Shown in pieces: positions 1-64,000 of a DNA stretch of 64,000 bases. The position numbers and the translations under genes were made by a program. The stretch covers positions 153,123 through 217,122 of the forward strand of contig JAUSDJ010000031.1 of NCBI GenBank assembly GCA_030650795.1, read 5' to 3'. The notes beneath the pieces are model-generated. The model ran no database searches. It saw only the letters and a program-made list of their open reading frames with translations, and was not told the DNA's origin. Positions within the stretch are counted from its first letter, which is position 1; every line of letters begins with the position of its first letter. The stretch comes from Actinomycetota bacterium. GTDB taxonomy: Bacteria > Actinomycetota > Actinomycetes > S36-B12.

Positions 1-1
1 G

Positions 2-748
2 TCACAGGCACGCGGACCGCTGCTGGCTCTCTCTGACCTCGATCGCGAACGCGGGTTCAACTACTTCGCGGAGCTGGGCATGACTCCAGCCGACTGGTTC
101 GTGACACTCCATGTGCGATCCGATCCGAAGTCAGGGCAGGAGTACGGACGCAATGCGAATGTGCATGACTATGCGCAAGCCATAGACGCGATCACTGCAC
201 AGGGTGGTTGGGTGATTCGTCTGGGATCCGCTGACATGCCTGCGCTCGCCGCTCGGCCGCACCTCATTGATCTGAGCCTTGATCCACACCGACCCAATTG
301 GGTTGATGTCTTCGCCATCGGCGGCTGCAAGTTCTTCATCGGCACCACCTCCGGGCCACATGCGGCCGCATCAAGCTTCGGCAGACCTGTACTTCTCACC
401 AATGCAACGGGAATCGGGTTCTCGCCATACATGCATCACACACGAGTCATCCCGAAGTTGCTTCGCCGCCAAGGTTCCGGGCAGGTGATGTCCATTCCCG
501 AATTTGCTCAGTCGGGCGCGGCCTTGGTCGACGGCCACCTGCCTGCCGATCTGAGTCATGGCTCGGACCCGTGGGTTTGGCGTGACAACTCTCCAGTTGA
601 GTTGCGCGAGGCCACGCAGGAAATGCTGAATGGCGAGTTCGAACACCCTTCCGATGAACAGCAACGTGCCTACCAGCAGTTGATGCTTCAACTCGGAAGC
701 CTCGCAGCTAGCGCACCGAGCCCTTTCTTCCTTCGGCAGCATCAATAG
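2..748 (+). CDS. putative glycosyltransferase, TIGR04372-like (5' end lies outside window)
   Basis: Reading frame is open from nt 2, with no stop before the listed Met at 80. Aligns by eye with the C-terminal half of ORF 1889-3325: WFVTLHVRS/WFVAMHLRE, GGWVIRLGS/GGFVIRIGN, FFIGTTSGP/FMIGTTSGP, PVLLTN/PVLSTN. Family name is from memory, not searched. Confidence 0.6.
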   Translation, partial: SQARGPLLALSDLDRERGFNYFAELGMTPADWFVTLHVRSDPKSGQEYGRNANVHDYAQAIDAITAQGGWVIRLGSADMPALAARPHLIDLSLDPHRPNWVDVFAIGGCKFFIGTTSGPHAAASSFGRPVLLTNATGIGFSPYMHHTRVIPKLLRRQGSGQVMSIPEFAQSGAALVDGHLPADLSHGSDPWVWRDNSPVELREATQEMLNGEFEHPSDEQQRAYQQLMLQLGSLAASAPSPFFLRQHQ

Positions 749-799
749 CACTGTTTGATCTGTCGCTCGCCTTGTCAGAGCAACGGGTAAGTAGGGTTA

Positions 800-1768
800 T
801 TGACGATGACTGCAACGCAAGCACCGACGCCTGCTGTCCTGCTCATGGTCTTCAATCGCCCGGCCCAAACTGAGCAAGCGGTGTACGCGCTTCTGCGCGA
901 AAAGCCCGCTCGCCTCTACGTGAGTGGTGATGGTCCGCGCACAGGGAATCCGACGGACCAATCCTTGATTGCTGAGGTCTGGCGAATCATTCGATCTGTG
1001 CCCTGGGAGTGCGAAGTCTTCGAACGACAGCTCACCGAGAACATCGGTTGCGGCCCGGGCGTGCGCAGCGGTATCGATTGGTTCTTCGCCTCGGAGGAGC
1101 GCGGGCTGATAGTCGAGGATGACGTGGTCCTTGGTCCAGGCGCTCTTGCGCTCGCCGGGCAGTTGTTCGATATCGGTGAATCGAGCCCAGACATTGGCGC
1201 AATTTCGCTGCTCAACTGTGTCCCAGATGCACAGTTGCGCGATCCGCAGGCTTCCTATCGACGTTCGATCTTCTCCTCCTCCCAGGGCTGGGGCACTTGG
1301 GCACCGATCTGGCAGCGCTCTGCTCGATCACTTGATCAGTGGCGGACCTGGCTCCCCCCCGCGCGACTTCGGGCCATTGGCGGTCGGCATTTCCAGCAGC
1401 GTTGGCAAGGGATATTGGACACCGATTACGCCAGTGGAGCGCTGACGTGGGACTACACATGGCAGGCCGCATTGTGGGCGGCTGGTCTGGACACACTCGT
1501 CGCCAATCGCAACCTCATCGCCAACACCGGGTTTACCCCTGATGCCTCGTTCTCGATTGTCCCACCGTCGTGGTGGCCGCATGAAATTCAGGGCTGGGAA
1601 CCGCCAATGATCGCACCGCCCGCGGATATCTTGGATGCGCACGCTGAGAAGTGGGAGGCCAATCATCGCTATCAAGTCTCTGCACTGTTCGGCCTGCGCA
1701 GTTGGACAGCCAACCGAATCCCGCGTGTGACTGCTGCATATCGAAATCGGCGTTACCGAAGTTCCTGA
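800..1768 (+). CDS. GT-A fold glycosyltransferase (GNT-I-like, EDD motif)
   Basis: 322-aa ORF. N-terminal LLMVFNRP beta-strand start and an IVEDDVVLGP (EDD/DxD-type) motif typical of GT-A nucleotide-diphospho-sugar transferases. TTG at 800, alternative ATG at 806. Confidence 0.5.
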   Translation: MTMTATQAPTPAVLLMVFNRPAQTEQAVYALLREKPARLYVSGDGPRTGNPTDQSLIAEVWRIIRSVPWECEVFERQLTENIGCGPGVRSGIDWFFASEERGLIVEDDVVLGPGALALAGQLFDIGESSPDIGAISLLNCVPDAQLRDPQASYRRSIFSSSQGWGTWAPIWQRSARSLDQWRTWLPPARLRAIGGRHFQQRWQGILDTDYASGALTWDYTWQAALWAAGLDTLVANRNLIANTGFTPDASFSIVPPSWWPHEIQGWEPPMIAPPADILDAHAEKWEANHRYQVSALFGLRSWTANRIPRVTAAYRNRRYRSS

Positions 1769-1888
1769 GGAATCCTCGACATTACAGCGAGACCAGGGTT
1801 GCATGAATCTGACGACCTCGCGGCGTGCGATCTGAGGTCTCGACTACTGCAGCTGCAGCAATACGCACCGCGGCCTTGATCGGCACGC

Positions 1889-3325
1889 TCACACCAAACC
1901 GGGATGACGATCAATGAAGGACTGCGCAATCCGCGCGGTGCCATTGCTGCCAGCAGCCTCAACTAGCATGCGCCAACTTCGCTGGCCTTCGGACTCCTCT
2001 GGTGGCCAGTCTTGCAGCATCTCGTCTACCGCCGCTGCCAGCTCTTCGGGAGAATTCTCAACCCACTGATATCCATTACGGCCACGTTGGTCGACGATCT
2101 CGCCGATGTAGGCATCCGTCCAGGCGAAAGGCGAATCGAGCATTTGAGCAAGGCTCATCGGAGCTTCTTCGCCATGTGCAATCAGCTTTGGCAGGCACAG
2201 TGATCTGGGGTAGTAGACGGCTTTGGCAATCTCTGGTGTATTGGTCGAGAGCACCGGCACACCGAAATTGGGCGCGATGTTCAGCGGCCCTGAAGTTGTG
2301 CCGATCATGAAGCGCGCTGCCGCAATAGCATAGATATCCATCCACGGATCCGGATCGGATGCATGTGCATAGTCGACGAGCCCAGCCATCTTTGGCAGCG
2401 GCGTAGCCGTGCGGTTGCCGATGCGGATCACAAATCCGCCAGCGTCGATAACCCTTTGTGCCGCAAGCAGATAGGACTTGACTTCGACATTGCGGCCGTA
2501 GCCAGGCTGGTTCAATCGATTCTCACGCAGATGCATGGCCACGAACCAATCGCCTGGGCCTAGCCCGAATCCTGCAAGCAGCCGTACTCCACGCTGGTGA
2601 TCGGCCGCAGTGAGTTCAAGGAGTGGCCCACGGCCCTGGGCCTCCCAGAGCTTGGAGTAGTGATTGTGGGCCTTGATGTAGTCCATCGATCCCTGCAAAG
2701 TTCGGACCGAATAGAAGGACTCCATCAACGGCCAAAGCGCATTCTCAAGAGAGCGAGTTGCGGAAGCAGTTGTCTGCACAACGGGGAAATATCGGCTCCA
2801 GAAACTGAGGAAGTCGACATTCGCAGCACCCCCAGTCAGAAGGCAATAAGCCTCAACAGGATTTTCTCCCAACTCGATCATTCGGGCCCGGATTGCCAAA
2901 CCCAAAGCCGTGTGCCCAATTGCTCCCGTGATGCTCTGGCCAATTAATCGCTGGTGAAGTGGATCAATCCCGAGAACTCTGGCTTGAGCATCCTCGATGC
3001 CGTCAGCTTGCGCAAAGGCATTGACTTCTAAGGCCCGATCGGCGGTTTTGAATGCCACATTCCACAGCTGATTCCTCTGCTCCAGAGGATTGTCGATCGC
3101 GACTTCTGCTTCACCCCGCGCACGTGCAAGCTCTGCCCTGGTCTCCAACAGGGATTCATGTCGGTCACGCAACAGTTGCGCGAGAACAAAGAACCGACCA
3201 CGAACGGCCAAACTCACAACGATGGCCACGAACGACCAACTGACCGCAATAAGTGCTGCGACAACGGCCACCAGAGTCCGAAGTCGCTGCATGAGACGAT
3301 GCCTACTGATGGCCGACCCCCGCAA
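1889..3325 (-). CDS. membrane-anchored putative glycosyltransferase, TIGR04372-like
   Basis: 478-aa ORF. N-terminal TM helix (LVAVVAALIAVSWSFVAIVVSLAV) and a coiled region. C-terminal half is paralogous to ORF 2-748 and carries a GT-B-like IGTTSGP...GVPVL motif. Confidence 0.6.
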   Translation of the reverse strand: MRGSAISRHRLMQRLRTLVAVVAALIAVSWSFVAIVVSLAVRGRFFVLAQLLRDRHESLLETRAELARARGEAEVAIDNPLEQRNQLWNVAFKTADRALEVNAFAQADGIEDAQARVLGIDPLHQRLIGQSITGAIGHTALGLAIRARMIELGENPVEAYCLLTGGAANVDFLSFWSRYFPVVQTTASATRSLENALWPLMESFYSVRTLQGSMDYIKAHNHYSKLWEAQGRGPLLELTAADHQRGVRLLAGFGLGPGDWFVAMHLRENRLNQPGYGRNVEVKSYLLAAQRVIDAGGFVIRIGNRTATPLPKMAGLVDYAHASDPDPWMDIYAIAAARFMIGTTSGPLNIAPNFGVPVLSTNTPEIAKAVYYPRSLCLPKLIAHGEEAPMSLAQMLDSPFAWTDAYIGEIVDQRGRNGYQWVENSPEELAAAVDEMLQDWPPEESEGQRSWRMLVEAAGSNGTARIAQSFIDRHPGLV

Positions 3326-3365
3326 TTGCGTGGTTGTCCCGAAGCAGCCAGATCACCGAATCATC

Positions 3366-4064
3366 CTAGAACTGCTCGAGTTCACGGGCCTTTACCAAGG
3401 ACTCCAGAGTGCCGATGTCGATCACCTGAGTCGACATCTTGAGCACATTGATGCGCCCGAGAAGCAAGGGAATCAGATCTCGGCTGATATCAGCCGAGTC
3501 AGGCGGGAGCTGTTCAATTGCGTCAACGATCATCGGCGAGAACGCAAAGGTTGCCGCACTTGCCAGCGCCGTTGGCGGGTTCACCACTTTCTCGTGGAAG
3601 CCAATGACGACCCGGCGGTCATCCAGTTCCACGACCCCGAATGCGCTGGGATCATCAGCGATGAACGTAAGCATCGTCATATCGACGCCGCGAGGTCGCT
3701 CCTGGAATGCGAGTCGAAGTTCGGTGAGATCGAAGTCGAAGTAGTTGTCAGCATGCAACACCATGCCGTCTGATCCTTGGAAGAAATCCCAATTTCGTCG
3801 AAGGGTTCCAGCGGTGCCAAGCAGCATTGGTTCGTGCGTGAGTTGAATTGCATCACGCCACTCACTTGAGCCAACCCATTCGCGAACCTGTGACTCAAGA
3901 TGATGGGTATTGATCAAGAACTCAGTTACCCCGGCGGCAGACAGCTGCCGCAAGAGGCGTCCGAGGATGGGCTCTCCCCCTACTTCAACAAGACACTTCG
4001 GCACCGATTTGGTCAGTTCCCCGAGGCGCGTGCCAAGACCAGCGGCCAAGAGCAGTGCCCTCAC
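3366..4064 (-). CDS. sugar-1-phosphate nucleotidyltransferase (HddC/GmhD-like NTP_transferase)
   Basis: N-terminus MRALLLAAGLGTRLGELTKSVPKCL matches the LAAGxGTRL signature of sugar-phosphate nucleotidyltransferases. The GTG start overlaps the upstream stop (GTGA at 4061-4064). Confidence 0.75.
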   Translation of the reverse strand: MRALLLAAGLGTRLGELTKSVPKCLVEVGGEPILGRLLRQLSAAGVTEFLINTHHLESQVREWVGSSEWRDAIQLTHEPMLLGTAGTLRRNWDFFQGSDGMVLHADNYFDFDLTELRLAFQERPRGVDMTMLTFIADDPSAFGVVELDDRRVVIGFHEKVVNPPTALASAATFAFSPMIVDAIEQLPPDSADISRDLIPLLLGRINVLKMSTQVIDIGTLESLVKARELEQF

Positions 4065-5497
4065 TGTTTGAGCACACCTTGGATGTCGGCGATGGCCAAC
4101 GGCGTATTGCCAATGCGCGAGACCTGAATTGCCGATGCCACCGAACCGAGGACAGCTGCCTCCATGCCCGAGGCGCCACAGGCGATCGCCAAGGCGCTGA
4201 CCACCAGCATCGAATCACCCGCGCCGGCCACATCGAAGGGCCGCTGATTCAGCGCAGCAACCTGATCGGTGATCGCCGGCTCATCAGTGTCCTGCCCGCG
4301 AATCAGCACTCCGTCTCCACCAAGAGTCAAGAACACGAGTCGGGCCTGGGCCAGCTCGCGCAGTTCATCAGCGAGCACCACCAGACCATCATCGCTATTG
4401 CGCGTAGCCAACCGCGCCTCGCGCTCAGTGGGAGTGATCAGGTGCATGCCCTTGAAGCGGGCCACGTTGCCGACCTGCGAGGAGGACTGGCTGTCGGCCG
4501 CAAGCACGATGCCATCGGCTTGGGCGTCGCTGCAGATGCGCGCGACTACAGCTTGCGGCAGGCATCCGTAATTGAAATCTGAGAATATCAGGACATCGGC
4601 GTTGGACAGTTGCTTGTGCACTTCATCGCCGAGTTGCTGCTGAAGTTGCTCGGCAATCGGACCCTGTTGCAGATGACTCACTCGCAGCAAGGTCTTGCCC
4701 GCCGCGCGATAACGCTGCTTCAACGTGGTTGGCCTGTTGGCGTCTTCAATGAGCGTGGTCTCAACGCCGCAGTCCTGGAGGGATGCGCGGATGAACTCGG
4801 CAGTGTCGTCAGCGCCGACCACACTGAACAGCGCGGAGCGGCTGCCAAGCCCAGCGGCGTGAGCAGCAACGATTCCGGCACCGCCCAGGAACAACTCACT
4901 GTCGATGGGAGTCACCACGACAGTTGGATCCTCCTGGGACATTCCTAGTGCATGGCAGGAGATGTACTCATCGGCCATCACGTCGCCGACAACGACAACG
5001 CTGCGTTGCTTGAAGTCCTCAAGAATTCCAAGCAATCGATCAGCGGTGATCCCGTGGCGTTCCATGAAGGCCATCGGCAGGCGCACCTGTGCCCGTTCCA
5101 CAATTCCGCCGTCAAGCCCGAGGTAATCCTCACCGTCGACGAACACCTCACCCGAGCCGAATAGCAGGCTGCCGCCGTAACTGTCGACCACATCCTTCTC
5201 AAGATTCCACCCGAGCTCATGCTCGCGACCCTTGACCACCACGTCGGGCTTGAGATCCAGAATGACATCTTCCAAGGGCTCCTCGATGAGAAATGCCTCG
5301 TCAACAAATCGCAGGCTTCGCACGCCTTCAAGCCGATCGCGCTCGCGAACACTGGCGGCTGACCCGGCCAGTTGGTCACTCAGGATTCCCACGACAAGGG
5401 TGCCCCGCAATTCCTTGGCAAATCGCAGCAGTCGCATGTGCCCTGGGTGGACCACATTGAATACCCCGGATACGAAGGCAGTTCCCGACTCAGGCAC
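4061..5497 (-). CDS. bifunctional cytidylyltransferase-like / PfkB sugar kinase (HldE/RfaE-like, domains in reversed order)
   Basis: N-terminus FVSGVFNVVHPGHMRLLRFAKE is the HxGH nucleotidyltransferase motif. C-terminal 310 aa is ribokinase/PfkB-like (VVVVGDVMADEY ... DVAGAGDSML). AAGGAG lies 6 nt upstream of GTG 5497; the ORF track starts at TTG 5503. Confidence 0.75.
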   Translation of the reverse strand: MPESGTAFVSGVFNVVHPGHMRLLRFAKELRGTLVVGILSDQLAGSAASVRERDRLEGVRSLRFVDEAFLIEEPLEDVILDLKPDVVVKGREHELGWNLEKDVVDSYGGSLLFGSGEVFVDGEDYLGLDGGIVERAQVRLPMAFMERHGITADRLLGILEDFKQRSVVVVGDVMADEYISCHALGMSQEDPTVVVTPIDSELFLGGAGIVAAHAAGLGSRSALFSVVGADDTAEFIRASLQDCGVETTLIEDANRPTTLKQRYRAAGKTLLRVSHLQQGPIAEQLQQQLGDEVHKQLSNADVLIFSDFNYGCLPQAVVARICSDAQADGIVLAADSQSSSQVGNVARFKGMHLITPTEREARLATRNSDDGLVVLADELRELAQARLVFLTLGGDGVLIRGQDTDEPAITDQVAALNQRPFDVAGAGDSMLVVSALAIACGASGMEAAVLGSVASAIQVSRIGNTPLAIADIQGVLKQ

Positions 5498-6557
5498 CTG
5501 CAACTCCTTGGGGTCTCAAATCGATGTAAGGCCGCACAACCGTACCGGCCTCAAGATCAGTGAAGGCTTCACTAATCGAGCCTAGTAAGTAAGAGCGCTC
5601 TAGCAGGATTTCCAGATCAATTCCGAGTTCCTGCACGGCGGTGGCTATGCGCGGGATATCGCGTTCGGGCACGCAGGCCCCGCCCCACGAACCTCGAATG
5701 CTCTTGCCCTGGATCAAATCGTGGGGATCCAGAGAGATCAACTCACCCGCAGCCGGATGCGAGGCGAATACCAAAGAGCCGCTTTTGGGACGCAGGCACG
5801 CGAAGCCGAGTTCGATTGTCTGGATAGATCCCGCGGCCTCCAGGCAGAAATCCGCACCGCCACCAGTCAGATCACGAACAGTGGCGAGGAAATCAACGGC
5901 AGTTGGGTCAAGCACATGACGAGCACCCAGCCTGCTTGCCAAAGCTCGCTTGGCAGCTGAAGGATCAGCCGCGATCACCTGCGCCGGGCACCGACTCAGC
6001 GCCCCAATGAGTGCTGCCATCCCGACGCCGCCAAGTCCAAGCACCAACACTGAGTCGTGCGAACCCAGGTCAATCTCATTGATCGCCATTCCGGCTCCAG
6101 TTAGCAACGCACAGCCGTAAAGCACCGCCGATGGTCCAGTAATCACCGATGGTTGCGGATAGACGCGGCTTTCAGCTGCCACCACGTATTCGCTGAACGT
6201 GGTCACTGGCCCGGAATTGACGGGGCCCGCATCAGAACCGTAGATCGCGCCGGGTGCATCAAGCCCCGCACCCTTGATCCAGCCCAGAATGACCTGATCC
6301 CCTGCCGCCACCTTGGTGACACCAGGTCCGGTGTGAATGACCTCGCCGGATCCCTCATGACCAAGAAGATGCGGCAGCCATGCATCTGCCCCGCGGAGAC
6401 CGCGCACTTCCATCAACTGACTTCGGCACACACCGCTGTAGTCCAGGCGAACGAGCACCTGGCCTAGGGCAAGCTCGGGCGCAGCAATCTGTTCAATTGA
6501 CAGTGCGCCACCGAGCTCACGCAGCACTGCTGCCTGAAAGGCGTCGGGCGAACTCAT
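5490..6557 (-). CDS. zinc-dependent alcohol dehydrogenase family oxidoreductase
   Basis: GHEGSGEV zinc-ADH signature and an LGLGGVGMA Rossmann motif. ATG at 6557 overlaps the stop of the upstream GT4 gene (ATGA at 6554-6557). The longer 6605 start adds an implausible MDGHSHSHSQ leader. Confidence 0.75.
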   Translation of the reverse strand: MSSPDAFQAAVLRELGGALSIEQIAAPELALGQVLVRLDYSGVCRSQLMEVRGLRGADAWLPHLLGHEGSGEVIHTGPGVTKVAAGDQVILGWIKGAGLDAPGAIYGSDAGPVNSGPVTTFSEYVVAAESRVYPQPSVITGPSAVLYGCALLTGAGMAINEIDLGSHDSVLVLGLGGVGMAALIGALSRCPAQVIAADPSAAKRALASRLGARHVLDPTAVDFLATVRDLTGGGADFCLEAAGSIQTIELGFACLRPKSGSLVFASHPAAGELISLDPHDLIQGKSIRGSWGGACVPERDIPRIATAVQELGIDLEILLERSYLLGSISEAFTDLEAGTVVRPYIDLRPQGVAGA

Positions 6558-7684
6558 GCGAATGCCAAATATGCATTGGCTGTGGCTGTGGCTGTGGCCA
6601 TCCAAGTGGATTCCTGCGCACGTTCGCGGCCAAGCCCCTGCTTGGCGACTCGATCAACAGAACTGTTGAGCACACTTTCGATCGTGACGGCCAGGCTCTC
6701 GGCATCGCCTGAACTGAAAAACCAGCCAGCATCACCTGCGACCTCATGGAAGATGGGAATGTCCGAGGCGATGAGCGGACAGCCAGCCGCCGCGGCCTCC
6801 AGGAGTGGCAGCCCGAAGCCTTCCATTTCGGACGGGAAGACAAATGCAGTTGCCCGCTGGTACAGCGCAGCGAGCTCGGCATCAGTCGGGGTCAGAGCGC
6901 AAAAGCGATCAGTTCTTGCCGCCGAACCGACCATGGCGAGTTCCTCGTCAGTCACTGGCGCGCCAGCAACAACGAGGCCGATGTCGTGACCCCGATTGCG
7001 CACAAGTTCCAGTGCTGCACACAGCAAGTCAAAACGCTTGTAGAGCGCCCTGGCACCGACGAACAGGAGATACGGAAATGCGATGGGTGCTTGCACCGAT
7101 TCAGTCTGTTCGAAGAACTCCGATCGCACGCCAAGCGGTGTAACCACGACTTTGGCTTCATTGCCTGGCAGCAACTCATTGAAGAGCCCCGCCGTAGTCT
7201 GCGAAATGGCAATAACGAGATCAGCCCGGCTCGCTAGTTCACGTTTGCCGCGATGTGGATCCGCCCAACGCCTCGCTTCTCCCCCAACGGCGAACATGTC
7301 GTATATGGAGACGGCAATGCGGGTGCCGTGCGCAAGATCGGATTTCATCGGGCGGTAGGACGTGGCATGGAGCCAATCGAATTGCTCGGACTTCCCCCGT
7401 GAGCCTGCCCGGTACCGCAGATAACTGTCCTTGATCAGGTCTTCGCTGTTCACCATGCGCGGCACGCCACGCGGCACCAACCGAAGCGTGGGCATCGCCG
7501 CAGTCATCTCGGGCAGGGCAGCAAGCAGGTGCTCATTACTGCAGCGCGAGAACGTCAGGCTCGGCTCAATGCCCAACTCCGGATGATCGGCCAGACATCT
7601 GATCAACTCCGAGAAGTACCGAGTGATACCGCCGCGCTCCTGGCGCACGAACATCTCGCGGTCATATGCCACGCGCATGCTCAT
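6554..7684 (-). CDS. glycosyltransferase family 4 (GT-B, Glycos_transf_1-like)
   Basis: MSMRVAYDREMFVRQERGGITRY start is typical of GT4. C-terminal FVFPSEMEGFGLPLLEAAAAGCPLIASD is the EX7E-type GT4 motif. Start chosen at the Met preceding the conserved N-terminus. Confidence 0.75.
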   Translation of the reverse strand: MSMRVAYDREMFVRQERGGITRYFSELIRCLADHPELGIEPSLTFSRCSNEHLLAALPEMTAAMPTLRLVPRGVPRMVNSEDLIKDSYLRYRAGSRGKSEQFDWLHATSYRPMKSDLAHGTRIAVSIYDMFAVGGEARRWADPHRGKRELASRADLVIAISQTTAGLFNELLPGNEAKVVVTPLGVRSEFFEQTESVQAPIAFPYLLFVGARALYKRFDLLCAALELVRNRGHDIGLVVAGAPVTDEELAMVGSAARTDRFCALTPTDAELAALYQRATAFVFPSEMEGFGLPLLEAAAAGCPLIASDIPIFHEVAGDAGWFFSSGDAESLAVTIESVLNSSVDRVAKQGLGRERAQESTWMATATATANAYLAFA

Positions 7685-7760
7685 CCCCCATCGCTTTGGA
7701 GTCCTCAGTTCCAGACCACTGACCCTGAAGGGCATCATTTCAGTACCCTCGCCATTCCGG

Positions 7761-8576
7761 ATGCAAGCACTAGCCTTCGGCAGGACAACACGTGGGGAGG
7801 TGGTTGTGCAGACGTTCACGCAACGAGCCAAGGACTCCCTTGCTCGACGCACCCAACCCATCCGCGCTCAACTCACCCGGTCCTGGATCTTTCTTGGGCA
7901 CGAATGCCTGGTGGTCATCCGCAATGGCCGCCGAAGCGAGATCGGATCCTTCGTGATCAGCGATGCAATTCTGGCGCAGATCACCCAGGCGTACGAGCTC
8001 TCAACGGTCATCGAGGCCGAGCCAGCAACGGCCGGGCCAAGTTGGAACAGCGCGGATCTGACAGCGCCGGTGTACGCCAAGTTGAATGCCCATCATGTCT
8101 TTCGTGACGGAGTCGAACTGCTTGCTCAGATCGCCCACTTCGCTGAGGTCTACGACCAGCAGATCCGCGGCATCATCAAAAGCCCGTATCGCATTGTGAA
8201 TATTCGGGCCTGGAGCACCCTGCCTGATCGCGAGGATTTTGGTCCAACCGCCTGGCACACGGATGGCTTCGGCCTAGGTCATATGAAGGCGATGATCTAC
8301 CTCCAGCCACTCGACACGGAGCACGGCGGAATTGCAATCCTCGGTCGTGATCTCATCAACGGATCAGCCGGCACCTGCGTCATCTTCGACAATTCAAGCC
8401 TGCGTCATCGCGGGCTGGCGAGCAGCACTACTGATCGACCAGTGATCGAGGTGACATTGCAGCGTTTGATGAAGCCACCTGCAAGCAAGGCCCCACTGGT
8501 GGGCACCAATAACGACCGGCATATGAAGAGACCCACGTATGCTTACAAGGCCGAGGTCCCGGGGATGCGTACGTGA
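7761..8576 (+). CDS. Fe(II)/2-oxoglutarate oxygenase-like protein (PhyH-like)
   Basis: WHTDGFG (HxD) followed downstream by FDNSSLRHRG (distal His, Arg). Start is uncertain: the ORF opens at 7623 but overlaps the divergent GT4 gene, so the first internal ATG at 7761 is used. Confidence 0.45.
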   Translation: MQALAFGRTTRGEVVVQTFTQRAKDSLARRTQPIRAQLTRSWIFLGHECLVVIRNGRRSEIGSFVISDAILAQITQAYELSTVIEAEPATAGPSWNSADLTAPVYAKLNAHHVFRDGVELLAQIAHFAEVYDQQIRGIIKSPYRIVNIRAWSTLPDREDFGPTAWHTDGFGLGHMKAMIYLQPLDTEHGGIAILGRDLINGSAGTCVIFDNSSLRHRGLASSTTDRPVIEVTLQRLMKPPASKAPLVGTNNDRHMKRPTYAYKAEVPGMRT

Positions 8577-9466
8577 ACGATGGTGTCGCACATCAACTTG
8601 GGCGGGCCAGAAATCTGCTTCGAGAGCCAAGCCTGCTATTTGGGCATCCCAAATGGATCAATGGCCCAGCATCACTGCGATTCCGGGTGAAAAGACTGCT
8701 CACGCCTGCGCACAATCTGAATATCGGCAGCGGGCAGCGGCGCTGGCCGGGGTGGATCTGTCTTGATGAGTTCCATGACCTCGGCACGATCTCGATTGTC
8801 TTTGACGAACGATCTAAGTTCCCGGTGGCAAGCAATTCGATGTCCCTTGCCTACTCCTCCCATTTTCTCGAGCACATTGCCGACGAGGTAGTCGACCAAA
8901 TCTTGCGCGAGACCTTCCGTTGCCTTCAAGTTGGTGATGGATTGCTCCTCAAGATTCCAGATTTCGATATGTTCCTGAATGCCTTTTGCGAAGGCAGGCA
9001 TGAGGTGCTCGACTACATCGGATCTGAATCAGTGGCCTGGACTTGGGCCACTCATCAGGTAGAGGACACTCCAGCCAATCGCCTCTCCATGATGTTTTGC
9101 GGCTACATGAATGAGCAGTACGGCACGCACTTCATCGAGATTCAAGGTCCGCGGAGCTCCGGCAGTTATCACGGCCCGGTACCAATGAATCAAGACGAAC
9201 TCAACGACCTGTTGCTGCATGCAACTTCGGCGCACGCCTTGGCGAAGCAACTTCGGGAGCGCTCGCTCGTGCTAGGAGAAGTCTTCCGATTCAATCACCA
9301 GAATGCTTGGGGTCGGGCAGAATTATTCGCGCTGTTGCGCGAGCACGGTTTTGAAGTTGAGGAACTCGATGATCTGGCCTTAGCCGGATTTGCAACGCGA
9401 ATACCTGATCTTGATCAGTACCGGTCATGGAGCATCTACGTGTTTGCGCGCAAGCCAAAGCCCTGA
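8573..9466 (+). CDS. class I SAM-dependent methyltransferase
   Basis: LNIGSGQRRWPGWICLDE (motif I-like) and SMSLAYSSHFLEHI ... LQVGDGLLLKIPD. The GTG start overlaps the upstream stop (GTGA at 8573-8576). Confidence 0.6.
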   Translation: MNDGVAHQLGRARNLLREPSLLFGHPKWINGPASLRFRVKRLLTPAHNLNIGSGQRRWPGWICLDEFHDLGTISIVFDERSKFPVASNSMSLAYSSHFLEHIADEVVDQILRETFRCLQVGDGLLLKIPDFDMFLNAFCEGRHEVLDYIGSESVAWTWATHQVEDTPANRLSMMFCGYMNEQYGTHFIEIQGPRSSGSYHGPVPMNQDELNDLLLHATSAHALAKQLRERSLVLGEVFRFNHQNAWGRAELFALLREHGFEVEELDDLALAGFATRIPDLDQYRSWSIYVFARKPKP

Positions 9467-9473
9467 ATCAGGC

Positions 9474-10760
9474 CTACAGATTCACCCAACCGCGAGCGTT
9501 CTGACTCTGCGTGGAACCAAGCCGACCCTGGGTGTCGAGCAGCCGGGGGCTGGTCGCAAGCGCCTGCGGGATCAGATAGCAATCATGGGCTTGCAGCAGC
9601 ACTGCGCAATCAGCCAAGGCTGCAGCTGCGGGAAGGTCAACAGCCTTCGGCACCATCACCTCGTCAACGATCCACTCCTCTACGTAGGGATCATGAAACG
9701 TCACAAGCGCACCTTGCCTGCGCAGCTCCTGAAGCACGGCGATCGATGGGCTCTCGCGCAAATCGGCAATATTGGCTTTATAGGTGATGCCCAATAGCAG
9801 AACCGATGCCCCAGCGAGTTCGATCGATTCCTGATTCAACAGTTCCTGCAGCCGATGCACGACGTAGTTGGGCATGCTCGCGTTGATCTCTTGAGCCAAC
9901 TCGACAAATCGAAGACTCTGGCCCAGTTCGGTGCGCACCCGGTGGCCAAGGTAATTGGGATCAATGGGGATGCAGTGCCCACCGACGCCTGGGCCGGGCC
10001 GGAAGGCATGAAAGCCATAGGGCTTGGTCTCGGCGGCGGCAATGACATCCCAGAAGTCGATGCCCAGGAGATGGCTGACCTTGGCGAGCTCGTTGACCAA
10101 GGCAATGTTCACGTGGCGGTAGGTGTTCTCCAGCAGCTTGGCCATCTCAGCCTCTTTCAACCCCTTGGTGCGGACCACCTGCTCGGTCAAAGTCAGATAG
10201 AACTGCTCCGCCCGGTCCGCGCACTCAGTGCTGAAGCCACCGACAACCTTCGGTGTATTGCTGAAATTCCAGCGCCGATTGCCCGGATCAATCCGTTCCG
10301 GACTGAAGGCGAGCGAGAAGTCAACGGTTGCCTTAAACCCATTTCGCTCCAAGATCGGCTTCACGACCTCTTCAGTCGTACCGGGGTAGGTGGTGGATTC
10401 CAGCACCACCAATGGACGCTTGGCCGCATCGATATGACCAGCAATCATGGCCGTGGCGGCCTGAACAGCACGAAGATCTGGGCTGCCGTCGGCAGATAGC
10501 GGGGTTGGAACACAGATGATGAAAACATCAATGTCAGTCAGTTCATTGATGTCATTGGTGGGATGAAATCCTTGTCCGAGCCATTTCCCAACGAGGTCTG
10601 ACGCAATGTCATCGACATGGGATTCTCCAGCCGCTAAGCCGACGACAACCGCCTCATTGACATCGAAGCCCACGACCTGGTGCCCAGCCTCAATGCAGGC
10701 GCCAATCAGCGGCAGCCCGACATAGCCAAGACCGAACACGGCAATTCGCTGACCCACCAC
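9474..10760 (-). CDS. nucleotide-sugar dehydrogenase (UDP-glucose/GDP-mannose dehydrogenase family)
   Basis: IAVFGLGYVGLPL NAD-binding start, central GGHCIPIDP catalytic-Cys motif, length 428 aa. Confidence 0.85.
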   Translation of the reverse strand: MVGQRIAVFGLGYVGLPLIGACIEAGHQVVGFDVNEAVVVGLAAGESHVDDIASDLVGKWLGQGFHPTNDINELTDIDVFIICVPTPLSADGSPDLRAVQAATAMIAGHIDAAKRPLVVLESTTYPGTTEEVVKPILERNGFKATVDFSLAFSPERIDPGNRRWNFSNTPKVVGGFSTECADRAEQFYLTLTEQVVRTKGLKEAEMAKLLENTYRHVNIALVNELAKVSHLLGIDFWDVIAAAETKPYGFHAFRPGPGVGGHCIPIDPNYLGHRVRTELGQSLRFVELAQEINASMPNYVVHRLQELLNQESIELAGASVLLLGITYKANIADLRESPSIAVLQELRRQGALVTFHDPYVEEWIVDEVMVPKAVDLPAAAALADCAVLLQAHDCYLIPQALATSPRLLDTQGRLGSTQSQNARGWVNL

Positions 10761-10840
10761 TCGTCCCCCCGTTCCGGCCTTCTCAGGAAGAGCAGACTAG
10801 TGGGCCTCCTCAGCATGAGGTGACAAATCTCCACTTACTC

Positions 10841-12277
10841 TCACTTGATGGCTTCCGCAAAGGTCATGATCGTGCCCAACAGTTTGACATTGGCTTCGTC
10901 AAGCAGTCGCGCGGCGGACTCCAATTGCTTGCATGTGGTTCGCCCACGTCCCACAACGATCACCGCGCCATCGGCAATAGCGCCGATTACAGCAGCATCC
11001 GTACTCGACAGCAGCGGCGGAGCATTGATGATCACCAGATCCACTTGTGTTTTCAGATCAGCGAGCAGGAGCTCCATCTGCTCGGAGGCCAGAAGGGCAG
11101 TGGCATCGGCGAGATGAGGCCCGCGTGGAAGCACGCGCAGCGCGCCACGATGCCAAGTCAACTCGGCTTGACTCAAGGGCATAACTCCCGCGAGCACGTC
11201 GGGCAGCCCCACTTCAGAGTCAACGCCGAGATACGCCCCCAGTTTGGAATTATGCAAACACGCATCAATCAACATCACTGATCGTCCCGACTCAACAAAA
11301 CTCATTGCAAGATTCACTGCTGTGGCAGTTTTACCCGAGCCAGGGTTTGCACTAGTGATCACCACTGCGGCCGGGAAAACCTTTGACTGCTGAAGAGCTG
11401 CCTGACCAAGCGCCCGCTTGAGATGCTGTTCGATCTCGGGGCGAGGGGTCATCAAGATCTGATTGAAGGACCTCGAGGTTGACGCAATATGACCAAGATT
11501 CTCCGTGCGAAGACACTCCTGCAGATCAGCCTGGGTCTGGATCGGCGCTTGACCGCGCAACCGTGCCGGCAATCGGCTCTTGAGGCTGAATCCGGGCGAA
11601 TTGAACGCAGGCTCATTGAGCGCATCGTCCTGAGCGCCTGTCTCCATCGCATTGGCTACGAGTTGGCCTGCTTGAGCTATCGCGATGAAAGCCTCTGCCA
11701 GCGCTGTTGATGCATGGGCCACCTGATCAAGAGTTCCTCGATGATCAATATCCCCGTGACGATCCTCAATGTCGTCGTGCTGCGGATCCCAGGATGCGAG
11801 CATCCCTCGAGCTGCATCCATCTCAACCACAAGCCAACGAAGTCGATCGAGGGTGGAGTCCGGGAAAGGTTGCGCCCCTGGCGGTGTCGAACCGCTTGCA
11901 ACAAATTGAGCGACCCACGTCGCCAATCGAGCGGCCTGGCGAATCGTGAAGGTGTCTTGCCGGCTTGCCGGATCCATCCGAGCAATCCAAGCTCTCTGAG
12001 TTCGATCAGCCGTCAGCAGCAAATCTGCTCGCTTCAGCAATGCCGGGGTGAGTTGCCGCGAATCGCCAATCGCTCCAGCAAGGCCAACGTAACTTGCTGC
12101 TTGCGGGCACATCGCGTCACCGACCGCGGCAAACGTACCAGCCCAACTCACGTGGACCGCAGGACGAAGCGCAACAAGGGCACTGCGCATCACGCTTGCA
12201 GCCAGCGGCGAACGGCAGACGTTCGCCGAACAAGCAACTAGCACCTCGAAGGATTCCTGCACACGCAATCTTCCCAC
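10841..12277 (-). CDS. fusion of LMW phosphotyrosine phosphatase domain and BY-kinase-like P-loop ATPase domain
   Basis: N-terminus VLVACSANVCRSP is the CX5R(S) PTP loop. C-terminal domain has Walker A SANPGSGKTATAVNLA, Walker A'-like VMLIDACLH and Walker B-like DLVIINAPP. Confidence 0.7.
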   Translation of the reverse strand: MGRLRVQESFEVLVACSANVCRSPLAASVMRSALVALRPAVHVSWAGTFAAVGDAMCPQAASYVGLAGAIGDSRQLTPALLKRADLLLTADRTQRAWIARMDPASRQDTFTIRQAARLATWVAQFVASGSTPPGAQPFPDSTLDRLRWLVVEMDAARGMLASWDPQHDDIEDRHGDIDHRGTLDQVAHASTALAEAFIAIAQAGQLVANAMETGAQDDALNEPAFNSPGFSLKSRLPARLRGQAPIQTQADLQECLRTENLGHIASTSRSFNQILMTPRPEIEQHLKRALGQAALQQSKVFPAAVVITSANPGSGKTATAVNLAMSFVESGRSVMLIDACLHNSKLGAYLGVDSEVGLPDVLAGVMPLSQAELTWHRGALRVLPRGPHLADATALLASEQMELLLADLKTQVDLVIINAPPLLSSTDAAVIGAIADGAVIVVGRGRTTCKQLESAARLLDEANVKLLGTIMTFAEAIK

Positions 12278-12339
12278 TTGGCCGCTATGAGGATGCCAAC
12301 CGCCCAGATTCTCCGCAGGTTACGAGGTCGGATATCAAC

Positions 12340-12804
12340 GTGCTCATCCCCGTCCTCAACCCATTGTTCATTGAGAACGCCCGAAGCATCATGGATCCTG
12401 CTTGGCCGATTTCGTTTGAAATTCACGACTTTGTCCAAGCCGCACTTCCTCATCAATACTCCGCGGTCTACGCCTTGGATGTCCTGGAACACATTGAACC
12501 GCGCGATGAGTTCGATTTTCTCTCGAATTTGGTGGCCTCATTGGTGGACGATGGAATAGCGGTCATCGGCATGCCGAGCATTGAAAGCCAACCCCACGCG
12601 AATCCCGCCAGTCGTGACGGCCACGTCAATTGCAAGTCGGGGCCTGATTTGAAGGAATGCCTCCGGACTCACTTCCAGCAAGTCTTCGTTTTTTCTACGA
12701 ACGATGAGGTGATCCACACGGGGTATCCCCCGATGGCCCACTATTTGCTGGCTCTTTGCGTCGGTCCTATTCGCACCTGTTGGCCAGTGCTGCCAGGACT
12801 CTAG
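12340..12804 (+). CDS. truncated class I methyltransferase-like protein (possible gene remnant)
   Basis: Contains only post-motif-I regions (YSAVYALDVLEHIEP, DDGIAVIGMP). No GxGxG motif in any frame upstream. The ORF track start (12094) overlaps the convergent-strand gene, so the internal GTG 12340 is used. Start is very uncertain. Confidence 0.35.
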   Translation: MLIPVLNPLFIENARSIMDPAWPISFEIHDFVQAALPHQYSAVYALDVLEHIEPRDEFDFLSNLVASLVDDGIAVIGMPSIESQPHANPASRDGHVNCKSGPDLKECLRTHFQQVFVFSTNDEVIHTGYPPMAHYLLALCVGPIRTCWPVLPGL

Positions 12805-13188
12805 AGGTTCATTGAGCATTCCTGAATGGAGCCTCTCCTCGATGGAATCCCCCGCATCTCACCTCGCACAGGCCCGAGCAAGCCCGCGTTGCTTGCGATG
12901 GCTGGGCATGTCGTGAGCCGCTTGGGTCTGCCCGCCACTGGGAGGAGCTGTGCGCGAATACATCGATCTACGCCTCCGCGGCTCGTTCGGTACTGCCACT
13001 TACGCGCAAATCTGAATCGTTGATTCGCCGGCACTAGTCCACGTCTGCCGCAAGCGAATTGGATGGTTTTTTCGTCACGTTCATGTCGCAACTACGTACC
13101 AATTCCTTCAAGGATCGGCCTTCCCCGTTAGCCTGCAAATAGAGCTCCCGATGGGCGCTTGGGCAAACATGCGTCGAGGAGAACTCAA

Positions 13189-13485
13189 ATGAAGAGAACA
13201 CAGAAATTAGCCGCAGCGATCACCGTTATGACTGCCATTCCGTTGGTAGGCCTAGCCCTAGCCATGCCAGCGAATGCCGCTCCAGCAGATCTGCTGGAGG
13301 CGGTAGGGGTTCCAGCAACTGGCCTCTGCACTGATGTCGTGGCACCAGCAGCGAACTTGGCCGGCGTGGCCAATGGCAGTTGGAGCAAGTCATGGGGAGT
13401 GTGGATCTCACCGACCCTTGGTGGTCCGGTGTGCGTTCGCACCCTTTGGTACAACAACTCCACACAGTTGTGGGATCGCCGCTAA
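13189..13485 (+). CDS. small secreted protein (signal peptide, two Cys)
   Basis: GAGGAG Shine-Dalgarno 7 nt before ATG 13189. MKRTQKLAAAITVMTAIPLVGLALAMPANA/AP looks like a Sec signal with an AxA site. Followed by a terminator hairpin. Confidence 0.5.
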   Translation: MKRTQKLAAAITVMTAIPLVGLALAMPANAAPADLLEAVGVPATGLCTDVVAPAANLAGVANGSWSKSWGVWISPTLGGPVCVRTLWYNNSTQLWDRR

Positions 13486-13520
13486 ACGTGCGGCTAGTAC
13501 CACCTGCTTGAAAAGAATGC

Positions 13521-13562
13521 GGCCCCCCGAACTCAACTTGAGTTTCGGGGGGCTTTCTTTCT
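13521..13562 (+). terminator. rho-independent terminator
   Basis: CCCCCCGAACTCAA / TTGAGTTTCGGGGGG stem with one bulge, followed by CTTTCTTTCT. Lies 36 nt after the stop of the small secreted protein gene. Confidence 0.6.
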
Positions 13563-13805
13563 CATGGAGTCTTTCCTCCACAGTGACCGCTCCCCTGGCC
13601 TCCCAGCAGGCCTGCGCATGGCGCGCAAGCCGATGCTTCCTCGATGCCTGCGTGACTCCAACTAATGAGTCGGGAGTCCTGAGTCGCGGGGCGACTTAGG
13701 CGTGGGCGCTCAGGTCGAACTCGGTTTCATAGGCGATACTTCGCACATGTCTTGTCTGATTTGCTTCGGCTTGATCTGCAGTAGTAGTGCTCGTACGGAT
13801 CTATC

Positions 13806-15836
13806 GTGATTGCAGACACCAGCAATCCGGTCCTGATTGCGCCCAACACTTACTGGGTCGGCGTCAATGACCATCCGCTGGGGCTTCAGTGCAACCCATA
13901 TCTGATCCTTGACGGTGATGATGCTGTGTTGATCGATCCGGGGTCAGTCCTCGACTTCGAGTATGTGCGCGCCCAGGTGGAGAAGCTGATCCCAATCAGC
14001 AGCATCAGCACGATCGCACTGAGCCATCAGGACCCTGACCTCTGTTCAAGTGTGACGCTGTTCGAGCGCGCTGGGTTCGAGGGGCACATTGCCACGCACT
14101 GGCGGGCATCGGTTCTCCAGCGCTATTACGGCATCACCTCGCCGTTCTACCTGGTCAATGAGCATCAGTACGCGCTGACGCTGCGGTCGGGCAAGGTCAT
14201 CGAATTCATCCCAACCCCTTACTTGCACTTCCCCGGTGCAGTAGCCACGTTCGATCCGCAGACCAGGGTCCTGTTCTCGGGGGATCTCTTCGGCGCCTTC
14301 TCGACCCACTGGTCCTTTCGCGCCGACAAGTCAACCTATATCGAGGGCATGAAAGCGTTCCACGAGCATTACATGCCCAGCAACGACAACATCCGGCCGG
14401 TGATGGAAATGCTGCTGGCGATGGACATCGACGTCATCGCGCCTCAGCATGGATCCATCATTGATGCCGACATCGCGGACTACATCGTTGCCCTCCGGGA
14501 GCTTGAGTGCGGCACGATGCTCAATCCGATACGGCACGAGCTTGCCGCCTCAGGCGGATTCACCAGCATCGTCGAGCAGGTGATCCGCAGGTTGCAAGGG
14601 CTCTACCAGGCGGACGAGGTGCTCGGCGTCGTGCAGCACATGGAGATGACGATTGATCCTGGAACCTTGACGATTGGGGAATTTTCCTACACCGGCGTGG
14701 AACTGTGGAATGCCCTGTTCCAGACCATGGCTGATGCGGGGAAGCAGTCCTGGCTGACGGCGGTTGAGCCATTGGTCCGCAAGCTCGCAGCCGAGTACGA
14801 CATCGAGATGCCCCAGTACTACCTGAACGAGCGATCGACAACCCAGGTTCGCATCGACCAGCTTGCCCAAGAGATCGACAGTCTGCGCGCGCTCAATGTC
14901 CGCCTGGACACCACGCTGCGCGAATCGGAGGACAAGCTCACCAGATGCCCGCTGACAGGCCTTCGGAATGAGCGCTTCTTCACCGAATTCCTGCCGGCGA
15001 GCGTTGCGCAGGCCGAGGCCGCGGGCCAGGACCTCACCTTGGTCTATGTCGGAGCAGACCGCATCGCTGACGTGACCTATGCACGAGGCAAGCAGGCAGG
15101 CGATGAGGTCATCAAGAGCGTGGGTTACCTGCTTGAGCGGGGATTGGAGCGAAATGAGCAGCTGTTCCGCCTCGATGGCCCCAACTTCGTGCAGATGCTC
15201 ATCGAGGTGTCCGGCGAGCGAGCCGTGCTGACCCGAGTCGAGCGCATCCGTCGCGAGGTTGCCATGTCCACGATCTCACTGGATCCCCTGACGGTCTCCA
15301 TCGGGACGGTATCCCTAAGCGAGGCGCGCACCCATCAGCCAGACCCAGCCGAGCATGCATCGCTCATGGCCCGAACTGGACTGCTGCGTCTTCGTGTCGC
15401 GAGCAATCGCGGCGGCGACACCATCTGCTCGACATCGGACATCGAGCATCCGTCCACCTCGGCCGGAACGATTGTGATCGCCGACCCGGATCCGGTGAAT
15501 ATCGACGTGCTCACGACTGCGCTGCAGGCCATGAACTTCGAGACAATCGGTTGCTCAGATGGGCTTCAAGCGCTTCAGGCGATCGAGCATGGGTCCATCA
15601 GTGTCGTCATCGCCGAGGCGGTCTTGCCGAAACTCGATGGTTTCGCGTTGCGCGAGGCGCTGTCGTCGGCGTCTGCCTTCAGGGAGCTGCCGTTCCTCAT
15701 GATGGGATACGAGAAGGACGCCGAGACAGTCGCTCGCGCCCAGAGCCTGGGGATCAACCACTTCTTCAAGAAGCCATACCTGCTGTCCGAACTGGTCGGC
15801 ACTGTGCGTCTTGAGCAGCGACCGCGTCTGAGATGA
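13806..15836 (+). CDS. di-iron (FDP/ODP-like MBL-fold) sensor with degenerate GGDEF domain and pseudo-receiver domain
   Basis: N-terminus: SHQDPD, LHFPGA, LFSGDLFG, APQHGSII (flavodiiron-like lactamase-fold motifs). Coiled-coil linker. GGDEF fold with RLDGPNF in place of RxGGDEF. C-terminal receiver fold with VVIAEAVLPKLDG (Glu at the Asp position), LMMGYE and FFKKPY. Confidence 0.8.
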   Translation: MIADTSNPVLIAPNTYWVGVNDHPLGLQCNPYLILDGDDAVLIDPGSVLDFEYVRAQVEKLIPISSISTIALSHQDPDLCSSVTLFERAGFEGHIATHWRASVLQRYYGITSPFYLVNEHQYALTLRSGKVIEFIPTPYLHFPGAVATFDPQTRVLFSGDLFGAFSTHWSFRADKSTYIEGMKAFHEHYMPSNDNIRPVMEMLLAMDIDVIAPQHGSIIDADIADYIVALRELECGTMLNPIRHELAASGGFTSIVEQVIRRLQGLYQADEVLGVVQHMEMTIDPGTLTIGEFSYTGVELWNALFQTMADAGKQSWLTAVEPLVRKLAAEYDIEMPQYYLNERSTTQVRIDQLAQEIDSLRALNVRLDTTLRESEDKLTRCPLTGLRNERFFTEFLPASVAQAEAAGQDLTLVYVGADRIADVTYARGKQAGDEVIKSVGYLLERGLERNEQLFRLDGPNFVQMLIEVSGERAVLTRVERIRREVAMSTISLDPLTVSIGTVSLSEARTHQPDPAEHASLMARTGLLRLRVASNRGGDTICSTSDIEHPSTSAGTIVIADPDPVNIDVLTTALQAMNFETIGCSDGLQALQAIEHGSISVVIAEAVLPKLDGFALREALSSASAFRELPFLMMGYEKDAETVARAQSLGINHFFKKPYLLSELVGTVRLEQRPRLR

Positions 15837-18715
15837 CAGCCCTAAGTGAGACTGCCGTACTGCTGCTAGCTGTCGCGTCGATGCTGGCGTGCGCGGCGGC
15901 GGTGCTGGCCACGGTGCTGGCCAAGGCATCGCGGACGCGCCGCATGCGCGTGCAGCGGCAGTTGGAGCACGAGATCTCGCGCCTTGAACCCGGGGATGCG
16001 TTCGCCGCTCCAAAGAGCCAAACTCGTGAGGTCCTTGCTGCCTACGTCGATGTGCGTCAGTCCGCGACCCTGTCCCCGCTGACGGTCGAGGGAGTGCGAG
16101 CATGGCTTGTTGACCAGGGCGTGGAGCGGGTACTGATCCGCAAACTCGGTTCGCGGCGTGCCATTCGGCGTGTTGAGGCGGCGACCGCGCTCGGCTACCT
16201 GCCCGGTGACTCGGTGCGGCAGGCTCTTGTCGATGCCCTGGGGCGTGAACAGCGCGACACTGTGCGGCTGCGGATCGCCGTTGCCCTGCATCAGGTGGAC
16301 CCGGATGCGAGCGTGGCGATCCTCTTGGACAGCATCCTGAGCGCGAGCGAGTGGATTGCGGTTCGTGCCAAGGGCTTACTGTTGGAGGCAGGGCGATCGT
16401 TCTACCTCATTGCGCGCACCATGCTCGCGACCACAGAGACGCGTCTCACCGGCATCCTCATCGACTTCGCGGCCGTGTATCCCGCCACGGACCTGCGCGA
16501 TTTCCTCGTTGCCCGCGTATGGTCGAAGGACGCGGACGTCTCCATTCACGCGGCCCAGGCATTGCGGGCTATGTATCCATCGATAATCGCGGACGAGCGT
16601 TACATGGATCACCCGCTCTGGCAGGTGCGGGCCAATGCCTATGGGGCCTTGGCCAGCACACCGAGCCGTCGAACTCTGGAGCGCCTCCTCGCGCGCACAT
16701 CCGATATGGCTCAGGCGAGCTCCTGGGCGCGAGCGACTCCAGATTACGACCTGGAGTTCGCCGAGTTGCAGGTTGCGGCAGCCAATCTCCTGCGCACTCA
16801 GCCGAGCCTTCTGCCGACCGTTGCCGAGGCGTTCGTTTCCACTGACGTCCCCGAGTACCGGAGTGCCCTGGCGTCGCTGCTCTCCTCACGAATCCAGTAC
16901 TACTTCATGCAACTGATTGGCCCCGACGCCGATGCCGCGCGCGCGATCGTGCGCGCGATCGTGGCCTCAGGCAGGAGCAGTGAGCTGATCGGCTTCTTGA
17001 ATCGCAATCGCAATGTGGAGCTCGAGAACGAGGTCCTTGCATGCATCCAGCCCCTGCTTGAAGCAAGTCCGCAACTGGTGCAGGAGCTGGAGTGGTATCT
17101 CGCGCCGAGGATCCTGGACAAGATCGGCCTCGAAGAGCGCAGTCGCGCCACACCGCCAAGAGTGGAGCAACGCGTCAAGTCGAAGATCGTGCGGATGTAC
17201 GCCCTGCTGGTCGTTGCGCTGCTGGCCTTCCCACTTGCGTTCTGGCTGCTCAACCGCTCGGAGTTCGGTGTGCTCTCTCCACTGGACCTGCTGCGCGAGT
17301 ACGTGACCGCGTGGAACTCGGCTCTGCTGGTGTACATCGCTGCGCTGCAGGTGGCGACTCTCGCCATCCTGGTCTTCGCCGTCATCGGCGTGCGTGCGCA
17401 AGCCAGATCCTGGCGGGCCAAGCCGTACTCGCTGCTGTTTCGTCCCAAGGTGCTGCCGTCAGTCTCGATCGTGGCCCCAGCCTTCAATGAGGAGTCGACG
17501 ATCGTTGAGAGCGCGAGTTCCCTGCTGGGCATCCAGTATCCCGATTTTGAGCTAATCATCGTGAATGACGGTTCCCGCGATGCCACCATGGAGCGACTCA
17601 TCGAGCACTTCGAGCTCGAGAAGGTGGATCGCACGATCCCAACGACCCTGGCGACCAAGGCCGTGCGCGGCATCTACGCCAGTCCCGCGGTCCCGCAGCT
17701 GCTCGTGGTTGACAAAGACAATGGAGGCAAGGCCGACTCCCTGAATGCTGGGATCAACATGAGTACCAAGGAGTACTTTTGCGGCATCGATGCAGACTCG
17801 CTGCTCGAGTCCGACTCGATGCTCAAGGTCGCTGCTGGGTGCCTGGATTCGGTCGACGAGATGGTGGCCGCGGGCGGGAACGTGTTCCCGATCAACGGCT
17901 GTACGGTCGAGCGCGGCGCCCTTGTCAAGGTCGGCCTGGCACGCTCGCCATTGGCGCGGTTCCAGACCATCGAGTACATCCGGGCCTTCATGGCAGGTCG
18001 CGTCGGCTGGGCCTATGTGAAGTCGCTCTTGATCATCTCGGGGGCCTTTGGGCTGTTCCGCAAGGAGCGCGTGATCCAGGCGGGCGGGTACTTGACCGAA
18101 TCGGGTCCTTACCGCCAGGACACCGTCGGTGAGGACATGGAATTGGTCGTCCGCCTGCGACGCGAGATGATCGAGTCGGGTATCCCCCACCAGATCAACT
18201 ACGCCTACAACGCAAACTGCTGGACCGAGGTGCCCGAGACCATCTCTACGCTGCATCGTCAGCGCGACCGCTGGCAGCGCGGACTGGTCGACATACAGTT
18301 CCTGCACCGCAGGCTGCTGCTGAACCCGAGATACAAGTCCACCGGTCTTATCGGGATGCCGTACTACTTCGTGTTCGAGCTGTTTGGCCCGTTGATTGAG
18401 GCGCAGGGGTACATCATGCTCATCCTCGCGGCAATCACTGGGCTGCTTGAGCCGGCAATGGCGATTGCGCTGTTCACGACGATCGTGCTCTGGGGAATCC
18501 TCGTCTCGACCCTGTCGCTGTACATCGCGGAACTCCAAACCAGCTATTTCACTCGACGCGAGATCGCCACCATGCTCTGGTACGCAGTCCTGGAGAATTT
18601 TGGCTTCCGGCAGCTCGCGAGCCTGTGGCGCGTCTCGGGGTTCTTCAGTTCACTGCGCCGACCACGAGGGTGGGGTGAGATGCGCCGCAAGGGGTTTGCA
18701 GTTGCCGCCCAGTGA
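15833..18715 (+). CDS. HEAT-repeat domain fused to GT2 processive polysaccharide synthase (PgaC/IcaA/cellulose-synthase-like)
   Basis: ATGA start/stop overlap with the upstream sensor gene. N-terminal TM helix, then about 430 aa of HEAT/PBS-lyase-like repeats (e.g. RRVEAATALGYLPGDSVRQALVDALG). TM pair, then GT2 core (IVNDGSRD, DKDNGGKADSLN, GIDADS, GAFGLFRKE, QRDRWQRG) and C-terminal TM helices. Confidence 0.8.
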   Translation: MTALSETAVLLLAVASMLACAAAVLATVLAKASRTRRMRVQRQLEHEISRLEPGDAFAAPKSQTREVLAAYVDVRQSATLSPLTVEGVRAWLVDQGVERVLIRKLGSRRAIRRVEAATALGYLPGDSVRQALVDALGREQRDTVRLRIAVALHQVDPDASVAILLDSILSASEWIAVRAKGLLLEAGRSFYLIARTMLATTETRLTGILIDFAAVYPATDLRDFLVARVWSKDADVSIHAAQALRAMYPSIIADERYMDHPLWQVRANAYGALASTPSRRTLERLLARTSDMAQASSWARATPDYDLEFAELQVAAANLLRTQPSLLPTVAEAFVSTDVPEYRSALASLLSSRIQYYFMQLIGPDADAARAIVRAIVASGRSSELIGFLNRNRNVELENEVLACIQPLLEASPQLVQELEWYLAPRILDKIGLEERSRATPPRVEQRVKSKIVRMYALLVVALLAFPLAFWLLNRSEFGVLSPLDLLREYVTAWNSALLVYIAALQVATLAILVFAVIGVRAQARSWRAKPYSLLFRPKVLPSVSIVAPAFNEESTIVESASSLLGIQYPDFELIIVNDGSRDATMERLIEHFELEKVDRTIPTTLATKAVRGIYASPAVPQLLVVDKDNGGKADSLNAGINMSTKEYFCGIDADSLLESDSMLKVAAGCLDSVDEMVAAGGNVFPINGCTVERGALVKVGLARSPLARFQTIEYIRAFMAGRVGWAYVKSLLIISGAFGLFRKERVIQAGGYLTESGPYRQDTVGEDMELVVRLRREMIESGIPHQINYAYNANCWTEVPETISTLHRQRDRWQRGLVDIQFLHRRLLLNPRYKSTGLIGMPYYFVFELFGPLIEAQGYIMLILAAITGLLEPAMAIALFTTIVLWGILVSTLSLYIAELQTSYFTRREIATMLWYAVLENFGFRQLASLWRVSGFFSSLRRPRGWGEMRRKGFAVAAQ

Positions 18716-18793
18716 GCGACAGTCGAGCTTTGGTGAGTGCTTCGTGTGCGATGTATGGACAGATCGGAAGTGGCGAGGGTCAGCACCCTGTAA

Positions 18794-20047
18794 TCAACGG
18801 GACATTATTTGCACTAGACGCTCCGCAGTGGTTTCCAGGCCCCACCGCTCAACTGCAGTCTTCCTTGCGGCCTGGGCGACCCGATCATGGATCGGCGAAG
18901 GTAGTGCGACGATTTCTCGCATCTTCGTGGCGAGATCTCGAACGTCGCCAACACGAAAGCGCGTGAGATGGGCTTGCGCTGTTGGATAGTTTTCGGATAG
19001 TCCCATTGCGACCTCAGCCAGTCCGGCATGAAACGCGACCAATGGAGGCGAACCGCACGCTGCCGCTTCCGCGGCAACCAAGCCGAAGGCCTCGGGAAGC
19101 ACCGACGGCACGACGCTGACTGTCGCCAAGGGCCACAGATGCGCAAGATGACGGTGACCCAGGGGTCCAGTGAACAGGACAGATGATCCGCACTCTGCCT
19201 CAAGTTCCTCGCGAAGCGGCCCGAAGCCCGCAATGACAGCCCGCGCTGGAACATCGAGAAGGGCTCGCATCAGCAGGTCAACACCTTTTTCTTTGCTTAG
19301 CTTTCCCACGTACACAACCGTTGGTTGCTGGTCGGAAAGGAACGCAGTGAGACGGTCGGCGTTACCAGGATCGGGTAAGCGGTAGTTGGATCGATTGCTG
19401 TTTGGCGGGTCCAACTGACATTGAGCAATCAACGATGTTAACGCCTCATCCGGGCTCTGCGGATGAAGTCGCTGGGTGTCGACTCCGGGCGCCACCACAT
19501 GCACGTTGTGTTCGTAGTCGCCAGGACCAACGACCTCGCGCAGCCGGTGAACGATATGTAATGATCCCGCAATAACCGCGTGGGCTTGGCGTAGTGACGC
19601 AACGGCCCACTGGATGAGTTCCGGGTTGCCGCTCATGGCGAATTCAAGTTCAGATCCGTGGACCATCACAGCGAAAGGCAACCCAGACGCCGCACCCACG
19701 GGAGCCCCCATTAGCAGATGGTTGGTGATCAGGAAATCGGCCGGACCTTGAAGCCTGATCACCTCCGCAGCTTGTTGGACGAAGTGTTCGCGCTCCTCAG
19801 AGGCGAAATCCTGGAGGAGCCGCGGCGTCATGTCGGAGTACTGATCGAGGACAAACACCGGAAGGTCGCCATCCATCGGTGGGCGCACCGCGCGTGCTCC
19901 GCCGAGGTCGAACCGAGCCGGATCCGCGTCCTGACTCAAAACGGTCACGTCATGACCCTGGCTGCTCAGCTCACGGGCAATCGATTGGGTGAAAATGTTC
20001 GAACCCGTGCCATCCAGCAAATAGCCATGCCAGATCAAAATCCTCAC
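18794..20047 (-). CDS. glycosyltransferase family 4
   Basis: MRILIWHGYLLDGTGSNIFTQSIARELSSQGHDVTVL start and C-terminal VVPSVLPEAFGLVAAEAAACGSPPLV (EX7E-like motif). Confidence 0.8.
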   Translation of the reverse strand: MRILIWHGYLLDGTGSNIFTQSIARELSSQGHDVTVLSQDADPARFDLGGARAVRPPMDGDLPVFVLDQYSDMTPRLLQDFASEEREHFVQQAAEVIRLQGPADFLITNHLLMGAPVGAASGLPFAVMVHGSELEFAMSGNPELIQWAVASLRQAHAVIAGSLHIVHRLREVVGPGDYEHNVHVVAPGVDTQRLHPQSPDEALTSLIAQCQLDPPNSNRSNYRLPDPGNADRLTAFLSDQQPTVVYVGKLSKEKGVDLLMRALLDVPARAVIAGFGPLREELEAECGSSVLFTGPLGHRHLAHLWPLATVSVVPSVLPEAFGLVAAEAAACGSPPLVAFHAGLAEVAMGLSENYPTAQAHLTRFRVGDVRDLATKMREIVALPSPIHDRVAQAARKTAVERWGLETTAERLVQIMSR

Positions 20048-20393
20048 TGAACGAGCCCCCTAACATCACGCCCGAGCGGGTTGGGGCTACCTGCACCGTA
20101 GCCCCCATTTCAAAGTTTTTGACTTTGCTCCGGCTTCCCGGACACCGATGAGCAGGACACGATGGGGTTTCGGAAGGAGAACGTACCCCTGTGAATACTC
20201 CGTTGGAGTTGCGCCGTAGGTCGCGGGTGTAGGCGAAGTACTCGCATTGGTCTCAAGCGCGAGGAACGACTGATGCATACTCGCGCAATCGTGAAAGCCT
20301 ACGCGGATCTGGTCAACCAGAATTTCGGTGGCGTGATCAACAAAGACAACCCGTCCGGAAACCGGGAGATAGTCAGGCTCCTAATTTGAGTGG

Positions 20394-21191
20394 CTAGTTC
20401 TGGCAGACCTTTTCGATGGCTTTTATCCCCTCAATATCGCCGCTTCCGATCTGCCGATCGACCGGCAAATTGGTATCTAGGTACCTGAACATGACATTGC
20501 TGGGATCGTCGCTGTCTGCAAGACCCAGTGCGTGGCCAAGTTCATGCATGAAGAGCAATCGACGGTCGAAACTGTTTGTTCTGACTAGATAGTCCGTGCT
20601 GACTGCGATATAGCCATTGACGATCTCCTTGCTGCCTGCAAACACTCGACTTGGCGATCCATACCCGACGACGTTCTTTGTGATGATCGACGATTTCGAG
20701 TCGGGAACAAAGTACACGGCAATATTGCGACTAATGTCCTTGACGGGCTTGACCGTGGTGGTCGCATCGTTGTAGGAGACCGCTAGTTCTCCACCATCGG
20801 CAAAGGTCAGCCCCGATGCCTTCGCCCAAGCATCGAAGGCCGCCCCAAGGTCGGGGCGCACGACGGCTGCCTGTTTAGGTGTCAGGTTCGACGTGTCCGT
20901 CGTCCACGAGATGGGAGCCGAGCAGGTGGCCCAACCACTGCCAGCGAATGCCGCATCGGTGTAGATGGAGCCCACACGGGTTGTCCCCCACGCAAGCACG
21001 CTCGTGGCTGCGACGGCTGCAATCGTGCACAACACGGTTATCAATGGGCGCCGCCGATAGGTGAGACGGTAGTGGCGTTCGTATTTGAACCATGTCCGCC
21101 GGCGAGTAATACCGTCATCGAAATAGTCACGCGCACGGCGCAATGGGTGACTCGGATTCCTCCGCTCGTGGCCCAGCGGTGACTCAGACAT
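20394..21191 (-). CDS. membrane-anchored zinc metalloprotease (matrixin/snapalysin-like, HEXXHXXGXXD)
   Basis: HELGHALGLADSDDPSNVMF zinc-binding motif with Asp as third ligand and a Met-turn candidate. N-terminal TM helix LITVLCTIAAVAATSVLAWG. Confidence 0.65.
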   Translation of the reverse strand: MSESPLGHERRNPSHPLRRARDYFDDGITRRRTWFKYERHYRLTYRRRPLITVLCTIAAVAATSVLAWGTTRVGSIYTDAAFAGSGWATCSAPISWTTDTSNLTPKQAAVVRPDLGAAFDAWAKASGLTFADGGELAVSYNDATTTVKPVKDISRNIAVYFVPDSKSSIITKNVVGYGSPSRVFAGSKEIVNGYIAVSTDYLVRTNSFDRRLLFMHELGHALGLADSDDPSNVMFRYLDTNLPVDRQIGSGDIEGIKAIEKVCQN

Positions 21192-21728
21192 CTCGCCTCC
21201 TCAAGGTCAGGCTACGCCACTGCATGAGTTCAAATCTGGATCTTTGCCGCAAAGTGGCTCGGACGGTGTTGAGCACCTGCATTTAGGAGATTAGCAATGC
21301 GAGCGGGACGAGGAGTTCTCCGTCTTGCGCGAACTGGGCGTGGCAAGCAGCCCTCATATCGACACGACGAAGTACTTCGGTATCGCCTTACCGAGATTGG
21401 GCTTCCTTGACGAGGGAGAATTGCCGCGTCAATTGTCCAGATCGTGGACGATGCTCAAGATTGCCGTCACATGGCGATGGCTGTAGAAATTCGAAGTCGT
21501 ACGGGGGCAATTGGTCGGCGAATCAGCTGACGCTATTCATGGATTTTGGCAGGCAGTTGAGCGAATACGGCGACCGAAGACTGCGTCCGCATGCTGCGTA
21601 CCACCAGGTGCGTGGACACTCGTGACGCCTAGGTCCATTTCGGACATTGCTCTGTGCCGCAGTCCATTGAGTCATCATTCTGACTAGCATGAGTGGCCTA
21701 CTGATTAGCTTAATTTGGAGGCCACCAT

Positions 21729-23438
21729 GTGCGTCATGTTCCACGCGCTTCTGATGAGTCGCACGTCACGGAGCTGTTGACGATCATGCAACGCGGGAGC
21801 GGAGGCGGGCTCTATGACCCGTCGGAGAAGCCCGTCGAACTTGACGATGGAGTCTGGTGGGTCGGAGTGCGGCTTTTCGACAACACTTTCCAATGTCATG
21901 CGTACCTCATTGAAAACGGCACGGATTCGGTGCTGATCGACCCGGGTTCCAATGTCACGATTGATGGTGTCCTGGCGAAGGTTCGACAAGTCATGCCACT
22001 GGAGAACATCAAATATCTCGTGTGTCATCACGCCGACCCGGACGTGTGCTCATCACTGCACGATCTGACTGGCATTCTCAAGCGTGACGACGTCCAGGTC
22101 ATCACTGAGTGGCGAGCACGGGAATTACTTGACCATTACGGTCACCGGTTTCCGTACTACCTGCTTGAGGACCACGCTTGGCGCCTTCCGCTCGCAGGCG
22201 ATCGCGAACTCCAGTTCCAACTCACCCCGTACCTACATTTTCCCGGAGCTTTCGTAAGTTTCGACACGCACACCCGTACCCTCTTCTCGGCTGATCTGTT
22301 CGGCGGCTTCGTTCCGGATTCCAATATTCTCATCGGGACCGATCTTGAATACATTCTCGAGGCGGCTCGCCCATTCCATCAGCACTACATGCCGAGCCGT
22401 CAACTGCTTGAATTGGGGCTCACTCGCATCCAGCAGCACTGGCCAAACATTGCTCGCATAGCGCCGCAGCATGGGCACGTCATCGAAGGCGAACTCGTGC
22501 AGCCGGCCTTCGAGGGGCTCAAGCAGTTGGAGTGCGGAATCTTTACTCTCTCCGACGCGGATCTTGATCTTCAACACCTCATGCGCCTGAGCGAAAGCAG
22601 GGCGCACATCCTGCAAGCACTGCTCGAAGCACATTCCCCCAGGGATCTCGTTGCACACATCAACCGAATCCTTCATGACATTCAAATTGCTGCTCAAGTC
22701 GTCCTTCGGCTCTTCCTGCCAGACGAACGCCAGTGGGTGGAATGGGGGGTCGAGGGCGCCAAGACAGTGCACAGTGGGACGCATCGAGGTTGGACCACGA
22801 TCCCGCTAGACGGCATGCCTAAGGCGAATCTCCTAGTAAGCGGGCGCGACGGTGACCCGCTCGACAAAGACTTCACATCGATGCTGGATGCGATGGCGGC
22901 AATCATTCGCCCAACGGTCGAGCAGTATCTGGCCGAGCGGCGACTCCACCAAGAGGCTGAGACCGACCAGTTGACGGGGTTGGGAAATCGTCGAGCGCTG
23001 GAACTGGTCATCCCGGCGGATCGCTACTGTGTCGTGGCAATGGACGTGGATCACTTCAAGCGAGTCAACGACGAATTCGGGCATCCGACTGGGGATCGAG
23101 TGCTGCAAAGGGTTTCCGCGGCTGTTCGCAATACGGCCCGATCCGGGGATGGGGTATTTCGCACTGGAGGTGAGGAGTTCCTTGTCTATTTGCCTAGGGC
23201 GACAAAGGAAGCGGCTTTTCGCGCGGCCGAGCGCATTCGCGCTGCTGTGTCATCCCTCGATCTCACAGGTGAGGCTCCTGGAGGCCACGTCACTCTCAGC
23301 GCTGGCATCGCCGAACTTGAGCGCAGTGATGCCGGTCGCCTCGACGACGTCATGTTGCATGCAGACGAGGCGCTCTATCGAGCCAAGCGTGGAGGACGCA
23401 ACCAAATATCGGTCTACCCGACCACGACGCCGAACTGA
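21729..23438 (+). CDS. di-iron (FDP/ODP-like) sensor diguanylate cyclase (intact GGEEF and I-site)
   Basis: GGAGG 7 nt before GTG 21729. CHHADPD, LHFPGA, LFSADLFG and APQHGHVI motifs are paralogous to ORF 13806. C-terminal GGDEF domain has VAMDVDHFKRVNDEFGH and RSGDGVFRTGGEEF. Confidence 0.85.
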   Translation: MRHVPRASDESHVTELLTIMQRGSGGGLYDPSEKPVELDDGVWWVGVRLFDNTFQCHAYLIENGTDSVLIDPGSNVTIDGVLAKVRQVMPLENIKYLVCHHADPDVCSSLHDLTGILKRDDVQVITEWRARELLDHYGHRFPYYLLEDHAWRLPLAGDRELQFQLTPYLHFPGAFVSFDTHTRTLFSADLFGGFVPDSNILIGTDLEYILEAARPFHQHYMPSRQLLELGLTRIQQHWPNIARIAPQHGHVIEGELVQPAFEGLKQLECGIFTLSDADLDLQHLMRLSESRAHILQALLEAHSPRDLVAHINRILHDIQIAAQVVLRLFLPDERQWVEWGVEGAKTVHSGTHRGWTTIPLDGMPKANLLVSGRDGDPLDKDFTSMLDAMAAIIRPTVEQYLAERRLHQEAETDQLTGLGNRRALELVIPADRYCVVAMDVDHFKRVNDEFGHPTGDRVLQRVSAAVRNTARSGDGVFRTGGEEFLVYLPRATKEAAFRAAERIRAAVSSLDLTGEAPGGHVTLSAGIAELERSDAGRLDDVMLHADEALYRAKRGGRNQISVYPTTTPN

Positions 23439-23635
23439 TAGTTGAGACGGCAATGCGCCGCAGAACCTTCCGCTCCGAATCTCATGCCGCACGCGTGAGG
23501 ACCTTGGCCGAAAGCACGGCTTTACCAGCGGGTATTGGCTGATCGCACAGCGAAATTTTGGTGATCGCAATTTCGAGTCCAACTAAGTGGGTTCAGTTCA
23601 GTTTCTGCGCTGGGGCCTTCAATATGCAAGCAGCG

Positions 23636-24490
23636 TCAGCTAGCAGTAAGACGCTCAGCCGAGTCAACAACATTGGCCAGCAGCATGGCTCGCGTCATGG
23701 GGCCGACGCCGCCCGGATTTGGCGCAAAGAAGTCAGCGACTTCCATGACATCAGGATGAATGTCGCCAACAAGACCTGCATCGGTGCGGGTGATGCCAAC
23801 GTCTAACACCGTAGCTCCCGTGCGAACGAGATCGGGAGTGATCATGTGTGGTACGCCAGCTGCCGCAACGATGATGTCGGCCTGACGAAGAAAGGCGCCA
23901 ACTTCACGCGTTCCCGTATGACAAAGGGTCACCGTTGAGTTCTCCGAACGACGAGTCAGCAGCAGGCCAAGCGGACGACCCACCGTGATGCCACGGCCAA
24001 CGACAACAACATGCGCGCCTTCAATTTCGACCGCATACGTGCGAAGCAACTCAACGATGCCGCGTGGAGTGCAGGGCAGCGGTGCGGCAACTCCTAGAAC
24101 GAGGCGGCCAAGGCTCATCGGGTGCAAACCATCGGCATCCTTCAGCGGATCCATCAGCTCAAGCACGCGATTGGCGTCCAGATGCTTGGGCAGCGGCAAC
24201 TGCACGATGTAGCCTGTCACAGCTGGATCCAAGTTCAGCCGAAGGATTTCCGACTCCAGCTCAGCCTGCGTAGTTGAGGCAGGAAGGTCAACGCGGACCG
24301 AGGCGATGCCCACTTCCTGGCAATCTCGGTGCTTGCCGCGCACATATGTCTGACTGCCTGGATCATCACCCACGAGAACAGTGCCTAACCCAGGAGTGAT
24401 CCCACGGGCGCGCAGAGCATCGACCCGTATCTTCAGTTCGCCTTTGATTCGTGCCGAGGTTGCCTTGCCATCCAGTATCTGTGCGGTCAC
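23636..24490 (-). CDS. folD: bifunctional methylenetetrahydrofolate dehydrogenase / methenyltetrahydrofolate cyclohydrolase
   Basis: Full-length match to the FolD pattern: [10 protein letters not shown]..., [37 protein letters not shown]. Confidence 0.95.
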
Positions 24491-24638
24491 GGGGCGATCC
24501 TCTCACTCAGCAATGCCCTACGACGCGGCCCACGTCCACAGCACAGCCACAAGTGCTGTCGCCCGCACTTCGATCTTTCTAGCCTCCACAAATGATCCGG
24601 GAACTCCAAGATTGCCCAATTGCAAGTCCACCAACAAA

Positions 24639-24655
24639 GGTATACTTTCTATACC
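24639..24655 (+). promoter_or_regulatory. palindromic putative BrnA operator in the brnTA promoter region
   Basis: GGTATA-CTTTC-TATACC perfect inverted repeat 20 nt upstream of the brnT ATG. TTGCAA (24620-24625) and TATACT (24641-24646) are candidate -35 and -10 hexamers, though the 15-nt spacing is short. Confidence 0.3.
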
Positions 24656-24674
24656 CCAGAGCCGGGTTTCTGGG

Positions 24675-24956
24675 ATGAATCTGAGATTTGAGTTCGACGC
24701 GGTCAAGAGCAAGCGCAACAAATTCAAGCACGGGATCGATTTCGTCGAAGCGCAAGAGCTATGGGAGGACGACAATCTCATTGCGAGTGTGACGGACTTC
24801 GAAGGCGAGGTCCGATTCACCGTAATCGGAGTCGCGGATAGCCGCCATTGGACGGCGGTCATCACCTACCGCCACGCAGCAGTTCGCATCATCTCGGTGC
24901 GCAGAGCAAGAAGACAGGAGGTAGAAGCATATGAAGCCCAAGCGCATCACGGCTGA
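24675..24956 (+). CDS. brnT: BrnT family ribonuclease toxin
   Basis: MNLRFEFDAVKSKRNKFKHGIDFVEAQELWED ... RIISVRRARRQEVEAYE matches the BrnT pattern (FxWDxxKxxxNxxKHGxxFxEA, RIISARxA). The long upstream extension in the ORF track overlaps folD and is rejected. Confidence 0.8.
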   Translation: MNLRFEFDAVKSKRNKFKHGIDFVEAQELWEDDNLIASVTDFEGEVRFTVIGVADSRHWTAVITYRHAAVRIISVRRARRQEVEAYEAQAHHG

Positions 24957-25227
24957 AGAATTTGATGCCAAATTTGACGCCGGTGAGGACATCAGTGAAT
25001 ACGTTGATTGGTCAAAGGCTACGCATCCCATGCGTGAGATTCACCGAGTCAACGTCGACTTCCCAAAATGGGTGGTCTTCGCCATGGATCGTGAATCAGC
25101 ACGCCTGGGCATCACCCGCCAGTCCCTGATCAAAATGTGGATCGCCGAGCGAGTCGACCAGTTGCCTTCTATTCAAGCGCTCAATCAGAGCGCCATGGAG
25201 CGCCCAGAAAAGCGGACCAAGGACTAA
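24931..25227 (+). CDS. brnA: BrnA family antitoxin (RHH/CopG-like)
   Basis: 98 aa, overlaps brnT by 26 nt. ITAEEFDAKFDAGEDISEYVDWSKA ... [32 protein letters not shown] is the typical BrnA layout. Confidence 0.8.
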   Translation: MKPKRITAEEFDAKFDAGEDISEYVDWSKATHPMREIHRVNVDFPKWVVFAMDRESARLGITRQSLIKMWIAERVDQLPSIQALNQSAMERPEKRTKD

Positions 25228-26262
25228 CACCAACTGATGCGCCCAACTACTGCGCCCCCACGGGCGAGCGCGGTTCGAGGCCGCAACGGCCACCGAGACA
25301 AAGGCCAGCAGCACGCCCAGCACCAACCCAATTGTCACCTCAGCGCCACCAACAGGGGCAAAGATGTCCAGGGTCATTGATCCGATCAGTTGGCCTGAGA
25401 TGCTCAACAGCGCAAAGAGCAGCACGCCGACCAAGGGAACAGTGAAGGCACTGATGGTGATGAAGGCAATACCGATCAGCCCGCCGAGGTAGGCCCACCA
25501 TGGCGCGTTCAAGAAACCGCCCACCCCGTTGCCCAACACCAGCCAGCCGAATCCCAAGGCAGCGCCCAACACCAGCCAGCCGAAGACGAAGTTCAAGAAA
25601 GTCGCGGAGAGCGGCACACCAGTGGAGGTCGACACTCTGCCGTTGTAAGCCGCTTGCACAGAGAACATCAAGCCGCCGATGAAAGCCATCACCACGGGCA
25701 AGACCGGAATCGCCCCATTCCCCATTCGTTGGCCTACTGCCAACGTGACCGCGACAATCGCAATGAAAGCCGAGATCACTCGACGCACGGTGATCGGCTG
25801 AATTCCGGCCGGTCCCAGGCCCAGCCGATCAACGAGCAGCGAGCTTGAACTCTGTCCAGCCACAACCGCGATGGTGAATACCGCGACGCCGACCAGCGGG
25901 ACAGCGCCAGCCTGCACAGCAACGAAGAAGCCACCCAAGATGCCGCCCAAGATCTGCCACCAACGCAGTGCTCCGGCGCGAATGAGTGAGGGAATGCGGG
26001 TAACTCCTGAGCGAACCCGCGTTGAGAAGACCAAGGACATGACAATGAGCCCCGAAGTGAAACTCCACGAGGCAGCACCGAGGCTATTTTCCATGTCGTG
26101 CGAAAGCTCGCCATTCATCCGCGCTTGCAGCGAGGTCAAGGCACCCACAATCACCGAGATCGTCGCCGGAATTGCGATCGGAAACCGCGGATGAATCAGC
26201 CTCGTCAGTGGAAGAAGTGCCGTGTACCCGTGAGATACAAGGTCACGCCGGCAGCGGCGCAT
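25096..26262 (-). CDS. DMT-superfamily membrane transporter (duplicated DUF606/YdcZ-like)
   Basis: About ten hydrophobic helices. Internal duplication visible ([11 protein letters not shown] in the first half, [11 protein letters not shown] in the second). True start is probably downstream of 26262, since that start overlaps the purH 3' end. The 3' tail overlaps brnA on the opposite strand. Confidence 0.6.
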
Positions 26263-27803
26263 ACCGCAATGACCTCTTCATCGCGGATCGAACCGCCCGG
26301 CTGAACGATCGCCGAGACACCGGCCGCAATCAACAACTCAGGACCATCAGCGAAGGGGAAGAAGGCGTCAGAGGCGGCAACCGAGCCAGCCGCACGATCA
26401 CCGGCACGTGAAATTGCAAGAACGCATGAATCCACCCGATTGACCTGACCCATGCCAACGCCGACTGCTGCGCCATCTGATGCCAGCAGGATTGCATTGG
26501 ACTTCACTGAACGAACAGAACGCCAAGCGAAGGCGAGATCGGCAAGAGTCGAAGCAGACGCGGGCGAGCCCGCAGCCAGAGTCCAGGACGCAGGATCATC
26601 GCCATCAGCATCAATGGAATCTGTTACCTGAATAAGTGCGCCCCCCGAGATCGGTCGCAGCTCAGTTGAAGCGCCAGTAACAGGTGCTGGCACAGACAAC
26701 ACGCGCAGGTTCTTTTTTGCGGAAAAGAACTCAAGTGCTTCAGAAGTGAACGAAGGAGCTACGACAACTTCGGTGAAGACATCGCCCATTGCCTCTGCCA
26801 TTTCCAGAGTCACCTCACCGTTCGCAGCAACGACTCCGCCGTAGGCCGAAACCGGATCCGTGGCAAAGGCACGCTTGTATGCAGCCGCAATCGACGAGCC
26901 AATTGCGATGCCGCAGGGATTGGCATGCTTGATGATCGCAACACAAGGCGAGGCATGGTCGAATGCTGCACGTCGAGCAGCATCAGCATCGACGTAGTTG
27001 TTGTAGCTCATCTCCTTGCCCTGGTATTGCACGCCTGAAGCAAGACCGGGAGCACCAAGAGACGACACATAGACAGCAGCCGACTGGTGCGGATTTTCGC
27101 CGTAACGCAGCACTGAGCCCAAGGTCCACGACGCACCAGCCCACACCGGGAAGCCAGAAGCAGAGGGCGAAACCACTGAGCCGAGCCATGAGGCAACGGC
27201 TATGTCATATGAAGCGGTGTGCGAAAAAGCATCGCGAGCCAAGGCCGCACGTGCAGAAAGATCAAAGCCGCCATCAGCAACCGCAGCAAGCACAGATGAA
27301 TAAAACGAAGGCGATGTCACGATCGCAACGTTCGCGTAGTTCTTTGCAGAAGCACGCACCATCGTCGGTCCGCCAATGTCGATCTGCTCAACGCACTCGT
27401 CAACCGAAGCGCCCGAGGCAACGGTCTCGGTGAACGGATACAGATTGACGATCACCAGCTCGAATGGGGCGATGCCCAACTCTGCCAACTGCGAAACGTG
27501 CGACTCCTTGCGCAGATCAGCCAGCAACCCACCGTGCACATGTGGATGCAGAGTCTTCACACGACCATCGAGGCACTCAGGAAAACCAGTGATCGAATCG
27601 ACCGGTGTCACAGGCACGCCCGCTGCAGCGATGACCCCAGCAGTGGAACCCGTTGACACAATCTCGACCCCAGCAGCATGAAGTCCGCGAGCCAGTTCCT
27701 CCAGCCCTGTCTTGTCATAGACCGACACCAATGCCCGACGAACAGGGATCCCCCCAACGATCGTTGGCGACGAGGGTGTGGATGCAGCAGCACTCATGAT
27801 CAA
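26205..27803 (-). CDS. purH: bifunctional AICAR formyltransferase / IMP cyclohydrolase
   Basis: [32 protein letters not shown] and a C-terminal ...GTRHFFH end are characteristic PurH. Confidence 0.95.
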
Positions 27804-28390
27804 GCTCCGTTCGGATGGTTGTGCAGATTGCCAGTGGCCAAGAATCGAAGAAGCACCTCAACCAGCAGCGAGCGCTCCTGGGTCTTTATGCGTTCGTGTA
27901 GAGAGGACTCATCATCGGTGGGAAGAATCGAAACTGCGCGCTGAGCGATGATCTCGCCGGTGTCTACCCCCGCATCAACGAAGTGCACCGTGCAACCGGT
28001 AACCGTGACGCCATAGGCCAGCGCATCGCGCACCCCGTGCGCACCAGGAAAGGACGGCAGCAATGCCGGATGGGTGTTGATGATCTGCCGGGGAAAGCGC
28101 GAAAGAACCGAAGGCCCAATCAGCCGCATGAAACCGGCCGAGACAATCAAGTCAGGCGAAAGGGCGACAAGCTCGGCTTCTAGAGCCTCATTCCACTCAT
28201 CACGCGATGTGAAGTCGGCGGGACTGACACAAAAGGTGGGCACCCGAGATGCACGCGCCCGCACCAAGGCCCCACAGTCAGGCACATCAGAGCCAACGCC
28301 AGCGATATTGGGTCCGACAAAGGAGGAGTCAAGGAGGGCTTGCAGAAGGGTTCCGGATCCGGATGCTAGCACCACAATCCGGGAATCCAC
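27800..28390 (-). CDS. purN: phosphoribosylglycinamide formyltransferase
   Basis: [30 protein letters not shown] and the [17 protein letters not shown] motif. The stop overlaps the purH start. Confidence 0.95.
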
Positions 28391-28443
28391 GACGAAATCC
28401 TAGTGGCACAGACCCAAGCTCAATGCCGTCTGGAACGAGCGAT

Positions 28444-28471
28444 GGGTCACGTCAGCGAACTGATGTGACCC
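28444..28471 (-). terminator. hairpin downstream of secreted-protein gene (terminator-like, no clear U-tract)
   Basis: GGGTCAC-n14-GTGACCC stem-loop about 20 nt after the stop at 28492. Confidence 0.3.
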
Positions 28472-28491
28472 ATCGAAGAAGTGCTCAATCC

Positions 28492-29085
28492 TTAGCGGAC
28501 GAAAACCTTCACGTAGAACGTGTCACCGGTCTTGGGGTTGACCAAGGCCACGATGTACATACCAGGCTTGCCAGCACGGAAGGTCGGCACTTGAACAACG
28601 CCATCAGCTCCGGAGGAGGCAACACCGAGGTCGTAGTACTTGCCGTCGATCTTGAGCTTGATCTGGTAGGTCTCGCCCTTAGGCACGGATATCAGCAACT
28701 TGACGGGTGCTCCCGCACGCACCTTGAACTTGGGGGCACCGCCGATCTTGTTGACAGAGGGATCGTCAACCAAGGTTGGCTTTGTCCTCAGCGCAGTTGC
28801 TGCCGAGACGAGCACAACGCCTGTCCTGGCGCCACCGACTGGCTCCGCTGACGGCGGATTCGTTGCAGAAGCCGAAGGCGTCGGCGTCGGCGTTGCAGAA
28901 GCCGAAGGAGTCGGAGTCGGAGTCGGAGTCGGTGTGGGCGTCGGCGTTGCAGTCGGCGTGGGACATGCCGGCTGTCCGTAGCCGCCACAATCTGCGGCCC
29001 ATGCCTGGGGAGTCACCAGCCCCATACTCAGCACGATCGCACCTGCTGCTGCCACTGTTGAGACCTTGCGCGAGATGGACATCAA
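28492..29085 (-). CDS. secreted Pro/Thr-rich protein with C-terminal Ig-like beta domain
   Basis: Signal peptide MMSISRKVSTVAAAGAIVLSMGLVTPQAWA/AD. PTPTATPTPTPTPTPTPTPSASATPTPTPSASAT linker. Beta-rich C-terminus. Confidence 0.55.
   Translation of the reverse strand: MMSISRKVSTVAAAGAIVLSMGLVTPQAWAADCGGYGQPACPTPTATPTPTPTPTPTPTPSASATPTPTPSASATNPPSAEPVGGARTGVVLVSAATALRTKPTLVDDPSVNKIGGAPKFKVRAGAPVKLLISVPKGETYQIKLKIDGKYYDLGVASSGADGVVQVPTFRAGKPGMYIVALVNPKTGDTFYVKVFVR
28861..28956. repeat. 30-nt tandem duplication followed by GTCGGN hexamer repeats (encodes the PT/SA linker)
   Basis: 28861-28890 gttgcagaagccgaaggcgtcggcgtcggc versus 28891-28920 gttgcagaagccgaaggagtcggagtcgga, then gtcgga/gtcggt units. 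Confidence 0.7.
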
Positions 29086-29205
29086 ACCCCCTGAAGAAAC
29101 GTAGGTTCACGAACTTTTGCGTACTGTACCGCAGAGAAACCTCTGCTTTTCACGATTGAAGCACCCGAATGGTTACGGTCGTGTTTCTTTTCACCACACC
29201 CTAGT

Positions 29206-30978
29206 TCAATTGCAGGCGGCGTCGGAAGCAATTTGCACGACAGGTTGATTGATCATCGGCTGGGTCAGCACTCTTGGCGCAACGCCACCGACGGTGGGCT
29301 CATTGAACGTCACCGACACTGCGCGTTCCTGGCCTCGATCAATCGGCAGATTCAGATACCAGACTTCTCGATCACGCTCGTGCCCGCGATACACCCCATA
29401 TGTCTTGCCATCTAGAGTCGACGAGAGGTAACCCGCGCCCACTGGCGCATAGATGTAGAGCACCATGCTGGTTGACCCCTCCGGCGCCCCCAAGACATCC
29501 GTACGGCCGTAATTGCCCCCCTCTTGCGGGAGGCCAGTTGGAGCGTCATTGCGCACCTTGACAGTCAGTTTCGATTGCTGCTGCTGAGCTGTTGGGCATG
29601 AGCCCACTGAGTAGTCGATGCTCGTCTTGACGAAAGCATCCATCTTGCTTGGAGCTGAGTTGTTCTCCGCGACCGCGACGACAGGACCTGGAGTAGTGGG
29701 CACTGCTCCGCCGAGACTCGTACTCGAAAGCCAGGCTTGTTCCTTCGGGTTCTCACTCCAGATCCTCATGTGGCCCTGCTCAAGGGGTGCCTTCAACGCC
29801 TCCGCCATATCCAGGGGATTCCAGGCCTTGGTCAGGAGCGCAGCGACCACAGCGTTGACGAGAGCCATCGAGACATCGTCGCGCTTCTGCGAATCCGGAT
29901 ACTTGCGGTACACGTCTTGGGTGAAGAACTTCTCGGCATTCTCCGAGGTGATCGTCTCGCCCTTCGCCGAGATCGGACCGATGGCCTTGAGCATGGCCGC
30001 AACGACTGCTGGGTCGATGGCGAGCACGCCGCTGACGGGTACTCCACGCGCCCGCATGTCGGCGACTGCAAGAGCACCGGTCAACGGGAAATGCGCGGAT
30101 CGGCTGAACATGCTCCATTTGGCCAGTTGAGGCCCCCAAAGGTCCTTGGAGTCAGTAGGCACGCCGGTTGTGGGGATGACATTCTTGCGGACGTCCTCGC
30201 TTGTCCCCGACTCAAGAATGCGGACTTTTCCGTTGTCGGAGCGGACATTCACGTAAGCGCCGGGGAAGCCACCTGACCCGCGTGCCTCGGCCGGATTCTG
30301 CAACAGCACCATCCATGTTCGGCTGCTGTCTGATCCCAGCAACGAGGGCAGCCAAGCAGCCGCAGCGACGGAATGGCCAACGAGTTGACCGATGTCCGTT
30401 GCCTGCGCACGCGCAGTTTCGAATCGAGACTTCAGCCCAGGCACCAGGAACGCTGTGGACACGCCATCGAGTCGCGCTTGTGCAGCGTCGACGGAGTCGG
30501 CAAACCGTGCGAGGAAAGGGGCCATACCCGCGATCAAGTCCAGGTCGATGGATCCATCCGCCCGGCGTCCTCGCTCGGTCGCGAGTTTCTGCGCATACGG
30601 CAGCAGCGGCTCGCCGGCCACCGCCAAGTCGTCAGCAGAGCGCCCCAGTGCCGAGACTGCTTTGGCTGACTGGCCCATAAGTGGCACACGGGAGAGGAGT
30701 CGCCATTGCAGGGATCGCGTGGAATCGCCAAGCTCTTGTGCTGAAGCAGCGAGTTCAGGGAACTGCTCAGTGGCCGCATTCCAGTCCTGATCTTTCAGCG
30801 CGGCTTCGAAGCGGTTGGCCTCCTGCTGGAACGAGAGCGCTCGTTGACCAGTCTGGACCCATCCTAATGCGAGCCAGATTGTGATCAAGGCTGCGACAGC
30901 GACGACGAGACCGGAGACCAAACGTCGTTTCGGAGTGCCGATCACCGAATCGACAATCTGCTGGGCTCGAATCCTCAC
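29206..30978 (-). CDS. DUF4012-like membrane-anchored extracytoplasmic protein
   Basis: N-terminal TM (LVSGLVVAVAALITIWLALGWV) and the segment LLQNPAEARGSGGFPGAY, which resembles the conserved DUF4012 core as I remember it. Commonly found in actinobacterial glycan loci. Confidence 0.55.
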   Translation of the reverse strand: MRIRAQQIVDSVIGTPKRRLVSGLVVAVAALITIWLALGWVQTGQRALSFQQEANRFEAALKDQDWNAATEQFPELAASAQELGDSTRSLQWRLLSRVPLMGQSAKAVSALGRSADDLAVAGEPLLPYAQKLATERGRRADGSIDLDLIAGMAPFLARFADSVDAAQARLDGVSTAFLVPGLKSRFETARAQATDIGQLVGHSVAAAAWLPSLLGSDSSRTWMVLLQNPAEARGSGGFPGAYVNVRSDNGKVRILESGTSEDVRKNVIPTTGVPTDSKDLWGPQLAKWSMFSRSAHFPLTGALAVADMRARGVPVSGVLAIDPAVVAAMLKAIGPISAKGETITSENAEKFFTQDVYRKYPDSQKRDDVSMALVNAVVAALLTKAWNPLDMAEALKAPLEQGHMRIWSENPKEQAWLSSTSLGGAVPTTPGPVVAVAENNSAPSKMDAFVKTSIDYSVGSCPTAQQQQSKLTVKVRNDAPTGLPQEGGNYGRTDVLGAPEGSTSMVLYIYAPVGAGYLSSTLDGKTYGVYRGHERDREVWYLNLPIDRGQERAVSVTFNEPTVGGVAPRVLTQPMINQPVVQIASDAACN

Positions 30979-31029
30979 CTGACCTCGTCCCTGGTCTGTG
31001 CAATCACCCGGGCATCGTAAGCCGAGCCC

Positions 31030-31839
31030 TCAGCGTCTCCGCAATCCCCGGACTTCGCGCCCAATCGATGTGTTGCCCATGGACCAGGCGGCATTGCGCA
31101 AGTGCTGTGAGATCGTCGAGATATCCAACTCCGCCGCCAGTTCGGAGCGCAATGAACGCAAGTGCCGACGTACGGGGCCTGGTATTGCATGGGTACTGAG
31201 TTGACCGCCATGCACGCGATGCGTTCCCACGATCTCTGGATCTGTGGCAAGGCTGTAGCCGCGAATTGCCAATCGCAAATAGAGGTCATAGTCGATACAC
31301 CTGGTCAAGGTTTCGTCATAACCGCCCACTGCTTCCAAAGCCGAACGCCTGGCCAGAGTTGCACTGTGAACAAATGGATTGCGTTGCGTCAATCGAAGGC
31401 GCGCTTGCATCGGGTTCAATCGATCCACTTGTCGAATTCCTAAGGAACTTCCATCCGCATTCATCGTTCGAGCAGCCCCACCAACCAGTGCCACCCCTGG
31501 AAGATTTCGGATCAGGTCGGTCTGTCGCGCTAGCCGATCAGCATCCGCGAGGTCATCCCCGTCGAGCGCAGCTACGTACTCTCCATCAGCTTGCTCGAGC
31601 CCAAGGTTGCGGGCCCGAGCTGGCCCGTGACGCTGCGCCAAGCGAACAAAGGTGAGCCCGCTAGGCGCGTCAAAATCGCTTGCATCCATCCCTGAACAAC
31701 CGTCTAACACCACAATGACCTGCGCCGCAACAGCAATCTGTGCAAGTGAGCTGGCAACAGCCTGTCGTAGCCATTCGTCCGTCCGGACAGCCGTGATGAC
31801 AATTGATGCGCCAGAGGATGAGGCGTCGCCATTGGACAT
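31030..31839 (-). CDS. glycosyltransferase family 2
   Basis: SIVITAVRTDEWLRQAVASSLAQ ... VIVVLDG ... VAALDGDDLADADRL (DxD), a GT-A fold pattern. Confidence 0.7.
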   Translation of the reverse strand: MSNGDASSSGASIVITAVRTDEWLRQAVASSLAQIAVAAQVIVVLDGCSGMDASDFDAPSGLTFVRLAQRHGPARARNLGLEQADGEYVAALDGDDLADADRLARQTDLIRNLPGVALVGGAARTMNADGSSLGIRQVDRLNPMQARLRLTQRNPFVHSATLARRSALEAVGGYDETLTRCIDYDLYLRLAIRGYSLATDPEIVGTHRVHGGQLSTHAIPGPVRRHLRSLRSELAAELDISTISQHLRNAAWSMGNTSIGREVRGLRRR

Positions 31840-31993
31840 TGCGTCACCGTATACGCCACGTTCATACGGGCAGGAATTCCAGTTTACGAATCGCCAGCGC
31901 GCCCTTACTCCATTCTCCCGCGGAGTGAGGCAGGCGTAGTCATTCGATGAAGTAAAGTCACGAGCACGGGCACGGTTGATTTAGGGGACGAGC

Positions 31994-34906
31994 ATGGGGG
32001 CCGACACGAGTGGGGCGACTTCGCCACACCTCGTCCTGCTAGTGCGCCACGCGCTCTACTTGCGGAATTACGAGTCGATGGTCCGGCAGTTGGCTGCGCA
32101 GGACTGGCGCATCACTATCGCAACACTCACGGGCTCGAGACTTGTTGACGAGGGACTCGCCAATGCCCTCGTAGCGGAATATCCGGGCATCACGCGTGCC
32201 GAGTTGCCGCGTGCCCGCGGTGTTATCCAAGATGGCCTCGAGGCTGCATATACGACGCTCGACTGGCTCAGATACTTCGATGCTCGATATGAGGGCTCTC
32301 CGGCTCTCGAAGAGCGGGCGAAGCGACGAGTCTGCCGTCCGTTGAAAGCCCTGCTGAAGATGTACAGAGTTCGCACGAACACACGACGGCGGCTCTCTGC
32401 GCAAACGCGCCTCATGCGCCTGACAGGGCCCTCGCGCCCCAGTTCCTTGGCCCTCAAGTCCCTCGCGGCCCTCAAGCCGACAGTCATGGCCGTGACTCCA
32501 TTAGTCGACATTGATGGAGGCCAACAGGCGTACGTCGATGCTGCCGCCAGGCTCGGCATCCCGTCGGCGCTCCTTGTTGCGAGTTGGGACAACCTCACCA
32601 ACAAGGGTCTTATTCACCGGATTCCGGACCGAGTTGTCGTGTGGAACGAACTGCAGGCCGACGAAGCGTTTCGCTTGCATGGGGTCCCTCGCGATCGAAT
32701 CACGACGACAGGCGCCCAGCTCTTCGATTGGCTGAGGACGACAGATCCCATTCCCGAGCGAACGGCATTCCTGCAATCACTCGGTCTCGATCCGAACAAG
32801 CGCACAATCCTCTACGTCGGCAGCAGCAGCGCTGTCGGGGCAAGGGAATCGCGCTTCCTACTTGAGCAATACATCCCATACCTTCGCGGATACTGGGACA
32901 AGACAGTCGCCCAGAGCAACCTGGTAGTCCGATACCACCCCACGAACCCGATCAAAGGCAGCTGGATTCGCGAGGTCTTCACTCAGTACTCAGCGAAGGC
33001 CGACCCGCTCGCTGGGCAACCGGTTGTGGACGACCGGACCCGTAGGCACTACCGCGCTCTACTTACTCATGCCGACGTCGTAGTCGGCATCAACACCAGC
33101 GCATTTCTCGAGGCCGCAGTCGTCGGCACGCCTGCGATTCCCATCGCATCTCGCCGCCTCAGAACCTCACAGCAGTCGGCGCCGCATTTCCGCCTCCTCG
33201 AATCCGCCGGTCTCTTCGATGAGCCCAGGTCGATCTACGGCAACCTGAATGCCATTGGTGATGTCCTCGCTGACGCCACCCACACGCAAGCTCGTCTCGA
33301 TGACTTCGTCCACAACTTCATAGATCCACCTGATGGGTCTGTTTCGGCCACTGATGCACTGACAGAGGCAATCGAGGCGGCCGAAGCCAAATCCGCCTCC
33401 ACCCCTGCACTTTCACGGAGATCATTCTCGCTCGCGCTGATCGTTCTGTTCATTCTCGGGCTGCTTCGTAAGGCCGACCGGACAGCATCCCGACTCGCTC
33501 GCCGCGCCGGGGGCTTGGTCCACCGCGTCAAGACACTGAGCATGCCCAAGGCCGCGCCTATGGTTGCTCCATCGTCGGACTCAGTACCCGCCGAGCGCCC
33601 GAGACTGACTGCCAAACAACGGGCGAAGGCGAAGAAGACCCATCATCGGCGCAAGACGGTGCTCGCGTTCAAGATCGACACCTACCGAGTCATCTGGGGT
33701 CCCAATCGATACGGGTCCGCCCGCCGGATGCTCAGAAGAGTCAACAAGTTGCTGCGCGCACGCATCCGGAGGGTGCCGGGAGTTGCAAGGCCAACAGGCA
33801 CCGCAAGCACTGGCGCTCAACGGTCAGCGTTTGCGAGCGCCTTCTACCAGAACGTCACTCGGCCAGCCCTGGCACGACGGGACACGAGAGCCGCGGACAT
33901 CCGAATGCGGGAGTTGGAAACCAGTCTCGTCAACGCGGCGGCCTTGGGCAAACCAATAGTCTTCGGGCCATGGACATCTGAAGTCGGATTCGAGTTGCTC
34001 TATTGGATTCCGTACGTGAAAACCCTCGTCGAACGCACTGCGATCGATCCCGGCCAGATCACCATCATCTCTCGCGGTGGCACGTCTGGATGGTACGGGT
34101 TGCCCGGGGCGAACTATCGAGATGTCTTCGAGATACTCGGGCCTTCTGAGTTCCACGATCGCATCGGCAACACCAACACTGGAAAGAAGCAGACGCGGTG
34201 GTCTCCGATCGAACACGAACTCGTCGACCAACTTGCGCCACGTGACGCCTTCATCGTTCATCCGCGCGAAATGTACGAGACCCTGATGCCCTTCTTCGTA
34301 GGGCGCGCGAACCTAGCTTGGCTGGACCGCCTCGTCTCAACCCAGACTGCGACCATGACGCATCCAAGCGTTGGCTCCGATGACCGACAGGACGAAGTCA
34401 CGGCTCGCCTACCAAGTCAGTACATCGCTGTCGGCCTCTACCACAGGCCTTCGTTGACCGCCGACATCAGGGATGCCCGGATTCGGGCGATCGTCGATGG
34501 AGCCAAGAGGATGGGTCTGCCCCTTGTGTCGTTGGAGACAGGGCTGATTCTTGACGACCATCGCGCTCTCGACCTTTCGACGGTCTGGATGTCGCGACCG
34601 CTACTTGGTATCGATGCCCAGAACAACCTTGAGATGCAGACACGGGTGCTTGCAGGTGCACAAGGTTTTGTCTGCACGTACGGAGGACTCAGTTACCTCG
34701 GCGCAGCACTGGGCGTGCCCACGGTGAGTCTCTTCGACGATGAGCAACGCATTCTCTGGCATCACCTTGAGGTCGCCCATCGAAGATTCAGTAGGCTCGG
34801 GGTCGTCTACGAAGTCTCCGACATCTCCAACTTGAATCCGACGTTACTCATTGACTCGTTCACCGCAAACAGCAACTCGACATCGGCCAAGGGGGAAGTC
34901 GCATGA
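31994..34906 (+). CDS. giant dual-module putative glycan polymerase A (KpsC/KpsS-like HP-motif module + GPWxSExGFE module)
   Basis: 970 aa, GGGGA SD before the ATG. N-module motifs: LLVASWDNLTNKG (nt 32582), VVRYHPTNP (nt 32936), VVVGINTSAFLEAAVVGTP, APHFRLLESAG. Central TM/basic linker. C-module motifs: GPWTSEVGFELLYWIPYV, TYGGLSYLGAALGVPTV. Paralog of 36970-39627. Confidence 0.65.
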   Translation: MGADTSGATSPHLVLLVRHALYLRNYESMVRQLAAQDWRITIATLTGSRLVDEGLANALVAEYPGITRAELPRARGVIQDGLEAAYTTLDWLRYFDARYEGSPALEERAKRRVCRPLKALLKMYRVRTNTRRRLSAQTRLMRLTGPSRPSSLALKSLAALKPTVMAVTPLVDIDGGQQAYVDAAARLGIPSALLVASWDNLTNKGLIHRIPDRVVVWNELQADEAFRLHGVPRDRITTTGAQLFDWLRTTDPIPERTAFLQSLGLDPNKRTILYVGSSSAVGARESRFLLEQYIPYLRGYWDKTVAQSNLVVRYHPTNPIKGSWIREVFTQYSAKADPLAGQPVVDDRTRRHYRALLTHADVVVGINTSAFLEAAVVGTPAIPIASRRLRTSQQSAPHFRLLESAGLFDEPRSIYGNLNAIGDVLADATHTQARLDDFVHNFIDPPDGSVSATDALTEAIEAAEAKSASTPALSRRSFSLALIVLFILGLLRKADRTASRLARRAGGLVHRVKTLSMPKAAPMVAPSSDSVPAERPRLTAKQRAKAKKTHHRRKTVLAFKIDTYRVIWGPNRYGSARRMLRRVNKLLRARIRRVPGVARPTGTASTGAQRSAFASAFYQNVTRPALARRDTRAADIRMRELETSLVNAAALGKPIVFGPWTSEVGFELLYWIPYVKTLVERTAIDPGQITIISRGGTSGWYGLPGANYRDVFEILGPSEFHDRIGNTNTGKKQTRWSPIEHELVDQLAPRDAFIVHPREMYETLMPFFVGRANLAWLDRLVSTQTATMTHPSVGSDDRQDEVTARLPSQYIAVGLYHRPSLTADIRDARIRAIVDGAKRMGLPLVSLETGLILDDHRALDLSTVWMSRPLLGIDAQNNLEMQTRVLAGAQGFVCTYGGLSYLGAALGVPTVSLFDDEQRILWHHLEVAHRRFSRLGVVYEVSDISNLNPTLLIDSFTANSNSTSAKGEVA

Positions 34907-36015
34907 TTGTCACGACCGAGGAGTTGAAAGGTCTCCGAGGGAAGGTCGCCATGGTCGATGGCTCCTTCGATCCCTTCCACGATGGGCATGTTGCCTACTT
35001 TCGTTCAGCCGCCGAACTGGGTTTCCCAGTGTTCGTCAACATCGCATCCGAGGCCTGGACATCGAGTAAGCACCTCACGCTGCTCCCACTCGATCGGCGC
35101 ATTCGCGTCATCGATGCGATTGAAGGCGTCGACTACGTCCACTCAGCCCCGATGACCACGGCTGAGGTCCTCAGGGAGCTTCAGCCAGCCATTTATGTGA
35201 AGGGTGCCGACTGGCGTGAACGCGGCCTCCCAGAGGATGAGCAGCAGCTGTGCAAGGAACTCGGCATCGAGATTGCCTATACCGAAACCGCGCTCAACTC
35301 GTCCAGCGCACTCCTGCGTTCGGCCCTGTTCGGGCAGTTCGCCTACGACGAGCTCGACAGGTTCGAGGAATTCATGCGCGATCAGAAGTCCCCGGCCGAT
35401 TCCGACTTCGACAACGACTACTTCCTCGCCGAATGGCGAAAGGGAGACAACTCCTACAACCTCGAACAACGCAGAGCGATCGAGGGCAAGCACCCCGCGG
35501 TGCTCATAGAGGCCTTCCAGCCCAAGAACGTCCTTGACGCCGGCTGCGGTCCTGGCGCTTTGATGACGCTTCTCGACGAACTGGGCGTCGAAGCTCATGG
35601 CGTGGATGTCAGCCCCAACATCCACGAGTTCGCCGAGGCTGCTGTCAAGGATAGAATCATCGTCGCCAGCATCGACGACATGCCCTATGAGGACAACACC
35701 TTTGATCTGGTCGTCTCCCGCGAGGTGCTTGAGCACATACCGGTGCGCGACTACCTCAAGGTGGTCCAGGAACTGTGCCGTGTCTCCGGGAAATACGTGT
35801 ACGTCACCACGCGATTCCACCCGAGTCCCGCATCACTCTTTGATGTGACGACGGAGTTCGAGGCCGATCCCACGCACATCTCCTTGACGGCACAGCCGTT
35901 CCTGCGGATGCTGTTCGTCCTCGCCGGCATGCGACGCCGCAAAGACCTCGAATCACAGATGGACTGGATGGACAAACGCCGAGTCCTCGTCTACGAGAAG
36001 CCACGCGATGAGTGA
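34903..36015 (+). CDS. fusion of cytidylyltransferase-like (HxGH) domain and class I SAM methyltransferase domain
   Basis: ATGA overlap with the upstream gene. N-terminus VAMVDGSFDPFHDGHVAYF (TagD/RfaE-domain-II-like). C-terminus VLDAGCGPGALMTLL ... FDLVVSREVLEHIP. Confidence 0.75.
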   Translation: MIVTTEELKGLRGKVAMVDGSFDPFHDGHVAYFRSAAELGFPVFVNIASEAWTSSKHLTLLPLDRRIRVIDAIEGVDYVHSAPMTTAEVLRELQPAIYVKGADWRERGLPEDEQQLCKELGIEIAYTETALNSSSALLRSALFGQFAYDELDRFEEFMRDQKSPADSDFDNDYFLAEWRKGDNSYNLEQRRAIEGKHPAVLIEAFQPKNVLDAGCGPGALMTLLDELGVEAHGVDVSPNIHEFAEAAVKDRIIVASIDDMPYEDNTFDLVVSREVLEHIPVRDYLKVVQELCRVSGKYVYVTTRFHPSPASLFDVTTEFEADPTHISLTAQPFLRMLFVLAGMRRRKDLESQMDWMDKRRVLVYEKPRDE

Positions 36016-36964
36016 ACTCGACACGGTCGTCGGCCCGACCTACGACTGCGTGATGACCTACCACAGCAACCCCTACACCTGCGGCATCGCCCGCTTCAAC
36101 CATCGCCTGGCCGAGACACTCGGCGTCCCGCTCGTCGACTTCAACGAGATCGGAGCTGGCCAAGTCCACGCACCTCTCGTTTCGGTGAATGCGTCAGAGG
36201 TCGGTACTGACATGGAAGGGCTCGGCGACCAACTCAATGGGGCCTTCGACCGCTACGGCCTGTTCCTGCATGACTACTGGGGTACCGAGGCGGAGATCGA
36301 CCTCATTGCCAAAGCACACGGAGTATTCGCCGCCCACAACCGCATCGGCGAAGAAATGCGGGCACACCGATCAGACGTCGTCGATGCGTTCTGCCCGGGC
36401 GCCGAACCACACCAGGAGTTCGCAGAGCCGGACCTGCGACTGCTCACCTTCGGCATGGCGCACAAGATCCGCGCCGAGCGCTACGCGCGGCTTGGTGACC
36501 TCCTCGCACGAGACGAACGAAGCTACCGGCTGGACATCTCAACTGCACTTCACGAGGGAACACGGTTCGACGAGGCCCTCTTCGAGATCTCTGACGGCAT
36601 CCGCCACGTGTTCAAGGGCCAGGTTCGCTTCCTTGGATTCTTGTCGGATGATCTTGTCTCTGAGCACGTCCGCAGGGCCGACCTACTCGTGGCGTTCTTC
36701 CCGCGCGGCGCGCGGGAGAACAACACATCCGTCCTGTCCGCGATGGCGCATGGCACGCCGGTCATCACGAACCTCGACGAGTTCTCCCCGTCGTTCATGC
36801 GCCACGGCGAGAGCGTCCTGGACATCACTCAGGTTGAGGCGATCCCGTCACGGGAGGAGCTCCGCGAAATCGGGGCTCGAGCACGGATCGCGTCCGCGCA
36901 GCACGGCTTCAAGCAACTGGGCGACCTCATCTCGGAGCGGAGCTCCGGCGGGTTCAGGGAATAG
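36008..36964 (+). CDS. GT-B glycosyltransferase (GT4-like)
   Basis: N-terminal NPYTCGIARFN motif (CGIA motif of some GT4 enzymes). C-terminus FLGFLSDDLVSEHVRRADLLVAFF ... SVLSAMAHGTPVITN. Start may be the internal Met at 36053. Confidence 0.5.
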   Translation: MSELDTVVGPTYDCVMTYHSNPYTCGIARFNHRLAETLGVPLVDFNEIGAGQVHAPLVSVNASEVGTDMEGLGDQLNGAFDRYGLFLHDYWGTEAEIDLIAKAHGVFAAHNRIGEEMRAHRSDVVDAFCPGAEPHQEFAEPDLRLLTFGMAHKIRAERYARLGDLLARDERSYRLDISTALHEGTRFDEALFEISDGIRHVFKGQVRFLGFLSDDLVSEHVRRADLLVAFFPRGARENNTSVLSAMAHGTPVITNLDEFSPSFMRHGESVLDITQVEAIPSREELREIGARARIASAQHGFKQLGDLISERSSGGFRE

Positions 36965-36969
36965 CGTCG

Positions 36970-39627
36970 ATGCGGATTCTCTTCGCCATGCTGCATCCCG
37001 GCTACCTACGCAACTACGAGTCAACGATTATTGAACTGTCTCAACGGGGACACCACATCACCGTCGACTTCGCCCAGCGGGAGAAGCAGCGCATCGCGTC
37101 ACCCTTGCAGCGTCTCAAGGAGGAGGTGCCTGGCATCGACATGCGCGATGTCGGGATCCTGTCGCGGGGCAAGGATCAATGGGCTCCGGTCGCCGATGCG
37201 CTGCGCATGGCCGTTGACGTCAACCGGTATGCAGATCCGCGATACTCACGGGCCGTCCTGCTTCGCGATCGAATGGTCGACAAATTCCAACGCCTCCCTC
37301 TTCCGGCATCTGAGGCAATCACGCAACGAATCCTTCACATGCAAAGTGATCGGGCACGGGCTCATTTTCAGCGAGCCGCCATCCGCATGGACATGGCCTT
37401 GCCCTTGAAGGAGCACCTGATAGACACCCTTGAACTCATGCAGCCCGACGTGATCGTCGTTACCCCAATCGTCAACGCAGGCTCCCGCCAGGTCGATGTT
37501 GTTCGTCACGCCCAAGCGCTCGGCATTCCCGTAGCCGTCGCAGTGGCCAGTTGGGACAACCTCTCAAACAAAGGCCTTCTGCGGTGCAACCCTGACCGGG
37601 TGTTCGTATGGAACGAGGCTCAGCGGACAGAAGCTGTGGAGATGCACGGGATCGATCCAAACACGATAGGGGTTACGGGTGCCCAACTGTTCGATCATTG
37701 GTTCACATGGAAGCCGACGCGGTCCAGAGACTCCTTTGTCCATGGATCGGGCCTTGACCCGAGCAAGCCGTACTTCCTTTGGTTGGCCTCGTCACCGTTC
37801 ATCGGTGGTGACCGTGAGGTCGAGTATGTGATGCGTTGGGTAAGCCGCCTGCGGACGCAGCCTGGCGCGATCGCGGACGTGGGCGTGATGATCCGCCCGC
37901 ATCCCCAGTCGACAGCGCCCTGGACGGGAGTGGACCCCTCAACGCTAGGTAATACCGTCATCTTCCCGCGGTTGGGAGCAAATCCGATCGACAGCGATAG
38001 CCGTCAGGACTTCTTCGAGTCGATCTACTACTCGGCCGGAGTAGTAGGGATCAACTCGAGTGCGATGATCGAGTCCGCGATCGTCGGCAAAGCTGTCTTC
38101 ACAGTCACAGCCCCAGAATTCGCCGAAGTACAGGGCGGAACAATCCATTTCTCCCACCTTGAGGATGCTCTTCTTACTCGAGCCGACTCTGACGATGACC
38201 TGTTCCGGCTCCTCAGCGATTCAATGGAGCACCCCGAGGCGATGGCCGACAAGAATCGGCTCTTCCTCGAGTCCTTCATCCGCCCGCACGGCCTGGATGT
38301 ATCGGCTACAGAGCGGCTAGCCTCCGAGATTGAGGACCTTGGGCGTCGGCCAAGGAAAACGCCCTACTACGGGCGTCGCGGGGACTCCATGCGCCGCGTC
38401 GTGCTGCACGGTGTGCGCCTCGCCATCGCCGCCAAGGCGCGCCAGCAGCAAGCGCCCTTCGCCGGCCTTCCCTCGGCTCGGCCGATTCTCCACGTAAGTG
38501 GTCGGTCATCGATTTCAGAGAGCGGGGCCCGCGTGTCCAAAAAGAACCCATCGTGGCAGGAACGCGCTGTCGACACCACACCTCATGCTGTGACTGCTGA
38601 CGATGTGTTCGAGTCGGAAGGGCTCGCGGAGGGCGAAGAAGATCTCTCCTTGGTCCGCATGGTCATCGATCCGTCGAAACTCGATCAGGAGATTGCCAAC
38701 CAGCTGAAACGGATCGCCAAGAGCGACTCACCGATCATTGTCGGACCCTGGACATCCGAACTCGGCTTCGAATTGCTGTACTGGGTGCCGTTCTTGCGCT
38801 GGGCGCTGGGCAACTATGGAATCGATCCGGGGCGCGTGGTCTCAGTGACTCGGGGGGGCGCCGGCCCAGTCTTCTACGCCGGAATCGCCTCCAAACACGT
38901 CGAGATATTCGACCTCATGGGACACGAGCAATTCAGAGACGAACTCACCAAGCGCTGGGCAACCCGGGGCGGGCAGAAACAATCCGAATGGAGCCCGCTG
39001 GACACAGAGCTGATCGCCCGAGTCGAGCAGCATTTAGGGATCGGATCATTCGACATCATCCATCCATCATCGATGTACAGGCTCTTCGCGTACTTCTGGC
39101 GGGATCGAATGCCGCTCCAAATGCTTCGGGAGCGACTGGTCTTCGCCCCCTTCGCAGTACCCGAGCTTCCCGAAGAACTGGCGTCTCGACTGCCGGAAGA
39201 GTTCGATGCCGTCCGCTTCTATTTCCGGCCGTCGTTTCCCGACACGCCAGCCAATCGCGAGTTGATCCAGCGGCTGGTCAGCCGGCGACGCAATGAGCGT
39301 CCAGTTGTCTTGCTGTCGACCGGAATCAGGTTCGATGACCACGAGGAGCACACCTTCGGCCAGGATCAGAACGTCATCCACATTAACGACGCGATGACAC
39401 CCGAGAACAATCTGGCTGTCCAAGCCGCCGTCATCGCGCGCGCTTCTAGCGTGTTCACCACCTACGGTGGACTCGCCTACCTGCCCCCGTACTACCGCGT
39501 GCCGGTCTATTCGTTCCACTCTGAAGCAGAGCATCTGCTAGACAACCATCAGACGGTGGCGAACCTACAAAGCCGTCTACTGAGAACACGCAGCTATACG
39601 CTCTCGGCTGACGCGCAGTTGTGGTGA
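36970..39627 (+). CDS. giant dual-module putative glycan polymerase B (paralog of 31994-34906)
   Basis: 885 aa. MRILFAMLHPGYLRNYES, VAVASWDNLSNKG, VMIRPHPQST, VVGINSSAMIESAIVGK. C-module GPWTSELGFELLYWVPFL, TTYGGLAYLPPYYRVPV. Confidence 0.65.
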   Translation: MRILFAMLHPGYLRNYESTIIELSQRGHHITVDFAQREKQRIASPLQRLKEEVPGIDMRDVGILSRGKDQWAPVADALRMAVDVNRYADPRYSRAVLLRDRMVDKFQRLPLPASEAITQRILHMQSDRARAHFQRAAIRMDMALPLKEHLIDTLELMQPDVIVVTPIVNAGSRQVDVVRHAQALGIPVAVAVASWDNLSNKGLLRCNPDRVFVWNEAQRTEAVEMHGIDPNTIGVTGAQLFDHWFTWKPTRSRDSFVHGSGLDPSKPYFLWLASSPFIGGDREVEYVMRWVSRLRTQPGAIADVGVMIRPHPQSTAPWTGVDPSTLGNTVIFPRLGANPIDSDSRQDFFESIYYSAGVVGINSSAMIESAIVGKAVFTVTAPEFAEVQGGTIHFSHLEDALLTRADSDDDLFRLLSDSMEHPEAMADKNRLFLESFIRPHGLDVSATERLASEIEDLGRRPRKTPYYGRRGDSMRRVVLHGVRLAIAAKARQQQAPFAGLPSARPILHVSGRSSISESGARVSKKNPSWQERAVDTTPHAVTADDVFESEGLAEGEEDLSLVRMVIDPSKLDQEIANQLKRIAKSDSPIIVGPWTSELGFELLYWVPFLRWALGNYGIDPGRVVSVTRGGAGPVFYAGIASKHVEIFDLMGHEQFRDELTKRWATRGGQKQSEWSPLDTELIARVEQHLGIGSFDIIHPSSMYRLFAYFWRDRMPLQMLRERLVFAPFAVPELPEELASRLPEEFDAVRFYFRPSFPDTPANRELIQRLVSRRRNERPVVLLSTGIRFDDHEEHTFGQDQNVIHINDAMTPENNLAVQAAVIARASSVFTTYGGLAYLPPYYRVPVYSFHSEAEHLLDNHQTVANLQSRLLRTRSYTLSADAQLW

Positions 39628-39697
39628 TGCGAATGACGTCGACCCAACGACAGGTCACCGAGAATCCTCTGCCCAGACCCTTCGGACACCGAACAAG

Positions 39698-40816
39698 ATG
39701 AGCGAATTGCACGCGTTAGCGGAAGCGAAGACATCTCGCGCGGTCCCGCTATCAAGTGCGGCCACACCTCTGTGGCCTCGAGTCGGGCGGAAGGCGACCA
39801 CGTGGTTCGCCACCCGCCTGTATGCGCACGAGTGTGGCGTCGAGTCTCCCGGAGCGACGCCGCCAGAGGAACTGCCTCTTTGCTACGCGCCCGTGCAGAC
39901 CAGCAAGGGACGTCCACGCGCTCCGCGGATACCCCCGGAGTTGGCCGGATACCCGATCCAGGCACACTCCGGGCCGTATGCGTTCGAGCGTTCGCCGCAT
40001 CGCCTCGCCGAGACCACGGTGTTGCTCGCGCTGATCGTCCTACGGCGATCGTTGGGGCACACACGGCATCCATGGATCTGGGTGGCCGTCCGCCAGTTGA
40101 TGATCGTCGCACCCCTCGTCGCGGTCGCCGGGGCATCTGGCAACGCGGTGCTGGTCGCACAGGTGATTGTGGTTGCGAGCCTGGCCCGGATCGCGGCGCG
40201 CGCGTATCGTTTCCGACACTGGGCAGCGAGCTATCACAGGCGTGCGTGTCCTGCACCTGAACAGTTCGGCACACTCAGGGTGGTAGATCTCGCCGGGGCA
40301 AACGGCGCAGTTATAGAAGTCACACCGGTCTTGATCCTGGGCGCTGTCGTCTGGGTCATCGTCAGCCCGCGACTGGCATTGCTGCCAGTGTTCGTGTTCA
40401 CAGTCCTTATGGGCGTCCTGGTGACCTACGTCGTTTCTATCTGCCTGTTGCCTGTCCTAGCACGAATCGAGGCCGCCGATCATCCAGATGTGCGACCAGT
40501 ATTCATGCTGTCCATGACGTTCGTATTCGCCCTCGGGATGCTTGTCTTCTCGCCATCCAGCGTTCTGAGTGTGCCCGCACCGCTCCTCGAAGCCCTCCAG
40601 TGCCTGCCTTGGCTCCCGTGGATCTTCCTTCCCCTAAACGTCGGGACGCACACCGCGCCGGTCTGGACTCTCGGGGTGAGCGCGCTCCTTACCGTCGCCA
40701 GCTGCCTGGTCCTGTGGCATTTCGGTGCCATCGGGTCGCTCGACGAAGAAGACGACACTGACGACGAAGACACGCAGGATGACGAAGACGAAGGATCCCG
40801 GGGACGTAGACGATGA
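39698..40816 (+). CDS. polytopic membrane protein with poly-acidic C-terminal tail
   Basis: At least 6 hydrophobic helices from about aa 110. The tail is LDEEDDTDDEDTQDDEDEGSRGRRR. GC-rich third codon positions support this frame over the antisense ORF 39594-40274. Start is uncertain. Confidence 0.5.
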   Translation: MSELHALAEAKTSRAVPLSSAATPLWPRVGRKATTWFATRLYAHECGVESPGATPPEELPLCYAPVQTSKGRPRAPRIPPELAGYPIQAHSGPYAFERSPHRLAETTVLLALIVLRRSLGHTRHPWIWVAVRQLMIVAPLVAVAGASGNAVLVAQVIVVASLARIAARAYRFRHWAASYHRRACPAPEQFGTLRVVDLAGANGAVIEVTPVLILGAVVWVIVSPRLALLPVFVFTVLMGVLVTYVVSICLLPVLARIEAADHPDVRPVFMLSMTFVFALGMLVFSPSSVLSVPAPLLEALQCLPWLPWIFLPLNVGTHTAPVWTLGVSALLTVASCLVLWHFGAIGSLDEEDDTDDEDTQDDEDEGSRGRRR

Positions 40817-41466
40817 CAGCGGGCAACGTTCGGCCAGAGGGCACACGGCCGATCCTTCTTCTGGACCTAGACGAAGTGCTGTTCCCCTTCGCCGACGCGT
40901 ACGATCGATGGCTGGCATGCAGGCGGGGATACGGCCTCGACCCGGTGCTGAAGCGCGCGTACGACGTCGGCGCGGCAGCTGGATCAGGACACCGCGAGCT
41001 CGCCGTTCAGTTTGTGAACGACCCGGCCGTGATCGCCACGGTGCCGCCTCGAAGCAACGCACGCTCTGCGCTGCGCGTGTTGGAACAGACCTACACCCTG
41101 ATGGCCTGCACGAGTCGAAGGGAGGCTCTCGAAGGCGAGGCGACGCGAGCGTGGCTACGCCGCTATTTTCCGGAGGTCAACGAAGCACTGTTCACCTCCC
41201 AGGATCACTCGTCGCCGGTAAGGACGAAGGCGGCATTGGCCGAGGAGGTCGGCGCCGCCGCGCTAGTAGACGACACCATGCAGCACCTCGCGGATCTGCC
41301 TCCGACATGTGTCGGTCTGCTGCTCAAACGGCCGCCCGGCATGCAAAGTGAACCTGGTTCTCGCCACTGGGCAACAACAGTTAGAGTGCTGCTCGAACCG
41401 GGCCACAGGCCAGAACCAGCCTCCGGGGAGGCACGGGTATTGGCCGAGGAGGGAAGGAACCGATGA
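40813..41466 (+). CDS. HAD-superfamily hydrolase (phosphatase-like)
   Basis: ILLLDLDEVLFPF is HAD motif I (DxDx[TV]). ATGA overlap with the upstream gene. Confidence 0.55.
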   Translation: MTAGNVRPEGTRPILLLDLDEVLFPFADAYDRWLACRRGYGLDPVLKRAYDVGAAAGSGHRELAVQFVNDPAVIATVPPRSNARSALRVLEQTYTLMACTSRREALEGEATRAWLRRYFPEVNEALFTSQDHSSPVRTKAALAEEVGAAALVDDTMQHLADLPPTCVGLLLKRPPGMQSEPGSRHWATTVRVLLEPGHRPEPASGEARVLAEEGRNR

Positions 41467-42371
41467 ACGACCTGGACGACCTCAAGCGTGAAAAGCGTCG
41501 GCTCAAGAAGACACCAGCATGTGACTCCTGCGGGCGGCGAGACATGCCCGCCGAGCTTCTAAACCGCAAGGGCACGTGGGATTCAATGGTGGCCATCGGG
41601 CAGAAGTTTGCCGTCACGTCTAGCGATGTTCCACTCATCGTTCGCATCGGTGATCGCGGCACAGGCCGAACAGAATTCGTCAAGGGCGGCGCGGGCAGCG
41701 AGAAACTTGCATTCGCCGCAGGTGTCGCAGGACTGGATCTACCGATTCGGACCCTCATCGATGTCGGGGCCGGCATTGGCAGCGTCAGCATCCACGCGCT
41801 GCGCCAAGGCGTCGCCGAGAGCGCTTTCGCGATCGAGCCCGACGATGACGCGCTCAGGCTCCTGCGGGCGAACATCGCGCTCAACGGCGTCGAGGACCGC
41901 ATGCGCGTCAGCCCCCAAGCCCTCGGAGGGATCAACGATGAATTCGGATTCCTCGTCAGGGGGAAGGACTCCTCCGCCTCCCGGATCTTTCCTTCCTTCT
42001 CCACCTACGCCAGCCGACCGGAAGCAGTAAGGGTGGCCTTGAACTCGCTCGATGAAGTGGTGCCGGATCTTGACCCCGCGCGCGACCTCGTTTGGATCGA
42101 TACGGGCGGCTCCGAAGGGGCCGTACTGCAGGGAGCACTCAAGTGTATTGCGCTCGGAGTGCCAGTGGTCCTGCAATTCACCCCCCGGGCTATCCACCAG
42201 TACGGCAACTACTCTGCTGTCGCTGACGCCGTAGCCGCCTACGGGGCCTGGTTCGATGTCGACGCGGCGGACACCACTCCACATTCGCTCTCGTACCTGA
42301 GCGACCATTATCAGAGTTCCGCCGTCGCCCCCACCGGCGTGACCCGCACCATTCTGCTGGCGAAGCCCTGA
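41463..42371 (+). CDS. FkbM family methyltransferase
   Basis: LIDVGAGIGSVSIHALRQG ... AIEPDDDALRLLRANIALNGVEDRM ... WIDTGGSEGAVLQGA, the typical FkbM layout. ATGA overlap upstream. Confidence 0.7.
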   Translation: MNDLDDLKREKRRLKKTPACDSCGRRDMPAELLNRKGTWDSMVAIGQKFAVTSSDVPLIVRIGDRGTGRTEFVKGGAGSEKLAFAAGVAGLDLPIRTLIDVGAGIGSVSIHALRQGVAESAFAIEPDDDALRLLRANIALNGVEDRMRVSPQALGGINDEFGFLVRGKDSSASRIFPSFSTYASRPEAVRVALNSLDEVVPDLDPARDLVWIDTGGSEGAVLQGALKCIALGVPVVLQFTPRAIHQYGNYSAVADAVAAYGAWFDVDAADTTPHSLSYLSDHYQSSAVAPTGVTRTILLAKP

Positions 42372-42782
42372 GTCGCAGTCCAGAAGCTCGGCGGAGAATA
42401 GAGACGACCGCGCTCGGGCAGCAAGCGTGCCACTGTGAATGAAGAGCTTCCGAAACACCATCGCCCGTCGCTCCTCGACGGTGGTCAGTCTCCGCACGGT
42501 GCGTTGGCCGATACCAGCTCCTGACCATCGATAACTCAACCTACGTTGCCTACCACGACGCGCCCGGTGATCGGCGCAGACCTTCGGCTTGGATAGCGAG
42601 GCGATCAAGTTCCGCACGATCGTCGGCGTCGATCACACGACCAACGTGTCATCGGGCGCTCGCAGTCCCGCGTTCCTGGCAGCGGCTGGTCTCCGTCGTG
42701 TGGAGAGTTCGCGCACGATGACGACGATCTCGTCAGAAGACGTCAAGTCCTACACCGGTTTCGGGCTACCCCGTCTCCGAAC

Positions 42783-44360
42783 TCAAAGTCCGTACTGTCC
42801 TTCCAGCAGATCGTTGCTGTCCCGAACAAAGGCGTCGATCGCAAGCGCCGGACTCGCCGACTGAGGGCTGGCGCCGATCCTTCGCACTGGTCCGGCGACA
42901 AGTTCCGTCGCGAGTTCCGCAATGGCTGCGACCGTACGCTCGCGGGCATCGGGTGGGCCTGCCGGATTTCCCAGGAAGTCCCGAACAAATGCCGCCGAGG
43001 AAGGATCCTCTGTTCGGCTTTCAATGAGGCTGGATACTCGATGCGGCAATTCGGCAATTGAGGCCGTACCCATCCCCGAGTCCAGCAGGTACTGGAAGTG
43101 GGGAGCGTTGCGCTGCCAGACATCGAACTTCCCATCCACAAGGATTATTGTCGACTTGCCCGAGAGCGCAGCCTCAAGTATGGCGCTGGAGTTCACTCCG
43201 ATCACCACATCGGCGGCCATGATGGCGTCCGCCAGGTTCTCGATCTGACCGCGGACGTCGACCGTGACGTCGGGTGCGAGATCCTGGAAACCCTTCGCCA
43301 CCTCCGGAGTCATTGGGGGGTGCTTCGGATGCTTACGCATCACTACCCGAAGACGCACACCCCCATGCTGGGCCGCACCGATGAGCTCCTGGCAGGCCGC
43401 GAGGAGCACCTCCGGCTCGCCTTGGCCCATGCTGCCTGAAGATCCGAGAATCAACACTGTGGCGTCGTACGGGTCAGCGGGCCTCGCATCCCGGACAGCG
43501 TCCAAGTACCGACGATGTGCCTCGCTGAACCGGTAGGCGCCGCCGATTCTGTATGGCACGTCTAGACCGTGCAGTCTGGCCGCTTCCTCAGCCAAGGTGG
43601 CATTCCAATACACCGCACCGTCCGGGGAGACGCTGGTCGTTCCCTTGGTTGTGCCGTTGTCCCAACTGTAAGGAATCATGACCACGGGTGTGCCCCGCCT
43701 TCGGGCCGCTAGTGCAACCCGAACATCCATAACATGGGTCTCTGTCGGGAAGTACAGCTTGGACACCACCACGCAGTCGGCACCGCTGAATTCGAGAACG
43801 TGCTCCAACCCTGGATCCTGCGGAGCGTGCCATTCGGCCAAGCGCCGCAATTGCCGCACTCCCGCTACGTGATCACGGGATGCCTTGTCCCCCAACAAGC
43901 GATTGAGCCTCTCAAACAAGGCGTCCAAGTTCTGCAGGTCAATCTCGGCACTTGACGCCAGAGTCGGGCGAAGCCTCAGCCGAAGCGCCTTCGACAGGCG
44001 CCGCCGGAAGGTCTCGCGGTATGCCCGAGACATGGCGAGGCTGGGATGGACCTTGAACAGGGAGGACGCCGTGAGATGGGTGAGGTAGGAATAGGCGTTG
44101 ATCAGGCCTTCATCGGCGCGAGAAGACTCGTCAAGCGCGTACGAGCCATCGTGTTCGCCGGAGTAAAATTCCCTTCCCGCCGAAACCGCCGCGATTCTTG
44201 CCGCGCTGAGTGTGAGCGGGCTCCCCTCCGGAAGGACCATGCGTATGTGCTCCACGTTCCGGCCATCAACGCTGCTGACGCCATGGAGCCAGCGAAGGTA
44301 GTTCACAGACTTCGACGCACCCGCCGAGTTGGCCCAAAGGATCCTCATGGGCTGTCCCAC
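42783..44360 (-). CDS. stand-alone KpsC/KpsS-like HP-motif module (paralog of the N-modules of the giant proteins)
   Basis: VVMIPYSWDNGTTKG, VVMRKHPKHP, VVIGVNSSAILEAALSGKS and APHFQYLLDSG align with the N-modules of 31994 and 36970. An alternative ATG lies at 44348. Confidence 0.6.
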   Translation of the reverse strand: MGQPMRILWANSAGASKSVNYLRWLHGVSSVDGRNVEHIRMVLPEGSPLTLSAARIAAVSAGREFYSGEHDGSYALDESSRADEGLINAYSYLTHLTASSLFKVHPSLAMSRAYRETFRRRLSKALRLRLRPTLASSAEIDLQNLDALFERLNRLLGDKASRDHVAGVRQLRRLAEWHAPQDPGLEHVLEFSGADCVVVSKLYFPTETHVMDVRVALAARRRGTPVVMIPYSWDNGTTKGTTSVSPDGAVYWNATLAEEAARLHGLDVPYRIGGAYRFSEAHRRYLDAVRDARPADPYDATVLILGSSGSMGQGEPEVLLAACQELIGAAQHGGVRLRVVMRKHPKHPPMTPEVAKGFQDLAPDVTVDVRGQIENLADAIMAADVVIGVNSSAILEAALSGKSTIILVDGKFDVWQRNAPHFQYLLDSGMGTASIAELPHRVSSLIESRTEDPSSAAFVRDFLGNPAGPPDARERTVAAIAELATELVAGPVRRIGASPQSASPALAIDAFVRDSNDLLEGQYGL

Positions 44361-44512
44361 GCCCCCTCCCCTTCAGCAGACGAACACGACTTGATATGTC
44401 CGACTCGAGCTCGACTGCGGCAGCATAACGTCGTCCAAACTCCACCCCGCTGATCGCACCGAATATGATTCCTCGGGCGGATGACACGAAGTCGTAGCGA
44501 AACGGAGGGCAC

Positions 44513-45655
44513 ATGAAAGTCGTGCTCCACCCTGGCATGCCCAAAGCTGGCAGCACGACGATCCAAACCTACTTCCGAGCCCACGAGGACGAGCTCCGCT
44601 CCAGTGGCATTGGGTACATCCAGCCAGAGGGAGTCACTTCTGGGCTCCCAGCACAGGTCATCTCAAAGTTGGACGACCTCCTGGATGTCGATAATCCCAC
44701 TCATGTGGTCGTCTCCCACGAATCCCTTATCGAAATCGGCTCGGACACGCTTTACCCATTTCTCGACGAACTCCGTTCCCGCGACGTGACTATCGAGGTC
44801 GTCATCATCGTACGGCCGCTAGGCGAGTGGGCGGTGAGCAAAGAGAAACAGCGACTGAGGTCCCTGAAGGGGACCGCCTCTCCCAAGCGACCTGCCGTGG
44901 AGAAGTGGTTCAGCACCTGGATGGCGCCAGAGGCCGAGGATCGAATCGGGAGTCCCATCCGATTAGTGGACCTCCACGCGGCAGAAGGTCTGATTCCCGC
45001 ATTCATGAATTCGGCTGGCCTGCCACTGCCAGACAGCTGGCCTCAGGTCACATCGCTTGCCGTCAATCGGTCACCAGTTGAGCGGGATCTTGCCATCTAC
45101 CTCGTTCTCAATGACGCGATTCGCTGGGCTCAAGAGGAGTGGCCCGAGGACGAGCGAACATCGAACGGAAGGCATCTCCGAGAGATTCGTCAATTCATAG
45201 CGGAGATCCTGGCGTCCGGGGACCACCACCGCACGCCCCGCGAGCTCGGTCTCGATGAGGACCTGCGCAGCCGCCTTCTCGTGCACTTCTTCGATGACCT
45301 CGAAGCGACCCTTTCGGACCGACTGCAACAGCAGAAACCCGAAGCCGCCGAGCGAGTCCGCAAGCTCACCCAGGAGGCGCTTACTATCCTGCGCGCAGGA
45401 CCTAGGTCCGAACGCTATGTCAACGCTCGGGTGAAGAGTTTCCTGGCCGGTCTGGCCACACCCATAGCGGAATCCGAGGCCAGGTTCCGCACATGGACGG
45501 TGCAGAATCACGCGACTGAATTAGCCGCACTCATGCTCCCCGAACCGGTCAAGAAGAAGGGCGGAAAGCCAATGGCCCAAGTAGCCAAGGAAGGACCCGC
45601 GGCCGATTTGCGACATCGCCCAGCCTCGCAGAAGACTGGCTCCGCTAGCGCCTGA
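44513..45655 (+). CDS. sulfotransferase-fold-like P-loop protein
   Basis: MKVVLHPGMPKAGSTTIQ (PKxGST 5'-PSB-like loop), VVVSHESL, IIVRPLGEWAVSKEKQ (3'-PB-like RxxxxxxS). Paralog at 55342-56286. Confidence 0.4.
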   Translation: MKVVLHPGMPKAGSTTIQTYFRAHEDELRSSGIGYIQPEGVTSGLPAQVISKLDDLLDVDNPTHVVVSHESLIEIGSDTLYPFLDELRSRDVTIEVVIIVRPLGEWAVSKEKQRLRSLKGTASPKRPAVEKWFSTWMAPEAEDRIGSPIRLVDLHAAEGLIPAFMNSAGLPLPDSWPQVTSLAVNRSPVERDLAIYLVLNDAIRWAQEEWPEDERTSNGRHLREIRQFIAEILASGDHHRTPRELGLDEDLRSRLLVHFFDDLEATLSDRLQQQKPEAAERVRKLTQEALTILRAGPRSERYVNARVKSFLAGLATPIAESEARFRTWTVQNHATELAALMLPEPVKKKGGKPMAQVAKEGPAADLRHRPASQKTGSASA

Positions 45656-46361
45656 CTGTGATGTACTCGGACCGCACGTCGCCCGACGTCTTGCTGATCC
45701 GCTGAGCATCGACCGTCACATCTGTGAAGCCGTGCCGCCCGAGCAATTCACGGATCTCAAGCACGTTGGCGCCCGCAACCTCGATTAGGCAGGACTCGAC
45801 GCCCTTCAGAGTGGCTGAAGCTCCGCGCAGCACCTCGACCTCGTGACCCTCAACGTCGATCTTGAGGTACCGGGGGGCGGGCAGCCCGGACGCCACCATT
45901 TCATCAACCGTCGTGATAGGAACCTCGACGATCTGATCGTTGGCCTTCGTCCGCGCCTTCGTAGACGCGACCCTGGCCTTTCCGTAGTAGCTCTCGTGAC
46001 TGCCCACGAACAACTGTGCGATGCCAGGTTGCGAACCCACCGCTTTCGGCACGACGAGGACCTGATCTTCGAAACCGTTCTGGCGGATATTGGCGACCAA
46101 TGCCTTGCGCACATATGGATTCGGCTCGAAGGCGACAAGCCGGGATGGGTCGCCGCTCGCCTTCGCCGCGAGCAGCGTGAACTCGCCTACGTTGGCCCCG
46201 ATATCCCAGATCGGGCCTGCCTGCGCCGAACAGGCCAGGAACCAGTCGACGGTGAACGACTCCTTGGGTGATCGCAGATACGGTTCGCCGTCAGGGATCG
46301 TGGGTCGAATCATGTAGAACTTGTGATTTCCCACGCTGACGACAGCGAACTTCCTGCTCAT
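45645..46361 (-). CDS. FkbM family methyltransferase
   Basis: IWDIGANVGEFTLLAAK ... AFEPNPYVRKALVANIRQNGFEDQV ... LKIDVEGHEVEVLRGA. Start placed at MSRKF (46361), preceded by GGTGG. The ORF track extension to 46616 overlaps the upstream gene. Confidence 0.7.
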   Translation of the reverse strand: MSRKFAVVSVGNHKFYMIRPTIPDGEPYLRSPKESFTVDWFLACSAQAGPIWDIGANVGEFTLLAAKASGDPSRLVAFEPNPYVRKALVANIRQNGFEDQVLVVPKAVGSQPGIAQLFVGSHESYYGKARVASTKARTKANDQIVEVPITTVDEMVASGLPAPRYLKIDVEGHEVEVLRGASATLKGVESCLIEVAGANVLEIRELLGRHGFTDVTVDAQRISKTSGDVRSEYITVRR

Positions 46362-46456
46362 CGAACCACCCCACCCTGCACGTCCATAGGACGTCGCGAC
46401 GAACCGAACGCTATCCGACCGACCCCGGGTTAACGCGGCCGGAGCGCCACGGTCGG

Positions 46457-47428
46457 TCACGCAATCGACTGTATCGAGAACGGCAGCCCCGGATCTCGCT
46501 TCACGGTCTTGGTGTTTGCCGAGGCCAACGCCTCGGCCAACACCGAGAAGTGGCGGCTGAAAACGATGGCAGGGTTGCGGTAGTACGTCATCACAGGTGT
46601 TCGCGTATATAGGCATAGGTATGAGAACCCCCCATAGGTACCCTTAAAGGCTCGGGCACTTGCCAGCAACTGGATCTGGTCGGCGATGTTCGTACGCTCG
46701 CTCGCCGTGTCAGCAGTAGGCAGGTCGAGATTCGCGCAGATCTGGGAGAATGGTTCATCAACGCCGAGGTTCTTCGACGGTTTCGCGAACGGCCGCGAGT
46801 CTTCGAGTGTGTGCCGATTGACGATCGCCAGGACAGGTCCTGCGTCGCGAGCCTGTTTGCAGATCTCACTCACGCGTCGCATGTTTTCGGTGGTGGCTTT
46901 CATCTGCGCCCCGAACCAGAACTTCAGAATCACGTTATCCGTCCGCTCGACACGGACGACAGCCGCTCGCGGAAAGGTAAGTGCCCGGGATCCAAAGCGC
47001 CGGATCGCAACGTGCATGAGATCGGCGCTTACGACGTGACTGCCAGCCAGACCCGCTGATGAGATTAGTTGCCACTCCCAGTCACTTGTGCCCGTCTTGT
47101 GGTTCTTTGCCCGCAATCCGCCATCAATCAGACGCTGGGTATCTCGCGCGACATATTCTTCCGGGCTCACTACATCAAGGACGTCCACGTATTCGAACGG
47201 GATGCCGATAGCACGGTAGAGATCTGCAGTCCCGCCTCGGCTCATCACCACAACGCGATGGCCGTCGAGTGCTCCTGACGTGGCGAGTGTAGTTATTTGA
47301 GGTATCCAATAGAGGGTCTCGAATCCGACCTCGCCGAGAAAGGGGCCGAACACCACAGTCGCGGCCTTCGCTTGAGGAATTCCGAATAGAGCGGTCAACT
47401 GAGAGGCGACGGACGGGTACTTCATCAT
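46457..47428 (-). CDS. stand-alone GPxxGExGFE module protein (paralog of the C-modules of the giant proteins)
   Basis: VVFGPFLGEVGFETLYWIPQI, VVVMSRGGTADLY and FKGTYGGFSYLCLYTRTPV align with the C-terminal modules of 31994 and 36970. Confidence 0.55.
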   Translation of the reverse strand: MMKYPSVASQLTALFGIPQAKAATVVFGPFLGEVGFETLYWIPQITTLATSGALDGHRVVVMSRGGTADLYRAIGIPFEYVDVLDVVSPEEYVARDTQRLIDGGLRAKNHKTGTSDWEWQLISSAGLAGSHVVSADLMHVAIRRFGSRALTFPRAAVVRVERTDNVILKFWFGAQMKATTENMRRVSEICKQARDAGPVLAIVNRHTLEDSRPFAKPSKNLGVDEPFSQICANLDLPTADTASERTNIADQIQLLASARAFKGTYGGFSYLCLYTRTPVMTYYRNPAIVFSRHFSVLAEALASANTKTVKRDPGLPFSIQSIA

Positions 47429-47714
47429 GCCCCCTCTGGCTCGGCGTCAGCATTCGGGGAACCCGTCCATCTGCAGACTCACTGTCGCTTGGCAACGGAC
47501 TCTATCAAGCAAGGCGTGGCGAAAGGCGAACTATGGAGAGGCCCGACGACGCCTGACCGGGGACGAAGGACCAGCGGCACAGCCCCGCCGCCGTAGCGCG
47601 AATTCACTCCTTACCACTGACCGCGAAACCCGGAAGCAATCTTGTGCGGCTAGGGTGTGCTTGTCGCAATAAGCGAGCTTGCTCGGCACTTGCCGACAGC
47701 CCAAAGGAGGCATC

Positions 47715-48764
47715 GTGGGTTTCATTGAGGACCTGAAGACTGAGGGCGACGGCGCCTTTCATGTGATTGCTGAGATCGGACACAACCATCAGGGCAGTCT
47801 TGAAAAGTGCATGGCGCTCTTTGATGCCGCCAAGCGTGCTGGCGCGCATTCCGTGAAGTTGCAGAAGCGCGACAACAAATCCCTTTACACGCCTTCAGTT
47901 TTCAACGAGACATATAACAGCACCAATGCCTACGCCGATACCTATGGAGCACACCGCGAGGCACTGGAATTCGGCAAAGACGAGTATTACGCGCTCAAGA
48001 AGTACGCCGAATCACTCGACATCATGTTCTGGTCTACCGCCTTCGACATCCCTAGCGTGGACTTCCTCGTCGATGTTGGCATCCCCGCGATCAAGATTGC
48101 TTCTGGCGACATCCGCAGCCACCACCTGCAGGAGTACGCGGCATCCACCGGGCTGCCTGTCGTGTTCAGCACTGGCGGAGCGACGATGCTGCAGGTACAG
48201 GCAGCACACGATGTGGTCTCAGCCCACACAAGCGAGTTCGCGATTCTCCAATGCATCGCTTCATACCCGGCACCATTTGACCAGTTGAATCTGAATGTCA
48301 TTCCGTCCTACATGCAGCATTTTCCCGATGCGGTCATCGGCTATTCCGGGCATGAGAATGGCATCGCCATGTCCAATGTCGCCTACGTCTTGGGCGCGCG
48401 TGTCATCGAGAAGCACTTCACCCTCGATCGCACAATGAAGGGCACCGATCACGCGTTCAGCCTCGAGCCCGAGGGCATGCGCAAGCTCGTTCGCGATCTT
48501 GAGCGCACGCGCCTGGCGATGGGGTCAAGTGTCAAGGAGCCCCTTGACCTCGAACTGCCGGCCGTGACCAAGATGGCGAAGAAAGCCGTGGCCGCACGCG
48601 ATCTCAAGGCAGGCGAGATCCTGCATCTGTCTGACATCGAGTTCCGCTCCCCTGGCAATGGCATTGCGCCGGACGAGGCGCACCGGATGTACGGACGCGT
48701 CTTGGCGCGCGATGTCGTGTGCTACGAGGACCTCAACTTCGTCGATTTCATCTCTGCTGACTGA
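47715..48764 (+). CDS. NeuB-family ulosonic/nonulosonic acid synthase (PEP-condensing) with C-terminal SAF domain
   Basis: AAAGGAGG 5 nt before GTG 47715. VIAEIGHNHQGSLEKCMALFDAAKRAGAHSVKLQKR is the NeuB signature. C-terminal VAARDLKAGEIL is SAF/antifreeze-like. Substrate specificity is not assignable. Confidence 0.85.
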   Translation: MGFIEDLKTEGDGAFHVIAEIGHNHQGSLEKCMALFDAAKRAGAHSVKLQKRDNKSLYTPSVFNETYNSTNAYADTYGAHREALEFGKDEYYALKKYAESLDIMFWSTAFDIPSVDFLVDVGIPAIKIASGDIRSHHLQEYAASTGLPVVFSTGGATMLQVQAAHDVVSAHTSEFAILQCIASYPAPFDQLNLNVIPSYMQHFPDAVIGYSGHENGIAMSNVAYVLGARVIEKHFTLDRTMKGTDHAFSLEPEGMRKLVRDLERTRLAMGSSVKEPLDLELPAVTKMAKKAVAARDLKAGEILHLSDIEFRSPGNGIAPDEAHRMYGRVLARDVVCYEDLNFVDFISAD

Positions 48765-49556
48765 ATGGACAGACTTGATGGAAAATCGGCCGTCGTCATC
48801 GGAGCCGATGGAAAGTTAGGTCCGATCTGGATCGAGGCGTTGTTCGAGGCCGGCGCAACCGTAACGGCGCTCTGTGAGCCAGGTCGGGCACCGAGTGATC
48901 GACTGAAGTCACTGATCGATACCGCTAGCGGTCAGATTCGGCTTGGCTCCTGCGACGTCTCGGACCCTGATTCAGTCCAGTCAGCGCGCGACGCCGTTAT
49001 CGCCGACGTCGGAGCCATCGATGTCCTTGTCGTCAACGCCGGGATCGACACCCCACCCGGTGCCACCGCCACGTGGGCCTTGGGCGAGTTTCCAGTCGCG
49101 TTGATGCGCAGAATCCTCGAAGTGAACGTCATCGGGGCCTTCAATGTCATGCAGGTCTTCAGCACCTCCATGCTCCCTGGGGGCTCGGTGATTGCCGTTG
49201 GCTCCATGTATGGCTCCAGCGCCCCTATGGCCACTTTGTATGACCACATCGAGACCGAGCCTGCCTTTCTCAAGCCGCCTGCCTATGGCGCCTCCAAGTC
49301 CGCGCTCAGCAATCTCGTCAACTGGTTGGCGGTCCATTGGGCGCCAACCGGATTGCGCTTCAACACCCTCAGTCCAGGCGGAGTGGCCGGCGGTCAGGAT
49401 CCCGAGTTCATCCGCAAGTTTAGCGCAACGGTTCCCATGCATCGACTGTGCGAGCCCGAAGAGTTGAAGGGCCCTCTGCTCTTCCTCGCGTCTGATGCCT
49501 CGTCCTACATCACGGGCTCCGAACTCCTGGTGGATGGAGGTCGACACGCATGGTGA
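48765..49556 (+). CDS. short-chain dehydrogenase/reductase (SDR)
   Basis: VVIGADGKLGP cofactor loop, NAGI, YGASK (YxxxK). Confidence 0.8.
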   Translation: MDRLDGKSAVVIGADGKLGPIWIEALFEAGATVTALCEPGRAPSDRLKSLIDTASGQIRLGSCDVSDPDSVQSARDAVIADVGAIDVLVVNAGIDTPPGATATWALGEFPVALMRRILEVNVIGAFNVMQVFSTSMLPGGSVIAVGSMYGSSAPMATLYDHIETEPAFLKPPAYGASKSALSNLVNWLAVHWAPTGLRFNTLSPGGVAGGQDPEFIRKFSATVPMHRLCEPEELKGPLLFLASDASSYITGSELLVDGGRHAW

Positions 49557-51007
49557 CCACGACCCTGATCGGCTGCAACATCATCGACGGCGATGACACT
49601 GTCGCCGCGAACGCCCAACTTGTTGATCGCTTCGGCCCGGCAGATGGCACTCTCGCTGGACAGCGAGTCGAATCCGGTGCTGCAGAAATCGATCAGGCGC
49701 TGGCTGCCGCGCGCGCCGGTCAGGCTGCTTGGGCCGCCACCACACCGGTATTCCGTGGTGAGTTGCTGCGCGCTATCGCGCGCGAGCTCGACGCTCGGAT
49801 CGAGACGCTGGCGCACCTCGTGCATCTGGAGACTGGCAAGAGCTTGGCCATGGCGCGCGGCGAGGTGCGTGGTGCAATTGAGCTCGCCTATTTCACAGCA
49901 GCAGAGGGCCGGCGCTTCTACGGCCGCACCACCACCAGTGCGATACCTGGCAAACAAGTCTCAACGTGGCGAGCACCCATCGGCGTAGGAGCACTCATCG
50001 CCGCGAGCAATACGCCGGTTCCCAACTACGCCTGGAAGGTGTTTCCAGCGCTGCTGGCTGGAAATTCAGTAATCCTCAAGCCCAGCGAGCACACCCCCTT
50101 CTCCGCGGTGGAGTTCGTTCGGATCTGCCTTGACTGCGGAGTCCCGGCCTCGGCCCTGCAACTGATTCAGGGAAGCGGCCCGGGCACCGGCTCGACGTTG
50201 GTTGAGTCCAAAATCGAATTGGTCTCTTTCACTGGGAGTGCGGCTGTTGGGCGCGGCATTCTTGCCAGCGCAGGCGGCCGCCTCATTCGTGCAGCCGTCG
50301 AACTTGGCGGCAAGAACGCGATGATCGTGTGCGACGACGCTGACCTGTCCGCTGCAGCCGACGCTGCTGTGGCCTCGGCGTTCTCCAATGCTGGCCAAAG
50401 GTGCGCCGCCACCAGCCGCATCATCGTTATGGGCAGTGTGTACGAGGAGTTCACCAGACTGCTGCTCGAACGAACCTCGGCCCTGACCTTGCACGGACAA
50501 GACGACTCGGTTGGTCCGGTCATCGGCGAAATCGCCGTCGCGCGCATCACCGCTGCCGTCTCGGGCGCGGCCGAGCGGGGCGCAACGCTTCTCGCTGGTG
50601 GACCAGATTCAGTCCCCGGCTCACTTGCAGGTGGCTGCTTTGTCGCTCCCACCATCCTGGCCGATGTGCCGGCGGACGATCCGATCTCGGTCGAAGAGGT
50701 GTTCGGGCCGGTGGCCAATCTCTACCGAGTTGGCAGTTTTGCCGAGGCGATTGCCCTGGCTGCGCAAACTGAGTACGGACTCACAGGTGCGATCTGGACC
50801 GACTCTGTGGATCGCGCATTTCACTTCACTTCAACCGCACGGGTCGGCATGGCTGTAGTGAATGGGCCGACATTCGGCAGTGAGCCGCACATGCCTTTCG
50901 GCGGCTTCGGCTCGTCTGGCAATGGCACCCGCGAATGCGGCACAGAGGTCTTCGACTTCTATACCGAACTGCGCACAGTGGCAGTGCTCACTCGCGAGCC
51001 GAGATGA
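49550..51007 (+). CDS. NAD(P)-dependent aldehyde dehydrogenase
   Basis: VELGGKNAMIV, FSNAGQRCAATSR (catalytic Cys), EEVFGPV. Overlaps the SDR stop. Confidence 0.85.
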   Translation: MVTTTLIGCNIIDGDDTVAANAQLVDRFGPADGTLAGQRVESGAAEIDQALAAARAGQAAWAATTPVFRGELLRAIARELDARIETLAHLVHLETGKSLAMARGEVRGAIELAYFTAAEGRRFYGRTTTSAIPGKQVSTWRAPIGVGALIAASNTPVPNYAWKVFPALLAGNSVILKPSEHTPFSAVEFVRICLDCGVPASALQLIQGSGPGTGSTLVESKIELVSFTGSAAVGRGILASAGGRLIRAAVELGGKNAMIVCDDADLSAAADAAVASAFSNAGQRCAATSRIIVMGSVYEEFTRLLLERTSALTLHGQDDSVGPVIGEIAVARITAAVSGAAERGATLLAGGPDSVPGSLAGGCFVAPTILADVPADDPISVEEVFGPVANLYRVGSFAEAIALAAQTEYGLTGAIWTDSVDRAFHFTSTARVGMAVVNGPTFGSEPHMPFGGFGSSGNGTRECGTEVFDFYTELRTVAVLTREPR

Positions 51008-51765
51008 CGGCAGTCGCCCTCATTCCCGCTCGCTCTGGCAGCAAGCGCATCCCCGGAAAGAACACGCGACTGCTGGCTGGGCATCCGGTTATCGCGTACA
51101 CGATTGCCAGTGCGATCTCATCAGGAGTGTTCGACCGCGTGATTGTCAGCACCGATGATGCCCCGACCGCCGCTGTGGCGACGTACTACGGAGCCGAGGC
51201 GCCCTTCCTGCGCCCGGCTGAACTGTCCCAGTCTGACTCCGCAGACATCCTCTGGGTACTCCACGCACTCGACTGGCTGGACAACGAGGGTGAACTGCCA
51301 GATGTCTGCGCGCTCTTGCGGCCAACCAGCCCACTTCGGCAGCCTGCGTCCATTCGCCAGGCGATGGATCAATTCACCCAGTCCGATGGCTATGACTCGA
51401 TTCGTGCGGTCACTCGCTGCGAGCAGCACCCGGCGAAAATGTGGGTGCTCGATGAGGATCGCCTCGGCATGAGCCCACTTCTGCCGGTATTGGAGGATGC
51501 CGTTCCGGCGCACAGTCGGCCATACGACACCCTCCCCGAGGTCTATGTACAGGATGCGAGCCTTGAGATCTTCTGGACCCGTACCGCACGCGAGCTCGGT
51601 TCGATTGCCGGTACGCGAATCATGGCTTGGATCACCCCAAGCCCCGAGGGCATGGATCTCAACTTCCCGGCAGACTGGACTCTGCTCGCCGATCTCGTTG
51701 CCCGAGAACCTTCAGTCCTGCCGACAATCCTGCAACCGCCGTATCAAGATCAGGGGATGAACTAG
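51004..51765 (+). CDS. CMP-ulosonic acid synthetase (acylneuraminate cytidylyltransferase family, NeuA/KdsB-like)
   Basis: ALIPARSGSKRIPGKN signature. ATGA overlap with the ALDH stop. The ORF track start at 50935 is rejected. Confidence 0.8.
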   Translation: MTAVALIPARSGSKRIPGKNTRLLAGHPVIAYTIASAISSGVFDRVIVSTDDAPTAAVATYYGAEAPFLRPAELSQSDSADILWVLHALDWLDNEGELPDVCALLRPTSPLRQPASIRQAMDQFTQSDGYDSIRAVTRCEQHPAKMWVLDEDRLGMSPLLPVLEDAVPAHSRPYDTLPEVYVQDASLEIFWTRTARELGSIAGTRIMAWITPSPEGMDLNFPADWTLLADLVAREPSVLPTILQPPYQDQGMN

Positions 51766-53657
51766 TGCCGACCGCCGATGTTTGCTTTGTGCCACAGACC
51801 TTTCTGTCTCAAGTCCTCGCGGCACCTGCCCCACTTACACAACGCGTCACTGCGTTCGCAGAGCTCTCGCGCATCAACACTCTGGGCATGATCATGATGG
51901 CCGGGTCAGGGCACATCGGCTCAAGCTTCAGCTCTGTCGACATCATGTCGTGGGTGCTTGCTGGCGAGCTCGCGCATCACACTGAACAACCAAATCCTGG
52001 GCGCTTCTTCTCGTCGAAAGGACACGATGCGCCAGCCATGTATGCGGTGAACATCGGCCTGGGTCGAATCGATGAAAGCCTCCGCACCAAGTTGCGGCGC
52101 CTCGATGGTCTGCCCGGCCACCCCGACACCTCCATTCCTTCCATGATCACGAACACCGGCTCGCTGGGCATGGGCATCTCCAAGGCCAAGGGCTTCGTCT
52201 TCGCCGACCGCCTCAAGGGCGCAGAACTGCCTACATATGTACTCCTGGGCGATGGTGAGCTGCAAGAAGGGCAGATCTACGAATCCCTCGCAGGCGCAGT
52301 CAATGCCGGCTACTCATCGATCACCGCGATCATCGACTGGAATCGGATTCAGTCGGACACCTGGGTCAGCAAGGTCTCCGACCTTGGCGACATCGAAGCG
52401 AAGTTCGCGTCCTTCGGCTGGAACGTTCGCGCCTGCGATGGCAACGACGTCGAAGCAATCGCCAGTGCCCTCGCTGAACTGCGCGATGCACAAGGACCAG
52501 GCGTGCTCATTGCTCACACAGTGAAGGGCAAGGGTGTCTCATTCATGGAGGATTTCGCTCCGGACGGGGATCTCTACGCCTTCCACTCCGGCGCACCCGC
52601 CATTCCGGTGTACCTGGAGGCATTGGCCGAACTGCAAGCTCGCGCAGGAGTCCTCGTTGGCGAACTGGGCCTGGGTGAAGTGTCCTACGAGACTGTTCTG
52701 CTTGATCGCCCGGTCGCTCCAAAGCCGACCACGCTCGTGGAATCCTGGTCCAACGCCCTCGGTGCCATGGCCGCACGCCGCGCTGATGTCGTGGTGCTGG
52801 ATGGCGACCTGCGCAAGGATCTCGGGCTGGTGCAATTCGCGGCCGAATACCCGGAGCGATTCATCGAGTGCGGCATCGCCGAACAGGACATGGTCTCGCA
52901 GGCCGGCGCGCTGGCGCTGAGCGGGCTTCTTCCGATCTCCTGCTCGTTTGCCTGCTTCCTCACCACCCGACCGCACGAGCAGATCCTGAACAACGCCTCT
53001 GAAGGCACGCACCTGCTCTATGTCGGCGCACTGGCCGGCATCATTCCGGCCGGACCAGGCCACAGCCACCAAGCCGTGACCGACGTTGCCGTGATGAATG
53101 CACTCAACGGCATGCTGATCGCCGAGCCATTCCATCCCTCCCAGATGTCCTCGATCGTCGCGACATTGACTGATGTGCATGACGGACCTGCTTACCTGCG
53201 CATCTGCAGCGTGCCACTGCCATTCGAGGAGATCCCAGAGCCAGACCTTCTCGACATCGGCAAGGGTCAGGTGCTGCGCGAAGGAAGCGATGTGGTCCTG
53301 TTTGCTTCGTCAGCGCCGCTCGTGCTGCAGGCCCTTCGGGCAAGCGATGCGCTCAAGGAGCTTGGGATCTCGGCAACGGTGGCCGCAACTCCTTGGCTGA
53401 ATCGCATGGACCCCGACTGGATGGCCTCTCTAGTGTCGCCTGGCAAGCCACTTGTGGTCATCGAGAACCATGTGCGTTCCGGCGGCTTCGGCTCCACTGT
53501 TGCGGGCGCGCTCGTGCAAGCAGGCATTGCAGTGCCATGGCTTCATGTGTGCGTCGAAGGCAAGCAGGCTTGCGGCACTAACGACGAAGCCTTGGCCTTC
53601 CATCGGCTCGATGCTGCGTCAATCACCAGCCGTGTGCAGGCCTTCGTCAACGCGTAG
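51765..53657 (+). CDS. transketolase-family ThDP enzyme (N- and C-terminal subunits fused)
   Basis: GSGHIGSSFSSVDIMSW and GDGELQEGQIYE (ThDP motif) in the N-half; ECGIAEQDMVS in the pyrimidine-binding half. GTG 51765 overlaps the upstream TAG by 1 nt. Confidence 0.8.
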   Translation: MPTADVCFVPQTFLSQVLAAPAPLTQRVTAFAELSRINTLGMIMMAGSGHIGSSFSSVDIMSWVLAGELAHHTEQPNPGRFFSSKGHDAPAMYAVNIGLGRIDESLRTKLRRLDGLPGHPDTSIPSMITNTGSLGMGISKAKGFVFADRLKGAELPTYVLLGDGELQEGQIYESLAGAVNAGYSSITAIIDWNRIQSDTWVSKVSDLGDIEAKFASFGWNVRACDGNDVEAIASALAELRDAQGPGVLIAHTVKGKGVSFMEDFAPDGDLYAFHSGAPAIPVYLEALAELQARAGVLVGELGLGEVSYETVLLDRPVAPKPTTLVESWSNALGAMAARRADVVVLDGDLRKDLGLVQFAAEYPERFIECGIAEQDMVSQAGALALSGLLPISCSFACFLTTRPHEQILNNASEGTHLLYVGALAGIIPAGPGHSHQAVTDVAVMNALNGMLIAEPFHPSQMSSIVATLTDVHDGPAYLRICSVPLPFEEIPEPDLLDIGKGQVLREGSDVVLFASSAPLVLQALRASDALKELGISATVAATPWLNRMDPDWMASLVSPGKPLVVIENHVRSGGFGSTVAGALVQAGIAVPWLHVCVEGKQACGTNDEALAFHRLDAASITSRVQAFVNA

Positions 53658-53676
53658 GTCAGATACCGTCAAGCAC

Positions 53677-55335
53677 ATGCGAGAACGCGTGCGCGCACTC
53701 CTGCGCCCACTTGCGCGCAGGCACGCGAGTCGCCGCTACCTCCCGAACTGGTCAGCCCTCGGACTGCCAGCGCACGAAAGTCCTAACGGAAGCCGCGTGC
53801 TCCTGGCGACCATGGCAGGAGGAAATCTGCAGGCCATGAATGTCGAACGCCTGCTCGCAGCGGCACTCACCGTGCGAGGCCATCACGTCGATGCAGTGCT
53901 GTGCGACGGAGCTCTTCCGGCCTGCATCGAATGCAGCTACCTCGTGATCGCACCGAGCAGGATGGCATCGGCCGGACCGTCAGAATCAATGTGCAGGCAA
54001 TGCACGGCAACAGGCGTGCGCGCATTGGAGTCCGCCGGGGCCAGCTTGCACTCTCTCTCAAAGTGGATCCTGCCCGAGGATCACGCTGAGGCCGAGCGAC
54101 TCAGCGAGTCAGCGTTGGACGTGGCATCACTGACTCTCGACGACATCGCCATCGGGCAGCATGCCCGAGCGGGAGCCCTTCGGTTCGAGGCGCGGGCAGT
54201 GCTCGCTGATGGGCCCGAGAGTCAACGGATCCTCTTGCGCTATCTGCGCGCTGCGGTGCTGACCTGTCGAGCAACGCAAAGGATGATTGAAGACCTCGCC
54301 CCAGATGTCATCGTGCTGCAGCACGGCATCTATGTGCCTCAGGGCGTCGTCGTCGAGACCGCCAAAACGCAAGGAGTTCGGGTTGTCACCTGGACTTCCG
54401 GCTACCCGGAATCATCGATGCTCTTCGCCCATGGTGATACCTACCACCGAACAATGCTGGCCGAGACTCCTGCCGACTGGGCAGACGTTGAGTGGACTCC
54501 GCAGCGTGCGCAGGCAACGCGCGAATACCTGGACTCACGTCGCACAGGATCACGCGATTGGATTCGGTTCGGCTCGGCGCAAGCCTCTGCCTTGGCAGAG
54601 TCATTGCCCCAAGTCGTGCTGGATCCAAGACCATTGGTGCTGGTGCTGCCCAATGTCTCGTGGGATGCCCAGATCCATTTTGAGGGGCGCGCCTTCGCAT
54701 CGCAGACCGACTGGCTTCTGCACACCATCGAGTGGGCACGCACCAGGCCAGATCTCCAAATCGTCATTCGTGCGCATCCGGGCGAGGTGACCGGATTCCT
54801 GCCAGCGCAGGATCCACTTCGCGAAATCCTGCCGATCGCTCACCTCCCAGAGAACGTGAGCTTCGTGGATTCCACTTCTCCAACATCCACCTATGAACTT
54901 GTCGATCTGGCAAACGTCGTCATTGTGTATGGCACAAAAGTTGGAGTCGAGGCCTTGGCTCAAGGTCGGCCGGTGATCACCGTGGGTGAAGCGTGGATCC
55001 GAGGCAAGGAACTCTCTATCGACGTGGAGACATCAACTGAGTACCAAAGGGTCCTTGATCAACTTCCCTTCGCTGACGGGATTGCCCCCGAGCACACTGA
55101 TCGTGCGCTTCGATACGCGCATCACCTGTTCCTGCGGCGCATGATTCCGGTGCGCGCACTCCAACGGGTTACCCATCCCGGACCAGGCCGCCCGCTGTAC
55201 TGGGCGGTCGTGCCCGCGCGCCAATCGCTTGCTCCAGAGCAGGATACTGGTCTGGATGCCGTCTGCAAAGGCATCGTCGAAGGTACCTCGTTCGTTCTTG
55301 ACTCGGCTTCTCCTCCACAGCCCCCAGCGGCATGA
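53677..55335 (+). CDS. KpsC/KpsS-like (Capsule_synth-like) putative ulosonic-acid transferase
   Basis: LVLVLPNVSWDAQIHF, IVIRAHPGEV and VVIVYGTKVGVEALAQGRPVI resemble the LQVxxDxQ / HP / NSxxGxEAL pattern of KpsC/KpsS as I recall it. Start is at MRERV, just after the transketolase stop. Confidence 0.5.
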   Translation: MRERVRALLRPLARRHASRRYLPNWSALGLPAHESPNGSRVLLATMAGGNLQAMNVERLLAAALTVRGHHVDAVLCDGALPACIECSYLVIAPSRMASAGPSESMCRQCTATGVRALESAGASLHSLSKWILPEDHAEAERLSESALDVASLTLDDIAIGQHARAGALRFEARAVLADGPESQRILLRYLRAAVLTCRATQRMIEDLAPDVIVLQHGIYVPQGVVVETAKTQGVRVVTWTSGYPESSMLFAHGDTYHRTMLAETPADWADVEWTPQRAQATREYLDSRRTGSRDWIRFGSAQASALAESLPQVVLDPRPLVLVLPNVSWDAQIHFEGRAFASQTDWLLHTIEWARTRPDLQIVIRAHPGEVTGFLPAQDPLREILPIAHLPENVSFVDSTSPTSTYELVDLANVVIVYGTKVGVEALAQGRPVITVGEAWIRGKELSIDVETSTEYQRVLDQLPFADGIAPEHTDRALRYAHHLFLRRMIPVRALQRVTHPGPGRPLYWAVVPARQSLAPEQDTGLDAVCKGIVEGTSFVLDSASPPQPPAA

Positions 55336-55341
55336 ACCTGG

Positions 55342-56286
55342 TCAGTCAGTGGCTGCGACTTCAGCGGCCTTGATTTTTCGCGCCCTTCGGGATGCGGCAC
55401 GGGTGCCAACAAGTGCTAGCACCTCACTCCGCAGCGGTTCTTCCAATGTCTCTTCCAATGCCAACCGAAGCCTGCCCGCAGCCTTGTTCGCTTCGCGCAC
55501 TGCCTTGGGGCTGGGCCGCTCGTCAACTGGCCGATCCCATTGTTTGGCGAGAGCGATGATCCGCTTGATGTAGTCGTAGGACTCGGCGTCGCTCCGAATC
55601 GAATCAAGGCCTTGTCTGGCACTCAGTAAGTCGCCCAATTTTCTCGTGATTTCGATGAGATCGAGCGCCCGAGTGGAGACGCTCCGATTTGACCACATCC
55701 CAAGCGCCTGCGGATCAAACTCCACGTGCGCCAGGCCCAATGCCGCGAGGAATCGCTGAGCGAGCGGCTCCTCGCCGACCAGCGGAAGCAGAACAATGTC
55801 ACGCTCTGCGCTTTGCTCGTAGGCCCACGTGGACCACACATTGAGCCAGACATCGAGATCCCCAACATCGAGCTGGACATCGAGCTGCTCCGATTTCTGC
55901 TGGGAAGGCCGCGCGGGCAAAGCCTGCGCGCGTTGATTCATCCGCGAGAGGGTCCAATCCTCGAGTAGTCGCAGGACGAATACGACAGTGATCGAATCGA
56001 AGTGATGCGCGATTCCGTTCATGAGTCCATCGATACCTGCGGGATCCAAAGTGCAGAGGAACTCTGATGAGAGGATCACAACTTCAGCCGGATCTTCGCC
56101 GATGATGTCCGGCCAGAGTCGCGGGCGTTGCCCACTCGCCAGAGTCTGCACAAGTTTGGTGGGACGAAGTCGCACGAAGCTCACATCATGCGCTGCCAGG
56201 ATTTCAGTTGAGCGTGCGAATCCGTCCTGCAATGACGTCGATCCACACTTCGGCAGACCCACATGCAGGATGAGTCGCTTAGGCAC
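55342..56286 (-). CDS. sulfotransferase-fold-like P-loop protein (paralog of 44513-45655)
   Basis: MPKRLILHVGLPKCGSTSLQ, VVILSSEFL, VFVLRLLEDWTLSRMNQ. Confidence 0.4.
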   Translation of the reverse strand: MPKRLILHVGLPKCGSTSLQDGFARSTEILAAHDVSFVRLRPTKLVQTLASGQRPRLWPDIIGEDPAEVVILSSEFLCTLDPAGIDGLMNGIAHHFDSITVVFVLRLLEDWTLSRMNQRAQALPARPSQQKSEQLDVQLDVGDLDVWLNVWSTWAYEQSAERDIVLLPLVGEEPLAQRFLAALGLAHVEFDPQALGMWSNRSVSTRALDLIEITRKLGDLLSARQGLDSIRSDAESYDYIKRIIALAKQWDRPVDERPSPKAVREANKAAGRLRLALEETLEEPLRSEVLALVGTRAASRRARKIKAAEVAATD

Positions 56287-56303
56287 AGTTCAGCGATCCG
56301 AAC

Positions 56304-56930
56304 TCAAGGCGCGATCTGTTCGTGATTGAACTGTCGGTACATGTGCGCAGTGAACAGGGCCGTGAACGGCAAGGTCAGCAGTGTCAGCACACCGAAGAAC
56401 AAGGTGCCCGACAGGCTCACGATGACGTTCAGGATGGTCATGATCGCCGCTGGGCCGATGTTCATGCGAATGGCTTCGAAACTCGATCTGATGGCTTGTC
56501 CGACATTTGATCCCCTGTCGAGCACAAAGAAGGGGCCAAGTTGGAGAAAGAAGATCACGAAGAAGGCCGGAAGGATGCACAAGAGCAGGCCAACAATGGT
56601 GAGTGCGATGTAGGCGAGCACGAACAGGATGTAGCGGCCAAGGTTCTGCATGGTGAGCATGTCCGCAAAACTCGGCTCGTGGCCTTGGGTGGTGCGCAGG
56701 GCTGCGCGATCAACGCCGATGGCGGCGAACGCTGAAAGCAGAAGAAAGACGAAGGTAAGGATCAGCAGGGCGAAGGCGCCCGCGCCTGCTTCGCTGAACA
56801 GGCGCTGAGCGACCTGCGCAATGAACTGGGTGACCATGACCACGGCGGCCAGAGCCAGCAGTGGCACCGCATTCGCGCGAAAGGTGTCAAAGGCCCAGAT
56901 CAGAGCCTTTCGAACGTCGGGCTTATCCAT
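56304..56930 (-). CDS. integral membrane protein (conserved backbone, unknown function)
   Basis: Start at MDKPDVRKALIWAFDTF. Four to five TM helices. The ORF track extension to 57260 overlaps the upstream gene. Confidence 0.5.
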   Translation of the reverse strand: MDKPDVRKALIWAFDTFRANAVPLLALAAVVMVTQFIAQVAQRLFSEAGAGAFALLILTFVFLLLSAFAAIGVDRAALRTTQGHEPSFADMLTMQNLGRYILFVLAYIALTIVGLLLCILPAFFVIFFLQLGPFFVLDRGSNVGQAIRSSFEAIRMNIGPAAIMTILNVIVSLSGTLFFGVLTLLTLPFTALFTAHMYRQFNHEQIAP

Positions 56931-58275
56931 TGATCTGCTCGCTCTCGTGGTCTGGAGCGGCTGATGCTTCCACATCTTGGACGCTCTTCGCCCCAGCTGT
57001 CTCTGCCGATGGGCTTTTGGCCTGTGGCTGCGCATCGGGCATAGCGTCATCGCCTGTTGGAGTCGGCTCGGCGTTGTAGTACTTGTCTCGCGGCTGTTCA
57101 ACCTCTGGCGGTGGCACCGTGCGCAGCGCGAGGGCTGTTGGCACGGCTCCGATCGCGGTGAGGCCAAAGGCAAGCAGACCAACGAATACGGGGTCCGGTC
57201 CGATGCTGAGCAGGCGGACGTCCCCGAGTGATCCGGCGCTGAGCGAAGTGAGTAGACCAATCACCACACCGACCACTACGCAGGCAGCTGTGGCACTTGC
57301 GAGGCGCATGAGTGCTGGCAGCGGTCCGCCTCGCACGCAAGTGATACCAACGCCAACACCGATGATCACAGCGATGATCGGCAGACCCCAGGCGAGCGGC
57401 CCGACTCGCTCTGGCAGCGCGGCCAGCAGCGGGAAGGCAGGAAGCTCGGTCGGTGGTGGCGTGGGCATGAACGGCGACAGGCCAATGCCCGGTCCGATAG
57501 CGATGCCTGGCCCAAGCAGGTAGGCGGTGGACCAGAGGACGAGCACTGGGAGGTAGCCGATGCAGGCAATCACGATGAGCAGGCCGCCGAAGACTCCAGC
57601 ATCGAGGAACTCCAGAATCTCGCGGGCCTGCCAGAAGTGCCAGATCAGCGAGATCAGTGCCAGTACGGCGCCAGCACCGAGCAGGCCGAGCATTCCCGCT
57701 GCTCCCGCTCGCAGGACAGTCCAGATGTCCTTGGGGATCAGCTTGAGCAAGGCCCTGCCCTGATCAGTTGTCCTGCCGAGGGCAACCGCGAAGGTCACAG
57801 CGGCGATCACAGCCCCTGTGAGCGCCGCTTGGCCTGTGGGGGCTTGCAGCCCCGGGGTGGCTGTGATCGCTGCGACCGCGGCCATCACGACCGCGTAGGT
57901 CAGCGTTGCAACGGCGAGAAGGATGCCAAGTTCGAGCCTGCCAGAGCGCTTGGTGGCGCGGCCGAGCATGAGGCCAGCACGGTAGAGGGCGAAGATCACG
58001 ATGATCACCAGGCCCCATGGCAGGATCGAGTACTTCACGCTGCCGTTGTTCAGCGGCACATTCTGGATGCCGAGCCAAGCCCCGCCGATGAGATCAAAGA
58101 GCTCACGCGGTCCATTTGAACCGTGCTCTGTGGTGAGCCAGGCCGCCCAGATGGGAATGCCGATGAGGACGAAGCTGCTTGCCGCGGCAAAGAGGACTCC
58201 GATAGGAGCGATGAACCACCGCGGATGGAGTCGGGAAGTCAGCGCTTTCAGGTCGTTCATCACCGGCGCGCTCAC
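56923..58275 (-). CDS. polytopic membrane protein (PerM/DUF6350-like?) with acidic/Pro-rich C-terminal tail
   Basis: 450 aa, more than 10 TM helices. Its position between sucCD and purNH recalls the mycobacterial membrane proteins in that interval. Homology not verified. Confidence 0.5.
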   Translation of the reverse strand: MSAPVMNDLKALTSRLHPRWFIAPIGVLFAAASSFVLIGIPIWAAWLTTEHGSNGPRELFDLIGGAWLGIQNVPLNNGSVKYSILPWGLVIIVIFALYRAGLMLGRATKRSGRLELGILLAVATLTYAVVMAAVAAITATPGLQAPTGQAALTGAVIAAVTFAVALGRTTDQGRALLKLIPKDIWTVLRAGAAGMLGLLGAGAVLALISLIWHFWQAREILEFLDAGVFGGLLIVIACIGYLPVLVLWSTAYLLGPGIAIGPGIGLSPFMPTPPPTELPAFPLLAALPERVGPLAWGLPIIAVIIGVGVGITCVRGGPLPALMRLASATAACVVVGVVIGLLTSLSAGSLGDVRLLSIGPDPVFVGLLAFGLTAIGAVPTALALRTVPPPEVEQPRDKYYNAEPTPTGDDAMPDAQPQAKSPSAETAGAKSVQDVEASAAPDHESEQING

Positions 58276-58298
58276 TGGTCCACCATTTCAGACTTTGG

Positions 58299-58331
58299 TG
58301 CACTGATCGTGGACCTGCCGTGGGTGTTCGA
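58299..58331. repeat. left copy of 33-bp direct repeat flanking the AbiE cassette
   Basis: tgcactgatcgtggacctgccgtgggtgttcga versus 59899-59931 tgcgctgatcgtggacctgccgcctgtgttcga. 29 of 33 positions identical, with an 18-nt perfect core, exactly 1600 bp apart. Confidence 0.75.
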
Positions 58332-58450
58332 GAGCTCACCCCACTCTGTAGGGGTGAATAGGACAACACCGACCTTGAAGTGTGTATAAAAAAAAGTCTG
58401 AAACATTTCTGATATGCTTTCACGCAGGTTCTTTACACAGGAGATGCCCG

Positions 58451-59278
58451 ATGCGTACGCTTTCCGCAGTACCGATAGCGCGCCTTCGCGATGACATTGT
58501 CGGACGTGGCATCAGCGCACTCACGCTCAATGAGGTCGTTGCACTGACGGGACTCACGCGCGGTTCGGCTCGTGAGGCAATGAGGCGGACTCGCGCTGCG
58601 GGCCACTTCTTCGCTCCCACTCCCGGCCTCTACATCCCCATACCATCGGAGTATTCAAGCTGGGGCGTCGTGCCCGCCATGGACTTCATCGATCAGATGA
58701 TGGGCTTTCTCGGAAGGTCGTATTGCGTCGGACTGCTGTCGGCTGCAGAACTGCATGGCGCCGCACACCAGCGCCCGCAGGTGTTCCAGGTGATGGTCGA
58801 TCGCCCCCTCGCAAATCGTGACATCGAGCGTGTCCGGCTTCGCTTCTACGAGCGCGTCGATGTCGGTCACACGCCGGTCGTTCTCAAGAACTCACGCACT
58901 TCACAAGTGCGTGTTTCCTCTCCTGAGACGACGGTGTTGGACCTTGTCGATCGGCCACGCGACTCAGGTGCGCTATTCAATGTTGCCACTGTCATCGGTG
59001 AATTCGTGCAAGAAGAACTACTCGACGCTGAGACGCTGGTGGCCCTCGCTTCGTCCTACCCACTCGCCACGGCCCGCAGGCTCGGTTGGCTGCTCGACCG
59101 CGACGCCGAGTTCGTTGAGACGACCACGCTGTCAGCGCCCCTCCAGGAGTTCGTCAACAGTCGAACGACCGAGGGGAAAAGGTCAGTTGACATGCTCGAT
59201 GCCAGCGGGCCACGACGCGGCAAGGCGAACAAGAAATGGGGAATCATCGAGAATGTCGAAGTGGAGCCTGACCTGTGA
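58451..59278 (+). CDS. abiEi: AbiEi family type IV TA antitoxin / transcriptional regulator
   Basis: LTLNEVVALTGLTRGSAREAMRR wHTH N-terminus. GVVPAMDFIDQMMGFLGRSYCVGLLSAAELHGAAHQRPQVFQVM is the conserved AbiEi core. An AT-rich promoter region lies upstream. Confidence 0.8.
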   Translation: MRTLSAVPIARLRDDIVGRGISALTLNEVVALTGLTRGSAREAMRRTRAAGHFFAPTPGLYIPIPSEYSSWGVVPAMDFIDQMMGFLGRSYCVGLLSAAELHGAAHQRPQVFQVMVDRPLANRDIERVRLRFYERVDVGHTPVVLKNSRTSQVRVSSPETTVLDLVDRPRDSGALFNVATVIGEFVQEELLDAETLVALASSYPLATARRLGWLLDRDAEFVETTTLSAPLQEFVNSRTTEGKRSVDMLDASGPRRGKANKKWGIIENVEVEPDL

Positions 59279-59890
59279 TTCCTCAAGCAGTGATTCAAGC
59301 CTGGGCAGTGGATCGACCCTGGCCGACTTTGGTGGCCGTGGAGCAGGATCTTGTGCTGGCCAGACTCATTGTCGAGCTTGCAGCCCATCCGATGCTCAGC
59401 AACGAACTCGTCTCTCGCGGTGGCACATGCCTTCATCAACTCGTGCTGAATCGACCGCGCCGCGAGCCTGCGCATCAAAGTCGAGATCAACACTCACGAG
59501 ACATCGCCAGCATTGCCCACCATCAGAATGCCCTTCGCCGTCAAGAGTGAGTGGTTCACTGGGAACGCGGAAGTGCACACCTTCGCGGTGGCCGAGTTGT
59601 TCGCTACCAAGATCCGGGCTCTGTATCAACGAAGGAAGGGTCGCGACCTCTTTGACATGTGGCTCGGCCTCACCGAACTTCAGATGCCGGGGTCACAAAT
59701 TGTCGGAGCATTCGGGCCCTACCGCCCCGCTGGCCTCACAGCGACCCTCGCGGAGGAAAACCTGCGGGAGAAGCTCAACAATGCACAGTTCCGATCAGAC
59801 CTGGATGCACTCGTCTCAGTGTGGCCGCCTGCGTTCGACATTGACGATGCTGCCGAGCTCGTCATCGCCGAAGTGTTGCGATTGTTGTAG
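59275..59890 (+). pseudogene. abiEii: AbiEii nucleotidyltransferase toxin, disrupted (frame change plus internal deletion)
   Basis: Frame 1 (59275-59550) gives the N-terminus up to LVSRGGTCLHQLVLNRPRR, then nonsense. Frame 2 resumes at about 59444 with LRIKVEINTHETS...ELFATKIRALYQRRKGRDLFDMW. The expected RxSxDxD catalytic segment between GGT and KVEIN is absent. Confidence 0.65.
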
Positions 59891-59898
59891 CTCACGAA

Positions 59899-59931
59899 TG
59901 CGCTGATCGTGGACCTGCCGCCTGTGTTCGA
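59899..59931. repeat. right copy of 33-bp direct repeat flanking the AbiE cassette
   Basis: See the left copy. Lies immediately 3' of the GGDEF-EAL gene stop codon (59932-59934, minus strand). Confidence 0.75.
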
Positions 59932-61221
59932 TCAAGAATGCAGATAGACGTTCTTGAAGAGCTCACTGATCTGGCTTGGCGGCACAGCTTCGGAGTAGAG
60001 GAAACCTTGTGCGCTCGGGCAGCCAACTGATCTGAGGTATGCCGCCTGATCTGCGTTCTCGACTCCCTCGGCAGTGACATGAAGGCCGAATTCTCGGGCC
60101 AAGGCCACAATCCCAGCAATCAGGCGTCGGTCAATATCACTGGTCAATACGTTGGCCACAAAACTCCTGTCAATCTTCACAACATCTACAGGGTATTCGC
60201 GTAAGTAGGCCAATGACGCAAAGCCGGTACCGAAGTCATCAATGGCAATCCGTATTCCACGGTCGCGAATGCCAAAGACATTTGCTCGCACCGTGGGGGT
60301 TGGACGCAGCAGAGCAGTCTCAGTGATTTCAAAGCACAACAGTTCGGGGCGAACCGAACTGGAAATCAGCGCTCGATCCATGGTGTCCAGCAATGTCGGC
60401 ATCGACAGTTGCAATGCCGAAACATTGACGCGCACGAGCAGTGCCCGTTCTGGATGCTCAATCGCCCAATTGGCAGCCTGATGGAAGGACTGCTCGATAA
60501 CCCAACTGCCAATCTCCAGAATCAGACCAGTGTCCTCAGCAGTGCGAATGAACTCTTCAGCAAGTCGCATGTTGCAACCCGGACGAAGCCACCGAATCAG
60601 TGCTTCAACTGCCCTGATTTCTCCAGATTCGAGATCGATCTCGGGTTGGTACCAAACGTGTAATTCTTCTCGCTCGAGTGCAGCGCTCAGTTGATTTTCA
60701 GCTGTGACGCGTGCAAGCACCGCAGCTTGAATATCCGAGTTGAAAAAGGCCATTTGGTCGCGACCCTCTGATTTGGCAGTGGCCATCGCTGTTTCGGCTT
60801 CGTGTATCACAATCTCGGGTTCGCTCTGATCACTCGCAATTGCCACGCCAACGCTGACAGTGGTGAATAGTGAATTGCCAAAGACTTCAAGCGCATCATG
60901 GAATTCATTGATGATGCGCATGGCCGCACGAACAGGCTCGGTGGGGTTGCTCAGTTCGCGAATGACAACCAAGAACTCATCGCTGCCTGCACGAGCAACG
61001 AGATCACTGCCTCGAACGGTCGCCTTGATTCGCTCGGCGGCCGCGCGAAGAAGTTCATCACCAACACGGCGACCAAGCGCTTCATTGACTTCGGTGAATC
61101 GATCCAGTCCAATCATCAGGACTGCAGTTGCTCGACCTGAACGGCGACTGGAACTCAGCGCGCGGCCCAACTCAGCCAGCAGGGCGTCGCGGCTGGCGAG
61201 ACCGGTCAACTGGTCTTGCAT
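59932..61221 (-). CDS. GGDEF(GSDEF)-EAL protein, probable c-di-GMP phosphodiesterase, no N-terminal sensor domain
   Basis: Begins directly with MQDQLTGLASRD. The A-site reads RAGSDEF and RGSD is at I-site spacing. The EAL domain has EALIRW, NVSALQL, EITE, DDFGTGFASL, KIDRSF, AEGVEN and QG, so all catalytic positions are present. Confidence 0.85.
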   Translation of the reverse strand: MQDQLTGLASRDALLAELGRALSSSRRSGRATAVLMIGLDRFTEVNEALGRRVGDELLRAAAERIKATVRGSDLVARAGSDEFLVVIRELSNPTEPVRAAMRIINEFHDALEVFGNSLFTTVSVGVAIASDQSEPEIVIHEAETAMATAKSEGRDQMAFFNSDIQAAVLARVTAENQLSAALEREELHVWYQPEIDLESGEIRAVEALIRWLRPGCNMRLAEEFIRTAEDTGLILEIGSWVIEQSFHQAANWAIEHPERALLVRVNVSALQLSMPTLLDTMDRALISSSVRPELLCFEITETALLRPTPTVRANVFGIRDRGIRIAIDDFGTGFASLAYLREYPVDVVKIDRSFVANVLTSDIDRRLIAGIVALAREFGLHVTAEGVENADQAAYLRSVGCPSAQGFLYSEAVPPSQISELFKNVYLHS

Positions 61222-61374
61222 CGCTACTTCACCAACTCAACCACCGGGAGCCTCCGCTTACTATCCAGATTCGGCCCAAGGCTACCGTGGAGAAGCCCCT
61301 CAAAAGTCGTCATATCTATGTATTCTTTCCCCATCCACTATTGACTTGTTTATTGATACATAGGACCATGCCAT

Positions 61375-61974
61375 ATGGCCTCGAAATCCGGACGGCGTCC
61401 CACTCCTCCATTGGCCCAACTCTTTGCCAGCGCAACACTGCCACGCCTTCTGGCTGCGCTCTTCCTGCACGATCGGATCAATGTCACTCAACTCGTCCAG
61501 AATGTGGGTGTGAGTCGAGCTGTTGTCAGTCGAGAGCTTGCCCGGCTTGATGAGCTGGGTCTGCTTGAAAGCAAACGTGAGGGCAACATCCGCTGGGTGT
61601 CGATCATTGAACATTCCGAAGTGGCTGCTGCTTTGCGCACACTCGCACTCGCCTCCTATGGCCCGCCCGCAGTTGTAGCTGGCGAGTTTGCATCAATTGC
61701 TGGTGTTGAGCGGTGCTTCATATATGGCTCCTGGGCATCACGCAATGCCGGAGTGCGCGGCGCGCTTCCGCGCGATGTCGACGTACTGCTCATCGGCAAT
61801 CCCGATCGCGACAAGGTTTTCCAGGCCGAAGCGCGTGCCGAATCTCGACTCGGGCGCGAAGTGAACACAAGAACTCTCAGCGAACGAGAGTGGACCAGCG
61901 ATGCTGATCCGTTCTTTGCGGCATTGAAGGAACGCCCACTATTCGAAGTGAAGCCTGATGACAACAGAAAATGA
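61375..61974 (+). CDS. winged-HTH fused to minimal nucleotidyltransferase (MNT-like antitoxin candidate)
   Basis: LPRLLAALFLHDRINVTQLVQNVGVSRAVVSRELARLDELGLL (ArsR-like wHTH), then FIYGSWASRNAGVRGALPRDVDVLLIG (GS...DxD NTase motif). Confidence 0.6.
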   Translation: MASKSGRRPTPPLAQLFASATLPRLLAALFLHDRINVTQLVQNVGVSRAVVSRELARLDELGLLESKREGNIRWVSIIEHSEVAAALRTLALASYGPPAVVAGEFASIAGVERCFIYGSWASRNAGVRGALPRDVDVLLIGNPDRDKVFQAEARAESRLGREVNTRTLSEREWTSDADPFFAALKERPLFEVKPDDNRK

Positions 61975-62461
61975 TCTGCCGCGCAACGCAGAAATCATTG
62001 CGTCGATGTTGCGAGCCAATCAGCTCGAGAGCGTTCCAGTCTCGATCCAGCTCGCAACCGAGCTGATCGACAAGGCCAATGGTCGCTTGCGATCTGTTGT
62101 GCGCTCACTGGATGCCGATGACCTTGGTGAATGCGCGTCGCCGCTGTGGGATGCCATCCGGCTTTCACTTTCAAGCGTTCTTCAAGCCCAAGGATTGCGC
62201 GCTGGCGGTGCAAAGGGTCACCACTTAAATGTCCTTGAGGCGATCGAGGCTCAATACGGGCACCATCCTGAGATTGGTCCGCAGATGGCTCGCGTTCGTC
62301 GGATTCGCAGCGATCGAAACAAGGATGAGTACCCAGCCCGGCTCGGTGAGGACACCGCCGACAAAGCAGACCTCACCGAAAGCCTTCGAGTGGCCCATGA
62401 ACTTCTCGCTACAAGTGAGCGCATTGCCATGAAGATTGCGCCATTCGACCGAAGTGTCTGA
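61958..62461 (+). CDS. HEPN-like helical protein (toxin candidate)
   Basis: Overlaps the upstream gene by 17 nt. All-helical composition. GLRAGGAKGHH fits Rx4-6H spacing, and the later RRIRSDRNKDEY resembles RN..EY HEPN variants. Assignment is tentative. Confidence 0.4.
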   Translation: MTTENDLPRNAEIIASMLRANQLESVPVSIQLATELIDKANGRLRSVVRSLDADDLGECASPLWDAIRLSLSSVLQAQGLRAGGAKGHHLNVLEAIEAQYGHHPEIGPQMARVRRIRSDRNKDEYPARLGEDTADKADLTESLRVAHELLATSERIAMKIAPFDRSV

Positions 62462-62491
62462 ATGCTTCGGCATGTTTGCTACTTTTGTTGA

Positions 62492-63364
62492 TTAGCCCCT
62501 GATCATGATTTCGCGCATCAGGCGGGCAGTCGCACTCGGCGTCTTGCCTACCTTCACACCAACAGCCTCGAGCGCTTCCTGCTTGGCTGCCGCGGTGCCG
62601 GCCGAGCCCGAGACGATGGCGCCAGCGTGACCCATCGTCTTGCCCTCAGGAGCAGTGAAGCCAGCCACGTAGCCGACAACCGGCTTGGTGATATGCAGAC
62701 CGATGTACGCAGCCGCGCGCTCTTCAGCATCGCCACCGATCTCACCGATCATCACGATGGCGTCAGTGTCGGGGTCATCCTGGAATGCCTGGAGGGCATC
62801 GATGTGGGTGGTGCCGATGATTGGGTCGCCACCGATGCCAACGCAGGTGCTGAAGCCGATGTCGCGCAACTCGTACATCATCTGGTAGGTCAGGGTGCCC
62901 GACTTCGAGACGAGACCGACGCGGCCTGGCTTGGTGATGTCGGCCGGGATGATGCCGGCATTGGACACACCGGGTGAAATGACGCCCGGGCAGTTCGGGC
63001 CGATGACGCGCGTCTTGCCCGAGTTCTGCGAGAGCTGGAAGAACTTCGCGGTGTCGTGAACGGGGATGCCTTCGGTGATGAGGATCAGCAAAGGGATCTC
63101 AGCGTTGATGGCTTCTTCAACCGCACCGATGGCGAACTTCGGTGGCACAAATGCCACGCTGACGTTTGCACCGGTTGCGGCGATTGCATCGCCAACGGTG
63201 TTGTAGATCGGGATGCCGTCAAGATCCTGACCGGCCTTGCCCGGGGTCACACCGGCCACCACATTGGAGCCTGAGGCAACCATGCGACGGGTGTGCTTGC
63301 TGCCCTCTGAACCAGTCATGCCCTGGACCAGGATCTTGCTTTCGCTGTTCAGCCAAATAGCCAT
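62492..63364 (-). CDS. sucD: succinyl-CoA ligase subunit alpha
   Basis: [46 protein letters not shown] phosphohistidine loop. Confidence 0.95.
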
Positions 63365-63376
63365 GTTCGTATGCCT

Positions 63377-64000
63377 TTACTTTCCGGCCTTGCGTGCTGC
63401 TGCCAATTCGGCAGCGCGACGCGCAGCATCGTCCATGGTCTCGACCATTTCGATTAGTGGGTGATTCGCCTTGGTGAGGATCGCGCGACCTTCGATCGCG
63501 TTGTTGCCATCGATGCGAGCAACGATTGGCTTGGTCAGCGTTGCGCCCTTGGCTTCGAGCATCTCAAGTGCCTGCAGGATGCCGTTGGCCACAGCGTCAC
63601 ACGAGGTGATGCCGCCGAAGACGTTGACGAACACCGACTCGACCTCAGGGTCGTTCAGGATGATGTCCAGCCCATTGGCCATTACCTCTGCGCTGGCGCC
63701 ACCACCAATGTCGAGGAAGTTCGCGGGCAGGATGCCACCGAACTCCTCACCGGCGTATGCAACGACGTCAAGGGTGCTCATCACGAGCCCGGCACCGTTG
63801 CCGATGATGCCGACCTCGCCCTGCAGCTTCACGTAGTTGAGATCGAACTCCGCTGCGCGCAGCTCGATCGGGTCGGTCGCCTCGCGGTCGATGAGATCTT
63901 CGTGCGAGAGGTGACGGAAGTTGGCGTTGTCGTCGAGGGTGACCTTGCCGTCCAGTGCGAGCACCTTGCCGTCGGGGGTGAGCACGAGTGGGTTGACCTC
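63377..64000 (-). CDS. sucC: succinyl-CoA ligase subunit beta (C-terminal part; 5' end outside window)
   Basis: [42 protein letters not shown]. The frame stays open to the window end. Confidence 0.95.

What the first reader, a model, noticed from the sequence alone, without database searches (positions are those of the whole stretch)
10841..12277. Single-polypeptide LMW-PTP + BY-kinase-like ATPase with degenerate kinase motifs and no tyrosine cluster
Seen:
- The N-terminal ACSANVCRSP phosphatase loop is fused, via about 150 aa of unknown sequence, to a CpsD/Wzc-type P-loop domain.
- Walker A is intact (GSGKT).
- Walker A' is VMLIDACLH, where DxDxR is expected.
- Walker B is LVIINAPP, where hhhhDxxP is expected (Asp to Asn).
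- The C-terminus (...GTIMTFAEAIK) has no Tyr cluster.
- No Wzz/CapA-like transmembrane activator is adjacent.

Established: BY-kinases and their cognate LMW-PTPs are normally separate proteins that jointly control polysaccharide polymerisation and export.

Inference: the fusion may be a pseudokinase scaffold carrying its own phosphatase, or an ATPase with a new role.
Basis: partly seen in the sequence, partly recalled or inferred. Interest (0 to 1): 0.6.

Follow-up and report, generated by a model that had tools for sequence, protein, structure and literature searches.

The report
Tyrosine phosphatase fused to dead BY-kinase
One gene in an uncultured actinobacterium joins an apparently working tyrosine phosphatase to a bacterial tyrosine-kinase domain that has lost its catalytic and self-phosphorylation features; this rare arrangement, with related genomes showing intermediate stages, shows how a kinase–phosphatase pair can turn into a phosphatase with a non-catalytic kinase-like partner.

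Summary
Window 10841–12277 (−) is one uninterrupted ORF, conserved as a single gene in about 10 independent assemblies. It has three parts:
- an extended LMW-PTP (res ~10–204; CX5R-S and D-loop Asp invariant);
- a short variable linker (~205–248), not "150 aa of unknown sequence";
- a complete BY-kinase catalytic-domain fold (~249–472) with a built-in activator-like strand.

Against 130 nearest BY-kinases:
- Walker B Asp is 130/130 in BY-kinases but Asn in 8/8 family members.
- The ExxRxxR arginines and the residue after DxDxR are lost, and there is no Tyr tail.
- Walker A GKT is kept.
- The DxD→DxC change is private to the window protein.

Only one 50 %-identity cluster among 1.84 billion representatives has this fusion. 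Relatives form a series:
1. extended PTP plus canonical Wzz-BY-kinase;
2. PTP plus a translationally coupled, membrane-anchored, fully dead kinase-like gene;
3. the fusion;
4. PTP alone.

A UDP-ManNAc-type sugar dehydrogenase follows the fusion in 8/8 loci. This enzyme class includes CapO, a BY-kinase substrate. No canonical BY-kinase, Wzz or Tyr-cluster partner lies in the 64 kb.

Best reading: an active phosphatase tethered to a BY-pseudokinase that may still bind nucleotide, within a glycan-biosynthesis locus. It is a new variant of a known kind.

The parts
10841..12277 (-). Whole fusion ORF (478 aa including the upstream GTG; the likely true start is the GTG at 12262, giving 473 aa; stop codon at 10841-10843)
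   Evidence: continuous ORF; identical 473-aa protein P0001 in an independent assembly; orthologues start at MQ[ED]SF
11666..12250 (-). Extended LMW-PTP domain (residues ~10-204)
   Evidence: Pfam LMWPc E 1e-9. Standalone ~200-aa homologues match profile positions 1-197. A profile of this subfamily hits YwlE, AmsI, Wzb and Mtb PtpA at E 2e-19 to 1e-15. The AF2 model is confident over 10-204.
12209..12232 (-). Phosphatase P-loop C16-S-A-N-V-C-R22-S23 (the CX5R[S/T] motif)
   Evidence: Invariant in all fused and standalone members
11798..11935 (-). Subfamily-specific helical insertion in the PTP domain (residues ~115-160)
   Evidence: Present in all 12 extended PTPs and absent from solved LMW-PTPs, whose alignments stop at 'FTLRQ'. 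Modelled as helices 112-127 and 142-156.
11753..11773 (-). D-loop D169-I-E-D172-R-H174-G175; D172 is the inferred general acid
   Evidence: D172, H174 and G175 are invariant in 12/12. Distant members read the canonical 'DVPDPH'. The loop precedes the final helix 180-212. This is an inferred assignment.
11534..11665 (-). Variable, probably disordered inter-domain linker (residues ~205-248)
   Evidence: 23 % mean pairwise identity; pLDDT below 50. This is also where the gene is split in L011 and L009.
10862..11533 (-). BY-kinase catalytic-domain fold (residues ~249-472), judged catalytically dead
   Evidence: phmmer against BceF, Etk, VpsO, Wzc and CapB gives E 6e-20 to 3e-12. Foldseek top hits are Etk, Wzc, BceF and CapAB, E 1e-13. 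pLDDT is 90-97 with the deeper alignment.
11480..11503 (-). Built-in activator-like strand (residues 259-266, 'ENLGHIAS'), equivalent to the CapA C-terminal strand betaA
   Evidence: Aligns with the canonical 'LGxIP[FY]D' motif. Predicted as strand 260-265. The aromatic position is Ser in 8/8 family members (tentative).
11414..11437 (-). Degenerate oligomerisation motif: E281-I-E-Q284-H-L-K287-R (canonical ExxRxxR)
   Evidence: Glu kept in 8/8. The first Arg is R in 118/130 BY-kinases versus Q6/R1/D1 in the family. The second Arg is R in 123/130 versus K4/Q3/R1.
11327..11350 (-). Walker A: A-N-P-G-S-G-K316-T317 (intact GK[ST])
   Evidence: G315, K316 and T317 are invariant in the family. The 'GEGK' Glu typical of BY-kinases (118/130) is Ala or Ser here.
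11252..11278 (-). Walker A': V-M-L-I-D338-A-C340-L-H342 (canonical hhhhDxDxR)
   Evidence: D338 is invariant. C340 (codon TGT) occurs only in the window protein; 7/7 orthologues and 128/130 BY-kinases have Asp. The Arg is R in 128/130 BY-kinases versus R4/H4 in the family.
11015..11038 (-). Walker B: L-V-I-I-N418-A-P-P (Asp replaced by Asn; codon AAT at 11024-11026)
   Evidence: Asn in 8/8 family members, plus L007 and L008; Asp in 130/130 nearest BY-kinases.
10844..10861 (-). Six-residue C-terminal tail 'FAEAIK' where a Tyr cluster would be
   Evidence: family tails are 3-11 aa with 0 Tyr; 127/130 BY-kinases have at least 1 Tyr, mostly 2-6.
9474..10760 (-). Conserved downstream neighbour: NDP-sugar dehydrogenase closest to UDP-ManNAc dehydrogenases (Cap5O/WecC type)
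   Evidence: Follows the fusion in 8/8 loci. TIGR03026 at 411 bits. PDB hits 4r16 and 3ojl (Cap5O), E 5e-62 and 2e-57.

Best explanation
The gene encodes a two-module regulatory protein of a glycan-biosynthesis locus.

**N-terminal module (shown by sequence).** It is a catalytically competent low-molecular-weight phosphotyrosine phosphatase of an actinobacterial 'extended' subfamily. It has the Cys16 nucleophile, Arg22, Ser23 and the inferred general acid Asp172. It also carries a ~45-aa helical insertion and a conserved Cys57.

**C-terminal module (shown by sequence and fold).** It is a BY-kinase catalytic domain that includes its own juxtamembrane activator-like strand.
- Lost: the Walker B Asp (an invariant Asn), the oligomerisation arginines, the residues that clamp a substrate tyrosine, and the C-terminal tyrosine cluster.
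- Lost in this particular protein only: the proposed catalytic base (Asp340 to Cys).
- Kept: the P-loop Lys/Thr and the first Walker A' Asp.

**Inferred mechanism.**
- The module can no longer autophosphorylate or form the canonical octameric ring, and it is not a tyrosine kinase. It may still bind nucleotide.
- It acts as a pseudokinase. It keeps the ancestral kinase-domain surface that LMW-PTPs dock on, and that BY-kinases use to engage sugar-nucleotide dehydrogenases.
- In this way it positions or gates the fused phosphatase.
- The most likely sphere of action is the always-adjacent UDP-ManNAc-type dehydrogenase and the surrounding glycan pathway. Phosphate would be put on targets by some other kinase.

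**Origin.** The fusion arose from an adjacent PTP / BY-kinase gene pair. Related genomes preserve the stages: the canonical pair, then PTP plus a membrane-anchored dead kinase, then the fusion, then PTP alone.
For: **Single gene.** One continuous ORF is conserved at 52-62 % identity in about 10 independent assemblies.

**PTP catalytic residues.**
- CX5R-S, D172, H174 and G175 are invariant in fused and standalone members.
- The PTP core is the most conserved region, at 0.77 mean identity.

**Kinase hallmarks lost family-wide.**

| Feature | Nearest BY-kinases | Family |
|---|---|---|
| Walker B | Asp 130/130 | Asn 8/8 |
| O-motif first Arg | R 118/130 | R 1/8 |
| O-motif second Arg | R 123/130 | R 1/8 |
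| R/K after DxDxR | 114/130 | 0/8 |
| C-terminal Tyr | at least 1 Tyr in 127/130 | 0 Tyr in 8/8 |

**Roles of those residues in CapB (PMC2422856).**
- D79 is the proposed catalytic base.
- D77, D79 and D157 organise the Mg2+ waters.
- R81 and the ExxRxxR helix form the octamer interface.
- K82 and the PP of Walker B sandwich the substrate Tyr.

**Fold.** Confirmed by Foldseek and by a confident model that includes a betaA-like strand at 260-265.

**Split relative L011.**
- Gene order is FolD, a 202-aa PTP, a 259-aa TM-anchored BYK-like protein starting 2 nt after the PTP stop, the dehydrogenase and an ABC exporter.
- Its Walker A is destroyed and its Walker B Asp is His.
- L009 is similar.

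**Other stages.**
- Ancestral state in L012: extended PTP next to a canonical Wzz-BYK with a rich Tyr tail.
- PTP alone in L018 and L021.

**Divergence from L011.** Kinase-like half 34 % identical and PTP 43 %, against dehydrogenase 70 % and FolD 85 %.

**Dehydrogenase neighbour.** It follows the fusion in 8/8 loci. CapO, a homologue, is a BY-kinase substrate (PMC3795738).

**Precedents.**
- BY-pseudokinases exist: EcpK and HfsB (PMC12004946).
- Wzb docks on the Wzc catalytic core independently of the Y-cluster (PMC9245664).
Against: - **No biochemistry.** Asn can still hydrogen-bond a Mg2+-bound water. GKT and D338 are invariant, and DxD is intact in 7/8 members of the fused clade. Residual ATPase or kinase activity in the orthologues is therefore not excluded.
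- **No binding partner shown.**
- **Known site absent.** The CapO phosphosite Tyr89 falls in a 2-residue gap in the window's dehydrogenase, so the best-known regulatory site is missing.
- **Synteny may be inherited.** Adjacency to the dehydrogenase is seen only within one fairly narrow clade and could reflect shared ancestry rather than function.
- **Docking surface changed.** The element Wzb uses to dock on Wzc is the O-motif helix, and that helix is remodelled here.
- **D172 is inferred.** HMMER alignments to solved PTPs stop before the insertion, so the assignment rests on motif and topology.
- **No canonical kinase found.** None was found that could supply phosphotyrosine. Only 64 kb plus flanks of the relatives could be searched.
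Confidence: 0.6

Rival explanations
1. **Active, non-canonical kinase or ATPase with a built-in reset.** The P-loop domain still binds and turns over ATP, with Asn418 hydrogen-bonding the Mg2+ water. It phosphorylates other proteins in trans, for example the neighbouring dehydrogenase. It needs no Tyr cluster or octamer. The fused PTP reverses the mark, giving a one-polypeptide phosphorylation switch.
For: - Walker A GKT and D338 are invariant, and DxD is intact in 7/8 orthologues.
- The domain includes a built-in activator-like strand.
- The P-loop domain is under purifying selection: 58 % identity against 23 % in the linker.
- BY-kinases phosphorylate UDP-sugar dehydrogenases (PMC3795738).
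Against: - Walker B Asp is 130/130 in real BY-kinases and never Asn.
- The window protein also lacks the proposed catalytic base.
- The residue equivalent to CapB K82, which clamps the substrate Tyr, is lost.
- The split relative has destroyed Walker A yet keeps the same gene neighbourhood.
- The CapO Tyr89 site is absent from the dehydrogenase.
- A covalently attached phosphatase would create a futile cycle.
Confidence: 0.2
2. **Decaying relic.** The kinase-like half has no function of its own. It is an evolutionary leftover on its way to being lost, and only the phosphatase matters.
For: - Some related lineages keep the PTP alone.
- The kinase-like half diverges fastest: 34 % identity, against 70-85 % for its neighbours.
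- Different motifs are lost in different lineages.
Against: - The domain is intact and confidently folded (pLDDT 90-97).
- It is 58 % identical across the clade, with invariant GKT, D338 and N418 and a family-specific conserved helix, E281-I-x-x-H-L-x-R-x-L.
- No frameshifts or truncations occur in about 10 orthologues.
- An invariant Asn looks like a selected state rather than drift.
Confidence: 0.12
3. **ParA/MinD-type ATPase.** The C-terminal half is a positioning or assembly ATPase like BcsQ in cellulose systems, not BY-kinase-derived. It would serve the neighbouring GT2 synthase.
For: - Pfam ParA, CbiA and MipZ hits, and weak MinD and BcsQ hits.
- A c-di-GMP-linked GT2 synthase lies 3.5 kb away.
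- Arg sits at the 'signature lysine' position in 6/8 orthologues.
Against: - BY-kinase models and structures score far better: E 1e-33 and 6e-20, against 1e-13 and 8e-9.
- The domain has the BY-kinase-specific xPP Walker B extension, the DxDxR context and the juxtamembrane LGxI strand.
- There is no KGGxxGK motif, and the window protein has Asn at the signature position.
- The GT2 synthase is not conserved next to the fusion in other loci.
Confidence: 0.04
4. **Artefact.** The ORF would really be two genes joined by an assembly or sequencing error, or a chimeric contig.
For: Related genomes do encode the two halves as separate genes.
Against: - The ORF is continuous in the window.
- An identical protein occurs in an independent assembly.
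- Full-length single ORFs are found in about 10 contigs from Logan, ENA, NCBI, JGI and GTDB genomes.
Confidence: 0.01

Closest known systems
BY-kinase / LMW-PTP pairs (E. coli Wzc/Wzb, Etk/Etp; S. aureus CapAB with CapC; B. subtilis TkmA-PtkA-PtpZ-Ugd operon)
   Same: - Same two protein folds.
- Same kind of genomic setting: a polysaccharide locus with an adjacent UDP-sugar dehydrogenase.
- The kinase domain retains Walker A, the first Walker A' Asp, the xPP extension and a juxtamembrane activator-like strand.
- Distant relatives of the PTP sit next to a canonical Wzz-BY-kinase (L012).
   Different: - The two activities are on one polypeptide.
- There is no Wzz/PCP or transmembrane part.
- Walker B Asp is Asn, and the O-motif arginines are lost.
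- There is no Tyr cluster, and in this protein no catalytic base either.
- It scores below the NCBIfam cutoffs for BY-kinase families.
BY-pseudokinases EcpK (Myxococcus xanthus) and HfsB (Caulobacter), and the GumC-type 'pseudo-BY-kinase' (PMC12004946, PMC9800525)
   Same: - A BY-kinase fold lacking catalytic residues and the Tyr-rich tail.
- Encoded in polysaccharide loci.
- Proposed to act through protein-protein contacts rather than phosphorylation.
   Different: - EcpK and HfsB lack all Walker motifs and work with a PCP-2 partner that has no kinase domain.
- Here Walker A is intact, no PCP-2 or Wzz is nearby, and the domain is covalently fused to an apparently active phosphatase.
- The split relative in L011 is closer to EcpK, with Walker A gone, but it is anchored by a single TM helix.
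CapB1 / PtkB-type inactive BY-kinase paralogues (PMC3795738)
   Same: Kinase-like proteins that do not phosphorylate and have been discussed as pseudokinases.
   Different: They keep canonical motifs and a Tyr cluster, pair with a CapA/TkmA-type modulator and are not fused to a phosphatase.
Standalone 'extended' actinobacterial LMW-PTPs (~200 aa; P0047, P0048, P0050, P0116 and others)
   Same: - Same CX5R-S loop and invariant Cys57.
- Same ~45-aa insertion and D-x-H-G D-loop.
- 37-44 % identical to the window's N-domain.
   Different: They are not fused. Their neighbours range from a canonical Wzz-BYK to a dead kinase-like gene to none.

Membership tests
BY-kinase (Wzc/CapB/Etk type) | P-loop catalytic-domain fold of the BY-kinase type | tested here: met
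   phmmer against BceF, Etk, VpsO, Wzc and CapB gives E 6e-20 to 3e-12. Foldseek top 50 are all BY-kinases, E about 1e-13. pLDDT is 90-97.
BY-kinase (Wzc/CapB/Etk type) | Walker A GxxxxGK[ST] | tested here: met
   PGSGKT; G315, K316 and T317 are invariant in the family.
BY-kinase (Wzc/CapB/Etk type) | Walker A' hhhhDxDxR (the second Asp is the proposed catalytic base) | tested here: not met
   The window reads IDACLH. Asp is present in 128/130 BY-kinases and in 7/7 orthologues. The Arg is R4/H4 in the family against 128/130. Residue roles are from PMC2422856.
BY-kinase (Wzc/CapB/Etk type) | Walker B hhhhD[TSA]PP | tested here: not met
   VIINAPP. Asn in 8/8 family members (10/10 counting L007 and L008) against Asp in 130/130.
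BY-kinase (Wzc/CapB/Etk type) | C-terminal tyrosine cluster | tested here: not met
   The tail is 'FAEAIK'. Family tails are 3-11 aa with 0 Tyr; 127/130 BY-kinases have at least 1 Tyr.
BY-kinase (Wzc/CapB/Etk type) | Oligomerisation motif ExxRxxR | tested here: not met
   E281-xx-Q284-xx-K287. The two arginines are each present in only 1/8 family members, against 118/130 and 123/130.
BY-kinase (Wzc/CapB/Etk type) | Transmembrane activator: a fused Wzz/PCP domain or an adjacent CapA/TkmA-type gene | tested here: not met
   No TM segment (maximum KD19 of 1.56). No Wzz or BYK hit anywhere in the 64 kb, and neighbours carry no Wzz Pfam domain. A juxtamembrane-like strand is built in.
BY-kinase (Wzc/CapB/Etk type) | Curated family score cutoffs (NCBIfam TIGR01007, TIGR03018) | tested here: not met
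   94.5 bits against a cutoff of 108.05; 113.9 bits against 230.65.
BY-kinase (Wzc/CapB/Etk type) | Tyrosine autophosphorylation or trans-phosphorylation activity | not testable with these tools
   Needs a [gamma-32P]ATP or anti-pTyr assay.
LMW-PTP (Wzb/YwlE/PtpA type) | Pfam LMWPc above the gathering score | tested here: met
   39.1 bits against 23.2. The subfamily profile hits solved LMW-PTPs at E 2e-19.
LMW-PTP (Wzb/YwlE/PtpA type) | Active-site loop C-X5-R-[ST] near the N-terminus | tested here: met
   C16-SANVC-R22-S23, invariant in all fused and standalone members.
LMW-PTP (Wzb/YwlE/PtpA type) | General-acid Asp in the D-loop (canonical DPYY) | tested here: inconclusive
   D172-x-H-G is invariant in 12/12, and distant members read 'DVPDPH'. 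The loop sits before the last helix in the model. HMMER alignments to solved PTPs end before the insertion, so there is no direct residue-to-residue alignment.
LMW-PTP (Wzb/YwlE/PtpA type) | Phosphotyrosine phosphatase activity and pTyr versus pArg specificity | not testable with these tools
   The best PDB hits include the arginine phosphatase YwlE. The window has Val at the position of YwlE Thr11. That this position decides specificity is from my own recollection and was not checked here.
BY-pseudokinase (EcpK/HfsB type) | BY-kinase fold lacking catalytic residues and the Tyr tail | tested here: met
   The match is only partial, because Walker A is retained here whereas EcpK lacks all Walker motifs.
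BY-pseudokinase (EcpK/HfsB type) | Cognate PCP-2 partner that lacks a kinase domain | tested here: not met
   No Wzz or PCP in the 64 kb, nor in the flanks of 8 orthologous loci.
ParA/MinD ATPases | Deviant Walker A KGGxxGK[ST] with the signature lysine | tested here: not met
   The window reads SANPGSGKT. MinD and ParA models score far below BY-kinase models.
LMW-PTP-type arsenate reductase (ArsC) | Best match to ArsC models or structures | tested here: not met
   No ArsC NCBIfam hit at E of 1 or below. The subfamily profile hits ArsC at 7e-7, against 2e-19 for PTPs. The resolving-Cys pattern was not examined.

The most novel reading that the evidence does not exclude
The fused P-loop domain is a nucleotide-sensing pseudokinase that allosterically gates the attached phosphatase. 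Together they form a self-contained, membrane-independent switch. It would control the adjacent UDP-ManNAc-type dehydrogenase, and hence precursor supply for a cell-envelope glycan, without any BY-kinase, PCP or Tyr cluster. That would be a regulatory logic not described for bacterial tyrosine-phosphorylation systems.
Probability: 0.15. Interest if true: 0.7.

Novelty: new variant of a known kind. Interest (0 to 1): 0.55.

Why it matters
BY-kinases and LMW-PTPs are the core regulators of bacterial capsule and exopolysaccharide assembly. BY-pseudokinases were recognised only recently (EcpK, 2025).

This locus adds two things.
- **A natural covalent 'Rosetta-stone' fusion of the two partners.** It argues that the phosphatase–kinase-domain contact remains useful after catalysis and the Tyr cluster are gone.
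- **A graded evolutionary series within related genomes.** The stages are the canonical pair, then PTP plus a membrane-anchored dead kinase, then the fusion, then PTP alone.

The series frames a concrete question: what does the phosphatase act on once its cognate kinase is dead? It also points to a candidate, the always-adjacent sugar-nucleotide dehydrogenase.

The invariant Walker B Asn, with Walker A retained, offers a defined mutational handle (N418D, with or without C340D). It could be used to test what separates a BY-kinase from a BY-pseudokinase.

The clade is narrow and uncultured, so the immediate impact is limited to specialists.

Tried and rejected
1. **Adenine-reading Asn (CapB N211 equivalent, residue 472) as a further lost feature.** Rejected. 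Thr is also present in 36/130 real BY-kinases.
2. **CapO Tyr89 conservation as support for the dehydrogenase being a substrate.** The site falls in a 2-residue gap. The dehydrogenase link therefore rests only on adjacency and on the enzyme class.
3. **Tyrosine depletion of the fusion (2 Tyr in 478 aa) as a special signature.** Rejected. BY-kinase catalytic domains (1.05 %) and standalone PTPs are also Tyr-poor.
4. **A separate Tyr-cluster carrier or second BY-kinase/Wzz in the window.** None found. The best Tyr-rich stretch lies in an unrelated 885-aa soluble protein.
5. **Other PTP–BYK fusions among two-stretch hits of the exhaustive search.** All were tandem BY-kinase domains without LMWPc.
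6. **Literature search for PTP–BY-kinase fusions.** Nothing found.
7. **ABC exporter homologue in the window.** Absent, although it is present beside the module in L002, L003, L004, L007 and L011.
9. **N-terminal half of the second AF2 model.** It is spoiled by misaligned Wzz sequences.
10. **Profile alignment of the extended PTP to solved PTPs across the D-loop.** Alignments stop at the insertion.
Full report
**1. What is in the sequence**

Window 10841..12277 (minus strand) is one uninterrupted ORF of 478 codons from a GTG. An identical protein in an independent assembly, and all orthologues, start five codons later (GTG at 12262, 'MQESF…'). The real product is therefore probably 473 aa. Residue numbers below use the 478-aa frame.

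Profile searches place two domains.
- Pfam LMWPc covers residues 12-113 (39.1 bits, gathering 23.2).
- ParA/AAA_31-type P-loop models cover residues 305-471.
- NCBIfam's BY-kinase models (TIGR03018, TIGR01007, Wzc, Etk, EpsG) are by far the best hits for residues 285-472, at E 6e-33 to 1e-18. All are below their curated cutoffs.
- phmmer against the PDB aligns residues 291-472 to BceF, Etk, VpsO, Wzc and CapB (E 6e-20 to 3e-12). It aligns residues 7-116 to YwlE, Wzb, AmsI and other LMW-PTPs.

**2. The motif calls survive proper alignment**

In the pairwise alignments with solved kinases:
- 'SANPGSGKT' aligns with Walker A;
- 'LIDACLH' aligns with 'LIDAD[ML]R';
- 'LVIINAPP' aligns with 'VVLIDSPP' and 'LVIVDTPP'.

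I then aligned the family with the 130 nearest BY-kinase representatives from an exhaustive profile search and tabulated columns.

| Feature | Nearest BY-kinases (n = 130) | Family (n = 8) |
|---|---|---|
| Walker B | Asp 130/130 | Asn 8/8 (also in two further genome copies) |
| Walker A' second Asp | Asp 128/130 | Asp 7/8; Cys (TGT, two substitutions from GAY) only in the window protein |
| Walker A' Arg | Arg 128/130 | R 4, H 4 |
| Residue after DxDxR | R/K 114/130 | never basic |
| Glu of 'GEGK' | 118/130 | Ala or Ser |
| ExxRxxR motif | first Arg 118/130; second Arg 123/130 | Glu kept 8/8; each Arg 1/8 |
| C-terminal tail | at least 1 Tyr in 127/130, mostly 2-6 | 3-11 residues, no Tyr |

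According to the CapB structure paper (PMC2422856), these are the functional residues.
- The second DxD Asp is the proposed base that deprotonates the substrate Tyr.
- The three Asp residues organise the Mg2+ waters.
- The Arg of DxDxR and the ExxRxxR helix make the octamer contacts.
- K82 and the PP of Walker B sandwich the incoming tyrosine.

G315, K316, T317 and D338 remain invariant.

**3. The '150 aa of unknown sequence' resolves into known parts**

The exhaustive search returned standalone ~200-aa proteins matching profile positions 1-197 at E 4e-54 to 1e-40. They share four features:
- the C-[ST]-A-N-[VI]-C-R-S loop;
- an invariant Cys57;
- a ~45-aa insertion ('…TLRQAA…G.LP.GAP.LP…RL.WLV.E[ML]DAARG…');
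- a 'D-[IV]-x-D-x-H-G' loop, which in the more distant members reads the canonical 'DVPDPH'.

The first AF2 model is confident across residues 10-204. It puts two helices in the insertion and a long terminal helix after the D-loop.

On the other side, Wzz-BY-kinases match the profile from position ~238 onward. With a deeper alignment, the model of the C-terminal half reaches pLDDT 90-97. It predicts a β-strand at 260-265 ('NLGHIA') and a helix at 280-294. The strand aligns with the canonical juxtamembrane 'LGxIP[FY]D' motif, the counterpart of the CapA C-terminal strand that completes the CapB sheet. The aromatic position, equivalent to CapA F221 which stacks on adenine, is Ser in 8/8 family members. 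I treat that last point as tentative.

The genuine linker is about 205-248, with 23 % pairwise identity and pLDDT below 50. There is no transmembrane segment.

**4. How common is the fusion?**

- A word-indexed search of 5.8 billion proteins found only 8 full-length relatives at 52-100 % identity. All come from metagenomes or Actinomycetota MAGs.
- The exhaustive HMM search of 1.84 billion 50 %-identity representatives found a single cluster with the full-length architecture.
- Every 'two-stretch' hit was a tandem BY-kinase-domain protein without a phosphatase.
- Scans of GTDB genomes and JGI metagenomes added four more copies.
- No paper describing such a fusion was found.

Caveat: a very divergent fusion scoring below about 150 bits would not appear in the 150 hits listed.

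**5. Genomic context**

In 8 of 8 loci the fusion gene is followed on the same strand by a 427-428-aa NDP-sugar dehydrogenase. It follows directly, or after one opposite-strand methyltransferase gene.

The dehydrogenase passes TIGR03026. Its nearest characterised relatives are UDP-ManNAc dehydrogenases, including S. aureus Cap5O (E 2e-57). CapO is phosphorylated by CapB2 on Tyr89 (PMC3795738). That Tyr lies in a 2-residue gap in the window's protein.

An MsbA/PglK/HepA-like ABC exporter lies next to the dehydrogenase in five related loci but is absent from the window.

The window's flanks carry sugar-nucleotide enzymes and glycosyltransferases on one side. On the other side are an ODP–GGDEF–REC protein, a 960-aa HEAT+GT2 synthase and a GT4.

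No Wzz, second BY-kinase or Tyr-cluster ORF exists in the 64 kb.

**6. An evolutionary series**

| Stage | Locus | Arrangement | Calls |
|---|---|---|---|
| a | L012 | Extended PTP next to a fully canonical 501-aa Wzz-BY-kinase (SEAFRTIRTNL, AEGKST, ETDLRK, VIVDTAP, 'YGYRYGGYRYGYGYAYGYGGY') | 54, 69 |
| b | L011 | FolD, PTP (202 aa), 259-aa gene starting 2 nt after the PTP stop, dehydrogenase, ABC exporter | 53, 55, 56, 61, 62 |
| b | L009 | Similar split arrangement with a 4-nt overlap | 47, 49, 52 |
| c | Window clade | The two halves fused, with no TM helix | sections 1-5 |
| d | L018, L021 | The PTP stands alone near the dehydrogenase and an M10 peptidase, with no kinase-like gene | 73, 75, 76 |

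L011 comes from a close relative: its FolD is 85 % identical and its dehydrogenase 70 % identical to the window's. The 259-aa protein there has these features:
- one N-terminal TM helix;
- a BY-kinase-like domain, 34 % identical to window residues 281-455 (E 2e-26) and matching TIGR01007 at E 7e-25;
- Walker A destroyed ('GAHESKEYAK');
- Walker B Asp replaced by His;
- no Tyr cluster.

The kinase-like half (34 %) and the PTP (43 %) diverge much faster than their neighbours. Within the fused clade, however, the PTP core is the best-conserved region (0.77) and the P-loop domain is clearly constrained (0.58).

**7. Interpretation**

Shown by sequence and fold:
- the fusion is real;
- the PTP catalytic residues are intact;
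- the kinase domain has the right fold;
- the kinase domain lacks five to six BY-kinase hallmarks family-wide, and the window copy lacks the catalytic base as well.

Inferred:
- It cannot autophosphorylate or form the canonical ring, and it is not a tyrosine kinase.
- It may still bind nucleotide.
- It serves to position or gate the phosphatase.

This fits two precedents. BY-pseudokinases exist as a class (EcpK, HfsB; PMC12004946). Wzb also docks on the Wzc catalytic core without needing the Tyr cluster (PMC9245664).

The adjacent dehydrogenase is the most plausible functional partner, but only on the basis of conserved adjacency and enzyme class.

The main rival is that Asn418 is tolerated and the orthologues with DxD intact retain some kinase or ATPase activity. 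Sequence alone cannot exclude this, and I give it about 0.2.

**8. Verdict**

Its pseudokinase interpretation is the best-supported one.

The protein fails the membership test for BY-kinases. It is only a partial match to the EcpK-type pseudokinases: Walker A is retained, there is no PCP-2 partner, and it is fused to a PTP. It passes the test for LMW-PTPs.

I classify it as a new variant of a known kind. It is rare and phylogenetically narrow. It is of moderate specialist interest, mainly because the graded series in related genomes makes the fate of a phosphatase after 'death' of its kinase experimentally approachable.

Noticed in passing
window 13806-18715 (+) and 21729-23438 (+): An ODP (di-iron, oxygen-binding type) + GGDEF + receiver protein overlaps by 4 nt a 960-aa HEAT-repeat + GT2 processive synthase. 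A second ODP-GGDEF protein lies 3 kb further on. This looks like a gas/redox-sensing c-di-GMP module coupled to an exopolysaccharide synthase.
   Followed up: no
window 36970-39627 (+): An 885-aa soluble protein with no Pfam family, flanked by a GT1-like gene. It came up only because of a locally Tyr-rich C-terminal stretch, which is not a BY-kinase-type Tyr cluster.
   Followed up: partly
P0049, P0052, P0087, P0100, P0139 (database proteins, 840-925 aa): Among the nearest BY-kinase representatives are proteins with two tandem BY-kinase P-loop domains in one polypeptide, some with an N-terminal Wzz domain.
   Followed up: no
window residue 57 (nt 12107-12109) and alignment A4: Cys57 ('MC') is invariant in all 12 extended LMW-PTPs, fused or standalone. 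It sits where canonical LMW-PTPs have an acidic 'AD/PD'. It could be a redox or substrate-specificity determinant of this subfamily.
   Followed up: no
window residue 311 (nt 11345-11347); orthologues P0002, P0004-P0008: Six of eight orthologues have Arg at the position of the ParA/MinD 'signature lysine', five residues before the Walker A Lys. Canonical BY-kinases have a hydrophobic residue there. The window protein has Asn.
   Followed up: no
window 20394-21191 (-); L018 754-1461; L021 3854-4561: A secreted matrixin-type (M10) metalloprotease recurs close to the extended PTP. It is adjacent to the standalone PTP in two marine or aquatic contigs and lies 8 kb from the fusion in the window.
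   Followed up: no
window 23636-24490 (-); L005, L009, L011, L014, L015: FolD (methylene-THF dehydrogenase/cyclohydrolase) lies immediately upstream of the PTP or fusion in five related loci, but 11 kb away in the window. This indicates an insertion or rearrangement of the GGDEF/GT2 block in this genome.
   Followed up: partly
window 12340-12804 (+): A 154-aa ORF divergent from the fusion gene has no family hit. In other loci a Methyltransf_24 gene sits beside the fusion instead.
   Followed up: no

Follow-up and report, generated by a model that had tools for sequence, protein, structure and literature searches.

How a membrane-bound polysaccharide synthase is controlled when the regulatory protein encoded beside it seems to have lost both of its classical output chemistries is the question raised by two adjoining genes of an Actinomycetota genome (assembly GCA_030650795.1, contig JAUSDJ010000031.1), which were analysed within a stretch of 64,000 nucleotides, hereafter termed the window. 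To our knowledge, the known synthase-dependent exopolysaccharide (EPS) systems (cellulose, PNAG, Pel, alginate, Pss and Yda) are switched post-translationally by c-di-GMP receptors. The first gene of the pair encodes a sensor protein in which an ODP domain is followed by a degenerate GGDEF domain and a pseudo-receiver, and the second encodes a processive family 2 glycosyltransferase (GT2) equipped with a HEAT-like solenoid. The features of the locus are collected in Table 1.

Table 1. Features of the sensor-synthase locus and its surroundings, in window coordinates.
Feature	Position	Strand	Composition, basis or remark
Sensor/regulator gene, 676 aa	13806..15836	+	ODP, linker, coiled coil, degenerate GGDEF, pseudo-receiver
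ODP domain, metallo-beta-lactamase fold, predicted di-iron, aa 1-236	13806..14513	+	PF19583 and Foldseek
Helical linker domain with small beta-hairpin, aa 240-340	14523..14825	+	AF2 secondary structure
Long single helix, aa 341-380 (DSSP helix 342-379)	14826..14945	+	AF2/DSSP
Degenerate GGDEF domain, aa 381-540	14946..15425	+	PleD alignment, intact paralogue, family statistics
A-site RLDGPNF of the degenerate GGDEF domain	15168-15188	+	PleD alignment
Pseudo-receiver, aa 555-671	15468..15818	+	Pfam, alignment, family counts
Glu604 in place of the phospho-acceptor Asp (VVIAEAV; receiver D53 position)	15615-15617	+	HMMER alignment
ATGA stop/start overlap of sensor and synthase	15833..15836	+	Read directly in the sequence
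Synthase gene, 960 aa	15833..18715	+	TM helix, HEAT-like solenoid, two TM helices, processive GT2, C-terminal TM bundle
HEAT-like alpha-solenoid, aa 61-430 (about 370 aa)	16013..17122	+	All-helical in AF2
GT2 catalytic domain, aa 540-800	17450..18232	+	Pfam, NCBIfam, invariant columns
QRxRW motif Q810-R-D-R-W814, helix after the GT2 domain	18260-18274	+	Invariant in 54 sequences
Weak terminator-like hairpin after the synthase stop	18787..18801	+	Consensus match only; fewer sites than in shuffled sequence
Matrixin (M10) peptidase gene	20394..21191	-	Also adjoins the cassette in related locus L093
Paralogous ODP-GGDEF gene	21729..23438	+	Intact RSGD I-site, GGEEF, DVDHFKRVND

The sensor is identical to a protein (P0001) from an Actinomycetota MAG recovered in the homologue search, and its AF2 model reached a pLDDT of 87.2. 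Its N-terminal part had been read in a first-pass annotation as an ODP-like lactamase-fold domain, an assignment confirmed by the PF19583 profile (4.7e-60, 203.2 bits against a cut-off of 27.2, aa 27-216), by Foldseek matches to the ODP structures 6qrq, 6qwo and 6r9n (E ~1e-17, TMt 0.76-0.83) and by the motifs HQDPD, LHFPG, SGDLFG, FHEH and PQHG, all of which recur at the aligned positions of the solved ODPs 6qrq and 6qnm. The ligand residues taken from the alignment to the sequences of solved ODPs, namely H74, D76, D78, H141, D160, H186 and H215, are invariant in the 65 aligned homologues of alignment A3, and the domain is the best conserved of the sensor, with a mean identity of 58%. Judged from these motifs, it would bind two irons and O2 and is probably a di-iron sensor of oxygen or iron. 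The ODP of Treponema denticola and Thermotoga maritima is a stand-alone O2 sensor that acts on a chemoreceptor through protein-protein contact (PMC7666581). It shares the Pfam family, the fold and the metal-site motifs with the domain described here; the known ODPs, however, are single-domain proteins of about 250 aa encoded in chemotaxis operons, whereas the domain found here sits as the input module at the N-terminus of a 676-aa multidomain protein that is coupled to a glycosyltransferase. In one divergent lineage (locus L091) the ODP ligands have gone, H141 being replaced by Pro and D160 by Lys, and the gene pair is still kept. The linker domain that follows matched no Pfam family; W301 and F305 within it are invariant in alignment A3, and W316 in alignments A1 and A4. 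On the model, the subsequent long helix is read as a coiled coil leading into the GGDEF domain, resembling the coiled-coil-GGDEF arrangement of DgcB (6ttr, TMt 0.85 by Foldseek).

The GGDEF domain is matched only weakly by Pfam (54 bits, 1.7e-14, aa 382-511), and its active site has been dismantled. In the residue-by-residue HMMER alignment, the GGEEF of PleD pairs with DGPNF and the I-site RAID with ERNE, in agreement with the A-site and I-site positions first proposed for this protein, while the metal-binding DID (D327) pairs with GAD (Gly416) and the guanine-binding N335 with Thr424, both of these positions being variable in the family. The possibility that an intact GG[DE]EF motif or a phospho-acceptor Asp had been overlooked through misalignment was addressed by the PleD profile alignment, which showed neither. 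Across 120 homologous sequences the A-site follows the consensus F-[RK]-L-x-G-x-x-F-A rather than GG[DE]EF, and the two catalytic positions are most commonly occupied by Ala/Pro and Ser/Thr/Ala. The RxxD I-site would be expected five residues ahead of the A-site; its first position is mostly occupied by Glu, Asp or Gln, with Arg not among the six commonest residues, and its fourth mostly by Glu, His or Thr, with Asp in 11 of the 120. As its sequence reads, the domain is catalytically dead and its output cannot be the synthesis of c-di-GMP. A role as an I-site receptor was rejected because RxxD is absent, and one as a GTP sensor because neither the Asn that binds the base nor the Asp that binds the metal is left.

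A similar loss is seen in the receiver (Response_reg, 4.9e-13, aa 556-667), in which Glu stands at the phospho-acceptor position in 117 of 120 family members (Asp in two, Ala in one), so that a phosphorylatable response regulator was also rejected. In beta-1, D560 and D562 are present, with Pro or Thr occupying the second of the canonical acidic positions, while the conserved Lys (K656) is retained in all 120. The first-pass annotation had pointed to the Glu, to a Gly at the Thr/Ser position and to the retained Lys; all three are found in this protein, with the Gly (Gly634) confined to the actinobacterial branch, Ser being present in 115 of the 120. Its broader conclusion that c-di-GMP synthesis and phosphotransfer are both inactivated holds family-wide and does not reflect local decay: with a full-length identity of about 43%, the 120 homologues conserve the degenerate domains, which implies that these domains are under selection. 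A receiver in which Asp is replaced by Glu and which works without a phosphorelay is found in the plant PRR/TOC1 proteins (PMC2725789). Their lineage and context are unrelated, and they show only that such a receiver can be a stable and functional interaction module.

The synthase was modelled by AF2 with a pLDDT of 88.3 and a pTM of 0.86, the GT2 fold being joined to the TM helices. The processive GT2 core proposed earlier is substantiated by this model, by matches to three GT2 families in Pfam and by the residues D579, D653-A-D655 and G766-E-D768, which are invariant in the 54 sequences of alignment A2; homologues were collected with the Desulfosporosinus orthologue as query and by a full HMMER scan. 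Foldseek placed hyaluronan synthases (8smp, 7sp7), BcsA (9fmz, 4p00) and chitin synthases at the top of the PDB folds, and the best NCBIfam match is PgaC_IcaA (TIGR03937) at 107.8 bits, which lies so far below the cut-off of 422.3 that the protein is not a PgaC/IcaA equivalog. The GT2 fold, the DxD, ED and QxxRW motifs and the TM channel are shared with PgaC/IcaA, BcsA and the hyaluronan and chitin synthases; in contrast to these, the present synthase has a unique N-terminal TM helix followed by the cytoplasmic solenoid, and possesses neither a PilZ domain nor a PgaD or IcaD partner. In agreement with the reported absence of a PilZ or RxxD receptor, no PilZ match was obtained in either protein at E <= 0.1 (Pfam).

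As for the solenoid, about 430 aa of HEAT-like repeats had been claimed; an alpha-solenoid is predicted, and the HEAT call rests mainly on AF2 and on the Pfam hits of homologues, since the HEAT_2 score of this protein (27.7 bits, aa 111-176 only) is exactly the cut-off, whereas HEAT_2 (PF13646) is listed for most of the 107 synthase homologues, reaching 46.9 bits in P0235. No part of the synthase is less conserved than the solenoid, which has a mean pairwise identity of 33%. In the AF2 model two TM helices run between it and the GT2 domain, which places the two on one side of the membrane, the cytoplasmic one by homology with other processive GT2s. A relative of 1,623 aa (P0292) was considered as a Rosetta-stone fusion of sensor and synthase and rejected, as the partner fused to the synthase is the product of a third, extracytoplasmic gene, for which no Pfam or PDB sequence match was found.

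The two genes are tied together throughout the family. The ATGA overlap noted at first sight was verified, its geometry is that expected of translational coupling, and the same 4-nt overlap recurs in 41 of 73 homologous loci, with most of the others lying within about 30 nt. A HEAT-GT2 gene stands directly 3' of the sensor in 73 of 73 analysable loci, where pairing was judged only if sufficient downstream sequence was available, the 13 loci lacking a GT2 match ending at contig ends. Reverse look-up from two synthases, namely that of Petrotoga (P0148) and P0229, the most divergent one (38% identity to the Desulfosporosinus query), revealed a sensor upstream in both, which bears out the predicted co-occurrence; a merely local accident was rejected, since the pairing is found in every analysable locus. 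The sensor family is present in 499 of 185,579 species genomes, with more than 1,200 proteins. The 80 loci kept belong to Bacillota, Spirochaetota, Fibrobacterota, Chloroflexota and Actinomycetota, and separate searches added members from Marinisomatota and Thermotogota, which brings the number of phyla to at least seven; the named members of these are mainly anaerobic groups. Cultured hosts include Acetobacterium, Desulfosporosinus acidiphilus, Clostridium grantii, Fusibacter, Flexilinea flocculi and Petrotoga. The genes flanking the pair otherwise vary between loci, and none was found to be conserved with it across phyla. Superoxide reductase and/or rubrerythrin genes adjoin the pair in three loci. 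The hairpin behind the synthase may mark the end of the operon, and a promoter scan of positions 12200-21800 found none, in a host that may not use the sigma-70 consensus. The sensor and the synthase are thus a real two-gene unit that is previously undescribed, the literature search having found no publication on such a sensor-synthase system, in keeping with the initial impression that no EPS synthase had been reported to be controlled in this way.

Among the closest known systems is BcsE, a cytoplasmic protein that combines degenerate versions of a receiver and a GGDEF domain; its gene accompanies that of a processive GT2 synthase, of which BcsE is a post-translational regulator (PMC7439463). 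The likeness lies in the 'GIL' module of these two domains placed beside the GT2 synthase in E. coli-type cellulose secretion. BcsE, however, binds c-di-GMP through a conserved RxxD I-site that the sensor family lacks, the domain order is reversed (GGDEF and then receiver in the sensor), the sensor carries its own di-iron-type ODP domain and coiled coil, and its partner has a solenoid where that of BcsE has a PilZ domain; no sequence relationship between the two proteins was detected beyond the shared folds. YdaK of the Bacillus subtilis Yda system and PssE of the Listeria Pss system are degenerate-GGDEF receptors of c-di-GMP that activate their synthase by contact. PelD, a further degenerate-GGDEF protein encoded in a polysaccharide synthase operon, also activates by protein contact (PMC7439463). 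These three depend on an intact RxxD motif and on c-di-GMP, are membrane-anchored and have no ODP or pseudo-receiver domain, in all of which the sensor differs from them.

The two genes are proposed to be an autonomous, horizontally mobile sensor-synthase cassette. The N-terminal ODP domain would bind a di-iron centre and report O2, or the Fe(II)/redox state, and the protein, probably a dimer, would relay the change through its linker domain and coiled coil to the pair of degenerate GGDEF domain and pseudo-receiver at its C-terminus. This pair, which would neither synthesize c-di-GMP nor accept phosphate, could offer a protein-interaction surface that docks on the membrane synthase translated along with it, at the solenoid, the GT2 domain or both, and docking would gate the processive formation of an extracellular polysaccharide and its export. 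The likely role would be matrix production or aggregation in anaerobes, triggered by oxygen or iron. For this mechanism as a whole we estimate a probability of roughly 0.55; direct contact, through which the sensor probably turns the synthase on or off, is the best reading of the locus.

The support for contact is indirect. Some relatives carry a pseudo-receiver fused to the C-terminus of the synthase itself, which scores 75.6 bits against the pseudo-receiver of the sensor and no more than 40.7 bits against any receiver of solved structure; in L091, the one locus in which both genes are visible, the fused receiver-like domain is additional to that of the sensor and is not a relocation of it. 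In a mirror-tree comparison with 100 columns for each domain, the distances of the degenerate GGDEF domain correlated with those of the solenoid at r = 0.89 (0.74-0.85 for the other sensor domains), and at a partial r of 0.74 given the GT2 distance (0.45-0.50 for the others), correlations that are confounded by shared phylogeny and similar evolutionary rates. The furthest-reaching form of the proposal, a route free of second messenger and kinase that runs from the di-iron sensor through the two degenerate domains to the HEAT arm in anaerobes of at least seven phyla and, by direct allostery, turns matrix production on within seconds of exposure to oxygen, is put forward tentatively.

The first-pass annotation went further in stating that the signal would have to travel by contact, which is too strong for this locus, as an intact ODP-diguanylate cyclase is encoded at a distance of 3 kb and is linked to the cassette in a related genome as well. 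This paralogue, which the same annotation left unlinked to the sensor-synthase pair, begins about 3 kb downstream of the cassette, probably at the ATG at 21786, and matches Pfam GGDEF at 124.7 bits; from its intact motifs it is a probable active, O2- or iron-regulated diguanylate cyclase, and its ODP domain is 38% identical to that of the sensor. Functionally, it would probably belong with the Bhr-DGC/DosC-type cyclases, in which GGDEF is fused to an O2 sensor of the non-haem di-iron or the haem type (PMC8846402); those are active cyclases, in contrast to the sensor with its catalytically dead GGDEF domain. The sensor might accordingly be an adaptor that heterodimerises with an active cyclase through its ODP domain, coiled coil or GGDEF fold and tethers it to the synthase so that it signals locally, or the sensor-synthase complex might bind c-di-GMP non-canonically in the solenoid, the GT2 domain or the pseudo-receiver. 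For such a link speak the paralogue itself as a candidate partner with an intact I-site and related ODP domain, its 80%-identical orthologue, which is divergently adjacent to the sensor in locus L093 together with a PAS-GGDEF-EAL gene, and an intact GG[DE]EF gene no more than 6 kb away in 12 of the 94 loci fetched (about 15%), directly upstream in L010 and L079 and a few kb upstream, as a gene of about 290-295 aa, in L075 and L084. These 12 loci make a non-canonical c-di-GMP input possible. PgaCD and BgsA, moreover, are GT2 synthases that bind c-di-GMP without a recognisable domain. BcsE and PelD, the degenerate-GGDEF regulators of synthases, are themselves c-di-GMP receptors (PMC7439463). The family, in contrast, has conserved neither RxxD position in its 120 homologues and has lost the A-site together with the guanine-base- and metal-binding residues, about 85% of the loci have no nearby GGDEF gene, PilZ is absent, an Rfam search of the window and of nine loci gave no riboswitch (and no c-di-GMP riboswitch upstream of the cassette), and the cassette is otherwise self-contained across phyla, so that a dependence on c-di-GMP is considered rather unlikely.

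The strict pairing and the translational coupling would equally fit an obligate subunit that serves assembly or stability without signalling, the ODP domain then being a relic or an enzyme such as an O2/NO scavenger, and the persistence of the pair in the L091 lineage after loss of the ODP ligands points in the same direction. This view is nevertheless improbable: the invariance of the ligand motifs in the 65 members implies that the metal chemistry matters, no other domain of the sensor is so well conserved, Pfam found in it no flavodoxin or rubredoxin domain for catalytic turnover, and the characterised ODPs are sensors, not enzymes (PMC7666581). A sensor that is merely co-expressed and acts elsewhere, its pseudo-receiver docking to a kinase, a transcription factor or a motility component, is conceivable given that pseudo-receivers, among them the plant PRRs with the same Asp-to-Glu change, often have varied partners (PMC2725789) and that histidine-kinase, Hpt and receiver genes adjoin the cassette in L091; it is highly improbable when set against the complete pairing with coupling at the stop and start codons, the lack of any other gene conserved with the pair across phyla, and the fusion of a similar pseudo-receiver to the synthase itself.

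Direct contact, if true, would mean that signalling enzymes have been recycled into pure allosteric couplers, in a cassette that keeps a degenerate GGDEF domain and a receiver beside the GT2 synthase, drops the nucleotide site and gains a di-iron sensor of O2 or iron. The family is large and apparently unstudied, cultured hosts exist, and the intact ODP-cyclase paralogue in the window provides a natural comparison of the 'live' and 'dead' outputs of the same sensor. Should the messenger-free route hold, it would be the first synthase-dependent EPS system whose regulator itself senses a gas or metal instead of c-di-GMP. The direct coupling of sensor and synthase would further explain, in a simple way, how strict anaerobes, including acetogens, sulfate reducers, clostridia, treponemes and fibrobacters, couple oxygen exposure to matrix production.

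Both open reading frames of the cassette, the sensor gene and the synthase gene, were found as the two overlapping genes that the first-pass annotation had placed at 13806-18715, the stop codon of the former overlapping the start codon of the latter in an ATGA read at 15833-15836. Both products are identical to proteins predicted on a contig of an Actinomycetota MAG, and independent gene calls of a public contig match both frames. The third-position GC of the two genes (0.77 and 0.79) exceeds that of neighbouring ORFs (0.63-0.70), possibly through horizontal acquisition or high expression. The surroundings at 3366-12277 look like a polysaccharide locus.

Features of the window, of homologous loci and of the two protein models
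Feature	Position	Strand	Details
Sensor ORF	13806-15836	+	676 aa, GTG start
Synthase ORF	15833-18715	+	960 aa
Sensor ODP	aa 1-236		AlphaFold2
Sensor helical linker domain	aa 240-340		AlphaFold2
Sensor 38-residue helix	aa 342-379		AlphaFold2
Sensor degenerate GGDEF	aa 381-540		AlphaFold2
Sensor degenerate REC	aa 555-671		AlphaFold2
Synthase all-helical solenoid	aa 61-430		AF2; preceded by N-terminal TM helix, followed by two TM helices, GT-A domain, C-terminal helical bundle
Nucleotidyl transferase, PfkB-kinase/cytidylyltransferase fusion, GT4, UDP-glucose dehydrogenase genes	within 3366-12277		
Low-molecular-weight phosphotyrosine phosphatase fused to ParA/BY-kinase-like ATPase	10841-12277	-	
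Matrixin (M10) peptidase gene	20394-21191	-	in L093: 9407-10189
Second ODP protein, intact GGDEF	21729-23438	+	124.7 bits; DVDHFKRVND, RSGD I-site, GGEEF (Pfam, sequence)
DUF4012 protein gene	29206-30978	-	near 970-aa ORF
970-aa ORF	31994-34906	+	no Pfam match
Third gene 3' of synthase, examples	L003:15048-18215; L068:7585-10452; L075:10862-13747		
GH16 gene, Acetobacterium wieringae	L003:9287-9991		10 nt upstream of sensor
Desulfoferrodoxin and rubrerythrin genes, Petrotoga	L088:4667-5678		just upstream of cassette
Desulfoferrodoxin (superoxide reductase) homologues	L019:5393-5758; L029:1935-2294		near cassette

In the sensor, Pfam recognizes an ODP domain (PF19583, 4.7e-60, aa 27-216), whose motifs line up with the solved ODPs of T. 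maritima and T. denticola, together with a weak GGDEF match (54 bits, aa 382-511) and a receiver match (49.7 bits, aa 556-667). The AlphaFold2 model (pLDDT 87.2) is made up of five parts, among which the first resembles ODP structures (Foldseek TMt about 0.8), while the helix and degenerate GGDEF resemble the coiled-coil-GGDEF of DgcB (TMt 0.85). The dead GGDEF proposed at first pass from RLDGPNF and ERNE was upheld by the HMMER alignment to PleD, where GGEEF and the I-site RAID correspond to DGPNF and ERNE, and the metal-binding D327 and N335 to Gly416 and Thr424; the same losses appear against the intact paralogue of the window (FRTGGEEF to FRLDGPNF, DVDHFKRVND to GADRIADVTY). In the receiver, the phospho-acceptor D53 is matched by Glu604 and the conserved Thr by Gly634, and the conserved Lys is present as Lys656.

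These degenerate features are the conserved state across 120 sensor homologues, in which the A-site reads F-[RK]-L-x-G-x-x-F-A and neither Arg nor Asp is conserved at the RxxD positions. The acceptor is Glu in 117 of them (Asp in 2, Ala in 1), and the Lys is kept in all 120; the Gly noted at the Thr/Ser position is real in the window but limited to the actinobacterial branch, with Ser occurring in 115/120. The inactivation of both output chemistries is established. In the ODP domain, H74, D76, D78, H141, D160, H186 and H215 are invariant within the family, and mean pairwise identity is 67% for GT2, 58% for ODP, 46% for the degenerate receiver, 35% for the linker, 34% for the degenerate GGDEF and 33% for HEAT.

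The synthase matches GT2 families in Pfam, plus HEAT_2 exactly at threshold, and its best NCBIfam match, PgaC_IcaA, reaches 108 bits, far below the equivalog cut-off of 422 bits. Its AF2 model is confident overall (pLDDT 88.3, pTM 0.86), and the closest solved folds are hyaluronan synthases, BcsA and chitin synthases. D579, DxD (653-655), GED (766-768) and QRxRW (810-814) do not vary among 54 homologues. In agreement with the GT2 core first described, the synthase appears to be an active, processive enzyme, and Pfam finds no PilZ domain in it, as had also been remarked. With a pair of TM helices between the solenoid and the GT domain, topology and homology would place both on the cytoplasmic side. 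In many Firmicutes synthases the HEAT-region consensus contains a Cys-rich insert (CxNC...C...C), which may be a metal-binding knuckle and is not evident in the window synthase.

The conserved co-occurrence of the two genes was borne out by tblastn of the window synthase against all fetched loci, which revealed a GT2 homologue, 49-59% identical and in the same orientation, about 1.5 kb past the sensor end in every locus long enough; the 13 loci lacking the match all end early at contig ends, the start of the HEAT region still being visible in three. The 4-nt overlap recurs at 41 of 73 junctions, and nearly all others fall within about 30 nt. Reverse look-ups agree, with a sensor immediately upstream of a Petrotoga homologue and of P0229, the most divergent match of the homologue search (38% identical to the Desulfosporosinus query synthase). 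A full HMMER scan gave about 90 clusters of full-length HEAT-GT2 proteins at 50% identity, and the GT2 core by itself shares 40-45% identity with numerous free-standing synthases about 470 aa long, so the solenoid marks off the sensor-coupled clade.

The remaining neighbours vary among loci. Next after the synthase, 45 loci have a third gene, whose 700-1055-aa product has an N-terminal TM helix and a large portion outside the cytoplasm, matches neither a Pfam family nor a PDB sequence, and forms a single polypeptide with the synthase in P0292. The window, D. acidiphilus and the Marinisomatota locus all lack this gene. The GH16 glycoside hydrolase gene of A. wieringae, with homologues at six other loci, hints that the polymer may be a beta-1,3 or mixed-linkage glucan and not PNAG.

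Direct allostery from sensor to synthase is the best-supported candidate mechanism, with a probability of roughly 0.55. In some relatives (P0236, P0274, P0259) a receiver-like domain is fused at the synthase C-terminus; that of P0236, itself degenerate, scores up to 75.6 bits against the degenerate receivers of sensors and at most 40.7 against any solved receiver, and is therefore of the sensor type. In a divergent cassette (L091, 115-9908), the sensor homologue has ODP ligands substituted (H141 by Pro, D160 by Lys) but retains the Glu acceptor, and its neighbouring synthase bears such an extra domain; upstream are genes for a hybrid histidine kinase, a REC-Hpt protein and a single REC. Moreover, among 70 sensor-synthase pairs (100 columns per domain), HEAT distances correlate best with those of the degenerate GGDEF (r 0.89, 5-95% range 0.875-0.903; 0.74-0.85 for ODP, linker and receiver), and with GT2 distance controlled for the partial r is 0.74, versus 0.45-0.50 for the other sensor domains, a co-variation that is suggestive only, mirror-tree signals being confounded by phylogeny and rate. 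Rfam scans of the window and of nine loci gave no riboswitch upstream of the cassette.

A c-di-GMP-linked role of the cassette, which we consider unlikely, is kept alive by the neighbouring paralogue, probably an O2/iron-regulated diguanylate cyclase starting at ATG 21786, whose ODP domain is 38% identical to that of the sensor. At the closest related locus (L093, sensor 69% identical), an 80%-identical orthologue of this cyclase adjoins the sensor in divergent orientation, and the synthase is followed first, as in the window, by an M10 peptidase and next by a PAS-GGDEF-EAL gene. An intact GG[DE]EF gene lies within 6 kb at 12 of the 94 fetched loci, several directly upstream, which makes a c-di-GMP link plausible for some lineages. 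Most cassettes by far have no such neighbour, and the sensor contains no recognisable nucleotide site. The matrixin gene adjoins the cassette in both actinobacterial loci although gene order differs, and may be a clade-specific accessory, e.g. for matrix processing.

The nearest functional analogues are BcsE and PelD, the former being a degenerate REC-GGDEF protein that binds c-di-GMP via its I-site and partners cellulose synthase (PMC7439463). The input domain corresponds to ODP, an O2 sensor of chemotaxis that signals through protein contact (PMC7666581), active GGDEF domains fused to di-iron or haem sensors are already known (PMC8846402), and plant pseudo-response regulators show a comparable Asp-to-Glu change in the receiver (PMC2725789). 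A built-in di-iron sensor, a degenerate GGDEF without I-site, a Glu-receiver and a HEAT-armed GT2 occur together in none of them, and full-text searches, with subscription journals thinly covered, returned no description of such a system.

More than 1,250 full-length sensor relatives of about 675 aa share the same four Pfam domains, and 499 of 185,579 species-representative genomes contain relatives, spanning Clostridia, Negativicutes, Treponemataceae, other Spirochaetota, Fibrobacterota, Anaerolineae and Actinomycetota, with further members in Marinisomatota and Thermotogota; judged by taxonomic labels, the hosts mostly belong to groups known as anaerobes. The desulfoferrodoxin and rubrerythrin neighbours fit an oxygen-stress role, and the pairing of sensor and synthase genes, correctly noted at first pass, is much more general than that annotation could show.

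Follow-up and report, generated by a model that had tools for sequence, protein, structure and literature searches.

A widespread two-gene locus pairing a HEAT-solenoid-fused processive glycosyltransferase with an ODP-pseudoGGDEF-pseudoreceiver protein: a candidate oxygen/iron-responsive exopolysaccharide synthase

To our knowledge, c-di-GMP receptors switch every well-studied exopolysaccharide system of the synthase-dependent type (cellulose, PNAG, alginate, Pel and NfrB). In PgaC/IcaA (the PgaCD and IcaAD systems), post-translational control is exerted by c-di-GMP at the PgaC-PgaD interface, and in the processive GT2 enzyme BcsA, a regulatory module on the cytoplasmic side performs the gating. 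BcsE, composed of a degenerate receiver followed by a degenerate GGDEF domain, provides a precedent for such a protein as a synthase-associated regulator (PMC8892547), and E. coli NfrB is a GT2 exopolysaccharide synthase with a C-terminal c-di-GMP-binding MshEN domain and a local cyclase, DgcJ (PMC8669469). ODP senses O2/Fe and has been recruited into signalling pathways; in the ODP-chemoreceptor pair of Treponema denticola and Thermotoga maritima, this di-iron domain (6qrq, 6qnm) is connected to its signalling output, CheA, through a neighbouring gene, according to the summaries of Muok et al. 2019 given in PMC7666581 and PMC7319448.

The window analysed here is a 64,000-nt stretch of an Actinomycetota genome (contig JAUSDJ010000031.1), in which a partner gene (13806-15836, + strand, 676 aa) overlaps a synthase gene (15833-18715, + strand, ATG start, 960 aa). 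We read the pair as a two-gene oxygen/iron-responsive exopolysaccharide synthase, with an alpha-solenoid serving as a fused adaptor between a receiver-type regulator and the enzyme, and put the probability of this reading at roughly 0.6. According to Pfam, homologue alignment and AlphaFold2, the synthase is laid out as a first TM helix, a cytoplasmic alpha-solenoid of ~370 aa, two further TM helices and a processive GT2 synthase. The ORF and all the motifs quoted for it in an earlier note on this DNA were found again exactly as described: VNDGSRD (aa 577-583), DKDNGGKADSLN (aa 627-638), GIDADS (aa 651-656), GAFGLFRKE (aa 737-745) and HRQRDRWQRG (aa 808-817) in the catalytic half, and the repeat stretches AATALGYLPGDSVRQALVDAL (aa 116-136) and WQVRANAYGALAS (aa 262-274) in the N-terminal half.

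The GT-A catalytic domain occupies aa 542-830 (17456-18322), and Pfam assigned it to three GT2 families (E-values from 1e-15 to 2e-10). The residues D579, D653xD655, E767-D768 and Q810-R811-D-R813-W814 do not vary in any of 60 aligned homologues. In Foldseek searches with the predicted structure, the best matches were hyaluronan synthases (8smp, 8snc; TMt 0.62), BcsA and Chs1, with a probability of 1.00 and TMt up to 0.62-0.63. By its motifs and modelled fold, the enzyme is thus a member of the membrane-integrated processive GT2 class (BcsA/PgaC/HAS/CHS), as had been proposed from the motifs. Among characterised families, PgaC/IcaA scores best for the catalytic half (TIGR03937, 107.8 bits, E = 6e-31, far short of the equivalog cut-off of 422.3), and the CelA model TIGR03030 reaches 34.7 bits where 699 would be needed. 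Like PgaC/IcaA, the enzyme has D/DxD/ED/QxxRW motifs and a GT-A domain preceded by two N-terminal TM helices, and it would, if our proposal is correct, be under post-translational control; however, it carries an added TM-plus-solenoid extension of 450 aa, no gene for PgaD/IcaD, PgaB/IcaB or PgaA is found, and its proposed regulator is the ODP-containing partner instead of c-di-GMP. The closest solved folds for the GT/TM part are the hyaluronan synthases of Chlorella virus and Xenopus and the chitin synthases (8smp, 8snc, 7sp7, 8k3p), to which identity is only 13-17%; unlike the synthase described here, these enzymes lack a HEAT domain as well as any ODP or receiver partner. Behind the catalytic domain lie membrane and interface helices (aa 832-941; 18326-18655) and a C-terminal motif, G-W947-G-x3-R952-K-G954-F955 (18668-18697), of which W947 and R952 are present in 60/60 homologues. 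A W-G...R motif near the C-terminus is likewise conserved in hyaluronan and chitin synthases; the one found here is a candidate gating loop, perhaps akin to the WGTR loop that serves gating or priming in HAS, CHS and NodC.

The N-terminal region (aa 61-430; 16013-17122) had been described as a long HEAT-type repeat domain, and structure prediction, Foldseek and a family profile all bear this out. The single sequence matches Pfam HEAT_2 at aa 111-176 with 27.7 bits, exactly the gathering score, and sequence conservation is low over the N-terminal region of the family. BLAST self-comparison of the solenoid revealed no internal repeats, which are visible at the profile or structure level only. 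The profile of 60 homologues, however, matched designed alphaRep/HEAT proteins over positions ~100-296 with E = 6e-29, and it is at this family level that the HEAT assignment is firm. AlphaFold2 places about 25-26 short helices across aa 61-430 (pLDDT 91.6 and pTM 0.80 for the solenoid modelled alone), and all top Foldseek matches are ARM- or HEAT-type alpha-solenoids (importin-alpha, AP2 beta, PP2A-A, CAND1 and alphaRep), at low TM-scores of 0.3-0.43. Conservation within the solenoid is highest at aa 340-435, where the motifs LAxxLSxRIEYF, FLNRNRNxExEN and YLxPRLLxKLGL are located.

The membrane topology was derived from hydropathy, the positive-inside rule and the AlphaFold2 model of the full-length protein (pLDDT 92.7, pTM 0.91). 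TM1 (aa 8-30; 15854-15922; Kyte-Doolittle peak 2.61) is a membrane anchor followed by a basic cytoplasmic stretch; KASRTRRMRVQR lies directly C-terminal of it, and seven K/R residues fall within aa 30-50. TM2 and TM3 (aa 449-528, with helices at 449-473 and 483-528; 17177-17416) separate the solenoid from the GT domain, and because there are two of them, both domains are placed on the same, cytoplasmic side. The earlier note had asked whether the HEAT repeats are cytoplasmic, and this topology predicts that they are.

The architecture had been recorded there as an arrangement not recognised, and a search for HEAT plus GT2 fusions had been suggested. In the literature searched we found no description of the HEAT-GT2 architecture, no characterisation of it and no account of its link to ODP; however, the architecture is not unusual in sequence space. 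An exhaustive phmmer search showed it, at full length, to be common to ~85 protein clusters at 50% identity, and a genome scan located 58 loci with a solenoid-fused synthase in at least six phyla (Spirochaetota, Bacillota, Chloroflexota, Fibrobacter, Margulisbacteria and Actinomycetota). A word-indexed search with the full-length query had returned only the query itself and four unrelated chitin-synthase-like fusions, and nothing useful was obtained with the N-terminal domain alone or with the family alignment. Since phmmer and the genome scan recovered the family, this null result reflects a failure of candidate selection, not rarity. The cluster names of the family are uninformative ('glycosyltransferase family 2 protein').

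Some relatives are split, that is, the synthase (about 470 aa or longer) lacks a fused solenoid. In all five that were examined, a gene for a HEAT protein of 320-414 aa lies immediately upstream and either overlaps the synthase start or ends within 5 nt of it. All five standalone HEAT proteins open with a hydrophobic N-terminal segment, and the N-terminal TM of such proteins aligns with TM1 of the synthase. By hhalign, two of them are colinear with the N-terminus of the fused family (probability 96%), one including TM1. The suggestion that the HEAT domain takes the place of known regulatory modules is not supported: the split relatives carry it as a separate subunit gene, and on these sequence comparisons, it is most plausibly an ancestrally separate, membrane-anchored subunit that has become fused. 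In addition, a single-domain receiver gene occurs one or two genes further upstream in four of the five split relatives, and YaiO or TPR genes intervene in the REC-HEAT-GT2 triad of Gram-negatives. Three further homologues (P0010, P0035 and P0050) continue, a few residues past the synthase C-terminal GWGKMxRK motif, into a fused receiver domain, and the P0050 locus keeps an upstream ODP...REC gene, plus a phosphorelay.

The earlier note had named no regulatory partner for the synthase and had missed the overlapping upstream gene. Its product comprises an ODP domain, a helical linker, a degenerate GGDEF domain and a pseudo-receiver (Pfam E-values 4.7e-60, 1.7e-14 and 4.9e-13 for ODP, GGDEF and Response_reg, respectively), and Pfam detected no DNA-binding or kinase output domain in it. 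The ODP domain (aa 27-216; 13884-14453) covers 194/194 positions of PF19583 and matches solved oxygen-binding diiron proteins (E = 3e-30 for 6qrq/6qwo and 4e-26 for 6qnm/6r9n); its HQDPD, LH, SGD and PQHG motifs align with those of the solved ODPs, with H141, D160 and H215 matched. By analogy with these proteins, the domain is proposed to sense O2 and Fe(II). The metal-ligand columns are retained in about 38-40 of 50 partner homologues and missing from the other ~10, so that O2/Fe sensing may not be universal in the family.

In the GGDEF-like domain (aa 382-511; 14949-15338), the active site is replaced: the sequence reads FRLDGPNF (DGPNF) where RxGG(D/E)EF is expected, and GG(D/E)EF is missing from 50/50 aligned homologues. 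The I-site RxxD, five residues upstream of the GGDEF position, is ERNE, and this column block is unconserved across all 50. Judged from these substitutions, the domain cannot make c-di-GMP. The pseudo-receiver (aa 556-667; 15471-15806) carries Glu604 at the phospho-acceptor position, where the family has Glu in 45/50 and Asp in 4/50 members; the other receiver hallmarks (D560, D562, S/T634 and K656-P657) are kept. A GGDEF domain that makes no c-di-GMP, together with a Glu-receiver, suggests that the signal would pass by conformational change and protein contact. The protein shares a degenerate receiver and GGDEF domain with BcsE; unlike the BcsA/BcsE system, it has the order GGDEF-receiver with an ODP sensor in front and lacks an I-site, and PilZ and BcsB are absent. 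In contrast to the ODP-chemoreceptor pair, its ODP domain is fused to a pseudo-GGDEF and a pseudo-receiver, and its output would be a polysaccharide synthase instead of CheA.

Partner and synthase are tightly linked. The stop codon of the former and the start codon of the latter share an ATGA (15833-15836; ...ctg aga TGA, with the ATG at 15833). This 4-nt overlap recurs in 21 of 37 related loci, and the gap between the two genes is within -11 to +5 nt in 35 of the 37. In 53 of the 58 synthase loci, the gene immediately preceding the synthase on its strand is a homologue of the partner; the remaining five have less than 400 nt of upstream DNA, so adjacency is 53/53 among informative loci. The partner is thus conserved upstream in every locus with upstream sequence, indicating that the synthase has a dedicated regulatory partner. 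The distance matrices of partner and synthase correlate (r = 0.67-0.96). The mirror-tree partial correlations are 0.35-0.72 for partner versus solenoid and 0.35-0.38 for partner versus the C-terminal TM region, which is a weak hint, confounded by rate differences. We consider it fairly probable that the two genes together constitute a self-contained module that produces an exopolysaccharide in a regulated, synthase-dependent manner. Like NfrB/DgcJ, this module combines a GT2 synthase bearing a fused cytoplasmic regulatory domain with a dedicated signalling partner; however, what is fused here is a HEAT solenoid at the N-terminus, and the partner is incapable of c-di-GMP synthesis.

Our inferences on the docking site, on how the enzyme is gated, on the direction of the response and on the product are as follows. 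The 960-aa protein would be both the polymerising and the translocating enzyme, as a processive GT2 enzyme that belongs to the HAS/PgaC/BcsA class and is integrated in the membrane. The solenoid, beside the GT domain on the cytoplasmic face, may serve as a docking platform for a receiver-domain regulator, which in this lineage would be the co-translated ODP-pseudoGGDEF-pseudoreceiver protein. Its signal would involve neither second messenger nor phosphotransfer and would end at the cytoplasmic face of the synthase, possibly at the invariant C-terminal GWGxxxRKGF loop, where some homologues fuse receivers; gating from this side would be as in BcsA. The expected output is oxygen- or iron-responsive polymer secretion, for aggregation or protection. 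More broadly, and only tentatively, as we are inclined to doubt it in its full extent, this could be an unrecognised mode of post-translational control in which a di-iron ODP domain acts through a dead GGDEF domain and a non-phosphorylatable receiver on a HEAT adaptor of the synthase, so that O2/iron would gate secretion directly in Spirochaetota, Bacillota, Chloroflexota, Fibrobacterota and Actinomycetota, the module having arisen from an older three-gene REC + HEAT + GT2 system that would still be phosphorelay-controlled in Proteobacteria.

The solenoid might instead be an autoinhibitory or oligomerisation domain that binds no partner, with the partner acting either directly, at the GT domain or the C-terminal loop, or only in an indirect way. 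Receivers do fuse to the synthase C-terminus and not to the solenoid, and, judging from the high pTM (0.91) of the full-length model, the solenoid seems to pack against the remainder of the protein. However, HEAT protein, receiver and GT2 co-occur as separate genes in 4/5 split systems, HEAT solenoids are typically protein-binding scaffolds (the importins, AP2 and PP2A-A among the Foldseek matches), and the distance correlations of the partner are higher with the solenoid than with the TM part, which argues weakly in the same direction. We therefore regard autoinhibition or oligomerisation as unlikely. Control by c-di-GMP, with the degenerate GGDEF domain of the partner or the solenoid as a receptor comparable to PelD, BcsE or YdaK and the HEAT repeats as a passive scaffold, appears improbable. 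A possible ligand source lies 3 kb downstream: a second ODP-GGDEF protein (21729-23438, + strand; Pfam ODP 9e-53, GGDEF 3.8e-36) with an intact RSGD I-site and GGEEF motif, and other exopolysaccharide systems are known to use degenerate GGDEF domains as c-di-GMP receptors (PMC8461298, PMC8892547). The partner, however, lacks the RxxD I-site that is the binding element of PelD- and BcsE-type receptors, the site is unconserved in 50 homologues, and neither PilZ nor MshEN was detected in the synthase by Pfam/HMM scans.

It could also be supposed that the adjacency reflects co-expression only, with the ODP protein serving chemotaxis or transcription and the synthase being constitutive. ODP is described as a chemotaxis sensor in Treponema denticola (PMC7666581), and MCP genes lie near the module in one locus. 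Against this stand the adjacency in all 53 informative loci from at least six phyla, with 4-nt overlaps and unrelated flanks, the lack of a DNA-binding or kinase output domain in the partner, and the existence of receiver-synthase fusions; mere co-expression is thus highly improbable. If the adaptor reading is correct, it would reveal a widespread alternative to the known systems, in which oxygen or iron acts through a protein-level switch and no second messenger is needed. It would also provide a HEAT adaptor subunit, undescribed for bacterial synthases in the literature searched, and a first non-chemotaxis output for the ODP sensor family, and it would flag the unannotated REC-HEAT-GT2 triad as a distinct secretion system family. 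The conserved sensor-synthase pairing suggests an unstudied way of switching slime production on or off, found for the most part in lineages of anaerobes. Anaerobic genera account for many of the carriers of related loci, and such a switch might explain how oxygen-sensitive acetogens, treponemes and Anaerolineae could trigger a protective matrix or aggregation upon oxygen exposure.

Hints to the product conflict. The top HMM matches of the synthase are PNAG, NodC and chitin-type synthases, whereas accessory genes of related loci in other lineages resemble GH16 and, weakly, GH72, both beta-1,3-glucan-acting families. We suppose, with low confidence, that the polymer is a beta-linked chain containing GlcNAc. 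The mixed-linkage glucan synthase RiGT2 of Romboutsia was considered as a relative and rejected, being BcsA-like with a PilZ domain. A third conserved gene of related loci (c2) is absent from the window; its profile had no match among PDB sequences, and Pfam gave weak GH72 matches only, in 5 of 18 members. The 970-aa ORF at 31994-34906 was ruled out as a distant c2 (hhalign probability 0.6%).

The window genes agree with the earlier note in that the synthase has no deacetylase, porin or BcsB-like gene next to it and that, by Pfam/HMM, it has neither a PilZ domain nor a PgaD-like or BcsB-like partner among them. A polysaccharide deacetylase or small membrane partner was found neither beside the synthase nor as a conserved gene in the 58 loci. 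The convergent GT4 gene (18794-20047), named there as the only other glycan gene nearby, is real; however, it is present in only one of the 58 related loci. UDP-glucose dehydrogenase, LMW-PTP/ATPase, GT4 and M10 peptidase, which recur in 0-1 of 58 loci, were accordingly rejected as module members. An Rfam search upstream of the operon detected no riboswitch or other RNA element, and scans for promoters and terminators added nothing informative. The second ODP-GGDEF protein is at most a candidate member; tblastn with it gave matches in 44 loci, among which cross-hits to the partner gene may be counted. In the two nearest relatives, the identical bare two-gene unit is found between unrelated flanks.

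The ORF at 15833-18715 (+) starts with ATG and encodes a 960-aa product, in which every peptide quoted in the earlier note is found. Three overlapping GT2 families of Pfam match aa 542-887, and a single HEAT_2 match at aa 111-176 scores 27.7 bits, exactly the gathering threshold. The top NCBIfam model is PgaC/IcaA (107.8 bits, far under the equivalog cut-off of 422.3), and XrtG-associated GT, NodC and CelA rank after it. Across 60 aligned full-length homologues (alignment A1), D579, D653xD655, E767-D768 and Q810-R811-x-R813-W814 are invariant, as is a C-terminal G-W947-G-x3-R952-K/R-G954-F955 motif. Conservation of the N-terminal region is low, apart from the residues R113 and E139 and a block spanning aa 340-435 that reads LAxxLSxRIEYF, FLNRNRNxExEN and YLxPRLLxKLGL.

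The AlphaFold2 model built from A1 (mean pLDDT 92.7, pTM 0.91) comprises a long helix (aa 6-49), a solenoid of about 25 short helices (aa 61-430), TM helices (aa 449-473 and 483-528), a GT-A fold (aa 544-800) and long C-terminal helices (aa 804-941). When this model was compared with the PDB by Foldseek, hyaluronan synthases (HAS) led (8smp, 8snc, 7sp7; TMt up to 0.62-0.63), with BcsA and yeast Chs1 next. The earlier assignment of the catalytic part to PgaC/IcaA/BcsA-type GT2 enzymes thus agrees with the Pfam matches, the invariant catalytic residues and the fold, and by motifs and predicted fold the enzyme has the full feature set expected of a processive, translocating GT2. A model of the solenoid only (A3, aa 50-445; pLDDT 91.6, pTM 0.80) matched exclusively alpha-solenoids, namely designed ARM and alphaRep proteins, importin-alpha, AP2 beta, PP2A-A/Integrator, CAND1 and Kap121p, at modest TM-scores of 0.3-0.43. 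In addition, the family profile matches alphaRep/HEAT proteins at the sequence level (E = 6e-29). Predicted structure and profile therefore both identify the N-terminal region as the HEAT solenoid that had been read from its repeats.

Hydropathy and the positive-inside rule place TM1 at aa 8-30. Next come KASRTRRMRVQR, soluble sequence as far as about aa 448, and two TM helices (about aa 450-476 and 494-525) with a basic stretch after them; hydropathy also indicates hydrophobic helices at aa 850-902, after the GT domain. Since two membrane crossings lie between the solenoid and the UDP-sugar-using GT domain, both are on the same, cytoplasmic side, which answers the question of where the HEAT repeats reside.

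The synthase gene forms one unit with the gene directly upstream (13806-15836, +), whose TGA stop overlaps the synthase ATG (ATGA). The earlier note, which saw no adjacent deacetylase, porin or BcsB-like partner, had missed this gene. Pfam identifies ODP (PF19583, E = 4.7e-60), GGDEF (1.7e-14) and receiver (4.9e-13) domains in its product. By tblastn, a partner homologue is present in 53 of 58 loci with a solenoid-fused synthase, each time directly upstream on the same strand, and the five loci without it have <400 nt of upstream sequence. In several Treponema-type loci the ODP and GGDEF-REC matches fall in two separate segments. Of 37 loci, 21 have a stop-start gap of -4 nt, and in 35 the gap lies between -11 and +5. 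The nearest relatives, P0006 (51% identity) and P0007, have the same bare two-gene unit, flanked in one of them by histidine-biosynthesis genes. The other neighbours in the window (GT4, M10 peptidase, UDP-glucose dehydrogenase, LMW-PTP/ATPase) each occur in at most one of the 58 loci, and the 1.5 kb or so upstream of the partner gene (12280-13805) has neither an ORF that Pfam recognises nor any Rfam hit.

As described in those parts of PMC7319448 and PMC7666581 that summarise Muok et al. 2019, ODP is an O2 and Fe(II) sensor joined to several signalling pathways by fusion or operon linkage. The partner ODP aligns with solved oxygen-binding di-iron proteins (6qrq/6qwo, E = 3e-30; 6qnm/6r9n, 4e-26) and conserves HQDPD, the LH histidine, SGD and PQHG, motif columns that are kept in about 38-40 of 50 partner homologues. 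At the GGDEF signature the window partner reads FRLDGPNF, and at the I-site position ERNE; GG(D/E)EF occurs in none of the 50 aligned homologues, which also share no conserved RxxD. In the receiver, D560, D562, S/T634 and K656-P657 are kept family-wide, position 634 being Gly in the window partner itself, and the phospho-acceptor is Glu in 45 and Asp in four of the 50. A degenerate GGDEF and a Glu acceptor would leave the partner unable to make c-di-GMP and, in most members, to be phosphorylated; it is predicted to be a sensor with dead output domains. A second ODP protein, encoded at 21729-23438 (+), contains a fused diguanylate cyclase that is apparently active, with RSGD I-site and GGEEF intact, so that one dead and one live ODP-GGDEF lie within 8 kb. 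Between the GT4 gene and this second ODP-GGDEF gene lies a matrixin (peptidase M10) homologue (20394-21191, -), which the related loci do not conserve.

When 1.84 billion representatives were searched exhaustively with phmmer, 12,334 matched. The N-terminal region was also covered in about 85 of them, 940-1010 aa long (E from 1e-120 down to 0); lower matches are GT2 proteins of about 460 to >1,200 aa, aligned only over aa 490-957, at 39-45% identity. The 58 loci, from a scan of one genome per species, have best-segment identities of 33-56%, mostly 35-48%. Their hosts include Treponemataceae, Rectinemataceae and other Spirochaetota, Acetobacterium woodii, A. fimetarium, A. malicum, A. wieringae, Anaerobium acetethylicum, Christensenella, Flexilinea flocculi, Anaerolinea, Fibrobacter and Marinamargulisbacteria. 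Given these numbers and the deposited name of the window protein, 'glycosyltransferase [Actinomycetota bacterium]', the HEAT-GT2 arrangement is common but unannotated. The earlier note had called it unfamiliar; it proves widespread, and a full-text literature search for a HEAT-GT2 synthase or an ODP-synthase link found no paper characterising it. The observation in the earlier note is confirmed and its interpretation partly supported. The system is of a known kind, synthase-dependent exopolysaccharide production, but its regulatory architecture is undescribed and has a wide distribution, chiefly among lineages of known anaerobes.

Five relatives without a fused solenoid, P0157 (Brevundimonas viscosa), P0102, P0106, P0098 and P0104, suggest how the fusion arose. 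In all five, a gene for a 320-414-aa protein lies directly upstream, overlapping or <=5 nt from the synthase start. Each of these proteins opens with a hydrophobic N-terminal segment, and three are annotated HEAT_2. For two of them hhalign was run against the family profile (probability 96-97%, E = 3e-9 and 5e-10): the Brevundimonas protein is colinear with A1 columns 15-297, TM1 included, and the other matches columns 67-295. In the window protein, therefore, a HEAT subunit and its synthase are fused, and the cytoplasmic solenoid is homologous to a subunit that is separate elsewhere. One or two genes further upstream, four of the five encode a 122-136-aa single-domain receiver, with the canonical Asp in three and Ala in the fourth (L065). 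In some cases a gene for a TPR or YaiO-type outer-membrane protein intervenes, and histidine kinase or Hpt genes are close by. The conserved core of the wider family is thus REC + HEAT + GT2. The operons at L062, L065, L066 and L067, including that of B. viscosa, run REC, in some cases a TPR or YaiO outer-membrane barrel, HEAT protein and GT2, with hybrid histidine kinases or Hpt nearby, and look like an undescribed phosphorelay-controlled synthase system.

In some homologues a receiver is part of the synthase itself. The HEAT-GT2 proteins P0010, P0035 and P0050 each have one fused to them shortly, by a few residues, past the C-terminal GWGKMxRK motif. Directly upstream of the P0050 gene stands an ODP...REC gene, and this locus also contains a hybrid kinase/Hpt phosphorelay. 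For this synthase family a receiver domain is an obligate companion. In P0068 and P0008 the synthase is joined through one extra TM helix to c2, a third conserved gene product of about 1055 aa. The c2 gene comes immediately after the synthase gene in 35 loci (e.g. L018:12139-15309), and its product is presumably extracytoplasmic, judging from its N-terminal TM helix. The cytoplasmic location of the synthase C-terminus is confirmed by both types of fusion. For c2, Pfam yields only weak GH72 matches and PDB sequences none; neither the window nor the two nearest relatives contain it. In 21 of 41 locus homologues, of Acetobacterium and Treponemataceae types (e.g. L004, L012, L013), the solenoid carries a 45-64-aa insertion with CxxC...C...C, which may represent a zinc ribbon, a redox site or a metal site; it is inserted after the position of residue 232 of the window protein (about nt 16528), which lacks it.

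We propose that the solenoid would serve as a docking platform for a receiver-type regulator. The metal or O2 state of ODP would be relayed as a conformational change through the degenerate GGDEF and pseudo-receiver to the active-site entrance, perhaps to the invariant C-terminal W-G...R loop, which may be akin to the WGTR loop that serves gating or priming in HAS, CHS and NodC. Mere co-expression could also place the two genes side by side; however, adjacency in all 53 informative loci and the existence of fusions make this unlikely. Instead of a docking site, the solenoid may be an element for autoinhibition or oligomerisation. Mirror-tree comparison of partner and synthase distance matrices gave r = 0.67-0.96, and with the GT domain controlled, partial correlations were 0.35-0.72 for partner and solenoid, somewhat above 0.35-0.38 for partner and C-terminal TM region, a preference that is a weak hint of docking. 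Signalling may instead run through c-di-GMP made by the nearby intact ODP-GGEEF protein, but this route would have to act without any recognisable receptor site. As to the sign of the response, many of the hosts fall into groups of known anaerobes, and oxygen-triggered matrix production is therefore a natural guess.

The catalytic half scores best with GlcNAc-polymerising families (PgaC/IcaA and NodC in NCBIfam), and Chitin_synth_2 matches in homologues and HAS by fold are of the same type. Against this, a GH16 gene lies just upstream of the ODP partner gene at L018:6154-6903 and in eight other loci, mostly of Acetobacterium, and c2 gives weak GH72-like matches; both families act on beta-1,3-glucans. 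In the Acetobacterium-type clade the product may thus be a beta-1,3-linked or mixed-linkage glucan. Overall, a beta-linked, GlcNAc-containing polymer is the preferred but tentative assignment, somewhat short of an even chance.

Elsewhere in the window, a 478-aa protein (10841-12277, -) joins an N-terminal low-molecular-weight phosphotyrosine phosphatase to a C-terminal ParA/AAA_31 (BY-kinase-like) ATPase, and its gene adjoins that of UDP-glucose dehydrogenase (9474-10760). The 970-aa ORF at 31994-34906 (+) has no Pfam family and, considered as a c2 relative, turned out to be unrelated; it is overlapped by 34903-36015, which encodes a cytidylyltransferase-methyltransferase fusion. In a glycan-precursor cluster (NTP-transferase, Zn-dehydrogenase, GT4), the gene at 4061-5503 (-) encodes a bifunctional protein with an N-terminal cytidylyltransferase-like domain and a C-terminal PfkB sugar kinase, presumably the reverse of the domain order of HldE.
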